DNA of 64,000 nt from Squalus acanthias (taxonomy: Eukaryota), in NCBI GenBank assembly GCA_030390025.1, contig JASTWF010000033.1, positions 4,714,001-4,778,000 of the forward strand, read 5' to 3'. The notes below the pieces were generated by a model. That model searched no databases. It saw only the letters and a program-made list of their open reading frames with translations, and had not been told where the DNA came from. Position numbers and translations under genes: made by a program. Every line of letters begins with the position of its first letter. Position 1 is the stretch's first letter. Shown piece by piece: positions 1 to 64,000 of this stretch.

Positions 1-572
1 AGCACCTTATTTTTCGATTCGGCATTTTATTGCCTGCCGGATTCAACACTAAGTTTAAAAACTTCAGATCATAACCTCCGCTCCCGTTTTCTCGGACGAC
101 ATGTGCTGGTAATGGAGGATGGCTCCACCAGAGCCACTGGGAGTGGAGGAGGTTTGGGCTGGGGCTTGGGGTGGCGATCCCGGTACACGGTCAGCGGGCT
201 GGCCCAAACACCTGGGGTCTACCCAACTTTGTCCGCCACATGTGCCCTACTACCCCTCCCCCTTGTTATTCTGCTGTAACCATTTACACCTCCTCTAGAC
301 CCATCTTCTGTTTCTTTAATTCTCCTATTCGCCTTGCACCATCATCCCTTTAGTCATTGAATCACTCCTGCCCTCCAACCAATCACAGAGATTCCTATTT
401 TTTCTATCCTTATGCTAAAGCACTTTTCTGTGACTCTATCATTGCTTTAATACCGATAATATCTGGAATCGTCCAGTTCTGATGAAAGGTCATGGACCTG
501 AAATGTTAACTCTGTTTCTCTCTGCACAGATGCTGCCTGTCCCGCTGAGTGTTTTCAGCATTGTATTTTTTA
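1..572 (+). mobile_element. 3' remnant of a Penelope-like retroelement (GIY-YIG C-terminus plus 3' terminal region)
   Basis: Bases 3-74 translate HLIFRFGILLPAGFNTKFKNFRS*, resembling the C-terminal end of Penelope GIY-YIG endonucleases. A hammerhead-like motif follows at 475-511, then a tail (tctccacagatgctgcc...gctgagt...cagcatt) that recurs at 52.3, 54.3 and 56.1 kb. Confidence 0.7.
475..511 (+). ncRNA. Minimal type I hammerhead ribozyme motif (Penelope-associated)
   Basis: Stem I agtt(475-478)/aact(508-511); core CTGATGA 479-485; stem II aggtc-atg-gacct; GAAA 500-503; very short stem III region. Confidence 0.65.
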
Positions 573-574
573 AT

Positions 575-3363
575 AAATTAAAGCTAGTATTAAGTAAAAG
601 GAGGAAGCTTGTAAAGTTGCCAGAAAACACGGTCAGCCTGAGGATTGGGATCTTTTAGAAATCAGCAAAGGGGGACCAAGAAATGGATAAAGAAAGGGAA
701 ACTGGAATATGAGCACAAATTAGCGAAAAATATAAAAACGGATTGTAAAAGCTTCCATAGGTATGTGAAAAGGAAAAGACTGGCGAAGGTAAATGTAGGT
801 CCTTTACACTCAGAGATAGGATCATTTATATTGGGGAATGAGGAAATGTCCGGGAAATTAAATAAATACTTTGTTTCTGTCTTCACGGAGGAAGACACAA
901 AAAACCTCCCAGAAATACGAGAAAACCAAGGGTGTGGCGTGAATGAAGAACATAATGGCCCAGAAATTGGAGTTCGATGGTTTCCGCGGGGGTAAGGATC
1001 CCCCGCGATATCGCACTCCTCGCCTACCTTTATGGTTTTGTCCCACACGAGCTTCAGTTCCTGGGCCTCTCCCTGGTGCCGGCGCGCAGTGTGTGCGTGT
1101 CCCAGAGGCGCAGTTAATTCGATGCGACCTCTGGGATCACGTGGGCCAGATAGAGCCAAAGGCAGCACACCATCTTTTATTCATTGTTTTGACGGCAAGA
1201 GCTGTCAAAACTATGAATACAACAAGCCCCCAAAAGAACAGCTAAACCTCAATTAAATTTAAAAAAAAGCCATCACATTAATAAAATAACTATAGTTAAA
1301 TAAATTAACCACTTTAAACAAAAATTTAAATTTTTGAAAAAATTTAAATTCTTTTTAAAAGTTATAAAAATGAACTTACCTTTCTTTAAAGTCTCTAAAA
1401 ATGATAAACCTGTTGAAAATTTTTTAAAATAATACTTAATTAACTACTTACCTTGTTAAAAGGGGGTCTTACGCCTGCTTTCTTTATGTGTAAAATCTTC
1501 AACACTTCCCTGCACTTTCAAACCTGAAAAAAAACTAAGTGCGCTGCGTCCGCACAACCTGTAGCGCGCACGTTGCTCACTTAGGAACCGCCCCCTTCGC
1601 AATACCCGAAGTATCGGTTTCCCACGCATGCGCAGTGCATGCAGGAAACCGGCACTTCGGGACCTCATACGCGAGAGTACACAGTTTGTACTCTCCCGTA
1701 TTCAGTCTAATTTTAGGGCCAATGAAATTATTATTCGTAAAAAAGCAGTACTAGCAAAATTAATGGGACTAAAAGTCGATAAATCACAAGGACCGGATGA
1801 CCGACATCCTCGAGTGTTGTAAGAGGTGGCCATTGGGATAGTGGACGCATTGGTTGTCATCTTCCAAAAATCTATAGATTCTAGAATGGTTCCTGCAGAT
1901 TGGAGGATAGCAAATGTAACCTGCTTTTTAAGAAAAGATGGAGTGAGAAAAGGGGATCTACAGACCTCTTAGTCTCACATCAGTCGTTGGGAAAATGCTA
2001 GAATCTATTATAAAGGATGCAAGCACTGGGCACTTAGAAACTAATAGTATGATTAGGCAGAGTCAACATGGATTTATGGAAGGGAAGGCCTGTTTGACAA
2101 ACCTATTGGAGTTGTTTGAGGATGTAACTACTGGAGTAGACAAAGGGGAACCGGCAGATGTGGTGCATTTGGATTTTCAGAAGGCCTTCGATAAGGTCCC
2201 ACACAAGAGGTTGGTAAACAAAATTAGGGCACATGGAATTGGGGGTAATATACTAGCATGGATTGGGAATTGGTTAACAGACAGGAAACAGAGTAGGGAT
2301 AAACGAGTCTTTTTCAGGATGGCAGGCTGTGACTAGTGGGGTACCGCAAGGATCGGTGCTTGGGCCCCAGCTGTTCACAATCTATATCAATGATTTGGAT
2401 GATGTGACTAAATGTAACATTTCAAAATTTACTGATGACACGAAGCTAGGTGGCAGTGTCAGTTGCTAAGAGGATGTGAAGAGGCTTCAAGGGGATGTCG
2501 ACAGGCTCAGTGAGTGGGCGAGAAGATAGCAGATGGCTTATAATGAGGAAAAATGTGAAGTTATCCACTTTGGTCGAAAAAACGGAAAGGCAGAGTATTT
2601 CCTAAATGGTGAAAGATTGGGGAATGCAGATGCTCAAAGGTACCTGGGTGTCCTTGTACATGAGTCACGGTAAGTGAATGTGCAGGTGCAGCAAGCCATT
2701 AGGAAGGCAAATGGTATGCTGGCCTTCATTACAAGAGGACTTGCATGCAGGAGTAAAGAAGTCTTCCTCCAATTCTATAGGGCCTTGGTGAGACCACACC
2801 TGGAGTACTGTGTACAATTGTGGTCTCCTTAGATAAGGAAGGATGTACTTGCCTTAGAGGGAGTGCAACGAAGGTTCACGAGATTTATTCCTGGGATGAC
2901 GGATCTGTCGTAGGTGAAGAGATTGAGTAAACTAGGCCTGTATTCTCTTGAATTCAGAAGAATAAGAGGGGTTCTCATTGAAGCATACAAAATTATTACA
3001 GGGCTTGATAGGGTGGGTGCTGGGAGAAAGTTTCCCTTGGCTGAGGAGTCTAGAACTGGGGGCCACAGCCTTTGGATAAAGGATAGGCCATTCAGGACAA
3101 GGATAGTAAGAAATTTCTTCACACAGAGGGTGGTAAATCTTTCGAATTCTCTACCCCAGAGGGCTGTGGATGCTCAGTCATTGGGTATATTCAAAACAGG
3201 TCGATAGATTGCTGAGTAGTAAGGGCATCAAGGGAAATGGCGATAAGGCCGGTGAATGGAATTGAGGCAGAAGATCAGCCATGATCTCATTGAATGGCGA
3301 AGCAGGCTCGAAGGGCCAAATATCCTACTGCTGCTCCTATTTCTTATGTTCTTATGTTCTTAT
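575..3363 (+). mobile_element. CR1 LINE, 5'-truncated and degenerate ORF2 (RT), interrupted by a MITE
   Basis: ORF fragments GLKVDKSQGPD, QHGFMEGKACLTNL, LDFQKAFDKVPH and LGLYSLEFRR; 3' tail of ttcttatg repeats at ~3340-3363; multiple stops and frameshifts. Confidence 0.92.
957..1720. mobile_element. Non-autonomous DNA transposon (MITE), PIF/Harbinger-like
   Basis: Imperfect TIRs ggcccagaaatt / aattttagggcc and a 3-bp TSD aat (954-956, 1721-1723). It splits the CR1 frame NEEHN|EIII. Length is 764 bp, and it is homologous in reverse orientation to 48215-48978. Confidence 0.8.
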
Positions 3364-3704
3364 CAGAATTAAAGCAGTCTCCGTATTTTGCATTTGCTCA
3401 TATACTTCCGCCTGGATATTAGGAGAGGCGGGTTATGTACGATGGCCGGAGGGTACGGGGTGGATGTGGAATATCAGACAGGATACCAGGAAGTCCAGCT
3501 ATTCCCGGACGTCGGGGTGTCTTAACTCCACAGCATACGTCCTTTCTCCTTGACTGGTTCCCCAGCCCGGAAGTCAGCCTGATTGACAGTCGGGCTTCCA
3601 GTCGGACGGGGTGGGGGGACTCCGGAGCAGGAACAGGTAGGTCGGATGGATGAAACCGGGTTGGATGGGGCGTCTGATCCCGTGATGTGTCTTATTAAGG
3701 ACAA

Positions 3705-6060
3705 GGGGATTTGACCTGTCCCGGGGGGTGTGACCGATCCCCGGGGGTTTGAACGGTTCTGGGACATTGACCGGTCCCGTGAGTTTGACCGGTCCCGGGG
3801 GTTTGACCGGTCCCGGGGGTTTGACCAGTCCTGGGAGTTTGACCGCTCCCTCGGGTGAGACCAGTCCCGGGGGTGTGACCGGTCCCGGGGTTTGACTGGT
3901 CCCGGGGTTTGACTGGTTCCAGGGGTTTGACCGGTACCGGGGGTTTGGCCGTCCCGGGGGTTTGATCGGTCCCGGGGTTTGACTGGTTCCGGGGGTTTGA
4001 CCGGTACCGGGGGTTTGACTGGTTCCGGGGGGGTTGACCAGTCCTGGGGTTTTCACCGGTCCCGGGGGTTTTGACCGGTCCCAAGTGTGTGACCGGTCCC
4101 GGGGGTTCGACCGGTACCGGGGGTTTGACCGGTCCAGGGGGTTTGACCGGTTCTGGGGGTGTGACCGGTCCCGGGGGTGGGACTGATTCCGGGGTTTTGA
4201 CCGGTCCCGGGGGTTTGACCAGTCCCGGGGTTGTGACCGGTCCCGGGGGTTTGACTGGTCCGGGAGATTTGACCAGTCCCGGGGGTGTGACCAGTCCCGG
4301 GGGTTCGATCAGTACCGGGGGTGTGACTGGTCCCGGAGGTTTGACTGGTCCCGGTGGTTTGACCTGTCCTGGGGGATGGACCAGTCCCCGGGGTGTGACC
4401 GAACCCGTGGGTTTGACTGGTCCCTTGGCTGTGACCGGTCCCGGGGGTTTGACCGGTCCGGAGGGGTTGACCAGTCCCAGGGGGTTGACCGGTCCCGGGG
4501 GTTTGACCAGTCCTGGGGGGTTTGACCGGTCCTGGGGGTTTGACCGGTCCCGGGGGGTTGACCAGTCCCGGGGGTTTGACTGGTCCCGGGGGTTTGACAA
4601 GTCCCGGGGGTTTGAGCAGTCCCGGGGGTTTGACTGGTCCCGGGGGTTTGAGCAGTCCCGGGGGTTTGACCAGTCCCACGGGTTTGACCAGTCCCGGGGG
4701 TGTGACCAGTCCCGGGGGTTTGACCAGTCCCGGGGGTTTGATCGGTCCCGGGGGTTTGACCACTCCCGGGGGTTTGATCGGTCCCGGGGGTTTGACCAGT
4801 GCCGGGGGTTTGACCAGTTCCGGGGTTTTGACACATCCCGGGGGTTTGACCAGTCCCGGGGATTTGACCAGTCCCGGGGGTTTGACCTGTCCCGGGGGTT
4901 TGACCAGTTCCGGGGGTTTGAACAGTCCTGGGGGTTGTGATCTGTCCCGGGGGTTTGACCAGTCCCGGGGGATTGACCTGTCCCGGGGGTTTGACCAGTC
5001 CCGGGGGTTTCACCAGTCCCGGGGGATTGACCAGTCCCGGGGGTGTGACCAGTCCCGGGGGTGTGACCAGTTCCAGGGGTTTGACCAATCCCGGGGGTTT
5101 GACCAGTCCCAGCGGTTTGACCGGTCCCGGGGGTCTGACCAGTTCCAGGTGTTTGACCGGTCCCGGGGGTTTGACCATTCCCGGGGGATTGACCAGTCCC
5201 GGGGCTTTGACTGGTCCCAGGGAATTGACCGGTCCCGGGGGTTTGACCGGTCCCAGGAGATTGACCGGTCCCGGGGGTTTGGCCGTTCCTGGGGGGTTAG
5301 ACTGGTCCCGGGGGTTTGACCAGTCCCGGGGGATTGACCAGTCCCGGGGCTTTGACTGGTCCCAGGGAATTGACCGGTCCCGGGGGTTTGACCATTCCCG
5401 GGGGATTGACCAGTCCCGGGGCTTTGACTGGTCCCAGGGAATTGACCGGTCCCGGGGGTTTGACGGGTCCTGGGGGGTTTGACCGGTCCCAGGAGATTGA
5501 CCGGTCCCGGGGGTTCTGCCGTTCCTGGGGGGTTAGACTGGTCCCGGGGGTTTGACCAGTCCCGGGGGTTTGACCGTTCACGGGGGGTTTGACCAGTCCT
5601 GGGGGTTTGACCAGTCCCGGGGGTCGGACCAGTCCCGGGGGTGTGACCGGTCCCACCGGATGTACCAGTCCCGGGGGTTTGATCGGTCTCGGGGTTTTGA
5701 CCAGTGCCGGGGGTTTGATCGGTCCCGGGGGTTTGACCAGTCCCGGGGGTTTGACCGGTCCCGGGGGTGTGACCTGTCCCGGGGGTTTGACCAGTCCTGG
5801 GGGTTTCACCAATCCCGGGGGTTTGACCAGTCCAGGGGGTTTGACCGGTCCCTGGGGGTTGTCTAGTTCTGGCGCTTTGACCGGTCCTGGGGTGTGTGGC
5901 CGCACCCGGGGTTTGACCGGTCCTGGGGGTATGACTGGTCCCGGTGGTTTGACCGGTCCCGGGGGGTTGACCGATCCCGGGAGTGTGACCGGTCCCGGGG
6001 GTTTTACTGCTCCCAGGGGGTTTGACCAGTCTTGGGGGTTTGACCGGTATCGGGGGCGTG
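3705..6060. repeat. 18-bp GC-rich minisatellite (tttgaccrgtcccggggg)n
   Basis: Direct tandem repeats over ~2.35 kb with internal palindromes gaccggtc and cccggg. It explains the long low-complexity ORFs here. Confidence 0.97.
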
Positions 6061-6097
6061 TCCAATCCCCAGTCTTGGAGATGTCCGATCCGGACAC

Positions 6098-7485
6098 AGA
6101 AACATAGAAACATAGAAGATAGGAGCAGTCAGTCTGTGCTGGTGTTTATCCTCCACATCAGTCACCTCTCATTGCATCGACCTCATCTCAGTCTCTCAGA
6201 ATATCTTTCTATTCACCGTTCTTGCATTTACTGGTTTAGTTTCATTCTGAAATAATCTAAATTATTTTCCTCAAGCACTTCCTGTGGTAGTAACATAGAA
6301 GATAGGAGCAGTAGTAGGCTTTTCGGCCTCTCGAGCCTGCTCCGCCATTCGATGAGATCATGGCTGATCATCCAAACTCAGTACCCTGTCCCTGCCTTCT
6401 CCCCATATCCCTTGATACCTTTAGCTTTAAGAAATATATCTAACTCATTCTTGAATATATTTAATGACTTGGCCTCAACTACCTTCTGTGGTAAAGAATT
6501 GCATAGGTTCACCCCTCTCTGGGTGAAGAAAATCTTCCTCATTTCTGTCCTAAATGGCTTACCCCTTATCCTTAGATTATGACCCCTGGTTCTGGACTCT
6601 CCGACCATCGGGCACATTCTTCCTGCATCTAGTTTGACCAGACCTGTCAGAATTTTATATGTTTCGATGAGATCCCCTCTCATTCTTCTATACTCCAGCG
6701 AGTATAAGCCCAAACGACCCAATCTCTCCTCATATGTCATTCCTGCCATCCCAGGTATCAGCCTTGTGAATCTTCGCAGAACTCCTTCCATGGCAAAAAC
6801 ATCCTTCCTCAGATAAGGCGACCAAAACTGCACACAGTACTCAAGGTGTGGTCTCACCAAGGCCCCGTACAACTGCAGCAGGACATCCCTGTTCCTATAC
6901 TCAAACCCTTTCGCATTGAAGGCCAACATACCATCTGCCTCCTTCACCGCCTGCTGCACCTGCATGATCTGGTGCACAAGGACACCCAGGCCTCTTTGCA
7001 CTACCCCTTCTCCCAATCTATTGCCATTCAGATAATAGTCTGCCTTTCTGTTTTTGACACCAAAGTGGATAACCTCGCATTTATCCACGTTATATTGCAT
7101 CTGCCACGCTTCTGCCCACTCACCCAAACTGTCCAAATCATCCTGGAGTTTCTCAGTATCCTCCTCGGAGCACACACGCCCATCCAGCTTTGTGTCATCT
7201 GCAAACTTGGAGATATTACATTTAGTTCCCTTGTCTAGATCATTAATGTATATTGTGAATAGCTGGGGTCCAAGGACCGATCCCTGCGGCACCCCATTAG
7301 TCACTGCTTGCCACTTGGAAAAAAGACCCATTAATTCCTACACTCTGCTTTCTGTCCCCCAACCAGTTCTCTATCCAGATCAATCCCTTGCCCCCAATCC
7401 CATGTGCCTTAACTTTACACGCTAATCTATTCTGCGGGACCTTATCGAAAGCCTTTTGAAATTCCAAATACACCACATCCACTTG
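6098..7485 (-). mobile_element. CR1 LINE 3' fragments (RT to tail), two stacked 3' ends
   Basis: ORF 6378..7331: [32 protein letters not shown]; catagaa tails at ~6100 and ~6292. Confidence 0.92.
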
Positions 7486-7489
7486 ACCC

Positions 7490-7810
7490 CAGGTTTCCAT
7501 CCATGGGGGGTTTCGGGCGTTGGGTAGAGTTTGGGGGATGGGGGGCGAAATCATTCCCTAGGCTCAGGAAGCCCGGCCAGCCGTAGTTAAACCTGTAAAA
7601 CAGAGTAAATCAGAGCCTGCCCGCCTCATTAAAATATTTAACTTGCCAACCCGCCTCCTGGGAGCGGTTCGCTGCCCGGCCCCTGTCCCGTCTCCGTTAA
7701 ACTCGGAAGCGGGCGGGTTGGAGGCGGGTTGGGGTCGGGAGGATATTGTTCAATTTTCACCTCTATCCTGACCCCAATCCGCCGGTTTTTGTGGTGTTAA
7801 AATCCAGCCC
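7490..7810. mobile_element. Probable truncated MITE-like element
   Basis: GC-rich and self-complementary internally (cccgcc / ggcggg), ending aaaatccagccc, which resembles the ccc-ending TIRs of the other MITEs. The left end is not found. Confidence 0.35.
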
Positions 7811-7884
7811 TTACTGTCTGGGCTCAGACACGGAGAATGTGTGATCAGTAATTTCCAGTCTCTTTTCCCTTCTGTGTTTTACAG

Positions 7885-8843
7885 TGAATTTGCTGGCGAT
7901 TGTGATCCTGTCCCGGGGAAAGTGCGGGCTCTCCACCTGCACCACTCGCTACCTGGTGGGCATGGCAGCGGCGGATCTCCTGATCATTGTCACTGAGGTC
8001 TTACTGAGGCAGATCAGTTGGTATTATTTCCCAGTGTCTTTCCTGGACATCACCCCTGTGTGTAGTGTTATCTTTGTCCTGGCCCGTGCAGCCACAGACT
8101 GTTCTGTCTGGTTCACCGTCACTTTCACCTTTGACCGATTTGTGGCCATTAGTTGCCAGAAGCTGAAAACTAAATATTGCAACGAGAAAACTGCGGCTGT
8201 GGTTCTGTCAACAACCGTCTTTCTACGCTGTTTAAAAAACGTTCCCGACTACTTTACAATTCAACCCGCGGAGATAATCGACAAAGTGCCGTGGTTCTGT
8301 TTCACAATCCCAAACTATTTCACTGAGCCCGGGTGGGTGGGATTTGATTGGTTGGATACGGTTTTAACCCCATTGCTCCCATTCGCTTTAATTCTGTTGC
8401 TCAACTCTCTGACAGTCAGACACATTTTAGTGGCCAGTCGAGTCCGTAAGGGACTGAGGGGTGAGAGCAAGGGAGAGAATGGCAGAGACCCAGAGATGGA
8501 GAGCAGAAGGAAATCTATGATTTTACTCTTCACCATATCCGGCAGTTTCATACTGCTGTGGATGGTGAATGTTATCGAATTCTTATATTATATCATTACA
8601 GAAACAAATCCCGCTGATTACACTGATTCTTTATATATCTTTCAAAAAGTCGGATATATGCTGCGGAATTTAAGTTGCTGCAACAACACATTTATTTATG
8701 GGGTGACCCAGTCCAAGTTCAGAGAACAGGTGAAGAGGGCGGTGAAATATCCGGTTACCTCAATTATTCAATTCTTTAATAATCAGAAACAACTGAGCGC
8801 AGCCCAAAGGCGGCTCCCAGTGTTTCCAGCCCAGGAATGTTAG
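7885..8843 (+). CDS. Terminal coding exon of a class A orphan GPCR (GPR139/GPR142-like expanded family); first exon not in window
   Basis: Polypyrimidine tract and acag acceptor end at 7884 (phase 1, (G)TG AAT = VN). Open frame to TAG at 8841-8843, with hydrophobic helices, AADLL (TM2), TFDRFVAI (DRY-like), CF in ECL2, TPLLP (TM5) and SCCNNTFIY (TM7). Confidence 0.88.
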
Positions 8844-9129
8844 ATTCAGCCCGAGACTGCCATCCACTGAATTACACCAGCAATCGCTGGAGATCTGAAG
8901 ATACAGCCAGCGGCGGGCGAGCACTGTGTTCAGGACTCGGCGCAGTTTCTGACTGACATTTCCCACATTGTCTTTCGGGACAGGACCACTAGTTTGCTGC
9001 TTTCACTCTGAGCACTTCTGAAAAGAGACCCTTCAGCGATTGAGGGCAGCAATTCATTCGCAGCTTCCAGAGTGAGAGCCCGGTCAATAGGTAGGCAGAC
9101 AGAGCTGAGCTGCAGTTCAGAGGATTATA

Positions 9130-9620
9130 TTACCTGGAATATACAGCACACAAACAGGCCATTCGGCCCAATCAGTCTGTGCTGTTGTTTATGCTCCACA
9201 CTAGTCTCCTCTCATGGCATCTACTTCATCTCAGCCTCTCAGAATATCTTTCTATTCCCTTTTCTAGCATTTGCTCGACTAATTTCATTCTGAAAGAATC
9301 TAAACTATTTTCCTCAACCACTTCCTGCGCTAGTATATTCCACATTCTAACAACTCTCTGAGTACAGTAATTGCACCTTATTTCCTTATTGGATTTATTA
9401 GTAACTATCTTGTATTTATAACCCCAAGAGTTGCATTCTCCCACAAGTGTAAACATTCTCTCCACATCTACCCTGTCCGAACCATTCATAATTTTCAAGA
9501 TCTCTATCAGGCCTCATCACAGTCCTCTGTCTTCTATAGCAGAAAGGTCCAACCTATTCAATCTTTCCCGATAGCTGCAATCTTTCAGTTCTGGTGCCAT
9601 CCAACTAAATATTTGTAAGA
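9130..9620 (-). mobile_element. Degenerate CR1 3' fragment
   Basis: ORF 9226..9498 contains TQRVVRMWNIL...VVE, the CR1 ORF2 C-terminus. Confidence 0.75.
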
Positions 9621-9629
9621 CCGAAGCTA

Positions 9630-10425
9630 TTGGCCCCCTTCACAAACTCCGTTGCCAAGCCACCGACTCCATCCCTCTCCTTAGCACCAGTTTAATGTTT
9701 GCAACCTTGGTGTCTTATTTGACCACGGGATGATCTTCCGACCGGATAAACACTCGGTCACCAGGACGGCTTAATTCCACCTCTGTAACATTGCCGAAAT
9801 TCGCCCCTGCCGCAGCTCATCTGCTGCTCAAACCATCATCCATGCCTTTGGTCGCTCTAGACTTGATAATACCAACTCTCTCCTGGCCGGCTTCCCATCT
9901 TCCACACTGCATAACTTGAGCTCATCCAAAGCTGTGCTGCCCGTAACCAAACCCACACCAAATCCCGGTAAACCACCACCCCTGTGTTCGTTGACCTACA
10001 GTGACTCCCGTTCTGGCAATGTCTCCCTTTTAAAATTATCATCCTTGCTTACAAATCCCTACATGGCCTCGCTCTCCCCACCTCTGCAAGCTCCACCAGC
10101 CCCACAACACACCCGAGATCTCTGTGTTCCTCTAATTCTGGCCTCTTACACATCTCCGATTGTAACTGCTCCACCATTGGCGGCTGTGCTTTCAGCTGCC
10201 TGGGACCTAAGCTCAGGAATCCCCTCCCTGAACCTCTCTGCTTCTCAAAATCTCCCTCCTCCTTTAAGATGCTGCTTAAAACTTAACTCTTTGACTAAGC
10301 TTTTGGTCATCTTGCCTAATATCTCCTTATGTGCCTCAGGGTCAGGTGTTGTTCAATATCGCTCGCGTGAATCGCTTGGGTCATTTTACTATGTTAAAGG
10401 CGCTATATAAATACAAGTTGTTGTT
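9630..10425 (+). mobile_element. L2-clade LINE 3' fragment
   Basis: Degenerate cttggtgtc..tttgac and tctagacttga...aactctctcctggccggc motifs (SRLD..NSLLAG-like); tail gttaaaggcgctatataaatacaagttgttgttg. Confidence 0.65.
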
Positions 10426-12520
10426 GTGAGTATTTTTTGCACTTTCTCCAGTTCTTCTATGTCCTTTTTATATTATGGAGACCATAACTCTGCACAGTTC
10501 TCTAAGTGTGACGTGACCCGGGTCCTATACATGTTTAATACAATTTACAAAGTATTACAGGACAGAGACAGGCCATTCGACTCAAAATGTTCATGTTGGT
10601 GTCCTTGCTCCACACAAGCCTCCACCCACCCTCCTTCATCTAACCCAGTAAAAATATCATTCTATTCCTTTCCCCCTTTAAATGTGTCTGTGCTATTCGC
10701 ATCAACTGCTCCTTATGGTAGCGAGTTCCACATTCTGACCACTCATTTGGTAAAAAGGTTTCTCCTGAATTCCCTATTAGATTTATTAATGACTATATTA
10801 AATCTATAACCCCAAGTTCTGGTCTCTCCTGCAAGTGGAAACATCTTCTCTAATCTACCCTTTGAAACCCTTTCATAATCTCAAAGAACACTATCTGATT
10901 ATCCCTCAGTCTTCACTTTCCTAAAGAAAAGAGCCCCAGCCTGTTCAGTCTTTCCTGACAGGTAAACCCTCTTAGTTCTGGTATCATTCTAGTAAATACT
11001 GTTTGTACCTTCACCAGTCCCTCTATGTCCTTTTTATAAGATGGAGACCATGTTCACAGTACACCAAGTGTGGTCTAACCAAGGTTCCATACAAGTTTAA
11101 CATAACTTCTATTCTTTACAATTCTATCCCTCTAGAAATGAACCCCAGTGCTTTCTTTGTTTTTATGGCCTTATCAACCTGCATTGCAACTTTTAGTGAT
11201 TTATGTAACTGTACCCTCACACCCCTCTGTCACTCAAACGCGATTAGAACTTATTTTTTCCAAGGAGTATGTGGCCTCTGTATTCTTCCTATTAAAATGC
11301 ACCACCTCACATTTCTCTATATTGAGGTTCATTTGCCAGTTACACGCCCATTCTGCCAGTTTATTAACGTCTTCCTGGATTTTGTCCCAGTCCTCCTCTG
11401 TATTAAGTATGAACCCCCATTTATGTGGCATCCACAATGTTTGAAATTGCACTTCCGATTCCTAATTGTTGAAGTAAATGGTGAACAAAAGTGTTCCCAG
11501 CACCGATCCTTGTGAAACACCACTTCCCACCACTGGCCAACTTCACTTCTTTTGAATTCTATTGCCTTAGAAATAACCCCAATTCATTGTTAACATTTTA
11601 ATTGCTTTGCTGTCCAGTGATACTGCTTTTAATTATTTGTTCACCTGTAGCCCTAGAGCCCATTGCTCTTCTGCCACGTTCAGTTTCTTATTTTCTAAGG
11701 TATCAGTGATTATAAAATCATGGAATGATACAGCACAGAAGGAGGCCATTCAGCCCACCGTACCTGTGCCGGCTCTTTGGTACAGCTGTCCAATTAATCC
11801 CACTCCACTGCTCTTTCCCCAGTATTTTATTTTACTTCAAGTATTTTTCCAAATCCCCTTTGAAAGTTACTATTAAATCTGCTTCCACCGCCCTTTCAGG
11901 CAGTGCATTCCGGATCACAACAACTCGCTGTGTAAAACAAAAGCTTCCTCATGTTGTCTCGGGTTCTTTTGCCAATCACATTAAATCTGTGTCCTCTGGT
12001 TACCGAACCCACTGCCACTGGAAACAGTTGCTTCTTAATTACTCTATTAAATCTATTTAGGCTTTTGAATACCTCTATCAAATATCCTCTTAACTTCCTC
12101 TGCTCAAATCAGAACAACCCCAGCTTCTCCAGTCTCTCCATATAACTGAAGTCCCTTGTCCCTGGTACCATTCTAGTAAATCTATTCTGCACACGCTCCA
12201 AGGCCTTAACATTTTTCTAAAGTGCGGTGCCCAGGATTGGACACAATGCTCCAGCTGAAGCCTAATCAGTGCTTATTAAAGTTTCAGCATAACTTCCTTT
12301 CTGTGTATTCTGCTGATTATTAATAAAGCAAAGGATCCCATCTGCCTTATTATCTTATATCCCAACTTATTCGGCCGCTTTCAAAGATTAGTGTACATAC
12401 GTGCCGAGGTCTCACTGTTCTGCACTCCCTTTAAAATTGTATGATTTTGTCCACATTGCCTTTCCTTCATTTTTCACTTCACAATTCTCTGTGCTAAATC
12501 GAATCTTCCAAGTGTCTGCC
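10426..12520 (-). mobile_element. Cluster of old nested CR1 3' fragments
   Basis: Translations WQMNLNIEKCEVVHF and VTRGHRFNV; several CR1 3'-end motifs (ggccattc). Confidence 0.75.
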
Positions 12521-13624
12521 TAATTGAATCAGAGTTCGGGTTACGCTGTAAGCAAAGGGATTGGATTCTGAACGAAACACCATCAGGGGAGTGTAGAATC
12601 ATGTCAGGGACTTCTCTGAAGCTCTCAGACCCTCCAGCCTGAGGAACATTTTATAAGGGTCAAGACACAGACAAATTTGCTTGTCATTTAGGGTCGTGCT
12701 TTTGGCTCCAACGATATTTTATTATGTTAATGCAAAATATTCCAGTAAACTGAGTAAGGAGATAACTGTATAGGCAGGAATGAGGGTCAGTTAGAAGGTG
12801 TTGTATGAATGACTTTTTAACCGCAGGTCAGCCATGATCGTATTGAATGTTGGAGCAGGATCGAAGGGCCGGAAGTCCTACTCCTATTCCTGATCCTATT
12901 TCTTATGCTCTCATGTTGACCAGTCAGTCTACGTACTCCTGAAGTCTATTATTATCCTCCTCATTGTGTTCTACATTTCCGAGTTTCGATGCCCTGTATA
13001 CCCAACTCTCGGTCATTAAAATATATCAAAGAGAGCACTGGTCCTAATAGCTACCCCTGGGGAACAACACTGTGTACTTCCCTCCAGTCTGAAAAACAAC
13101 CCGTCACCACTACTCTCTGCTTTCTGACCCTTAGCCAATTTTGTATCCATGCTGCCCTGTCCCATTAATCCCTTGGGCTAAAATGTTATGACCAGGTATG
13201 TCACGTGGTACCTTGTCAAACGCCTTTTGAAAGTCCATACACACACCAAGCGCACTACCCTCATGATGTTTATATTTTCGTACCAAAGTGCATCACCTCG
13301 CATTCATCGATGTATGTTTTCTAATTCCTATTGTGAGATGTCATGTAGAGAAATGTATCTTCAATATTTGAAGCAAATTATCAGTTTATTGAATAAAAAA
13401 CAATAATAATAAATAAAGGCAACCATCCACAACTGTGTGTGGATTTGCAATGTTATCAGAAAATCTGAGGATTTATTGCAGAGTAAACTCCTGGCTTGTC
13501 ACATTGTACTAATGCTTTTGGAAGAAGTTGGCGAAGATATAATTTATTACAATCAACAGAATTGCTCTTCTGTATGCTTCAGCCTCACTTTCTAACTTTC
13601 GAAATCTATTTATGCATCGAACAT

Positions 13625-16197
13625 CCTAAACCCCGCCCCACTCCACCTAATATCCTCAGCTCCTCCCCACCCCAGCTAATATCCTCAGCTCCTCCTGAAC
13701 CCACCTAATATCCTCTGCTAGTCCCCACCCCACCTAATATCCTCAGCTCCTCCCCACCCCACCTAATATCCTCAGCTGCTCCCCACTCCACCTAATATCC
13801 TCAGCTCCTCCCCACTCCACCTAATATCCTCAGCTCCTCCTCACCCCACGTAATATCCTCAGCTCCTCCTCATCCCACCTAATATCCTCAGCTCCTCCCC
13901 AGCCCACCTAATATCCACAGCTCCTCCCCACCCCACCTCATATCCTCAGCTCCTCCCCACCACACCTAATATCCTCAGCTCCTCCCCACCCCACCTAATA
14001 TCCACAGCTCCGCCCCACCCAACCTAATATCCTCAGCTCCTCCCCACTCCACCTAAAATTCTCACTCCACCCCACCCACCTAATATCCTCAGCTCCTCCT
14101 CACCCCACCTAATATCCTCAGCAACTCCCCACCCCACCTAATAGCCTCAGCGCCTCCCCACCCCACCTAATTTATTCAGCTCCTCCCCACCCCACCTAAT
14201 AACCTCAGCTCCTCCTCACCCCACCTAATATCCTCAGCTCCTCCCCACCCCACCTAATATCCTCAGCTCCTCCACACTCCACCTAATATCCTCAGCTCCT
14301 CCCCACCTCACCTAATATCCTCAGCTCCTCCTCACCTCACTTAATATCCTAAGCTCATCCCCTCCCCACCTAATATCCTCAGCTCCTGCCTCCCCACCTA
14401 ATATCCTCAGCTCCTCCCCACCCCACCTAATATCCTCAGCTCCTCCCCACCCCACCTAATATCCTCAGCTGCTCCCCACTCCACCTAATATCCTCAGCTC
14501 CTCCCCACTCCACCTAATATCCTCAGCTCCTCCCCACCCCACCTAATATCCTCAGCTCCTCCTCACCTCACCGAATATCCTCAGCTCCTCCCCACCCCAC
14601 CTAATATCCTCAGCTCCTCCCCACCCCAACTAATATTCTCAGCTCCTCCCCACCCCACCTCATATCCTCAGCTCCTCCCCACCCCACCTAATATCCTCAG
14701 CTGCTCCCCACCCCACCTAATATCCTCAGCTCCTCCCCACCCCACCTAAAATCCTCAGCTCCACCCGAACCCACCTAATATCCTCAGCAACTCCCCACCC
14801 CACCTAATATCCTCAGCTCCTCCCCACCCCAACTAATATCCTCAGCTCCTCCCCACCCACCTAATATCCTCAGCTCCTCCCCACCCACCTAATATCCTCA
14901 GCACCTCCCAACCCACCTAATATCCTCAGCTCCTCCCCACGCCACCTCATATCCTCAGCTCCACCCCACCCCATCTAATATCCTCAGCTCCTCCCTACCC
15001 CACCTAATATCCTTAACTGCTCCCCACCCCACCTAATATCCTCAGCTCCTCCCCACCCCATCTAATATCCTCAGCTCCTCCACACCCCAACTAATATCGT
15101 CAGCTCCTCCGCATCACACCTAATATCCTAAGCTCCCAACCCACCCCATCTAATATCCTCAGCTTCTCCCCACCCCACCTAATATCCTCAGATTCCTACC
15201 CACCCCACCTAATATCCACAGCTCCTCCCCACCACACATAATATCCTCAGCTCCTCCCCACCCCACCTAATATCCTCAGCTCCTCCCCACCCCACCTAAT
15301 ATCCTCAGCTCCTCTGCACCACACCAAATATGCTCAGCTCCTCCACACCCCACCAAATATCCTCAGCTCCCCCCACCCCACCTAATATCCTCAGCTCCTC
15401 AACAATCCACCTAATATCCTCAGCTCCTCCCCACCTCACCTAATATCATCAGCTCCTCCCCACCCCACCTAATATCCTCAGCTCCTCCTCATCCCACCTA
15501 ATATCCTCAGCTCCTCCCCAGCCCACCTAATATCCACAGCTCCTCCCCACCCCACCTCATATCCTCAGCTCCTCCCCACCCCACCTAATATCCTCAGCTC
15601 CTCCCCACCCCACCTAATATCCACAGCTCCTCCCCACCCCACCTAATATCCTCAGCTCCTCCCCACTCCACCTAAAATCCTCACTCCACCCCACCCACCT
15701 AATATCCTCAGCTCCTCCTCACCCCACCTAATATCCTCAGCAACTCCCCACCCCACCTAATATCCTCAACTCCTCCCCACCCCACCTAATATCCTCAGCT
15801 CCTTCCCACCTCACCTAATATCCACAGCTCCTCCCCACCCCACCTAATATCCTCAGCTCCTCCCCACTCCACCTAAAATCCTCAGCTCCACCCCACCCCA
15901 CCTAATATCCTCAGCTCCTCCCCACCTCACCTAATATCATCAGCTCCTCCCCACCCCACCTAATATCCTCAGCTCCTCCCCATCCCACCTAATATCCTCA
16001 GCTCCTCCCCATCCTACCTATTACCCTCAGCTCCTCCCCACCCCAACTAATATCATCAGCTCCTCCTCACCCCACCTAATATCCACAGCTCCTGCCCAAC
16101 CCACATAATATCCTCAGCTTCTCCCCAGCTCACCTAATATAATCAGCTCTTCCCCAAACCACGTAATGTCCATTGCTCCCTCCCCACCCAAACTAAT
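13625..16197. repeat. 29-bp C-rich satellite (cctaatatcctcagctcctccccacccca)n, block 1
   Basis: Direct tandem repeats with extreme C/G strand skew. Confidence 0.97.
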
Positions 16198-19100
16198 ATA
16201 GTTATACAGCACAGAAACAGGCCTTCAGCCCGTCGTGTCCACGCCGGCCATCAAGCTATGTCTATTCTAATCCCATTTTCCAGCTCTTGTTCCGTAGCCT
16301 TGTATTCTATGGCGTTTCAAGTTGTCATCTAAATGATTCTTGAATGTAGTGAGGTTTCCTGCCTCTACCAACCTTTCACGCAGTGAGTTCCAGATTTGAA
16401 CCACCCTCTGGGTGCAAAAGTTTTTCCTCAAATCCCCTCTAAACCTCCTGCCCCTTACCTTGAATCTATGCCCCCTTGTTATTGACCCCTCTACTAAGGG
16501 GAAATATTCGTTTCTATCTACCCTATCTATGCCCCTCATAATTTTGTGCACCTCAATCAGGTCCCCCCTCAGTCTTCTCTGCTCTATAGAAAACAACCCC
16601 AGCCTGTCAAGTCTCTCTTCATAGCTGAAGCGCTGCAGCCCAGGTAACATCGTGGTGAATCTCCTCTGCACCCACTTCAATGCAATCACATCCTTCCTAC
16701 AGTGTAGCGTCCAGAACTGCACACTGTATTCCAGCTGTGGCCTAACTACTATTTTGTACAGCTCCATCATAACCTCCCTGCTCTTATATTCTATGCCTCG
16801 GCTAATGAAGGCAATTATCCCATATGCTTTTTTAAGCACCTTGTCAACCTGTCCTGCTGCATTTAGGGATCTATGTACATGCACATCTAGGTCCCACTGA
16901 TCCTACCATTCATTGAGTATTCCCTTGCCTTGTTAGTCCTCCCAAAATGCATCACCTCACACTTTTCAGGGTTAATTTCCAGTTGCCACTGTTCTGCCCA
17001 TCTGACCAACCCGTCTATATTGTCAAGTAGCCTGAGGCTTCCCTCCTCGCTATTTACCACCCCACCAATTTTCGTGTCATCTGCGAACTTACTGATCATA
17101 CCTCTTCCATTCATATCGAATTCATTAATGTACACTACAAATAGCAAAGTACCCAGCGGCGAACACTGCGGTACACCACTGGATACAGGATTCCAGTCAC
17201 AAAAACAACCTTCGACCATCGCCCCCTGCCTCCTGCCACTCAGCCAATTTTGGATCCAATATGCCAAGTTGCCCTGGATCCCATGGGCTCTTACGTTCTT
17301 GACCAGTCTCCCTTGCGGGACTTTGTCAAATGCCTTACTGAAGTCCATGTAGATCACATCAACTGCACTACCCTCATCCAAACAACTAGTCACCCCCTCG
17401 AAAAATTCAATCAAATTGGTCAGACATGATCTCCCCCAGACAAAGCCATGCTGACTATCCTTGATTAATCCTAGCCTCTCCAAGTGGAGACAAATTCTGT
17501 CCCTCATAATTTTTTCCAATAATTGCCCTACCACTGATGTTAGGCTCACTGGCCTGTAATTGCCTGGTTTATCCCTACTACCCTTCTTGAATAATGGTAC
17601 TACGTTAGCTGTTCTCCAGTCCACTGGCACCTCCCCTGTGGCCAGAGATGTTCTGAAAATTTGTGTCAGAGCCCCTGCAATCTCCTCCCTTGCCTCACAG
17701 AGCAGCCTGGGATACATCTCGTCAGGCAATGGGGATTTATCGACCTTTAAGCCCACTAAAACCCCAATACCTCCTCCCTCTCAATACTAATTTGTTCACT
17801 ATATCACAATCCCCCTTTCTGATTTCTATGCCTACATCGTCCTACTCCATAGCGAACACAGTTTCAAAATTTTCATTTAAAACCCCACCTACATCTTCTG
17901 GCTCTACACACAGATTGCCACTTTGGTACCTAATGGACCCTACTCTTTCCCTGGTTATCCTCTTGCCCTTAATATATTTATTAAACACATTGTGATTTTC
18001 CTTTATTTTGCCAGCCGCTGTTATTTCATGCCCCCTCTTCGCTCTCCTAATTTCTTTTTTAGGTACCCCCCTGCACTTTCTATACTCCTCTCGGGCTTCC
18101 ACTATTTTCAGTCCTTTGTATCTGCCAAAAGCCTCCCTTTTTTTCCGAATCCATTCTCGTATATCCCGTGACATCCAAGGTTCCCTGGGCTTGTTGGTCC
18201 CACCCTTGACTTTTATGGAACATGTTGGCGTTGTACTCTCTCTATTTCCTTTCTGAAAGACTCCCACTGCTCTGATGTGGATTTTCCTACAAGTAGCTGA
18301 TCCCAGTCCACTTTGCCGAGATCCTGCCTTATCATATTAAAATCGGCCTTCCCCCAATTTAGAACATTTATTTCCGGTCCATCTTTGTCCTTTTCCATGA
18401 CTACCTTAAATCTCACCGAATTATGGTCACTGTCACCAAAATGCTCTCCTACTAACACTTCTACCACTTGCCCGGCTACATTCCCTAGAATTAGGTCCAG
18501 TACTGCCGCCTCTCTTGAAGGACTTTCTACATGCTGGCTCAAAAAGCTCTCCTGGATGCACTTTAAGAATTCCGCACCCTCTAAGCCTTTCACACTCTGA
18601 CTATGCAAATTAATATTGGGGAAGTTGAAATCCCCGACTATTATTAACCTATTATTTGTACACTTCTCTGAGATTTGCCCACATATCTGTTCCTCTATCT
18701 CCCCCTGACTGTCTGGGGGCCTATAGTACACTCCCAGCAATGTGCTTGCCCCCTTTTTGTTTTTAAGTTCTACCCATATGGCCTCATTAGAGGGACCTGC
18801 TAAGATATCATCCCTCCTTACAGCAGTAATTAACTCCTTGATTAATATTGAGACACCCCCTCCTCTTTTACACCCGCCTCTGTCTCGCCTGAAGATTCTA
18901 TACCCCAGAATATTGAGCTGCCAGTCCTGCCCCTCCATCAACCATGTCTCTGTTATAGCAACAATATCATACTCCCATGTGTTCATCAACACCTTCAATT
19001 CATCTGCCTTACTCGCAAGACTCCTTGCGTTCAAATAAATGCCATCCAGCCTTGCCATACTCCCTTGTGTCGTTACATATTTGCTCTGCATTCCAGACTG

Positions 19101-19870
19101 ATTTGTTTTTTCCTCTATATTTGGCTGTGCATCACCCCCTACTATAGCTCCACTCCGTATCCCATCCCCCTGCCGAGTTAGTCTAACACCCACTCCCCCG
19201 CACCCCAACAGTACTAGCAAACCTCCACGCAATTATGTTGGTCCCGTTCCGGTTCAGGTGCAACCCGTCCGACTTGTACAGGCCCCACCTTCCCCTGAAG
19301 CAGACCCAGTGATCCAGGAAACTAAAGCCCTCCCTCCTGCACCAACTCTTTAGCAACGCATTCATCTGCTCTATCCTCCTATTCCTATACCCACTAGCAC
19401 GTGGCAACGGGAGTAATCCAGAGATTGCAAACTTTGAGGTCCTGCTATTAAATCTGTTCCCTAGCTCCCTAAATTCTTGCTGCAGGACCTCATCCCTCTT
19501 TCTACCCATGTCGTTGGTACAAATGTGAACCACGACCTCTGGCTGTTTGCCCTCCCCCTTCAGAATGCCCTGCAACGTTCAGTGACATCCTTGACCCTGG
19601 GACCAGGGAGGCAAAATAGCATTCTGGAGTCACGTCTGCGGCCACAGAAACGTCTATCTGTTTCCCTTACGATAGAATCCCCTATCACTATTGCTCTCCC
19701 ACTCTTTTTCCTCCCCTCCTGTGCAGCTGAGCCACTCGTAGAGCCACGGACTTGGCTCTTGCTGCATTCCCCTGAGAAACCATCTCCCCCATCAGTATCC
19801 AAAACGGAAAATCTGTCGGAGAGGGAGATGGACCCAGGGGACTAATGCACTACCTTCCTATTTCTTTTAC
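16198..19870 (-). mobile_element. CR1 LINE copy A (ORF1 SGNH esterase part plus ORF2 APE-RT), frameshifted
   Basis: VIGDSIVR and DGLHLN (esterase); YLNARSL, AITETWL, GDFN and SDH (APE); KFADDTKI (RT); 3' tail at ~16200. Confidence 0.95.
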
Positions 19871-20856
19871 TCAGCTTCTCCCCACCCCATCTAATATCCT
19901 CAGTTCCTCCCCACCCCATCAAATATCCTCTGCACCTCCCCACCCCACCTAATATCCTCAGCCCCTCTCCACCCCTCCTAATATCCTCAGCTCCTCCCAC
20001 ACCAAATAATATCCTCAGCTCCGCTCCAGCCCACGTAATATCCTCAGCTCCTCCCCACCCCACTTAATATCCTCAGGTCCTCCCCACCCCTCCTAATATC
20101 CGCAGCTCCTCCCCACCCCACCTAATATCCTCAGCTCCTCCCCACCCCACCTAATATCCTCAGGTCCCCCCCCCCACCCCACCTAATATCCTCAGCTCCT
20201 CCCCACCCCACCTAATATTCTCAGCTCCTTTCCACCCCACCTAATATCCTCAGAACCTGCCCACCCCACCTAATATCCTCAGCTCCACCCCACCACAACT
20301 AATATCCTCACTACCTCCCCATCTCAACTAATATTCTCAGCTCCTCCCCACCCCACCTAATATTCTCAGCTCCTTTCCACCCCACCTAATATCCTCAGAT
20401 CATCCCTACCCCACCTAATATCCTTAGCTCCTCCCCACACCACCTAATGTCATCAGCTCCTCCCCACCCCACCTAATATCCTCAGCTCCTCCTCACCCCA
20501 CCTAATATTCTCAGCTCCTTTCCACCCCACATAATATCCTCAGCTCCTCCCCACCCCACCTAATGTCATCAGCAGCTCCCCACCCAACCTAACATCAAAA
20601 ACGTCTGCCAACCCTCACCTGTAATCCACAGCTCCTCCAGAATTCATCCAATATCCTGAGCTCCTCCCCACCACACCGAATATCCTCAGCTCAACCCCAC
20701 CCCATCTCATATACTCAGCTCCACCCCACCCCACCTAATATCCACAGCTCCTTCCCAAACCACATAATATCCTCAGCTTCTCCCCAGCTCACCTAATATA
20801 CTCAGCTCTTCCCCAAACCACCTAATGTCCTTAGCTCCCTCCCCACCACAACTAGT
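19871..20856. repeat. 29-bp C-rich satellite, block 2
   Basis: Same unit as block 1. Confidence 0.95.
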
Positions 20857-23800
20857 ATAGTTATACAGCACAGAAACAGGCCTTCAGCCCGTCGTGTCCA
20901 AACCGGCCATCAAGCCCTGTCTATTCTAATCCCATTTTCCAGCTCTTGTTCCGTAGCCTTGTATGCTATGGCGTTTGAAGTGCTCATCTAAATGCTTCTT
21001 GAATGTTGTGAGGGTTCCTGCCTCTACCACCCTTTCAGGCAGTGAGTTCCAGATTTCAACCACCCTCTGGGTGTAAAAGTTTTTCCTCAAATCCCCTCTA
21101 AACCTCCTGCCCCTTACCTAGAATCTATGTCCCCTTGCTATTGAACCCTCTACTAAGGGGAAATGTTCGTTTCTATCTACCCTATCTATGCCCCTCATAA
21201 TTTTGTTCACCTCAATCAGGTCCCCCTCAGCCTTCTCTGCTCTATAGAAAACAACCCCAACCTGTCCAGTCTCTCTTCATAGCTGAAGCGCTGCTGCCCA
21301 GGTAACATCGTGGTGAATCTCCTCTGCACCCACTCCAATGCAATCACATCCTTCCTATAGTGTAGCGTCCAAAACTGCACACTGTATTCCAGCTGTGGCC
21401 TAACTAGTATTTTGTACAGCTCCATCATAACCTCCCTGCTCTTATATTCTATGCCTCGGCTAATGAAGGCAATTATCCCATATGCTTTTTTAAGCACCTT
21501 GTCAACCTGTCCTGCTGCATTTAGGGATCTATGTACATGCACATCAAGGTCCCACTGATCCTACCATTCATTGTGTATTCCCCTGCCTTGTTAGTCCTCC
21601 CAAAATGCATCACCTCACACTTTTCAGGGTTAATTTCCAGTTGCCACTGTTCTGCCCATCTGACCAACCCGTCTATATCGTCCTGTAGCCTGAGGCTTCC
21701 CTCCTCGCTATTTACCACCCCACCAATTTTCGTGTCATCTGCGAACTTACTGATCATACCTCCTACATTCATATCGAAATCATTAATGTTCACTACAAAT
21801 AGCAAAGTACCCAGCAGCGATCCCTGCGGTACACCACTGGATACAGGCTTCCAGTCACAAAAACAACCTTCATCCATCGCCCCCTGCCTCCTGCCACTCA
21901 GCCAATTTTGGATCCAATGTGCCAAGTTGCCCTGGATACTATGGGCTCTTACCTTCTTGACCAGTCTCCCTTGCGGGACTTTCTCAAATGTCTTACTGAA
22001 GTCCATGTAGATCACATCAACTGCATTACCCTCATCCACACAACTAGTCACCCCGTCGAAAAATTCAATCAAATTGGTCAGATATGATCTCCCCCAGACA
22101 AAGCCATGCTGAATATCCTTGATTAATCCTAGCCTCTCCAAGTGGAGGCTGATTCTGTACCTCATAATTGTTTACAATAATTTCCCTACCACTGATGTTA
22201 GGCTCACTGGCCTATAATTCACTGGTTTATCCCTACTACCCTTCTTGAATAATGGTACTACGTTAGCTGTTCACCAGTCCACTGGCACCTCCCCTGTGGC
22301 CAGAGATGTTCTGAAAATTTGTGTCAGAGCCCCTGCAATCTCCTCCCTTGCCTCACAGAGCAGCCTGGGATACATCTCGTCTGGGAATGGGGATTTATCG
22401 ACGTTTAAGCCCACTAAAACCGCTAGTACCTCCTCCCTCTCAATAATAATTTGTTCAAGTATATCACAATCCCCCTTTCTGATTTCTATGCCTACATCAT
22501 CCTACTCCATAGTGATAGCAGATTCAAAATATTCATTTAAAACCCCACCTACATCTTCTGGCTCTACACACAGATTGCCACTTTGGTACCTAATGGGCCC
22601 TACTCTTTCCCTGGTTATCCTCTTGCCCTTAATATATTTATTAAACACCTTGTGATTTTCCTTTATTTTGCCAGCCGGTGTTATTTCATGCCCCCTCTTT
22701 GCTCTCCTAATTTCTTTTTTAGGTACCCCCCTGCACTTTCTATACTCCTCTAGGGCTTCCACTATTTTCAGTTCTTTGTATCTAACAAAAGCCTCCCTTT
22801 TTTTCCTAATCCATTCTCGTATATCCCGTGACATCCAGGGTTCCCTGGGCTTGTTGGTCCCACCCTTGACTTTTATGGAACATGTTGGCGTTGTACTCTC
22901 TCTATTTCCTTTCATAAAGACTCCCACTGCTCTGATGTGGATTTTCCTACAAGTAGCTGATCCCAGTCCACTTTGCCGAGATCCTGCCTTATCATATTAA
23001 AATCGGCCTTCCCCCAATTTAGAACATTTATTTCCGGTCCATCTTTGTCCTTTTCCATGACTACCTTAAATCTCACCGAATTATGGTCACTGTCACCAAA
23101 ATGCTCTCCTACTAACACTTCTACCACTTGCCCGGCTACATTCCCTAGAATTAGGTCCAGTACTGCCGCCTCTCTTGAAGGAATTTCTACATGCTGCCTC
23201 AAAAAGCTCTCCTGGATGCACTTTAAGAATTCCGCACCCTCTAAGCCTTTCACACTCTGACTATGCAAGTTAATATTGGGGAAGTTGAAATCCCCTACTA
23301 TTATTAGCCTATTATTTCTACACTTCTCTGAGATCTGCCCACATATCTGTTCCTCTATCTCCCCCTGACTGTCTGGGGGCCTATAGTACACTCCCAGCAA
23401 AGTGGTTGCCCCCTTTTTGTTTTTAAGTTCTACCCATATGGCCTCATTAGAGGGACCTGCTAAGATATCATCCCTCCTTACAGCAGTAATTAACTCCTTG
23501 AATAATATTGAGACACCCCCTCCTCTTTTACACCCGCCTCTGTCTCGCCTGAAGCTTCTATACCCCGGAATATTGAGCTGCCAGTCCTGCCCCTCCATCA
23601 ACCATGTCTCTGTTATAGCAACAATATCATACTCCCATGTGTTCATCAACACCTTCAATTCTACTGCCTTACTCGCAAGACTCCTTGCGTTCAAATAAAT
23701 GCCATCGAGCCTTGCCATACTCCCTTGTGTCGTTACATATTTGCTCTGCATTCCAGGCTGACTTGTTTTTTCCTCTATATTTGGCTGTGCATCACCCCCT

Positions 23801-24536
23801 ACTATAGCTCCACTCCGTATCCCATCCCCCTGCCGAGTTAGTTTAACATCCACCCCACCCCCCCGCACCCCAACAGTACTAGCAAAACTCCCCAAAAGAA
23901 TGTTGGTCCCGTTCCGGTTCAGGTGCAACCCGTCCGACTTGTACAGGTCCCACCTTCCCCTGAAGCAGACCCAGTGATCCAGGAAACTAAAGCTCTCCCT
24001 CCTGCACCAACTCTTTAGCCACGCATTCATCTGCTCTATCCTCCTATTCCTATACCCACTAGCACGTGGCACCGGGAGTAATCCAGAGATTACAAACTTT
24101 GAGGTCCTGCAATTAAATCTGTTCGATAGCTCCCTAAATACTTGCTGCAGGAACTCATCCCTCTTTCTACCCATGTCGTTGGTACCAATGTGAACCACGA
24201 CCTCTGGCTGTTCGCCCTCCCCCTTCAGAATGCCATGCAGCCGTTCAGTGACATACTTGACCCTGGGACCAGGGAGGCAACATAGCATTCTGGAGTCACG
24301 TCTGCGGCCACAGAAACGTCTATCTGTTTCCCTTACGATAGAATCCCCTATCACTATTGCTCTCCCACTCTTTTTCCTCCCCTCCTGTGCAGCTGAGCCA
24401 CTCGTAGAGCCACGGACTTGGCTCTTGCTGCATTCCCCTGAGAAACCATCTCCCCCATCAGTATCCAAAACGGAAAATCTGCCGGAGAGGGAGATGGACC
24501 CAGGGCACTACTGCACTAACTTCCTATTTCTTTTAC
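20857..24536 (-). mobile_element. CR1 LINE copy B, tandem duplicate of copy A
   Basis: Same domains and the same 5' and 3' junctions with the satellite as 16198-19870. Confidence 0.95.
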
Positions 24537-25143
24537 TCAGCTCCTCCCCACCCCATCTAATATCCTCAGGTCCCCCCCACCCCATCTAATATCCTCAGCT
24601 CCTCCCCACCACACCTAATATCCTCAGCTCCTCCCCACCCCATCTGCTATCCTCAGCACCTCCCCACCCCACCTAATATCCTCAGCTCCTCCTCACCACA
24701 CCTAATATTCTCAGCTCCTCCCCACCCCATCTAATACCTTCAGCTCCTCCCCACCCCACCTAATATCCTCAGCACCTCCCCACAACACCTAATATCCTCA
24801 GCTCCTCCCCACCCCATCTAATATCCTCAGCTCCTTCCCACCCACCTAATATCCTCAGCTCCTCCCCACCCCACCTAATATCCTCAGCTCCTCCCCACCC
24901 CACATAATATCCTCAGCTCCACCCCACCCCACCTAATATCCTTAGCTCCTCCCCACCCCACCTAATATCCTCAGCTCCTCCCCACCCCACCTAATATCCT
25001 CAGCTCCACCCCACCCCAATTAATATCCTCAGCTCCACCCCACCCCACCTAATATCCTCAGCTCCTCCCCACCCCACCTAATATCCTCTGCTCCTCCCCA
25101 CCACACCTAATATCGGCAGCTGCTCCCAAATCCACATAATATC
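24537..25143. repeat. 29-bp C-rich satellite, block 3
   Basis: Same unit; abuts the 5' LTR. Confidence 0.95.
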
Positions 25144-26172
25144 TGAAGAGATCGCAAAGTCTCTGTTTGAAGAATGGACTCAGTCGAGAATATTTTGTGG
25201 ACTTTATGGGATTTTTCTGAGGGTATTTTCCCTGTGATGGGATCACCCTGTGTTGCTATGTGAAAAACTGGTTTGTTAAAACTCCAGAGAACGCTAGGCA
25301 GTTGGCTGTGACAAAACAACTGTCAGTCATCCAGAATATGAAAAATCCCTTCTCACCTCCATCTCAGAAGAGTAGCAGAACAATGAACCCACTGGCCTAG
25401 CCAGCCGGAGAGGAGCCAGTTTTGCAAAACACAAAGACCGAAATATATCCCAGACTTAGGGCCATTGGTCCAATCACGGAGTAGACATGGGTTTGAGGAT
25501 GACCCATCAATGATTCAGCACCGGAGTGTTTCGAAACAAAAGGATTTTAATGATTGGCGGGAAAGATAGGGGTAGCAAGACTCCTATAAAGATAGATACT
25601 TTCCCACCATTCTCTCTCTCTCTCTCGCTCTCGCTGCACCAAGATCTACCTAACATTAAGACCAGAGGAAGAAGCAGCTAATAGGAGCGATCGAGACCGA
25701 CTGCATGTGGGGGTAAGCATGGTCTAGAGTGTCCCAAGCCGGTAACCAGTGGGCTGAGTTTTTCTCAGAAGTGAAGTTTTTGGGCTATTCCGAGGGTGGG
25801 AGCTTCCTTTGGTTCAGCCAGGCGAAGGGGCTTATGCGACTGGGTAATTCGTTGGTAGGGGTGGAATTAGAGTCCACCATAGCAACACTGGAAGTACTGC
25901 ATTTTATAGTCCCCAGTTTGTACTGTATGTTTGTTGATTGTAACCTGGATTTTATTCTCCACAGAGACAATGATTTCGTTTAGTAGTGCACGTTTTAGCC
26001 AGTTTATGTTAGACCAAATAAATATAAGTTTGATTTTTCGCTGAAGCATTCCTGTCCTTGAATTATTTCATTTACACTCTGAATAATAATTCCCGGGTAT
26101 AGAACTTTCGTAAGGCGGGGGCGATTGGAACCGTCCATCTAGCAATTGGGCTAGGATCAAAAACTGCTTACA
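25144..26172 (+). repeat. 5' LTR
   Basis: Starts tgaagagatc and ends cttaca; direct repeat of 43406-44438; TATAAA at 25585, gg|gtaagc donor-like site at 25713, AATAAA at 26017. Confidence 0.92.
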
Positions 26173-26177
26173 TCACT

Positions 26178-26195
26178 TGGCGACCGCGGCAGGAC
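26178..26195 (+). promoter_or_regulatory. Primer binding site, tRNA-Arg(UCG)
   Basis: TGGCGACCGCGGCAGGAC lies 5 nt after the LTR. It is the reverse complement of the vertebrate tRNA-Arg-TCG 3' end as I recall it (...GTCCTGCCGCGGTCG-CCA). Confidence 0.85.
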
Positions 26196-26221
26196 CTGGG
26201 TTAAAAGAGTGTAAATCAGTC

Positions 26222-27900
26222 ATGGACAGCGCTTCTGGCGAAAGATCCCAAATGGAGGAAAGGATTTCTTCATATGTGTTTAAGAAGGTTAACGTCACTA
26301 AGAAGTGGGTGCTAGGCTTGTTGCGTGCTGAGCGTCCGGTGGACGCAGTGGCAGAATGGACGGAGGGCAAGGAGCAGAGGCGCAGCATTGAAAAGGCGAT
26401 ATGGCTCATCTGTCGACAAAGACAAGTCCAACTGCTAGATAAGCAGGTTGCGAGATTAGAGGCAGAGCTCAGGGAGTCCGAGGCACAGTCAGACGCAAGG
26501 GTTGTAGTAGGGAGCAGGTTATGCACGGAGTTAAGGGATGAGAAGTAGGGAAATATAAGGCAGGAGAAAACCTTCCGTAACCATAAGGTGTTCCTGCAAT
26601 GCCAGGTAACTGAGGCAAAGGGGAACGAGAGGATGGTTAGGGAGGAGAACGCTCGCTTGTCGAGTGAGGTAAAGGTGCTGGGAGAGCAGTTGAAGGATAT
26701 TCAGGTGGCATACAGAGACGCCAGCACTAGAGAGTTTGATACGGGTAATCATGGTCCTGGCCAGGAGCAGATCCGGAATTTGACCGATGCTCTATCTAAG
26801 GCCCAAGGGATGGTCTCCTTGGTAGCTCCGGGAATGGCCCGGGTAGATGAGGAAGAGCAGGTGGGAGATAAGGAGGACTGTGAGGTAGAGGAGGACGCTC
26901 GACCACCGCCCGAAGTGCCGGGACCAGGACCCATGTGACCTGTCCGGCAGCGGAAATACGGTGCGACCGTAGACGGTCAAGAGCAAGGAGCACTGCAGAG
27001 TGACTTCGTGGTCCCGTATACGACCCCCCAGCTGCAGGCAATGGTCTCTAACCTGACCAAACTGACCAGCACAGGGGACCCATCTGTCCATTTTACGGAT
27101 GTGGAGCAGGTGGGGGGATCAATCATTGTAACGAAGCTGAGACAGACAAAGTACTTCTATTTTCCCTGGATAGTAGGTTGTACCAGTCGCTCTCAGCGGG
27201 TAGCAAGAGGGGGCAGGGTACGTTAGAGGGGATTAAGGATGACATCCTAGAGGCTATGGGCCTCAATGATGGAAGTCCCTTCTCCCGAGTGGAAAGGACA
27301 CTGCAGTCAGCTGGGGAGGCACCGCAGGCTTTCGCGGACAGGCTTTGGCCTCTCTACCGGAGTGCCTGTGCGGGGGTGCCCGACCGGGCGCAGCTGCAGA
27401 GGGAGCCTAGGGCTCATTGGCTGAGGATCCTGGTGGCGAACAGCCTGCCCAGGATCAAGGCCAAAGCAGAGGAGTGGTTCGATTCCAGGGAACCCCAGAC
27501 CACAGAAGAGAGTGTGATCCGGCAGTTAACTCTCTCTTTTAAGAATGGTAGGGGTGAGGATGACAAACCAAAGGGCAGAGTACACGAGTTAAAGCCTAGT
27601 GGAGGCAACGTTAGAAGAGAGTGGCGCCAGGAAGGGGGTAGCTCAGAGAAGAAGCAGGGTTGTTATGGGTGCGGGAGTAAAGGGCACTGGAGGAAAGACT
27701 GCCCAGTCTCTGACAAAAGGAGCGGGAAAGGGGATCCTCCAGCGCCAGTGCAGAAAGCCGCAGCTGTGGCAGGAAGCAGCACTGATCCGTTCGCGGTATT
27801 AGTGGCTGCTCTCCGCGCAGTCTTTCCGGCAGGGCAGGGTAGGGTGGACACGGCAGCGGGCAGCGTACTCCCATCCGCCCCGAACAAACCCGACCGATGA
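26222..27900 (+). pseudogene. gag: gag (N-terminal coiled coil, capsid-like middle, one CCHC knuckle), disrupted
   Basis: ATG at 26222; heptad-rich QLLDKQVARLEAELRE and ENARLSSEVKVLGEQLKD; CYGCGSKGHWRKDC; in-frame stops at 26546 and 26936; frameshift near 27115. Confidence 0.85.
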
Positions 27901-30466
27901 CTAGGGGCTTCTCAGCCCGTTTACCTGTGCCCACTAAGATATGATGCTTGGAAGAGACCGTGCGTGAAGATGGGGGCGGAGAAGGTGCAAGGGACCTATC
28001 TGCTGGACACTGGAGCTTCAAGCACCAATCTCTATGCGGATAACCCGACCACAGCACCTCTATCGAGCGGGGTCCCATATTACTTAGTATGGTTCACCGG
28101 GAACGAACAGGCTGGGTCTTTCTCCATCCCGCTAGCCATCGATCTGGGTACACTCCGTACGGAGTGGAAATGTGTCCTGATGCGGTGGGAGCGGGAGGGA
28201 ATAGGCTTTTTGGGGGCAGACTTCAGACTGGCCCACAAGATATTGGTGGATTTCCGGAATCACTGTCTTTGGGGGGCAGTGTGCACGGGAAAGGAGAAGG
28301 TGGTGGTAGTTATACCAGGGAAGCAAGGCAAGGGAACCGTGTGTACGATGAAGCCCAAGGGTAATTATGACCTTGAACTTTTGGTCACTTCTACCCCGGC
28401 GGAGTACATAGCGGATGTGCGAGCCAACCTCGCGGCATTCGCTACACACAAGCACGACTGTGGGAGGGTAATAGGGGTGGAGGTCAGAGTAGAAGGAGAC
28501 CCCATGGCCTGACCACAGAAACAGTACAACTTCCCAGTGAGGCAGAGGCGGATTTAGAGACGGCATTGGGATCACTGGTTGGGCAGGATGTGTTGAGTGC
28601 CATAGCAACGCATGTGAACTCTCGGATTTGGCCGGTTAGGAAACCGGGCAATTCGTGGAGAGCCACTGTGGACTATCGGGTTCTTAACAAGAACATCCCA
28701 GCCTGTGCCCACACCGATGCAGCCATAGCCGACCTGATCGGGAGTATCCCGGCATCTGCGAAAACATTCATGGTGCTGAACATTTCGAACGGATTCTGGT
28801 CTATCCCTCTCAAAAGGGAGGACCAGTATAAATTCGCATTCACTTTCAAGGGTCAGCAGTACACATGGACCTGCCTTCCCCAAGGGTTTCATAACAGCCC
28901 TTCTATTTTCCACCAATATATGGCCAACTGTTTAAAAGGGTTTAGCAGACCGCAGCGGCTTGTACAGTACGTGGACGATCTGCTTTTATTCTCCAACGAG
29001 GGGGAAGTGAAATGGCCCCCTGCTGGCTGAGCTGCTGAGTATGTTAAAGGAAGCTGGGTTCAAGGTTAATCCCAAGAAAGCAAAGATCGGCCAGCAGGAC
29101 GTAAATGTCCTCAGGCTGACCATACGTGCTGGCGAGAGGGCCATCGATGAGGCGAAAAGGAAGGCGGTACAGGAGCTACCTGCCCTGACCACGATAACGG
29201 GGGTAAGATCCTTCCTGGGACTCACAGGGCATTGCAGGGATTTCCTAGAGGACTATGCCGCTACGGCAGCTCCTCTACTCCGGCTGCTTCACAAGGGATT
29301 GGGCTGGGAGAGGGATGAGGACTGCATGGCAGCTTTTAGTCATCTGAAGAGAGATCTGCAGACCACGCCGGCTTTAGGAGCGATTGATGGGGGAAAGGAG
29401 TTATTTTTGGAGGTAGCTGCCACAGGGGACAGTTTGAGCGCAGTGCTGCTCCAGGAGCGGCATGGCAAGCTGAGGCCTGTGGTATACTCATCAAGAATCC
29501 TCACAGATGTAGAGAGGGGTACTCCAATTGTGCGAGGCACCTGCTTGCCACACATTGGGCAGTGAGGAGATCACAAATCTTCACGAGAGCGTCACCGTTA
29601 ACTCTCTTAACCCATCATACGCCCACTCAGATGCTTCTGGATGGGAGGATAAAGGACGGCACGGTGAGCAGTGCACGCATTGCTCGCTGGACTTTATTGC
29701 TCTCTCAGACGAATTTGAGTGTGAAAGGCCGCTGTGTGCCTAAGCTCCCCGCAAATTTGATCTACCCAGGGGTGGCCCACAAATGTTCTGTTGAATGGGT
29801 ATGGGACGTAGACATAGGGTTTAGGGCTGGGATCCATGTAGACGGGTCCAGTACAGTGGTGGCAGGGGAGCAATTCACTGGATGCGGGATTTTTGACCCA
29901 AAGGCAGGCATTGCCAAGGTCATTAAACTCCTGAGCACCATGAGCGCCCAGCACGCTGAACTCTCGGCGGTGGTGAATGTGGTTACTCACCCCGAAGTGT
30001 ACCCTACGCCCTATAAAATTTGCTCGGACAGCATGTTCACTTGCAATTCGTGTACAGAATATTTAGCCATTTGGTCTCGTCGCGGGTTCACATCTGCAGA
30101 CGGGAAACCCCTAGCAACAAAGCCATTGTTGCAACAGATCATAACATCGATAGGAACCGAGGGGGATTTCTATATCCACAAAGGCAAGGCCCATTCAAAA
30201 GCAGAACCCCGTGCGGAGGGCAATCAGCAGGCCGACGTGCTAGCCAACGAGGGTGCTCGAACGGGCACGTTTTGGGATCCATATGGGTCGAGTCTGCTAG
30301 CAGCGATCAGAGACAGAGGTGGGACCCAAGGGAGTGCAGGGGTAGCATTGGCCCCGGACCTAAAGATTGTCCAGGCACGGGATTCAGTCCTAAAGACTGT
30401 TCTGGAGACGCTGGCTTAGGGAGATAAGGTAGAGCGTCCATACGGAGTGGCAGGTATCTCGCTAAA
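27901..30466 (+). pseudogene. pol: pol 5' part: protease, RT, degenerate RNase H/tether, second RNase H
   Basis: YLLDTGAS; VDYRVLNK, LNISNGFW, WTCLPQGFHNSP, QYVDDLL; RSFLGL, AVLLQ..RPVVYSSR; then HVDGSS, SAQHAEL, CSDS, KAH and GNQQAD. Several stops and frameshifts. Confidence 0.92.
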
Positions 30467-31035
30467 TACGTAGTACCATTATTAAAGAAGGGTAGTAGGG
30501 ATAAACCAGGGAATTACAGGCCAGTGAGCCTGACATCAGAGGTAGGGAAATTATTGGAAAAAATTCTGAGTGACACAATTAGTCTCCACTTGGAGAGGCA
30601 AGGATTAATCAAGGATAGTCATCATGGCTTTGTCAGGGGGAAAGCATGTCTAACCAATTTGATTGAATTTTTCGAGGGGGTGACTAGGTGTATGGATGAG
30701 GGTTGTGCAGTTAATGTGGTCTACATGGACTTCAGTAAGGCTTTTGACAAAGTCCCGCATGGGAGACTGGTCAAGAAGGTAAAAGTCCATGGGATCCAGT
30801 GCAACTTGGCACATTGGGTCCAAAATTGGCTTCGTGGCAGGAGGCAGTGGGTGATGGTCGAAGGTTGTTTTTGTGACTGGAAGCCTGTGTCCAATGGTGT
30901 ACCGCTAGGATCGGTGCTGGGTCCTTTGCTGTTTGTAGTGTACATTAATGATTTAGATATGAATGTAGGAGGTATGATCAGTAAGTTTGCAGATGACACG
31001 AAAATTGGTGGGGTGGTAAATAGCGAGGAGGGAAG
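30467..31035 (+). mobile_element. CR1 RT fragment inserted into pol (mirror copy ~33846-34414 on minus)
   Basis: RPVSLTS, HGFVRG, DFSKAFDKVPH and KFADDTKI; truncated after NSEEGS. Confidence 0.9.
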
Positions 31036-31078
31036 CTGTCGGCGGTGGTGTACGTGGTTACTCACCCCGAAGTGTACC

Positions 31079-32032
31079 ATAAGAACATAAGAAATAGGAG
31101 CAGGAGTAGGCCAATCGGCCCCTCGAGCCTGCTCCGCCTTTCAATGAGATCATGGCTGATCTGATCCTAACCTCAAATCTAAAGAACACAAGAAGTAGGA
31201 GCAGGACAATGCCACTCAGCCCTTGGGCCGGCTCCGCCACCCACAGGGTCCTGACCGATCCGAACTCAGCCTCATGTCCAATTTCCTGACCGCTCACCGT
31301 AACCCCTAATTCCCTTTACTTCTAGGAAACTATCTATTTCTGTTTTAAATTTATTTAATGATGTAGCTTCCACAGCTTCCTGGGGCAGCAAATTCCACAG
31401 ACCTACTACCCTCTGAGTGAAGAAGTTTCTCCTCATCACAGTTTTGAAAGAGCAGCCCCTTATTCTAAGATTATGCCCCTTAGTTCTAGTTTCACCCATC
31501 CTTGGGAACATCCTTACCGCATCCACCCGATCAAGCCTCTTCACAATCTTATATGTTTCAATAAGATCGCCTCTCATTCTTCTGAACTCCAATGAGTAGA
31601 GTCCCAATCTACTCAACCTCTCCTTATATGTCATAGAAACATAGAAACATAGAATCTAGGAGCAGGAGTAGGCCATTCGGCTCGTCGAGCCTGCTCCACC
31701 ATTCAATGCGATCATGGCTGATCATCCAAATCCAGTACCCTGTCCCTGCTTTAATCCCCACAGTACACATATCCCACCCGACCCCCGTAACCCCACGTAT
31801 TTAATTCCCCCTAACATATCCCATCCTATCCCCATAACCACACATATTTAATCCCCCCCTAACACTAAGGGTCAATTTATCATATCCAAATCAACCTAAC
31901 CCGCACATTTTTGGACTGTGGGAGGAAACCGGAGCACCTGGAGGAAACCCACGCAGACACGGGGAGAATGTGCAAACTCCACACAGACAGTCACCCGAGG
32001 TCAGATTCGAACCCGGGTCTCTGGCGCTGTGA
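31079..32032 (-). mobile_element. CR1 3' end plus 5'-truncated HE1/V-SINE (left-arm copy)
   Basis: ORF 31272..31634 is the CR1 C-terminus; SINE central domain ggaggaaaccggagcacc...tgcaaactccacacagac. Confidence 0.88.
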
Positions 32033-32667
32033 CCTATCTGCTGGACACTGGAGCTTCAAGCACCAATCTCTATGCGGATAACCCGACCACAGCACCTCTA
32101 TCGAGCGGGGTCCCATATTACTTAGTATGGTTCACCGGGAACGAACAGGCTGGGTCTTTCTCCATCCCGCTAGCCATCGATCTGGGTACACTCCGTACGG
32201 AGTGGAAATGTGTCCTGATGCGGTGGGAGCGGGAGGGAATAGGTTTTTTGGGGGCAGACTTCAGACTGGCCCACAAGATATTGGTGGATTTCCGGAATCA
32301 CTGTCTTTGGGGGGCAGTGTGCACGGGAAAGGAGAAGGTGGTGGTAGTTATACCAGGGAAGCAAGGCAAGGGAACCGTGTGTACGATGAAGCCCAAGGGT
32401 AATTATGACCTTGAACTTTTGGTCACTTCTACCCCGGCGGAGTACATAGCGGATGTGCGAGCCAACCTCGCGGCATTCGCTACACACAAGCACGACTGTG
32501 GGAGGGTAATAGGGGTGGAGGTCAGAGTAGAAGGAGACCCCATGGCCTGACCACAGAAACAGTACAACTTCCCCAGTGAGGCAGAGGCGGATTTAGAGAC
32601 GGCATTGGGATCACTGGTTGGGCAGGATGTGTTGAGTCCCATAGCAACGCATGTGAACTCTCGGATT
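32033..32667 (+). pseudogene. Third copy of the retroviral protease region (duplicate of ~27995-28628) in the palindrome spacer
   Basis: TYLLDTGASSTNLYADNP...EGDPMA* is identical in translation to the 27964..28512 ORF. Confidence 0.93.
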
Positions 32668-33802
32668 ATTAAAACAGGGAAGTATTGCTGCAGTTAAATA
32701 AGGTATTGGTGAGACCGCACCTGGAGTACTGCATACAGTTTTGGTGTCCATACTTAAGAAAATACATACTTGCTCTCGAGGCAGTACAAAGAAGGTTAAT
32801 CCCGGGGATGAGGGGGCAACACGGTGGCATAGTGGTTAGCACTGGTGCCTCACAGCGCCAGAGACCCAGGTTCGAATCTGACCTAGGGTGACTGTCTGTG
32901 TGGAGTTTGCAAATTCTCCCCGTGTCTGCGTGGGTTTCCTCCAGGTGCTCCGGTTTCCTCCCACAGTCCAAAAATGTGCGGGTTAGGTTGATTTGGATAT
33001 GATAAATTGACCCTTAGTGTTAGGGGGGGATTAAATATGTGGGGTTATGGGGATAGGATGGGATATGTTAGGGGGAATTAAATACGTGGGGTTACGGGGG
33101 TAGGGTGGGATATGTGTACTGTGGGGATTAAAGCAGGGACAGGGTACTGGATTTGGATGATCAGCCATGATCGCATTGAATGGTGGAGCAGGCTCGATGG
33201 GCCGAATGGCCTACTCCTGCTCCTAGATTCTATGTTTCTATGTTTCTATGACATATAAGGAGAGGTTGAGTAGATTGGGACTCTACTCATTGGAGTTCAG
33301 AAGAATGACAGGCGATCTTATTGAAACATATAAGATTGTGAAGGGGCTTGATCGGGTGGATGCGGTAAGGATGTTCCCAAGGATGGGTGAAACTAGAACT
33401 AAGGGGCATAATCTTAGAATAAGGGGCTGCTCTTTCAAAACTGTGATGAGGAGAAACTTCTTCACTCAGAGGGTAGTAGGTCTGTGGAATTTGCTGCCCC
33501 AGGAAGCTCTGGAAGCTACATCATTAAATAAATTTAAAACAGAAATAGATAGTTTCCGAGAAGTAAAGGGAATTAGGGGTTACGGTGAGCGGTCAGGAAA
33601 TTGGACATGAGGCTGAGTTCGGATCGGTCAGGACCCTGTGGGTGGCGGAGCGGGCCCAAGGGCTGAGTGGCCGGGTCCTGCTCCTACTTCTTGTGTTCTT
33701 TAGATTTGAGGTTAGGATCAGATCAGCCATGATCTCATTGAAAGGCGGAGCAGGCTCGAGGGGCCGATTGGCCTACTCCTGCTCCTATTTCTTATGTGCT
33801 TA
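32668..33802 (+). mobile_element. 5'-truncated CR1 with a nested SINE
   Basis: VRPHLEYCIQFW...LIPGMRG | SINE | MTYKERLSRLGLYSLE..., then the 3' tail. Confidence 0.9.
32812..33250 (+). mobile_element. tRNA-derived SINE of HE1/V-SINE type
   Basis: A box tggcatagtgg, B box ggttcgaatc, central domain gtggagtttgca...gggtttcctcc...ggtttcctcccacagtcca, and a CR1-derived tail with ttctatgt repeats. Confidence 0.85.
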
Positions 33803-34414
33803 TGGTACACTTCGGGGTGAGTAACCACGTACACCACCGCCGACAGCTTCCCTCCTCGCTATTTACCACCCCACCAATTTTCGTGTCATCTGCAAACTTA
33901 CTGATCATACCTCCTACATTCATATCTAAATCATTAATGTACACTACAAACAGCAAAGGACCCAGCACCGATCCTAGCGGTACACCATTGGACACAGGCT
34001 TCCAGTCACAAAAACAACCTTCGACCATCACCCACTGCCTCCTGCCACGAAGCCAATTTTGGACCCAATGTGCCAAGTTGCACTGGATCCCATGGACTTT
34101 TACCTTCTTGACCAGTCTCCCATGCGGGACTTTGTCAAAAGCCTTACTGAAGTCCATGTAGACCACATTAACTGCACAACCCTCATCCATACACCTAGTC
34201 ACCCCCTCGAAAAATTCAATCAAATTGGTTAGACATGCTCTCCCCCTGACAAAGCCATGATGACTATCCTTGATTAATCCTTGCCTCTCCAAGTGGAGAC
34301 TAATTGTGTCACTCAGAATTTTTTCCAATAATTTCCATACCACTGATGTCAGGCTCACTGGCCTGTAATTCCCTGGTTTATCCCTACTACCCTTCTTTAA
34401 TAATGGTACTACGT

Positions 34415-37400
34415 ATTTAGCGAGATACCTGCACTCCGTATGGACGCTCTATCTTATCTCCCTAAGCCAGCGTCTCCAGAACAGTCTTTAGGACTGAATC
34501 CCGTGCCTGGACAATCTTTAGGTCCGGGGCCAATGCTACCCCTGCACTCCCTTGGGTGCCACCTCTGTCTCTGATCGCTGCTAGCAGACTCGACCCATAT
34601 GGATCCCAAAACGTGCCCGTTCGAGCACCCTCGTTGGCTAGCACGTCGGCCTGCTGATTGCCCTCCGCACGGGGTTCTGCTTTTGAATGGGCCTTGCCTT
34701 TGTGGATATAGAAATCCCCCTCGGTTCCTATCGATGTTATGATCTGTTGCAACAATGGCTTTGTTGCTAGGGGTTTCCCGTCTGCAGATGTGAACCCGCG
34801 ACGAGACCAAATGGCTAAATATTCTGTACACGAATTGCAAGTGAACATGCTGTCCGAGCAAATATTATATGGCGTAGGGTACACTTCGGGGTGAGTAACC
34901 ACATTCACCACCGCCGAGAGTTCAGCGTGCTGGGCGCTCATGGTGCTCAGGAGTTTAATGACCTTGGCAATGCCTGCCTTTGGGTCAAAAATCCCGCATC
35001 CAGTGAATTGCTCCCCTGCCACCACTGTACTGGACCCGTCTACATGGATCCCAGCCCGAAACCCTATGTCTACGTCCCATACCCATTCAACAGAACATTT
35101 GTGGGCCACCCCTGGGTAGATCAAATTTGCGGGGAGCTTAGGCACACAGCGGCCTTTTACACTCAAATTCGTCTGAGAGAGCAATAAAGTCCAGCGAGCA
35201 ATGCGTGCACTGCTCACCGTGCCGTCCTTTATCCTCCCATCCAGAAGCATCTGAGTGGGCGTATGATGGGTTAAGAGAGTTAACGGTGACGCTCTCGTGA
35301 AGATTTGTGATCTCCTCACTGCCCAATGTGTGGCAAGCAGGTGCCTCGCACAATTGGAGTACCCCTCTCTACATCTGTGAGGATTCTTGATGAGTATACC
35401 ACAGGCCTCAGCTTGCCATGCCGCTCCTGGAGCAGCACTGCGCTCAAACTGTCCCCTGTGGCAGCTACCTCCAAAAATAACTCCTTTCCCCCATCAATCG
35501 CTCCTAAAGCCGGCGTGATCTGCAGATCTCTCTTCAGATGACTAAAAGCTGCCATGCAGTCCTCATCCCTCTCCCAGCCCAATCCCTTGTGAAGCAGCCG
35601 GAGTGGAGGAGCTGCCGTAGCGGCATAGTCCTCTAGGAAATCCCTGTAATGCCCTGTGAGTCCCAGGAAGGACCTTACCCCCGTTATCGTGGTCAGGGCA
35701 GGTAGCTCCTGTACCGCCTTCCTTTTCGCCTCATCGATGGCCCTCTCGCCAGCACGTATGGTCAGCCTGAGGACATTTACGTCCTGCTGGCCAATCTTTG
35801 CTTTCTTGGGATTAACCTTGAACCCAGCTTCCTTTAACATACTCAGCAGCTCAGCCAGCAGGGGGCCATTTCACTTCCCCCTCGTTGGAGAACAAAAGCA
35901 GATCGTCCACGTACTGTACAAGCCGCTGCGGTCTGCTGAACCCTTTTAAACAGTTGGCCATATATTGGTGGAAAATAGAAGGGCTGTTATGAAACCCTTG
36001 GGGAAGGCAGGTCCATGTGTACTGCTGACCCTTGAAAGTGAATGCGAATTTATACTGGTCCTCCCTTTTGAGAGGGATGGACCAGAATCCGTTCGAAATG
36101 TTCAGCACCATGAATGTTTTCGCAGATGCCGGGATACTCCCGATCAGGTCGGCTATGGCTGCGACGGTGTGGGCACAGGCTGGGATGTTCTTGTTAAGAA
36201 CCCGATAGTCCACAGTGGCTCTCCACGAATTGCCCGGTTTCCTAACCGGCCAAATCCGAGAGTTCACATGCGTTGCTATGGCACTCAACACATCCTGCCC
36301 AACCAGTGATCCCAATGCCGTCTCTAAATCCGCCTCTGCCTCACTGGGGAAGTTGTACTGTTTCTGTGGTCAGGCCATGGGGTCTCCTTCTACTCTGACC
36401 TCCACCTCTATTACCCTCCCACAGTCGTGCTTGTGTGTAGCGAATGCCGCGAGGTTGGCTCGCACATCCGCTATGTACTCCGCCGGGGTAGAAGTGACCA
36501 AAGTTCAAGGTCATAATTACCCTTGGGCTTCATCGTACACACGGTTCCCTTGCCTTGCTTCCCTGGTATAACTACCACCACCTTCTCCTTTCCCGTGCAC
36601 ACTGCCCCCCAAACACAGTGATTCCGGAAATCCACCAATATCTTGTGGGCCAGTCTGAAGTCTGCCCCCAAAAAGCCTATTCCCTCCCGCTCCAACCGCA
36701 TCAGGACACATTTCCACTCCGTACGGAGTGTACCCAGATCGATGGCTAGCGGGATGGAGAAAGACCCAGCCTGTTCGTTCCCGGTGAACCATACTAAGTA
36801 ATATGGGACCCCGCTCGATAGAGGTGCTGTGGTCGGGTTATCCGCATCGAGATTGGTGCTTGAAGCTCCAGTGTCCAGCAGATAGGTCCCTTGCACCTTC
36901 TCCACCCCCATCTTCACGCACGGTCTCTTCCAAGCATCATATCTTAGTGGGCACAGGTAAACGGGCTGAGAAGCCCCTAGTCATCGGTCGGGTTTGTTCG
37001 GGGCGGATGGGAGTACGCTGCCCGCTGCCGTGTCCACCCTACTCTGCCCTGTCGGAAAGACTGCGCGGAGAGCAGCCACTAATACCGCAAACGGATCAGT
37101 GCTGCTTCCTGCCACAGCTGCAGCTTTCTGCACTGGTGCTGGAGGAACCCCTTTCCCGCTCCTTTTGTCAGACACTGGTTAGTCTTTCCTCCAGTGCCCT
37201 TTACTCCCGCACACATAACAACCCTGCTTCTTCTCTGAGCTACCCCCTTCCTGGCGCCACTCTCTTCTAACGTTGCCTCCACTAGGCTTTAACTCGTGTA
37301 CTCTGCCCTTTGGTTTGTCATCCTCACCCCTACCATTCTTAAAAGAGAGAGTTAACTGCCGGATCACACTCTCTTCTGTGGTCTGGGGATCCCTGGAATC

Positions 37401-37492
37401 GAACCACTCCTCTGCTTTGGCCTTGATCCTGGGCAGGCTGTTCGCTACCAGGATCCTCAGCCAATGAGCCCTAGGCTCCCCCTGCAGCTGCG
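34415..37492 (-). pseudogene. Inverted copy of gag 3' end and pol (PR-RT-RH-RH)
   Basis: Minus-strand ORFs 37179..37367, 36471..36917, 35851..36315, 35316..35840 and 34462..35319 match the plus-strand copy. Confidence 0.93.
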
Positions 37493-38456
37493 TTCATACG
37501 GAGTGGCAGCTGTCTCGGTAAATACGTAGTACCATTATTCAAGAAGGGTAGTAGGGATAAACCAGGGAATTACAGGCCAGTGAGCCTGACATCAGTGGTA
37601 GGGAAATTATTGGAAAACATTCTGAGGGACAGAAATAGTCTCCACTTGGAGAGGCAAGGATTAATCAAGGATAGTCATCATGGCTTTGTCAGGGGGAGAT
37701 CATGTCTAACCAATTTGATTGAATTTTTCGAGCGGGTGACTAGATGTATGGATGAGAGTAGTGCAGTTGATGTGGTCTACACGGACTTCAGTAAGGCTTT
37801 TGACAAAGTCCCGTATGGGAGACTGGTCAAGAAGGTAAAAGCCCATGGGATCCAGTGCAACTTGGCACATTGGGTCCAAAATTGGCTTCGTGGCAGGAGG
37901 CAGAGGGTAATGGTCGAAGGTTGTTTTTGTGACTGGAAGCCTGTGTCCAATGGTTTACCGCTGGGATCAGTGCTGGGTCCTTTGCTGTTTGTAGTGTACA
38001 TTAATGATTTAGATATGAATGTAGGAGGTATGATCAGTAAGTTCGCAGATGACACGAAAATTGGTGGGGTGGTAAATAACGAGGAGGGAAGCCTCCGGCT
38101 ACAGGACGATATAGACGGGTTGGTTAGATGGTCAGAACAGTGGCAAATGGAATTTAACCCTGAAAAGTGTAAGGTGATGCATTTTGGGAGGACGAACAAG
38201 GCAACGGAATACACAATGAATGGTTTGACCCTAGGAAGGACAGAGGATCAGACGGACCTTGGTGCGCATGCACATAGATCCAGGAAGGCAGCAGGACAGT
38301 TTGATAAGGTGGTTAAAAAGGCATATGGGAAACTTTCCTTCATTAGCCGAGGCATAGAATATAAGTCATGATGCGGAGATGCCGGTGTTGGACTGGGGTG
38401 GACAAAATTGAGAGGTCGCACAACACCAGGTTATAGTCCAACAGTTTTATTTGAAA

Positions 38457-38494
38457 TCACAAGCTTTCGGAACTATCGCTCCTTCCTCAGGTGA
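38457..38494 (-). ncRNA. Type I hammerhead ribozyme motif (inverted copy)
   Basis: Exact reverse complement of 38843-38880. Confidence 0.75.
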
Positions 38495-38842
38495 AGTAAA
38501 TTGGATACAGAATCGTCAGAGCATATATAGATGGAAAAAAAAGCATGTGTACTTTACAATTGCAGACCAATAAATTAAATCATCCTGACTATCTGCCGAG
38601 GTGTGATAAAGTTAATTAAGTCAGCCAGCTTTTGACACGTTAGAACCCCTGCGACTTCACCTCATTGTCTCAGTTGTATCTTGCTATATCTTTTGATGTG
38701 GTACCTTCCTGGCTGACTTAATTAACTTTATCACACCTCGGCAGATAGTCAGGATGATTTAATTTATTGGTCTGCAATTGTAAAGTACACATGCTTTTTT
38801 TTCCATCTATATATGCTCTGACGATTATGTATCCAATTTACT

Positions 38843-38880
38843 TCACCTGAGGAAGGAGCGATAGTTCCGAAAGCTTGTGA
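38843..38880 (+). ncRNA. Type I hammerhead ribozyme motif
   Basis: Stem I tcac/gtga; core CTGAGGA 38847-38853; stem II ggagc-gata-gttcc (one G-U pair); GAAA 38869-38872; short palindromic aagctt stem III. Confidence 0.75.
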
Positions 38881-39565
38881 TTTCAAATAAAACTGTTGGA
38901 CTATAACCTGGTGTTGTGCGACCTCTCAATAGAATATAAGAGCAGAGAGGTTATGATGGAGCTGTACAAAACGGTAGTTAGGCCACAGCTGGAATACTGT
39001 GTGCAGTTCTGGTCGCCACACTATAGGAAGGATGTGATTGAATTGGAGAGGGTGCAGAGGAGATTCACCAGGATGTTACCTGGGCTGGAGCGCTTCAGCT
39101 ATGAAGAGTGACTGGACAGGCTGGGGTTGTTTTCCTTAGAGCAGAGAAGGCTGAGCGGGGACCTGATTGATGTGTACACAATTATGAGGTGCATAGATAG
39201 GGTAGATAGAAAGGAACGTTTTCCCTTAGTAGAGGGGTCAATAACCAGAGGGCATAGTTTCAAGGGAAGGGGCAGGAGGCTTAGAGGGGATTTGATGAAA
39301 AACTTTTTCACCCAGAGTGTGGTTGGAGACTGGAACCTGAAAGGCTGGTAGAGGCAGGAACCCTCACAATATTCAAGAATCATTTAGATGAGCACTTGAC
39401 ACGCCACAGCTTACAAGGCTAGGGACCAAGTGCTGGAACATGGGATTAGAATAGACAGGGCTTGATGGCCACACGGACACGATGGGCCGAAGGGCCTCTT
39501 TCTGTGCTGTATAAATCTATGACACTGTGACTATGACTATGACCTTCTCTATGACTCTATGACTC

Positions 39566-40903
39566 TAAAGGAAGGGATGGTTTTCAGAGGGGAACAGTGG
39601 GCAGTTCCGCAGCAGCACCGGAGAGAATTCCTTCATTTGGCCCACGAGGGTCCAGGAGCGGGGCACCCCGGGCCGGTGACCACCTGGCAACGGGTGGAAC
39701 AGGCAGGGCGGTGGCCGCAACTGAGGGAGGACGTTCGCGACTTCTGCGCAGATTGCTTGGTGTGTGTTGCAAACAACCTTGACCCCCCAAAAAGGAAGGC
39801 ATCCATGGGACACATTAGGAGAGTGGAGGGACCATGGCAGTGCATACAGGTCAATTATATCGGACCGCTGCCCACCGCGCAGGGGGGGTTACAAGTACTG
39901 CCTGGTCCTGGTGGATGTATACCCTAAATGGGTAGAAGCCATCCCATGCCGAACAGCCACAGCTTTGTGGACCGCAAGGATTCTAGTGAGAGAAGTGTTA
40001 TCTAGGTGGGGGCTAACACGGTATGTGGAGTCCGATCAGGGGAGTCACTTCACAGGGGCAGTCATGCAGGCGACTCTGAAGATGCCAGGTGTAGAGGGTA
40101 AATGGCACGTCGCACACAATCTGCAGTCATTGGGGATTGTGGAGCGGATGAATAGGACCATCAAGGAAAGGTTACGGAAGGAGACAGGAGACTCGCCTAG
40201 AAAATGAGCGGAGGTCTTGCCATTAGTTCTGATGGGGGTCCGAGCCAGCCCGTCTAGAAGCACAGGGTATTCCCCGCATGAGCTCGTGACTGGCAGGGTC
40301 ATGAGGACGCCCAGCCATGTACTGGCCCCGGTTCTCACGGAAGGTCAGTTGAGAGAGGTGAACCGGGACAGGTTTGTTAAGAATTTGTTTGAGCATCTCA
40401 GACAGATCCATTGGCAGGCTGCCAGTAACATGGGGAAGCAACATCATAGAAATCGTTTATTGCTTGAGCCTCAGAGGCACCACGAGTGGAAGGTCGGAGA
40501 TCAAGTAATGGTTAGAAACTTCGCCAGGGTAGGGACTTTTGAACCGATATACATGGGACCATACAGTATCGTGGATAGGGCTAGTCCGATGGTATACGCG
40601 GTCAAAATGCCTCGACGCACTAAGTGGTTCCATATCAATCAGTGCAAGCTTTTCAACCCTGGGGAAAGAGCTGATAAGAGGAGGAAACAGCAGGGAGTGG
40701 TGAGCTGCGCTACAGGTGTGGGTCTCCAGCCCATAATCTGGGACTGTGAGGAGCCCACAGAGGGACCAGTCGTTCCGCCTGTGGGGGCAGCAGTGAGAAG
40801 GAGTGCCAGGATCCCACAGCCGAGGGAGCCATGGACGCCTCCTTACACACCGTTGAACGAAGGAAGCCGGAGTCGTAAGAGGCCCAGGGCCGAGGAGACC
40901 TAG
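39566..40903 (+). pseudogene. pol: pol 3' part: integrase
   Basis: HEGPGAGH...CLVC (HHCC); PWQCIQVNYIGPLP (first catalytic D replaced by N); LVDVYPKWVEA; SDQGSHF; GIVERMNRTIK; GPY motif. One frameshift and one stop. Confidence 0.92.
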
Positions 40904-41086
40904 TGTGGCCACCCGGAGACGGGTGGCGCTGTACATAACTTCTTTCTCTCCTGTCTGTTGCCTTAGCTTGTCTGTATAGTTGGATTGACATGTATGCTGT
41001 GGATACCAAATGTAATCGTGTGTAGCTGCGTCTGGAAAGGTGAGGCATCACCAAGGACAACGTTGCATTCTGTGTGTTTTCAGAGA

Positions 41087-42337
41087 ATGCTTAAGAACAA
41101 GATGAAGTCAGCCATGGTAGTCCTGAGCGTCATGATTGAAGCCAGCGCGAGTCACAGGGGCGACACCGAGGAATCGGTTATCTTCGGCTGCACCGGCGGA
41201 GACGGACCGACCGTGACCACTGGAGGTAGCTCGAAGGATGGGGCGAGCGTTTATCTCCACGAGGGAAGATGGCCTGGATGGCTGGGGTCGAATTCATCCC
41301 GGTATTCCAGACATGACAAGTTCACCTATGGTGAAGCGTCCATCCCACGCCCGAGAATAGGGGTTACCACCTCCTGGGTTAGGGTAACAGAGGGTAAACG
41401 GGTGTGCCTTAGCTGTAGGGGACACATTCCACTGGGAAGGTGGTGGTGGCTCAGGAAACTGAGCGCGGATACAGGGGACCTAACAGCTGACTGGGAAAGA
41501 CTAAGTAATGACACGTACCGGACGATCACGGGTTCTCAGGGAGGAGTGAATGTGTGTTGGGATAAGTGGTGGGAATCTGAGGAAGCGCTTTATGTGTGTA
41601 TGTGGGGGTCGGAAAAGATCTGCCCAGCGGGTGTGTCGATGGCGTTTAGCAGGACACCGGGGGTGGGATCGGTTGGGATCGGAGTGCGGACTCCTGTGTG
41701 ATCCCAAATCCCCCGAATACCATCAACGCCACAGAGCTCATCTCATACACCAGGAAGCCCCCGCCCAGAGCCCCGACGGTACAGACGGCTGTAGATGTGT
41801 GTCCCACCACCACCAGGGGTCCAGGGAATGGGTTGGTGTTAATCCCGACTGAAAAAGTGTTGTTTCAGAACGTGCTCTACGCCGTGGCAGCCGTGACCCT
41901 GAACCTGACTGAAGTCCACCTGCCTGTGTGGTGTCCAAGGAAGACGGAGAAGCTTTATGAAGCTCTGTTAAAAGCGATGTTACAGGAATTTTTTGAACTG
42001 GACCATGGACATGTAGAGAAAGAACAGCTTTATAATCTGAATGTTGGGGATAGTGTGGGGTCCGGGAGGCAGTGAATAGGGACCTGGAACAATTCCTTTT
42101 CTGCCAGAACATCTCACTGAGTTAATAAAGACCGTTGAACTCTCCCAGAAACATTTTTACACTTTGGAGCAAAAGACAGTAGAAGTGGGTGAGGAGATCA
42201 AGGGGATTGTCTCGCCACCATGGTGGGACATCGGTCTGAGTATAGAGATTCCTCCCTGGATCCGCATCTGTTCCCATGCATCAGTTATCATACAATTGTT
42301 GCTTGTAAGCTACTTATTCTACACCAGCTGCGGGTGA
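41087..42337 (+). pseudogene. env: env-like glycoprotein gene, frameshifted and probably internally deleted
   Basis: Acceptor-like tgtgtgttttcag (ends 41083) just before ATG 41087; signal-like MKSAMVVLSVMIEASA; Ig-like domain; sequons NSS, NDT, NAT, NLT. A frame not in the ORF track (42080-42337) reads LPEHLTELIKTVELSQKHFYTLEQKTVEVGEEIKGIVSPPWWD...ICSHASVIIQLLLVSYLFYTSC, i.e. heptad, Trp-rich segment, TM. Confidence 0.72.
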
Positions 42338-42491
42338 TGGAGCCAGATGCTCCGAGCGCGGTGGCAAGGGGTGTTAGATCGATCCGGAAAGGTGTCATTG
42401 ATTTATGTTGATGATGGTTTCTCCCTGCAAAAACTTGTAATGTACCAAGGTTCTGTAAGCAAGTGTATAGTATTCTGGTTATAGCTTTACA

Positions 42492-43135
42492 CTCTGTATT
42501 GTGCGATGTGCGCTGTTGTATTTTTGTAATGTGTTACCACCTGTCAATGCTAAACTGTGTGATGTTCGCTGTTGTATTTTTGTAATGTGTTACCACCTGT
42601 CAATGCTGTACTGTGTGATGTGCGCGGTTGTATTTTTGTAATGTGTTACCACCTGTCAATGCTGTACTGTGTGATGTGCGCTGTTGTATTTTTGTAATGT
42701 GTTACCACCTGTCAATGCTGTATTGTGCGATGTGCGCTGTTGTATTTTTGTAATGTGTTACCACCTGTCAAAGCTAAACTGTGTGATGTTCGCTGTTGTA
42801 TTTTTGTAATGTGTTACCACCTGTCAATGCTGTACTGTGTGATGTTCGCTGTTGTATTTTTGTAATGTGTTACCACCTGTCAATGCTGTACTGTGTGATG
42901 TTCGCTGTTGTATTTTTGTAATGTGTTACCACCTGTCAATGCTGTACTGTGTGTTGTGTGCTGTTGTATTTTTGTAATGTGTTACCACCTGTCAATGCGG
43001 TACTGTGTGATGTTCGCTGTTGTATTTTTGTAATGTGTTACCACCTGTCAATGCTGTACTGTGTGATGTGCGCGGTTGTGTTATTGTAGTGTGTTACCAC
43101 CTGTCAATGCTGTACTGTGTGATGTGCGCGGTGAC
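42492..43135. repeat. 56-bp minisatellite (~11 copies) inside the provirus between env and the 3' LTR
   Basis: Unit gctgttgtatttttgtaatgtgttaccacctgtcaatgctgtactgtgtgatgtgc; period 56. Confidence 0.95.
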
Positions 43136-43394
43136 TTTTTGGTAGCCTCCTGTGGATCTTATTAATTTTCTGTATTTTGATTTGAAGTTTGTCGGTGGGA
43201 ATTTGAACCCAGCCGTTTGAATGTGTTCAGAAGCCGTTTCGCTGATGTTTTTACTCAGTAGAAGGGAACTATGACACGCGGTAAGGGGTGCAGTTCTGGG
43301 GTTTAAAATGTAAAATCAGAGAAACAGCTTCACTTGCGGGAGACTTTGACCTTTGCTCTCTCGTCGAGTGATGCTTTGTGGAAAGACAAGCATC

Positions 43395-43405
43395 AAACGG
43401 GGGAC
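43395..43405 (+). promoter_or_regulatory. Polypurine tract
   Basis: aaacgggggac lies immediately before the TG of the 3' LTR. Confidence 0.65.
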
Positions 43406-44438
43406 TGAAGAGATCGCAAAGTTTCTGTTTGAAGAATGGACTCAGTCGAGAATATTTTGTGGATATTATGGGATTTTTCTGAGAATATTTTCCCTGTGAT
43501 GGGCTCACCTGGGCAGATATGTGAAAAAGTGGTTTGTTAAAACTCCAGAGAATGCATGGCAGTTGGCTGTGACGAAAGAACTGTCAGTCATCCAGAATAT
43601 GCAAAGGCACTTCTCACCTCCATCTCAGAAGAGAAGCAGAACAATGAACCCACTGGCCTAGCCAGCCGGAGAGGAGCCAGTTTTTCCCAACACAAAGACC
43701 GAATTATGTTCCAGAATTAGGGCCATTAGTACAAACACGGAGTACACATGGGTATGAGGATGACCAATTACTGATTAAGCACTGGAGTGCTTCGAAACAA
43801 AAGGATTTTAAAGATTGACGGGAATGATAGGGGTAGCAAGACTCCAATAAAGATAGATCCTTTCCCACCATCTCTCTCTCTCTCTGTCTCGCTCTCGCCC
43901 CAACAAGATCGACCTAACAAGAAGTACCAGAGGAAGAAGCAGCTAAGCGGAGCGATCGAGACGGACTGCGTGTGGGGGTAAGCATGATCTCGAGTGTCCC
44001 AAGCCCGTAACCAGAGGGATCAGAGTTTCTCAGAAGTGAAGCTTTTGGGCTATTCCGAGGGTGTGAGCTTTGTTTGGTTCAGCCAGGCCAAGGGGCTTAT
44101 GCGACTGGGTAATTCGTTGTTAGGGGTGGAATTAGAGTCCACCATGGCAACAAGGGAATTACTGCTTGTCATAGTCCCCAGTTTTGTACTGTATGTATGT
44201 TGTTTGTAACCTGGATTTTATTCTCCACAGAGACAGTGATTTCGTTTAGTAGTGCACGTTTTAGCCAGTGTATGTTAGACCAAATAAATATAAGTTTGAT
44301 TTTTCACTGATGCATTCCTGTCCGTGACTTATTTCATTTACACTCTAAATAATAATTCCCGGGTATAGAACTATCGTAAGGCGGGGGCGATTCGAACCGT
44401 CCGTCTAGCTGTTGGGCCAGGATCAAAAACCACTTACA
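43406..44438 (+). repeat. 3' LTR
   Basis: tgaagagatc...cacttaca, colinear with 25144-26172 but with many substitutions. Confidence 0.92.
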
Positions 44439-46062
44439 TAGGGAAATGGTGTTAGGGAAATTGATGGGATTGAAGGCCGATAAATCCCCAGGGCCTGATA
44501 ATCTACATCCTAGGGCATGTAAGGAAGTGGCCCAAGAAATAGTAGATGCATTGCTGGTCATCTTCCAAAATTCTATCGACACTGGAACAGTTCCCATGCA
44601 TTGGAAGAAGCTTATGTAACCCCACTATTTAAAAAAGGTGGTCGAGAGAAAATGGGGAATTATGGACCGGTAAGTCTGACATGGGTAGTGGGAAAAAAGC
44701 TAGAGTCCATTATAAAAGATGTAATAGCAGAGCACTTGGAAAACAGTGACAGGAAAGGACAAATTCAACATGAATTTACAAGAGGTAAATCATGCTTGAC
44801 TAATCTACTGAAATTTTTTGAGGATGTAACTGGTAGAATAGATAAGGGAGAACCAGTGGATGCGGTGTATTTTGACTTTAAGAAGGATTTCGATAAGGTC
44901 CCGCATAAGAGATTAGCGTGCAAATTTAAAGCACATGGGATTGGGGGTAAGGTACTGCCTTGGATAGAGAACTGGTTGGCAGACAGGAAGCAAAGAGTTG
45001 GAATAAACGGGTCTTTTTCCGAGTGGCAGGCAGTGACTAGTGGGGTACCACAGGGATCGGTGGTAGGACCCTAGCTATTCACAACATATACAAATGATCT
45101 AGACGAGGGAACTAGTTGTAATGTCTCCAAGTTCGTAGACGACATAAAGCTGGGTGGGTGTGTGTGCTTTGAGGAGGATGCAGAGAAACTCCAGTATGAT
45201 TTGGACTGGTTGGGTGATTGGGCAGATGCATGGCAAATGCAGTATAATGTGGATAAATGCGAGGTTGTCCACTTCAGTGGCAAAAACAGGAAGGCAGATT
45301 ATTATCTGAACGGCAATAGATTGGGAAAAGGGGAAGTGCAACGAGACCTGGGAGTCCTTGTGCACCAGTCGCTGAAGGTAAGCATGCAGGTGCAGCAGGC
45401 GGTTAAGAAGGCAAATGATATGTTGGCCTTCATCGCGAGACGATTCGAGTACAGGAACAAGGATGTCTTGCTGCAGTTGTACAGGGCCTTGGTGAGACCA
45501 CACCTTGAGTATTGTGTGCAGTTTTGGTCGCCTTATCTGAGGAAGGATGTTCTTGCCATGGAGGGAGTGCAGCGAGGATTTACCAGACTGATACCTGGGA
45601 TGGCAGGAATGACATATGAGGAGAGATTGGGTCGATTAGGCTTATATTAGCTAGAGTTTAGAGAATGAGAGGGGATCTCATTGAAACTTATAACATTCTA
45701 ACAGGACTAGACAGTCTAGATGCAAGAATGGATATTCCCGATGGCGGGGGAGTCCAGAACCAGAGGTCACAGACTCTGGATAAGGGGTAAGCCATTTAGG
45801 ACTGAGATGAGGAGGAATTTCTTCCTCCAGAGAGTGGTGAACCTGTGGAATTCTCTACCACAGAAGGTAGTAGAAGTCAATTCATTAAATATATTCAAGA
45901 AGGAGCTCGATATATTTCTTAAGGCTAAAGGAATCAAGGGATCTGGGGAGAAAGCAGGGACAGGGTATTGAATTTGGATGATCAGCCATGATCTCATTAA
46001 ATGGCGGAGCAGGCACGAGGGGCCGAATGGCCTACTCCTGCTCCTATTTTCTATGCTTCTAT
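44439..46062 (+). mobile_element. CR1 LINE RT fragment to 3' tail
   Basis: GLKADKSPGPD, DKVPHKRL, GVPQGS and VRPHLEYCVQFWSP; tail ttctatg. Confidence 0.92.
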
Positions 46063-46064
46063 GA

Positions 46065-46650
46065 AACTGAGAACAGGGGAAGTAAGGGGAACACGGTAAC
46101 TGTTTAATTAGAAACAGTGAACAGGGGAAGTAAGGGGAACACGATAACTGTTTAATTAGAAACAGAGAACAGGGGAAGTAAGGGGAACACGGTAACTGTT
46201 TAATTAGAAACAGTGAATAGGGGAAGTAAGGGGAACACAGTAACTGTTTAATTAGAAACAGTGAACAGGGGAAGTAAGGGGAACACGGTAACTGTTTAAT
46301 TAGAAACAGTGAACAGGGGAAGTAAGGGGAACACAGTAACTGTTTAATTAGAAACAGTGAACAGGGGAAGTAAGGGGAACACAGTAACTGTTTAATTAGA
46401 AACAGTGAACAGGGGAAGTAAGGGGAACACGGTAACTGTTTAATTAGAAACAGAGAACAGGGGGAGTAATGGGGAACACGGTAACTGTTTAATTAGAAAC
46501 AGTGAACAGGGGGAGTAATGGGGAACACGGTAACTGTTTAATTAGAAACAGTGAACAGGGGGAGTAATGGGGAACACGGTAACTGTTTAATTAGAAACAG
46601 TGAACAGGGGGAGTAAGGGGAACACGATAACTGTTTAATTAGATATAGCG
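46065..46650. repeat. 48-bp minisatellite (~12 copies)
   Basis: Unit ggggaagtaaggggaacacggtaactgtttaattagaaacagtgaaca; period 48. Confidence 0.95.
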
Positions 46651-46834
46651 GACAGGACGATTATGGGGAACTTAACAACAGTTTAAATAGAAATAGAGGA
46701 CATGGAAATGTAGCAGAACACAGTGACTGTTTATTTGGAAATAGAGAACAGGGGAAGAAAGAGGTACACGGTAAGTTTTCAATTAGAAATAGAGGACGGA
46801 AAAAGAGGTCTTCCAATATCCTAATATATACTGG

Positions 46835-49800
46835 GATAGAAATCGTGTAAAGGGCAGAGAGGGGAACCAATTTCTGAAGTGTGTTCAGGAGAACTTTCTT
46901 GATTAGTATGTTTCCGGCCCAACGAGGAAGGGGAGATTGCTAAATCTGCTTCTGGGGGATGAGGTGGGTCAAGTGGAGCAATTTCTGTAGGGGAACATTT
47001 AGGGAACAGTGATCATAGAATCATAAGGTTTAGATTAGCTATTAAAAAAGGACAGGGAGCAATCTAGAGTACAAATACTAATTTGGAGGAAGGCCAATTT
47101 CAGTGGTTTGAGAACTGATCTGGCCTGGGTAAATTGGAATCAAAAATTGGCAGGCAAAACTGTAATTGAACAAGGGGCTGCCTTTAAAGAGGAGATGGTT
47201 TGGGTACTGCCGAGGTACTTTCCCACAAGGGGGAACGGTAGGGCAACAAAAGCCAGAGCTCCTGGATGATGAAAGAGATGGAGAATAAGATGAAGGAGGA
47301 AAAGGGGGAGTATGACAGATGTCTGGTTGAGAATACAAGTAAGAACCAGGCTGAATATAGAAAGTTCAGAGTTGAAGTGAAAAAAGGAAATAAGAGGGGA
47401 AAAGAGAGCAGGAGAATAGACTGACAGCTAACATAAAATGCAATCCAAAAGTCTTGTATATGCATATAAATAATAAACGGGTAGTAAGAGGAGGGGTAGG
47501 ACCGTTTAGGGACCAAAAGGGAGACCTACGCATGGAAGCAGAGGGCATGGCTGAGGTACTAAATGAATGATGTGCATCTGTCTTTACCAAGGAAGGAATG
47601 CTTCCAAAGTCATAATAAATGAGGAGGTAGATGAGATACTGGATGGGATAAAAATAGGTAAAGAGGAGGTAGTAGAATGGCTGGCAGAACTTAAAGTAGA
47701 TAAGTCACCAGGACGGGATGGGATGCATTCTAGGATACTGAGGTTGGTAATGGTGGAAATTGCGGAGGTACTGGCCATAATCTTCCAATCCTCTTTAGAT
47801 ACAGGGGTGATGCCAGAGGAAAGGAGAATTGCAAATGTTATACCCTTGTTCAAAAAAAGGCTGGAAGGATAAACCCAGCAACCACAGACCAGCCAGTTTA
47901 ACCCAGATAGTGGGGAAGCTTTTAGAAACGATAATCCGGGACATAAGTAACAGTCACTTGGACAAGTGTGGATTAACTATGGAAAGCCTGCACGGATTTG
48001 TCAAAGGCAAATCATGTTTAACTAACTTGAGTAGTTTTTTGATGAGGTAACAGAGAGTGTTGATGAGGGCAATGCGGTTGATGTGGTGTACATGGACTTC
48101 AAAAAGGCGTTTGATAAAGTGCCAGATAATAGGATTGCCAGAAAAGTTGAAGCCCATGGAATAAAAGGGACAGTGGCAGCATGGCACGAAATTGGCTATG
48201 TGACAGTAAACAGAGGGCCAGAAATTCGGCTCTCCACGGGTGAGTACGCACTGTGTACTCACCCGTAAGGCCACCTGAAGTGCCGGTTTCACGCATGCAC
48301 TGTGCATGCACCAGAAACCGGAACTTCCGTTCCCCTGAAGGAAGGGGTTCAGAAGTCGAATGCGTGCGCAGGAGAGGCAGCGCGCACGCAGAGTCCTTCG
48401 GTTTTTTTTCTGCTTTCTCCATGAGGGTAAGTATGGAAAAGCTGCACATTTAAAAAGGAGGCGCAAGGCCTGTTTTAAACAAGGTAAGTGGTTAATTAAG
48501 TACAATTTAAACATTTTTTCAACAGGTTTATGTTTTTTACATACTTTAAAGAAAGGAAAGTTTCTTTTTAGCACCGTTAAAAAGTGTAATTAACTTTTTC
48601 AAAAATTTAAACTTTTGTTTAAAGTAGTTAATTTACGTAATTTATAGTTATTTAAAAAATGTGATGTATTTTTTTTAATTTATTTGAAGTTTTAGTAAGG
48701 TTTTGGGGCCGATCTCTATTCATAGATTTGACAGGTCTTCCTGTCAAATCTATGATTGAAAATGCCCTGCTAGGATTGGCTCTCCATGGCCCACGTGATC
48801 CCAGGGGACGCTTCGAACAAACTGCGCCCCTGGGATATGCGAGCACTGCACGCCGGCAGCTGCAGGAGGCCCAGGACCCGAAGTCCTCGTGGGCCCGAAG
48901 CTCAACGGCAGGCACGGTAGGTAAGTACGCGCGCGATGCTTGCCCCTACAGGAAGCCGGAGAGCCGAATTTCTGGCCCAGAGAGAAGTGGTGAGCGGCTG
49001 TTTTTCAGACTGAAGGATAGTATGCAGTGGTGGTCCCCAGGGGCTGGCACCAGGACCACTGCTTTACTTGATATATATTAATGACTTGGACTTGGGTATA
49101 CAGGGCACAATTTCAAAATTTACAGATGAAACAAAACTTGGACGTATAGTGAACAGTGAGGAGGATAGTGATAGACTTCAAGAAGACATAGACAGGCTGA
49201 CTGAATCGCTGGACACCTGGCAGATGAAATTTAATGCAGAAACGTACGAATGATACATTTCGGTAGGAAGAATGAAAAGAGGCAATATAAACTAAAAGGT
49301 GCCATTCTGAAGGGGGTGCATGATCAGAGCATCCTGGGGGTATATGTGCACAAATCGTTGAAGGTGGCAGGGTAGGCTTAGAAAGCAGGATCCTGGGCTT
49401 CATAAATAGAGGCAGAGAGTAGAAAAGCACGGAAGTTATGATGAACCTTTACAAAACAGTATTTCGGTCTCAACTGCAGCATTGCGTCCAATTCATGGCA
49501 CCGCACTTTAGGAAGGATGTGAAGACCTCAGTGAGGATGCTGAAAAGATTTACAAGAATGGTTCCAGGTATGAGGGACTTCAGTTACATGGATAGACTGG
49601 AGAAGCTGAGGTTGTTCTCCTTAAGGCAGTGAAGTTTGAGAGACGATTTGATAGATGTGTTCAAAATCATGAGGTGTATCGTCAGAGTAGAGAGAGCGAA
49701 ACTGTTCCCATTGGCGGAAGGGTCGTGAACCAGAGGACACAGCTTTAAGGTGATTGGCAGAAGAACCAAAGACGACATTTGGAAAAAAAAATGATGCAAC

Positions 49801-50005
49801 GAGTGGTTATGATCTGGAATGCCCTGCCTGAAAAGGTGGTGGAGGCAGATTCAATCACAGCTTTCAAAAGGGAATTGGATAAGTACGTGAAGTAAAATTA
49901 TCAGGTCTACGGGGACAGGGAAGGGGAGTGGGTCTAGTTGAAGTTCTCTTGCAGAGTGCTGGCATGGGCCCGACGGGCCGAATGGCCTCCTTCTATGCGG
50001 TAAAT
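46835..50005 (+). mobile_element. Old degenerate CR1 ORF2 (APE end to 3' end), interrupted by a MITE
   Basis: LKVDKSPGRDG, HGFVKGKSCLTNL, MDFKKAFDKVP and YINDLDLG; many stops. Confidence 0.88.
48215..48978. mobile_element. PIF/Harbinger-like MITE
   Basis: Perfect 21-bp TIRs gggccagaaattcggctctcc / ggagagccgaatttctggccc; 3-bp TSD aga; 764 bp. Confidence 0.88.
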
Positions 50006-50019
50006 TTATACAATTTTAT

Positions 50020-51030
50020 TATTATCCTTTGCAATGGAATAGCACTTTACAATGGAATAGATCTTTTCAATATAATAGTCCTTTGCAATGGAATAGCACT
50101 TTGCAATATAATAGTCCTTTGCAATGGAATAGCACTTTGTAATATAATACTCCTTTGCAATATAATAGTCCTTTGCAATTAAATAGCACTTTGCGATATA
50201 ATAGCCCTTTGCAATCGAATAGCACTTTGCAATATAATAGCCCTTTGCAATGGAATAGCAACTTGCAATGGAATAGTCCTTTGCCATGAAATAGCACTTT
50301 GCAATATAATAGTCCTTTGCAATGGAATAGCACTTTGCAATGTAATACTCCTTTGCAATATAATAGTCCTTTGCAATGGAATAGCACTTTGAAATATAAT
50401 AGTCCTTTGCAATTGAATAGCACTTTGCAATATAATAGCCCTTTGCAATTGAATAGCACTTTGCAATATAATAGCCCTTTGCAATGGAATAGCAACTTGC
50501 AATGGAATAGTCCTTTGCCATGAAATAGCACTTTGCAATATAATAGTCCTTTGCAATGGAATAGCACTTTGCAATATAATAGTCCTTTGCCATGAAATAG
50601 CACTTTGCAATATAATAGTCCTTTGCCATGAAATAGCACTTTGCAATATAATAGTCCTTTGCAATGGAATAGCACTTTGCAATATAATACTCCTTTGCAA
50701 TATAATAGTCCTTTGCAATGGAATAGCAAATTCCAATGGAATAGTCCTTTGCCATGAAATAGCACTTTGCAATATAATAGTCCTTTGCAATGGAATAGCA
50801 CTTTGCAATATAATACTCCTTTGCAATATAATAGTCCTTTGCCATGAAATAGCACTTTGCAATATAATAGTCCTTTGCCATGAAATAGCACTTTGCAATA
50901 TAATAGTCCTTTGCAATATAATAGTCCTTTGCCATGAAATAGCACTTTGCAATATAATAGTCCTTTGCAATATAATAGTCCTTTGCCATGAAATAGCACT
51001 TTGCAATATAATAGCACTTTGCAGTATAAT
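50020..51030. repeat. 18-bp AT-rich minisatellite with alternating variants (ctttgcaatataatagtc / ctttgcaatggaatagca)
   Basis: Direct tandem repeats with 36-bp higher-order alternation. Confidence 0.95.
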
Positions 51031-51329
51031 TGCGCTTTGCGGTGGACTGTGATTTTAAATGGGCTCCACTTGTGTTGCAGGATGGGGTCCCGCCCCGCTG
51101 CTTTGTGCCATTGTCTGGAGCCGCTCACAGGCTGCGCTGCTGCTCACACATACCCAGGCAGGCAGCACATGCTGCAGGGAGGAAGGAAGGAAGGAATGGT
51201 GGCTGCAGATCGCCAGCTCGGCTCCTGTGTGTGAGTGAGTGAGTGTGGAGCTCAGGACCAAAAGGGGCTGGGGGATTGGAGGGGGTGAAATGCATGTAGG
51301 GGCTGATTGACGCCCCAGGAGATGGGCAT

Positions 51330-54300
51330 GGAGGGAGGGTGAAAAGAAGCAAATAAAATCAAGAATAAATAATAATAATAACATATGTACTTTACTTCTG
51401 TAAATGAAATGTCTGCATTCTGTGATTTGAGTGGACTGGAATAAAATGAATGGAAAGATTCCACAGCAGCTTTTGCTCTGAAAACACTCGACAAACATTC
51501 CCCAATAGAGCCCAGTCCAGAAAAACATCAAATGGATTATTCTGAAAATAATAATAAAATAAATATAATATATATATACTTTGTTTTTACAAAAGTCTTG
51601 TCTTGTCTTAGTTGGGTTTGGAATTAAAGGGGAGTAAGGTCCAACAGCAGGATATGCTCTGACATATCCCACAAACATTCCATGGTAAAGTCCAGTCAAG
51701 AAAAAAATCAAATGGCTTGTTGTATATATGTAGCTTTGATTTTTACAAGTCTTGAAAGAAAGGCAAAGTAAGATCCCACAGCAGTGCGGTCTGGAATGAA
51801 ATCAGTATTATCTAATGGTGTACACTTTGTTATTTCAGACAAGAGATGCAGTACCAATGCACATGGCAGATAATTTGAACACAGACAAGCCCTGCATACA
51901 CACCAGCTTTTGCTCTCTGCCTCTCTCACACACACACACAAACACAGGCCAGTCTGCAAAATTGCCACACAACACTGTCAGCAATGAAGGAAAGTTGATT
52001 TCTCTCATTGCTCTGCTGTGTTTGGCAGTTTAAAAGTAAAAAAACACTTTTCAGTATCTTATCTCTTCATTTTCAGGCCTACAGAAACAGGCTTTCTATT
52101 CTGCATCAAAAGCAAAATACTGCGGATGCTGGAAATCTGAAATTAAAACAGAAAATGCTGCAAATACTCAGCAGGTCAGGCAGCATCTGTGGAGAGAGAG
52201 AGAAACAGAGTTAATTCAGCTCAATGACCTTTCGTCAGATTCTGACGAGAGGTCATCGAACTGAAACGTTAACTATGTTTCTTCCTCTCTCCACAGATGC
52301 CGCCTGAGCTGCTGAGTATTTCCAGCATTTTCTGTTTTGATTTCTAGTCTGCCTGTTGTCTTAATTTCATGTGTCTCGCTCATTGCCTGTCTGCCTTGTC
52401 TTGATTTGAGTAATGTGGAATAAAAAGAATGCAATGATCCCAGAGCAGCTTTTACTGTCAGACAGTCCACAAAGACATTTTTCAGTATCTCACTGACTGA
52501 CTGTCTGTCTTGAAGTAAAGTGAAGTGAAATAAAGTGCAATAAAGTGATACACAACAGCATTATATTTGAACCAGGCAAGAATTAAATCAATAGGGTTTA
52601 ATACAACACCAGCAGATAATAAGACAGCCGACCACATCTCACACAAACACCAGCTTTTGCCCTCTCTCTCTCTCTCTCTCTCACAGTCACACTCACAGCC
52701 TGGCCGGCCTGCAGAATGATGACGGCCATGTTTGAAAATTAAAACCAAAAATACACTTTTCTGCATCTTATCTTTTCACTTTTTGGCCTAAAGAAACAGG
52801 CTTTCTATTCTGCATCTTGCATTTTGATTTCATGCCTCGCTCTCCCACTGGCTATCTGTCTGTCTGTCTCTCACTCACATACTCTCCCTCCCATCCACAG
52901 TGAACTAAAACTTAGAGTGACATGACACACTCACACAGATTCTGCAATTTGCAGAAACACAGACAACCACGCACATACAGAGACACTCACACAGACTCTG
53001 CAATTTGCAGACACACAGACACTGATGCACATACAGACACACTCACACAGACTCTGCAATTTCCAGACACACAGACACTGATGCACATACAGACACACTC
53101 ACACAGACTCTGCAATTTCCAGACACACAGAAACCCACTCACATACAGACTCACTTACACAGACTCTGCAATTTGCAGAAACTCACACTCACACAATTAC
53201 TTTGAAAGTGGTGCAGCCTGGGAGTGTCTATTTTTGATGATGTCCCTTCCAGGCTGTGTGGCCATGTTTGATGAGGACAATCAAACAGGAAGTGGTGAAG
53301 CCGAGGCCCCAGAAATCCGGGTCCCTGAGAGGAAGTGAAAGCCCGGGAGGGTGAAAAGAAGTAAAAACAATCAGGAATAAATAATAATATATATATTTTA
53401 CTTCTGTTAACTAAATGTCTGCCTGTCTGTGGTTTGCCTGGAGTGTAATAAAATAAATGGAAACATCGCACAGCAGCTATTGCTCTGAAAACATCCCAAG
53501 CACATTCCCCAATAAAGCCCAGTTCAGAAAAAAATCAAATGGATTATGCAGAAAATAATTTTAAAAATATAATATATACTTTTTCTTCAACAAATTTCTT
53601 GTTTTGTTTGGGTTGGGCTGAAGGGGAGAGTAAGATCCCACAGCAGGATGTGCCATGAAACACTCCACAAACATTCCCCAATAAAGTCCAGTCCAGAAAA
53701 ATATCAAATGGCTTGATGTATATGTAGATTTGCTTTTTACAACATTTTTGAAAGAAAGGCAAAGTAAGATCCCTCAACAGTGCAGTCTGGCATTAAATTA
53801 AGTATGATCTAATGGTGTATACTTTCCTTTTTTTCAGACATGAGATGCAGTACCAATGAACACGGCAGATAACTTGAACACAGACAAGCCCTGCATACGC
53901 ACCAGCTTTTGCTGTCTGTCTCTCTCTCACATACACATATAGACACAGGCCAGCCTGCAAAATTGCCACAAATCACTGTCAGCAATGAAAGAAAGTTGAT
54001 TTCTATCATAGCTCTGCTCTGTTTGGCAGTTTAAAAGCAAACAGTTTTCAGTATTTTATCTTTTCAGTTTGCGGCCTACAGAAACAGGCTTTCTATTCTA
54101 CATCAAAAGCAAATGCTGTGGATGTGGGAAATCTGAAATCAAAACAGAAAATGCTGGAAATACTCAGCAGGTAAGGCAGCATCTGTGGAGAGAGAAGGAA
54201 CAGAGTTAATATTTCAGCTTCGATTACCTTTTGTCAGATTCTGGCAAGGTTCTGACGAAAGGTCATCGAGCTGAAACATTTACTCTGTTTCTCTGTATCT

Positions 54301-57300
54301 CCACTGATGCTGCCTAACATACTGAGTATTTCCAGCATTTTCTGTTTTTATTTCTATTCTGCATGTTGTCTTGATTTCATGTGTGTCTCTCACTGCCAGC
54401 CAGCCTGTCTGCCTTGTCTTGAATTTAGTAGTGTGGAATAAAAAGAATGCAAATAGCCCAGAGCAGCTTTTATTGTCAGACAGTCCACATAGACATTTTT
54501 CAGTATCTGACTGACTGACTGTCTGTCTTGAAGCGATGTGAAATGAAATAAAGTGCAATGAAGTGATACACAACAGCATTACATGTGGACCAGGCCAGAA
54601 TGAAATCAATAGGGTTTAATACAACAACAGCAGGTAATAAGACAGCAGACCACATCTCACACAAACACCAGATTTTGCCCTCTCTCTGTCTCTCTCTCTC
54701 TGACACACACAAACACACACAGAGAGACTCTCACAGCCTGACCAGCCTGCAGAATGATGACTGCCATGTTGTAAAATTAAAACCAAAAATACACTTTTCT
54801 GTATCTTATCTTTTCACTTTGTGGCCTACAGAAACAGGCTTTCTATTCTGCATCTTGCCTTTTGATTTCATGTCTCGCTCTCTCACTGTCCATATGTCTG
54901 TCTGTCTCTCACTCACACACTCTCCCTCCCATCCACAGTGAACTAAAACTTACTGTGACATGACACACAGACACACACAGATTCTGCAATTTGCAGACAC
55001 ACAGACACCCACTTACATACAAATACACTCACACAGACTCTGTAACTTGCAAAAACTCACACACACACATTTATTTTGAAAGGGTACAGCCTGGAGTGTC
55101 TATTTTTGATGAATACCCTTCCTGGTTGAGTGGCCATGTTTGATGAGGACAATCCAACAGGAAGAAGTGAAGCCGAGGCCCCAGAAATCCGGGTCCCCGA
55201 GAGGAAATGAAAGCCCGGGAGGGTGAAAAGAAGTAAATACAATCAGGATTAAATAAAATATATACTTTACTTCTGTTAATTAAATGTCTGCCTGTCTGTG
55301 GTTTGCTTGGAGTGTAATACAATGAATGGAAAGATCCCACAGCAGCTTTTGCTCTGAAAACATCCCAAGCACATTCCCCAATAAAGACAAGTCCAGAAAA
55401 AAATCAAATGGATTATTTGAAAACAATCAAAAAATATAATATATACTTTTGCTCTAACAAATGTCTTGTCTTGTTTGGGTTGGCCTGAAGGGGAGAGTAA
55501 GATCCCACAGCAGGATGTGCCATGAAACACTCCACAAACATTCCCCTATAAAGTCCAGTCCAGAAAAATATCACATGGCTTGATGTATATATGTAGAATT
55601 GCTTTTTTACAAAATACTTGAAAGAAAGGCAAAGTAAGATACCACAACAGTGCAGTCTGGAATTAAATCAATATGATCAAATGGAGTAAACTTTCTGTTT
55701 CTTTCAGACATGAGATGCAGTACCAATGCACACAGCAGATAACTTGAACACAGACAAGCCCTGCATACACACCAGCTTTTGCTGTCTGTCTCTCTCTCTG
55801 TCACACACACACACACACACACAGCCAGCCTGCAAAATTGCCACAAATCACAGTCTGCTATGTTTGGCAGTTTAAAAGCAAACAGACAGTTTTCAGTATT
55901 TAATTTTTACATTTTGCGGCCTACCGAAACAGGCTTTCTATTCTTCATCAAAAGCAAATCCTGTGGATGTGGGAAATCTGAAATGAAAACAGAAAATGCT
56001 GGAAATACTCAGCAGGTAAGGCAGCATCTGTGGAGAGAGAGAGAAACAGAGTTAATGTTTCAGCTCGATTACCTTTTGTCAGTTTCTGGGAAGGTTCTGA
56101 CGAAAGGTCATCGAGCTGAAACATTTACTCTGTTTCTCTGTATCTCCACTGATGCTGCCTAACCTACGGAGTATTTCCAGCATTTTCTTTTTTTATTTCG
56201 ATTCTGCATGTTGTCTTGATTTCATGTCTCTCTCACTGCCTGCCAGCCTTGTCTTGATTTGAGTAGAGTGGAATAAAAAGAATGCAAAGATCCCAGGGCA
56301 GCTTTTATTGTCAGATAGTCCACAAAGACATTTTTCGGCATCTCACTGACTGTCCGACTTGAAGTGAAGTGAAATGAAATAAAGTGCAATAAAGTGATAC
56401 ATAACAGCATTACATGTGGACCAGGCCAGAATGAAATCAACAGGGTTTAATACAACAACAGCAGGTAATAAGACAGCAGACCACATCTCACACAAACACC
56501 AGCTTTTGACCTCTCTCTCTCTCTCACACACACTCAGCCTGGACAGCCTGCAGAGGGATGACTGCCGTGTTGGAAGATTAAAACCAAAAAGACACTTTTC
56601 AGTATCTTATCTTTTCAATTTGTGGCCTACAGAAACAGGCTTTCTATTCTGCTACTTGCCTTTTGATTTCATGTCTCTCTCTCTCTCACTGACTGTCTGT
56701 CTGCCACTCACACAGTCTCCCTCCCAACCACATTGAACTAAAATTTACATTAACACCCTCACACAGACTCTGCAATTGGCAGACACACAGATACCCACGC
56801 ACATACATACACACTCACAGACTCTGCAATTTGCAGAAACTCACACACAATCACACAATTATTTTGAAAAATTCGGAGCCTGGGAGTGTCAATTTTTGAT
56901 GATGTCCCTTCCTGGTTGTGCTACCATGTTTGATGAGGGCAATCAAACAGGAAGAAGTGAAACCGAGACCCAAGAAATCCGTGCCCCCGAGAGGAAATGA
57001 AAGCCTGGGAGGGTGAAAAGAAGTAAATACAGTCAGGAATAAATAATAATATATATACTTTACTTCTGTTCACTAAATGTCTGCCTGTCTGTGGTTTGCC
57101 TGGAGTGTAATAAAATGAATGGAAAGATCGCACAGCAAGTTTTGCTCAGAAAAATTCCCAAGCACATTCCCCGATAAACCCAGTCCAGAAAAAAATCAAA
57201 TGGATTATTCTGAAAATAATTTAAAAAGTATAATATATACTTTTTTTTTTAAATGTCTTGTCTTGTTTGAGTTGGGATGAAGGGGAGAGCAAGATCCCAC

Positions 57301-57903
57301 AGCAGGATGTGCCATGAAACACTCCACAAACATTCCCCAATAAAGCCCAGTCCAGAAAAATATCAAATGGCTTGATGTAAATATGTAGATTTGCTTTTTA
57401 CAAAATTCTTGAAAGAAAGGCAAAGTAAGATCCCACAACAGTGCAGTCTGGAATTAAATCAATATGATAAAATGGAGTAAACTTTGTTTTTTTCAGACAT
57501 GAGATGCATTATCAATGAACACGTCAGATAACTTGAACACAGACAAGCCCTGCATACACACCAGATTTTGCTCTGTCTCTCTCTCTCACACAGCCAGCCT
57601 GCAAAATCGTCACAAATTACTGTCAGCAATGAAAGAAAGTTGATTTCTATTATTGTTCTGCTATGTTTGGCACTTTAAAAGCAAACAGACAGTTTTCAGT
57701 ATTTTATCTTTTCAGTTTGCGGCCTACAGCAACAGGCTTTCTATTCTGCATCAAAACCAAATGCTGTGGATGTAGGTAATCTGAAATCAAAAGAGAAAAT
57801 GCTGGAAATACTCAGCAGGTAAGGCAGCATTGGTGGAAAGAGAGAGAAACAGAGTTAATGTTTCGGCTTGATTACCTTTTGTCAGATTCTGGCAAGGTTC
57901 TGT
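51330..57903. repeat. Macrosatellite / tandem segmental repeat, ~1.8-2.0-kb unit, ~3.5 copies
   Basis: Anchor gggagggtgaaaagaag at ~51333, 53345, 55217 and 57007; colinear, diverged units. Confidence 0.9.
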
Positions 57904-60900
57904 CATAAGAACATAAGAACATAACATAAGAAATAGGAGCAGGAGTAGACCAATAGTCCCCTCGAGCCTGCTCCGCCATTCAATGAGATCATGGCTGATC
58001 TGATCCAACCTCAACTCTAAAGAACACAAGAAGCAGGAGCAGGACCAGGCCACTCGGCCCCTGGGCCCGCTCCGCCACCCACAGGGCCTTGACCGATCCG
58101 AACTCAAACTCATGTCCAATTTCCAGCCCGCTCCCCGTAACCCCTAATTCCCTTTACTTCTAGGAAATGGTCTATTTCTGTTTTAAATTTATTTAATGAA
58201 GTAGCTTCCACAGCTTCCTGGGGTAGCAAATTCCACAGACCCACTACCCTCTGAGTGAAGAAGTTTCTCCTCATCTCAGTTTTGAAAAAGCAGCCCCTTA
58301 TTCTAAGATTATGTCCCCTCATTCTAGTTTCACCCATCATTGGGAACATGCTAACCGCGTCCACCCGATCAAGCCCCTTCACAATCTTATATGTTTCAAT
58401 AAGATCGCCTCTCATTCTTCTGAACTCCAATGAGTAGAGTCCCAATCTACTCAACCTCTCCTCGTATGTACACCCCCTCATCCCAGGAATTAACCGAGTG
58501 AACCTTCTTTGTACTGCCTCGAGAGCAAGTATGTCTTTTCTTAAGTATGGACACCAAAACTGTATGCAGTACTAGAGGTGCGGTCTCACCAATACCCTAT
58601 ACAACTGCAGCAATACCTCCCTGTTTTTATATTCTATCCCCCTAGCAATAAAAGCCAACATTCCATTGGCTTTCTTGATCACCTGCTGCACCTGCAGACT
58701 AACTTTTTGATTTTCTTGCACCAAGACCCCCAGATCCCTTTGTACTGCAGTACTTTCCAGTTTCTCGCCATTAAGATAAGGACTTGCTCTCTGATTTTTC
58801 CTGCCAATGTGTATAACCTCAGATTTTCCAATATTGTATTGCATCTGCCAAATCTCTGCCCACTCACCCAGCCTGTCTATATCCCCTTGTAGGTTTTTTA
58901 TGTGCTCCTCACTCTCTAATTTCCCTCCCATCTTTGTATCATCTGCAAACTTTGATATGTTACACTCGGTCCCCTCCTCCAAATCGTTAATATAGATTGT
59001 AAAGAGTTGGGGACCCAGCACCGAACCCTGCGGAACACCACTGGCAACTGGTTGCCAGTCCGAGAATGAACAATTTATCCCAACTCTCTGCTTCCTGTTA
59101 GATAACCAATCCTCCACCCATGCCAGAATATTACCCCCAATCCAGTGTATTTTATTTTGAGTAATAATCTTTTATGTGGCACCTTGTCGAATGCCTTCTG
59201 GAAGTCTAAATGCACTACATCCACTGGTTCCCCTTTATCCACCCTGTACGTTATGTCCTCAAAGAACTCAAGCAAATTTGTCAGACATGACTTCCCATTC
59301 ATAAAGCCATGCTGACTTTGTCCTATTAAATTATGTTTATCTAAATGTTCCGTTACTGTCTCCTTAATAATAGACTCCAAAATTTTACCCACCACAGATG
59401 TTAGGCTAACTGGTCTATAATTTTCAGCCTTCTGCCTACAACCGTTTTTAAATAAGGGTGTTACATTAGCAGTTTTCCAATCTGCCGGGACCTTTGCTGA
59501 GTTCAGGGAGTTTTGGAAAATTATTACCAAAGCATCCACAATTCCTACTGCCACTTCCCTCAAGACCCTAGGATATAAGCCATCAGGTCCAGGGGATTTA
59601 TCCGTCTTGAGTCCCATTATTTTACTGAGTATCAATTCCTTAGTGATTTTAATCGTATTTAGCTCCTCCCCCACTAGAGCCCCCTGTTTGTCCAGTGTTG
59701 GGATATTCTTAGTGTCCTCTACCGTAAAGACTGAAACAAAATATTTGTTCAGCATTTTTGCCATCTCCATGTTTCCCACCATTAATTTCCCGATCTCATC
59801 CTCTAAGGGACCTACGTTTGCCTTAACCACCCTTTTTCATTTTATATAACTATAGAAACTCTTGCTGTCTGTTTTTATATTTTTTGCTAATTTACTTTCA
59901 TAGTCTATTTTCCCTTTCTTAATCAATCCTTTAGTTACTTTTTGTTGTCTTTTGAAGACTTCCCAATCTTCTATCCTCCCACTAACTTTGGCTACCTTAT
60001 ATGTCCTTGTTTTTAGTTGGATACTTTCTTTAATTTCTTTACTTAGCCATGGGATGGCTGTCATTTCTTTTACACCCTTTTTTCCTCAGTGGAATATATT
60101 TATTTTGATAGTTGTAAAATAACTCCTTGAATGAACACCACTGCCAATGTACCGTCTTACCCTTTAATCTATTTTCCCAGTCCACTTTAATCAATTTTGC
60201 TCTCATACCATCATAGTCTCCTTTATTCAAGCTCAGTATGCTTGTTTGAGAACCAACCTTCTCACCCTCTAATTGGATATGGAATTCAACCCTGTTATGG
60301 TCACTCATTCCAAGGGGATCCTTAACTAGGACATTATTAATTAATCCTGACTCATTACACAGGACCAGGTCCAAGGTTGCTTGCCCCCTTGTAGGATCAG
60401 TTACATATTGCTCAAGAAATCCATCCCTAAGACACTCAATAAACTCTTCAAGGCTGCCCTGCCCAAATTGATTTGTCCAGTTAATATGATAGTTAAAATT
60501 CCCCATAATTATAGCTGTTCCCTTATTACATGCCCCAACTATTTCCTGATTAATACTTCTTCCAACAGAGTTGCAACAATTAAGAGGCCTATATACTACG
60601 CCCACCAGTTTATTTTTTCCCCTTATTATTCCTTATCTCTACCCAAACTGTTTCATTATCCTGATCTTTTGACCCAATATCATTTCTCTGTATTACACTG
60701 ATTCCTTCCTTTATTAACATAGCCACCCCCCCCTCCCCTTCCTTCCTGCCTGTCCCTCCTGATTGATAAATACCCTGGCATATTTCTTTCCCAGACGTTT
60801 TCACCCTGCAGCCATGTTTCTGTAATGGCCACAAGATCATACCCATACATAGTTTTTTGTGCTGTTAACTCGTCCATTTTGTTACGAATGCTACGTGCAT

Positions 60901-61935
60901 TCAGATAAAGAACTTTCAAATTTGTTTTGTGACACTTACTTCCTGCTTTTTCCTTATTTAACACTTTACCTTTTACTCCATACCTTCTGTCCCTTCCTGA
61001 CATGCTTTCCTCTGTCTCCCTGCTCAGGTTCACAACCCCCTGCCACATTAGTTTAAATCCTCCCCAAAAGCACTAGCAAACACTCCCCCTAGGACAGCGG
61101 TCCCGGCCCTGCCCAGGTGCAGACCGTCCGGTTTGTACTGGTCCCACCTCCCCCAGAACCGGTTCCAATGTCCCAGGAATTTGAATCCCTCCCCCTTGCA
61201 CCATTCCTCTAGCCACGTATTCATTTGAAATATCCTCCTATATCTACTCTGACTAGCACGTGGCACTGGTAGCAATCCTGAGATTACTACCTTTGAGGTC
61301 CTATTTTTTAATTTACCTCCTAACTCCCTATATTCTGCTTTTATGACCTCATCCCGTTTTTTACCTATATCGTTGGTGCCTATGTGCACCACGACAGCTC
61401 GCTATTCGCCCTCCCCCTCCAAAATGTTCTGTAGCCGCTCCGAGACGTCCTTGACCCTTGCACCAGGGAGGCAACACACCATCCTGGAGTCTCGGTTGCG
61501 GCCACAGAAACGCCTATCTATTCCCCTTACAATTGAGTCACCTATCACTATAGCTCTTCCACTCTTTTTCCTCCCAGCCTGTGCAGCAGAGCCGCCCATG
61601 GTGCCAGGAAGTTGGCTGCTGCTGCCTTCCCCTGCTAAGTCCATCACCCCCAACAGTATCTAAAGCGGTATATCTGTTTGAGAGGGGGATGGCCACAGGG
61701 GTCCCCTGCACTACCTGCCTGCACCTCCTACTCTGCCTGGTGGTCACCCATTCCCTTCCTGCCTGTACACCCTTCACCTGCGGTGTGTCCAACTCTCTAA
61801 ACGTGCTATCCACGAGGTTCTCAGCATCGCGAATGCTCCAATATGCATCCATCCGCAGCTCCAGCGCTGCAATGCGGTCTGTCAGTAGCTGCAGCTGGAT
61901 ACACTTCCCGCACACATGGTCGTCAGGGACACAGG
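57904..61935 (-). mobile_element. Near full-length CR1 LINE (ORF1 zinc-finger end, coiled coil and esterase; ORF2 APE-RT), frameshifted
   Basis: CGKCIQL, VIGDSIVR, HIGTND, DGLHL; YLNARSIRNK, SDH; KFADDTKM; cataagaa tail at ~57905. Confidence 0.95.
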
Positions 61936-61985
61936 AAGGGGAAGAATTTCTGAAGAGTGTTCTGATTGAGTGTTTGATGAATTAA

Positions 61986-62661
61986 GGCCTGATTTTACCA
62001 GCTTAAGGTTGTTGAAGAATAGAAAAATTCAATTTGATAACTCATTTATAAATTAAAAATACTCTTCAAAAAGGGAAGTTTATTTTTAGCCCCGTAAAAA
62101 AAAATTTTTTTCAAAAAAATAAAATGTTTGTAATAAATATTTAATTAAATTGAATTTGAATTAATTTTAATTAAGTAATGTATTTTTAAAAATGTATTTA
62201 ATGTTTTAGTCTGTTTTTAACTGTGATCACGATTCATACTTTTGACAGTTCTGTGCGTACAGAACTCTCAAAAGGATGAAGGGGGATTCCCTTCTTTGAT
62301 TGGTTCACCTGCCCACGTGATCCCAGGGATGCTTGCAAACCGCATGCGCCCCTGGGATACCTGGGCCTCTGCGCATTTCCAACAGGAGAGTCTTCTCTTC
62401 TTAGGCAGTCCCTCGGAACCGAGGATGACTTGCTTCCACATTAAAAATGAGTTCTCAAGGTGACTGATGAGTCCAATGCGAGCCATGAGGGTCCTGACGT
62501 TCCAGGTCCCGAAGTTCATTTGAAAGGGTGGAAGATGCCTGTGCGAACGTGTGCCAGGATCAGAAGCCTCGGGATCGATGGGACCAGCAGGTAGGTTTGT
62601 AGATTTTTGTCCGATCAAAGGCATCTTCCCGCAGGAAGCCTCCGATCGGAAATTCAGGGCC
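61986..62661. mobile_element. Third, degenerate copy of the Harbinger-like MITE family containing an RTE-type LINE 5' fragment
   Basis: Shared core gcccacgtgatcccaggg...gcgcccctgggata; right end aaattcagggcc; minus strand ~62480-62520 reads MNFGTWNVRTLM, an APE start typical of RTE. Confidence 0.55.
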
Positions 62662-62699
62662 AATGTTTTTCTCACTGGAGAGAAGTGTGCACTTGTGAC

Positions 62700-64000
62700 C
62701 CCAGGGGTCGGTATATATATTAATCACTTGGACTTGGGTATACAGTGCATAATTTCAAAGCTTGAAGATGACAAGAAAATCATAAAAGTGGTAAATATTG
62801 AGGAGGTTAGTATTAGAATTCAGGAGGACAGAGACAGACTAGTGCAATACGCAGACACATGGGAGATGAAATGTAACGCAGAGAAGTGTGAATCGATGCA
62901 TTTTGGAAAAAAGAATTGGGAGATGCAATATAAACTATATGGTACAATTTTATAGTGGGTGCAGGCACAGTAAAACAGAAGGGTATACGTACATAAATCT
63001 TTAAAGGTGGCAGGACTAGTTTTTCAGAAAGTATACAGGGTTTTGTGCTTGTTAAATAGAAGCAGAGGAATATAGGAACCCAGGAACAGGAGTAGGCCAT
63101 TCATCTCCTGGAGCCTGTTCTGACATTCAATTAGATCATGGTGGATCTGTATCTTAACTCCATCTACCCACCTTGGTTCCGTAATCCTAAATACCCTTCC
63201 CTAACAATCTATCAATCTCAGTTTTGAAATTTTCAATTGACCGAAACCTCAACAGATTTTTGAGGGCGAGTGTTCCAGATTTCCACTACCATTTGTGTGA
63301 AGAAATGCTTTCTAACATCATCCCTGAACGGCTTAGCTGTGCTTTGAGGTTAACCCCATTCTTCTGGATTCCTGCACCAGAGGAAATAGTTTGTCTCTTT
63401 CAATCCTATCAATTCCTTTGATTATCTTAAACACCTCAATTAGATTCCCCCTTAATCGTGTATATACACAGGGGAATACAAACGTTGTCTATGCATTCAG
63501 TCCTCATAACTTAATAATTTTAGCCCTTGTGTCATTCTGGTGAATCTCAGCTGCAACCTCTACAAGGCCACTATATCCTTCCTGAGGTCCAGTGCCCAGA
63601 ACTTGACACAGAAATCACAATGGGGTCTAACCAGAGCTCTGTACAGGTGCAGCAGAACTTCTCGCTGTTTGTATTCCAGCCCTCGAGATAAAGCCCAACA
63701 TTCCATTTCACTGTTGACTTATTTTTTGCAACGATTGACTATCATTTAGTGATTGCCGTACTCGGAGCCCTAACTCTCTCTGCTCATCCACAGTTCCGAG
63801 CTTCTCGCCATCTAGAAAATACTCTGATCTCTCTTTTTCAGGTCCAAAGTGATGGAGCTCACACTTTCCCACTTTGATCTCCATCTGCCAGAGTTTTGCC
63901 CAGAGAGTGCAAAATCAAGGGAGTTAGGCTCAACCTTCATCAGTCACTGGCGTCAGCTGGAGTATTGTATCCAATTCTATCGCCGCACTTGAAGAAGGCT
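62700..64000. mobile_element. Degenerate CR1 fragments on both strands
   Basis: YINHLDLG..ISKLEDDKK and WEMKCNAEKC on plus; a CR1 3' end on minus from ~63070. Confidence 0.75.

Follow-up and report, generated by a model that had tools for sequence, protein, structure and literature searches.

A UGA lies between gag and pro in SSSV, ZFERV, and RMEV, which are fish and toad retroviruses (PMC13517186), and in the passages of PMC8278194 covered, XtERV-S (class III, ERV-L-like) has gag and pol in one frame with a TGA between them, for which its authors propose suppression. UGA gag-pol junctions are therefore in print (SSSV, ZFERV, XtERV-S) and UGA as such is not new; an earlier note on this DNA, which set UGA-CUAG readthrough against the UAG of gamma- and epsilonretroviruses, drew a contrast that these viruses make incomplete. 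The ratio of Gag to Gag-Pol is central to retroviral assembly, and the mode of Pol expression is a genus-level trait; a 2026 review states that epsilonretrovirus readthrough lacks experimental verification, and by its account of the epsilonretroviruses the Pol-expression signals of fish and amphibian retroviruses are almost untested (PMC13517186). Type II readthrough has so far been catalogued in alphaviruses and host genes. In HEK-293T cells, UGA-CUA by itself yielded 1.5% readthrough (PMC4132726), a result that favors readthrough at such a context; the figure lies below the 6–8% reported for MoMLV, which counts against it. Also on the negative side, the gag-UGA-pol junction of Tca2 gave no readthrough in a yeast reporter (PMC2194720).

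The window, that is, the whole 64,000-nucleotide stretch of Squalus acanthias DNA that was analyzed, contains a decayed and rearranged endogenous retrovirus of the SnRV-like clade (Table 1). Its features follow the order LTR-PBS-gag-pro-RT-tether-RNase H-IN-LTR with a dual RNase H, as expected for Retroviridae. The gag gene, every piece of which matches one intact 619-aa relative (P0081), encodes a coiled-coil-like N-terminal part, a capsid-like part, one CCHC knuckle, and a 65-codon tail; its two internal stops and its frameshift were absent from the earlier note. The pol gene carries several frameshifts, the tether/RNase H region is interrupted by a LINE-type RT insertion, and the integrase picks up after approximately 9 kb of insertions and duplications. 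The protease frame is 52% identical to a related protein, P0008, and 31–34% identical to frog and coelacanth Pol; against the PDB it gave non-significant retropepsin matches only (best E 0.25). The RT is 73% identical to P0008. The env-position ORFs have no Pfam or PDB match and no recognizable retroviral TM, and their broken pieces gave no Pfam match to a Mononegavirales-type fusion protein (PF00523), a weak negative because the pieces are short. The sequences flanking the LTRs do not match as a target-site duplication; because the locus is rearranged, the two LTRs may stem from different insertions. Atlas searches returned generic CCHC/Gag and RT clusters only.

Table 1. Features of the endogenous retrovirus, in window coordinates.
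Feature	Position	Strand	Remarks
5' LTR (TG...CA)	25144..26172	+	90.4% match to 43405-44439
Primer-binding-site-like stretch beginning TGG	26178..26195	+	shortly past LTR 3' end
gag, in pieces	26222..27900	+	stops 26546-48, 26936-38; frameshift near 27110-27120
CCHC zinc knuckle (NC)	27658..27705	+	Pfam zf-CCHC E 3.7e-5
Candidate readthrough site, gag stop UGA with CUAG context	27898..27904	+	sequence and family comparison
Protease frame	27901..28512	+	catalytic DTG at codon 36 past stop
5-bp hairpin	27905..27918	+	directly 3' of context; stability not beyond shuffles
RT and start of tether, frameshifted pieces	28530..29517	+	Pfam RVT_1, RT_RNaseH_2
Tether and RNase H (dual RH layout)	29520..30430	+	Pfam RNase_H E 2.8e-16, RT_RNaseH
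Inverted duplicate of 27389-32032	32850..37492	-	98.8% over 4645 nt; same junction 36977-36983
Integrase, in pieces	39556..40903	+	Pfam Integrase_H2C2, rve; 67-71% to P0008
env-position ORFs, hydrophobic ends	40967..42337	+	no env family recognized
3' LTR	43406..44438	+	purine-rich tract ahead of it; 8.9% different from 5' LTR

The RT is 46% identical to that of the SnRV-type locus L002, the best match among 13 viral loci (distant retroviruses only, collected by an RT-alignment search of viral contigs). The RT tree (70 rows, 176 columns, midpoint root, without foamy, ERV-L, or Loki references) places the element in a 16-row set with SnRV (support 93/84, unstarred) that is nested in a 29-row set (100/100), with PERV and the gamma-like rows outside; P0023, which equals the supplement's RT row for SnRV, is 99.4% identical to L002. 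The element has the traits of the SnRV-like group, that is, an RT apart from gamma and epsilon and a one-CCHC Gag with a long tail and an in-frame stop before the protease; the distance from knuckle to stop is 65 codons (68 in L002), and that from stop to catalytic Asp is 36 (32 in L002). Lokiretrovirus identity was rejected on RT motifs compared by eye (LPQGFHNSP in the window; CPFGY-NSP or MPFGYINSG/LPFGYINAG in the Loki RTs displayed) and on the SnRV grouping, in a tree that has no Loki row. A protease locus search found nothing in viral contigs and one false bacterial match in metagenomes; the RT alignment gave two distant matches in prokaryote assemblies.

At the end of gag the plus strand reads CGA (27895-97), TGA (27898-900), and CTAG (27901-04), as the earlier note had described. 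The frame that precedes the stop (27052-27900; 282 aa, including the knuckle recognized by Pfam) and the frame that follows it (27901-28512) are one reading frame with a single stop between; the latter reads LGASQPVYLC...YLLDTGAS, in agreement with the earlier observation that the frame stays open past the TGA into the protease motif. The UGACUA hexamer of a type II (UGA-CUA) site is thus present in frame between two ORFs. The heptamer TGACTAG occurs 10 times in the window on both strands (approximately 8 expected), so by itself it is not rare and its location is what matters; within 26221-30420, only one TGA of 58 is followed by CTAG (post hoc probability from base composition, 0.0037). The copy of the junction in the inverted duplicate was rightly described as non-independent: at 98.8% identity, the duplicate is not independent evidence.

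The best explanation of this junction, to which we assign a probability of approximately 75%, is that the active virus made Gag-Pol by UGA readthrough, as the earlier note proposed; the route and its level are alike inferred from sequence. The basis is the layout, the frame, the clade, the listed family data, in which no sense codon holds a majority, and the in-frame UGA of a published relative. Most ribosomes in the active virus would halt at the gag UGA, yielding Gag; a small share would decode the UGA as an amino acid and continue in frame, yielding Gag-Pro-Pol. The main determinant of the leak would be the UGA-C(UA) stop context, a signal known from alphaviruses and from readthrough genes of vertebrates, rather than an MLV-type pseudoknot. 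The window copy itself is unable to make Gag-Pol because of its upstream stops and frameshifts. Downstream structure would probably not be needed. The downstream RNA structure for which the earlier note had proposed a search did not emerge: folds of 40–200 nt are not beyond shuffles (z -1.7 to +1.5), the stop is followed by 0 simple pseudoknot candidates (against one in 63 of 200 shuffles), and an Rfam search of 27600-28400 with E up to 1 gave no match; the lack of a stimulatory fold in this range weighs against readthrough. Gammaretrovirus-type (type III) readthrough, which uses UAG-G and an H-type pseudoknot with an 8-nt spacer, was rejected: the stop is UGA and no simple pseudoknot candidate emerged.

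Among the alternatives, the one that survives best, although we regard it as unlikely, is that the stop is real and conserved and that Pol was expressed from an RNA that is spliced or has a separate start (foamy-like) or by reinitiation after the gag stop. The only in-frame ATG before the catalytic DTG (27970, codon 24) aligns with the N-terminal residues of P0008, and a comparably placed ATG occurs in CmiERV; also, as the Tca2 case demonstrates, another route can lie hidden behind an in-frame UGA junction (PMC2194720). However, this ATG is only 12 codons upstream of the catalytic Asp, and likeness to related proteases begins at codons 9–14 past the stop, that is, 10–15 codons before the ATG, so a start there would lose this stretch of similarity. 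In addition, gag-stop-pol in frame is the layout of gamma-, epsilon-, and SnRV-type readthrough viruses, and expression by another route leaves the leaky context without an explanation.

Because the element is decayed and rearranged, the junction stop could also be plain decay (e.g., CpG deamination) in a once continuous gag-pol frame, with the CUAG coincidental; given the other gag stops and the gag and pol frameshifts, one stop here proves nothing without relatives. We consider decay improbable. The copy is old (LTRs 8.9% apart, CpG observed/expected 0.61, two further gag stops), and C>T and G>A outnumber every other change in three of four runs. Contigs from four runs and four organisms (n = 276, 1295, 1433, and 38) were compared with the window; 40 of the 210 differences are listed, and those for which the share was computed reach at least 75% in some run. 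The internal gag stop at 26936-38 differs in 98–100% of depth in all four runs and is private to the window locus. The neighbors of the junction also differ in 98–100% of depth, at 27888 in all four runs and at 27896 in the three runs that cover it (run X1 has no counted cover there); with 99–100% of depth differing at 27896, the CGA preceding the stop is not the family state. By comparison, 27898-27904 has no majority difference among the 40 of 210 listed, whereas the private stop at 26936-38 stands in that list at approximately 100%. The control stop at 26546-48 likewise has no entry among the 40 of 210; a sense codon could lie beyond those listed, and one present in up to half of the family copies may be compatible with them.

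More distant relatives bear on the same question. One divergent contig (run X14) also has an in-frame UGA at this position, with CUG after it. The intact Gag of P0081, 54% identical, ends one residue beyond the last residue of the window Gag (P0081 sits on a 2078-nt contig and was compared as protein only, so that its end at a stop is presumptive). CmiERV scaffold 2, a published SnRV-like element of the elephant shark, has a CCHC, a tail, and CAA-UGA-CAU in frame to a protease motif (by eye). On the side of decay, a coelacanth gene model (P0015, 1 of the 15 clade proteins that have a recognized motif) is stop-free for 264 residues upstream of the protease Asp, and ten lokiretrovirus consensus sequences carry a fused gag-pol annotation. 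On the side of a genuine stop, none of 8000 longer candidates scored was a fused Gag-Pol, a weak negative. The earlier note had named CGA or TGG here in independent copies as the outcome that would count against a functional stop; neither appears among the listed family differences or in CmiERV, and the P0081 protein ends there, but CUAG itself varies (CUG, CAU). The two distant relatives retain UGA-C and not CUA (UGA-CUG in the contig, UGA-CAU-G in the elephant-shark ERV); judged from them, not every member of the clade has exactly CUAG. The stop seems to be a feature of the family and clade rather than decay. Among the junctions of the 13 viral loci, 10 are UAG-G, one is UGA-A, two are unresolved or defective, and none is UGA-CUA.

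Ribosomal frameshifting near the junction, with the in-frame appearance an indel artefact of the window copy, is very improbable: the copy has several indels elsewhere, but none is near the junction among the differences listed (the only one is near 27111), 27701-28010 lacks a slippery heptamer, the two remaining frames run into stops both before and after the junction, CmiERV and L002 are also in frame, and contigs over 27731-27964, 27879-28069, and 27705-27943 suggest the same frame, with one or two gaps somewhere.

We found no statement of UGA-CUA readthrough in retroviruses in the literature searched (including term searches in PMC7947760, PMC9040795, PMC10435555, PMC5210030, PMC12440569, and bioRxiv 2023.10.26.564294; subscription papers and Repbase were outside its scope). 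UGA-CUA is nevertheless present in published sequences of a class III ERV from a bullfrog and of lokiretroviruses, where the text searched passes over it. As a tentative and rather doubtful extension of UGA readthrough at this locus, type II readthrough might be a widespread, unrecognized route to Gag-Pol in fish and amphibian retroviruses. This would span the SnRV-like family, the ERV-L-like bullfrog element, and, among lokiretrovirus consensus sequences with a gag stop, the majority. Given the reported position of lokiretroviruses as the sister group of all other retroviruses, readthrough driven by the UGA context might be an early or even ancestral way to make Pol, with UAG plus pseudoknot or frameshifting taking its place later. 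If UGA-CUA is functional at the window junction, retroviruses would share a minimal leaky-stop signal with alphaviruses and host genes, pipelines that score such a stop as a defect would misjudge these ERVs, and it would become possible to test how Pol expression evolved in the SnRV-like, class III, and Loki lineages.

Compared with described systems, the element shares with SnRV and SnRV-like ERVs, including CmiERV lineage I (PMC4422223), one CCHC, a long tail, and a stop approximately 32–36 codons before the protease Asp; however, the SnRV stop is UAG-GGC, and CmiERV scaffold 2 shares the in-frame UGA but not the CUAG. XtERV-S differs in having UGA-CAG and a dUTPase and in lacking a CCHC knuckle, whereas a related African bullfrog ERV, a defective copy, has UGA-CUA-G at the homologous place (PMC8278194, supplement file 5); the passages of that paper covered contain no discussion of stop context. 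SSSV, ZFERV, and RMEV, which are epsilon-related, have the contexts UGAAGA, UGACGA, and UGAAGU, none of them UGACUA (PMC13517186); locus L004 has in frame the UGA-AGA given for SSSV. Lokiretroviruses (PMC7947760) have the dual RNase H of the window, although the window protease lies closer to the stop; in the part of that source covered, seven of the eight visible consensus junctions end Gag with UGA-CUA in frame with pol (four CUAG, three CUAA; one base is ambiguous in the eighth). In alphaviruses the context is often supplemented by an extended stem-loop, whereas the window has no significant fold within 200 nt; also, type II cases have been measured, and the window junction is known from its sequence. 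With Beier-Grimm type II readthrough (the alphavirus nsP3/nsP4 UGA-CUA and vertebrate UGA-CUAG genes such as OPRL1 and AQP4) the window junction shares an identical heptamer, UGA-CUAG.

The gag frame of this decayed snakehead retrovirus (SnRV)-like endogenous retrovirus ends, as the earlier note described, with CGA (27895-27897), the stop codon TGA (27898-27900) and CTAG (27901-27904); a CCHC knuckle is encoded in frame upstream of the UGA, and past it the same frame is indeed open for 203 codons, through YLLDTGAS. The inverted copy of the junction was rightly set aside as not independent (98.8% identity to the original). The junction heptamer itself is no rarity in the window (10 copies, against ~8 expected by chance); only its position is informative, CTAG directly following 1 of the 58 TGA triplets in 26221-30420. 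The provirus is complete in extent but badly damaged (see table).

Features of the provirus in the window
Feature	Position	Remark
5' LTR	25144-26172
gag	from 26222
protease, RT, tether, RNase H	to ~30430
LINE insertions; duplications (the inverted copy among them)		~9 kb, between RNase H and integrase
integrase	39556-40903
env-position ORFs	40967-42337	family not recognized
3' LTR	43406-44438	8.9% different from 5' LTR

No target-site duplication was found in the flanks of the two LTRs, which differ by 62 transversions and 30 transitions, that is, with transversions in the majority; the differences between the window copy and its family also include many transversions. Besides the junction UGA, gag contains two in-frame stops and one frameshift, and pol contains several frameshifts. 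The N-terminal part of gag (26222-26938) is coiled-coil-like in appearance, as are those of P0081 (an intact Gag relative) and scaffold 2 of CmiERV (an SnRV-like element of the elephant shark). pol is interrupted at 30430-39556 by nested LINE-type RT fragments, with the 4.6-kb inverted duplication (98.8%) inside this region; the protease region has a 637-nt direct duplicate at 32031-32667, and at 38407-38930 there is an inverted repeat of 222 nt without mismatches. This nest is either the product of rearrangement at the locus in recent times or an artefact of assembly. The env-position ORFs (~1.4 kb only, hydrophobic ends), in which no CX6CC was seen, match nothing in Pfam or PDB; they may represent an env that has diverged or suffered deletion. 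Long tandem arrays (3685-6100, 13490-16000, 42380-43240, 45980-46850 and 49940-51100; units of 18, 29, 56 and 48 nt) give rise to several long spurious ORFs.

Because the window copy is full of breaks, the key question is whether the junction stop is itself decay. Family contigs from 4 of 23 sequencing runs (four organisms, four studies) were placed on 26520-28100; 40 of 210 differences are listed, the weakest computed reaching 75% in one run. The internal gag stop at 26936-26938 differs in 98-100% of depth in all four runs, so private decay is visible in this comparison; the junction neighbors 27888 and 27896 differ at 99-100% of depth (27896 in three runs, with 16, 40 and 2 contigs; run X1 has no counted cover there). 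Among the 40 of 210 differences listed, none falls in 27898-27904; with this list and its 75% floor, what follows is that no other letter is dominant in the family at the junction, and minority variants are possible. The in-frame TAG at 26546-26548 also has no difference among those listed, and P0081 is open across it; this TAG may be common to part of the family, or its difference may merely be unlisted. The conservation check on TGACTA(G) suggested earlier thus gave no dominant alternative among the differences listed, and CUAG is not constant: the end of a divergent contig from run X14 (one contig) has UGA at the same place and frame, followed by CUG.

P0081, a 619-aa Gag, spans every window gag piece, with 54% identity over the C-terminal half; judged from its protein sequence, it ends one residue beyond the last residue of the window gag. 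In CmiERV (available part of PMC4422223, read by eye), the CCHC and tail are followed by CAA-UGA-CAU; the protease after it is in frame and begins much like that in the window. A second CmiERV sequence has an in-frame UGA-CUC (by eye). The X14 contig, the P0081 end and the CAA-UGA-CAU of CmiERV point in the same direction as the family differences, against decay. Counting weakly against a conserved stop, the coelacanth gene model P0015 has no stop in the 264 residues that precede the catalytic Asp, and its Gag-like sequence is continuous into protease at the position of the SnRV stop. It is 1 of the 15 clade proteins with a recognized motif (30 checked), a count that gene-caller starts weaken either way, and may be a locus that lost its stop or a model artefact.

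The window RT is 73% identical to P0008 (an unnamed Pol); its identity is ~50-53% with proteins of frog and coelacanth that carry the name NYNRIN-like, 46% with L002, a locus of SnRV type, and 31-37%, at comparable lengths, with loci of gamma and epsilon type. Such relatives make the host a vertebrate, conceivably a cartilaginous fish. In an RT tree of 70 rows (matches covering <135 of 166 query residues excluded; foamy, ERV-L and Loki references absent), the window RT groups with P0023, whose RT equals the row for SnRV in a published alignment; their set of 16 rows (93/84, unstarred) is nested in a 29-row set (100/100), with PERV and kin outside. The layout of the window element is close to that of L002, with 65 vs 68 codons from knuckle to stop and 36 vs 32 from stop to Asp; the stop context is UAG-GGC in L002 and UGA-CUAG in the window.

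Reinitiation could use the sole in-frame ATG, codon 24 after the UGA; however, similarity to related proteases starts 9-14 codons past the UGA, ahead of this ATG, which argues against it. The lack of a slippery heptamer in 27701-28010 and the closure of both other frames speak against ribosomal frameshifting. Structure prediction downstream of the UGA, a check suggested earlier, gave no significant fold: at 40-200 nt the folds were not above shuffles, with z from -1.7 to +1.5, the search for simple pseudoknots was negative, Rfam gave no match, and a 5-bp hairpin (27905-27918) was the only recurring fold feature. From the layout, the protease similarity, the missing slippery site, the closed frames and the lack of a fold beyond shuffles, we infer low-level readthrough of the UGA that would be set by the UGA-C(UA) context and would need no downstream stimulator. 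The layout, the clade and, within these data limits, the conservation of the stop are observed; layout and stop favor the earlier proposal that Gag-Pol was made by UGA readthrough, and the readthrough itself is predicted from sequence. UGA-CUA alone gave 1.5% readthrough in HEK-293T (available part of PMC4132726), and UGACUA depends on a structure downstream only under some conditions (available part of PMC13517186). The gag-UGA-pol junction of Tca2 failed in a reporter (available part of PMC2194720), a warning that comparable junctions can fail.

The available part of the review PMC13517186 assigns UAG to SnRV and, as the earlier note held, to gamma- and epsilonretroviruses, but it also gives UGA junctions for SSSV (UGAAGA), ZFERV (UGACGA) and RMEV (UGAAGU), and suppression of the in-frame TGA of XtERV-S was proposed by its authors (available part of PMC8278194); retroviruses with UGA between gag and pol are therefore already known, as is readthrough as a mechanism class. 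The viral locus L004 has UGA-AGA. That part of the review attributes the UGACUA hexamer to alphaviruses and one dicistrovirus and mentions neither Loki, shark nor ERV-L. In the literature outside subscription journals, Repbase and bioRxiv supplements, no description of UGA-CUA(G) as the gag-pol junction context of a retrovirus came up. XtERV-S and XlERV-S have UGA-CAG, whereas an African bullfrog relative of XtERV-S shares UGA-CUA-G with the window at the homologous place (published sequence, by eye).

Among 24 published lokiretrovirus consensus sequences (available part of PMC7947760), eight gag-pol junctions are visible by eye, and UGA-CUA is present in seven: UGA-CUA-G in four (Ofa, Cne, Pyo, Sau) and UGA-CUA-A in three (Dcl, Lro and Bsp, the last with a frame shift ahead of the protease motif in its printed consensus). 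In Tfu, CUA-A follows an ambiguous base. Of the other sequences, ten carry a fused gag-pol annotation and six a pol-only one. The terms readthrough, stop codon and frameshift are absent from the main text of PMC7947760. Loki elements have an smc-like region upstream; the window gag has the coiled-coil-like N-terminal part described above. On RT motifs, the window element is not a lokiretrovirus, so it would work like the Loki junctions without membership; the wider UGA-CUA pattern, seen in SnRV-like, class III and Loki lineages, most deserves to be followed.
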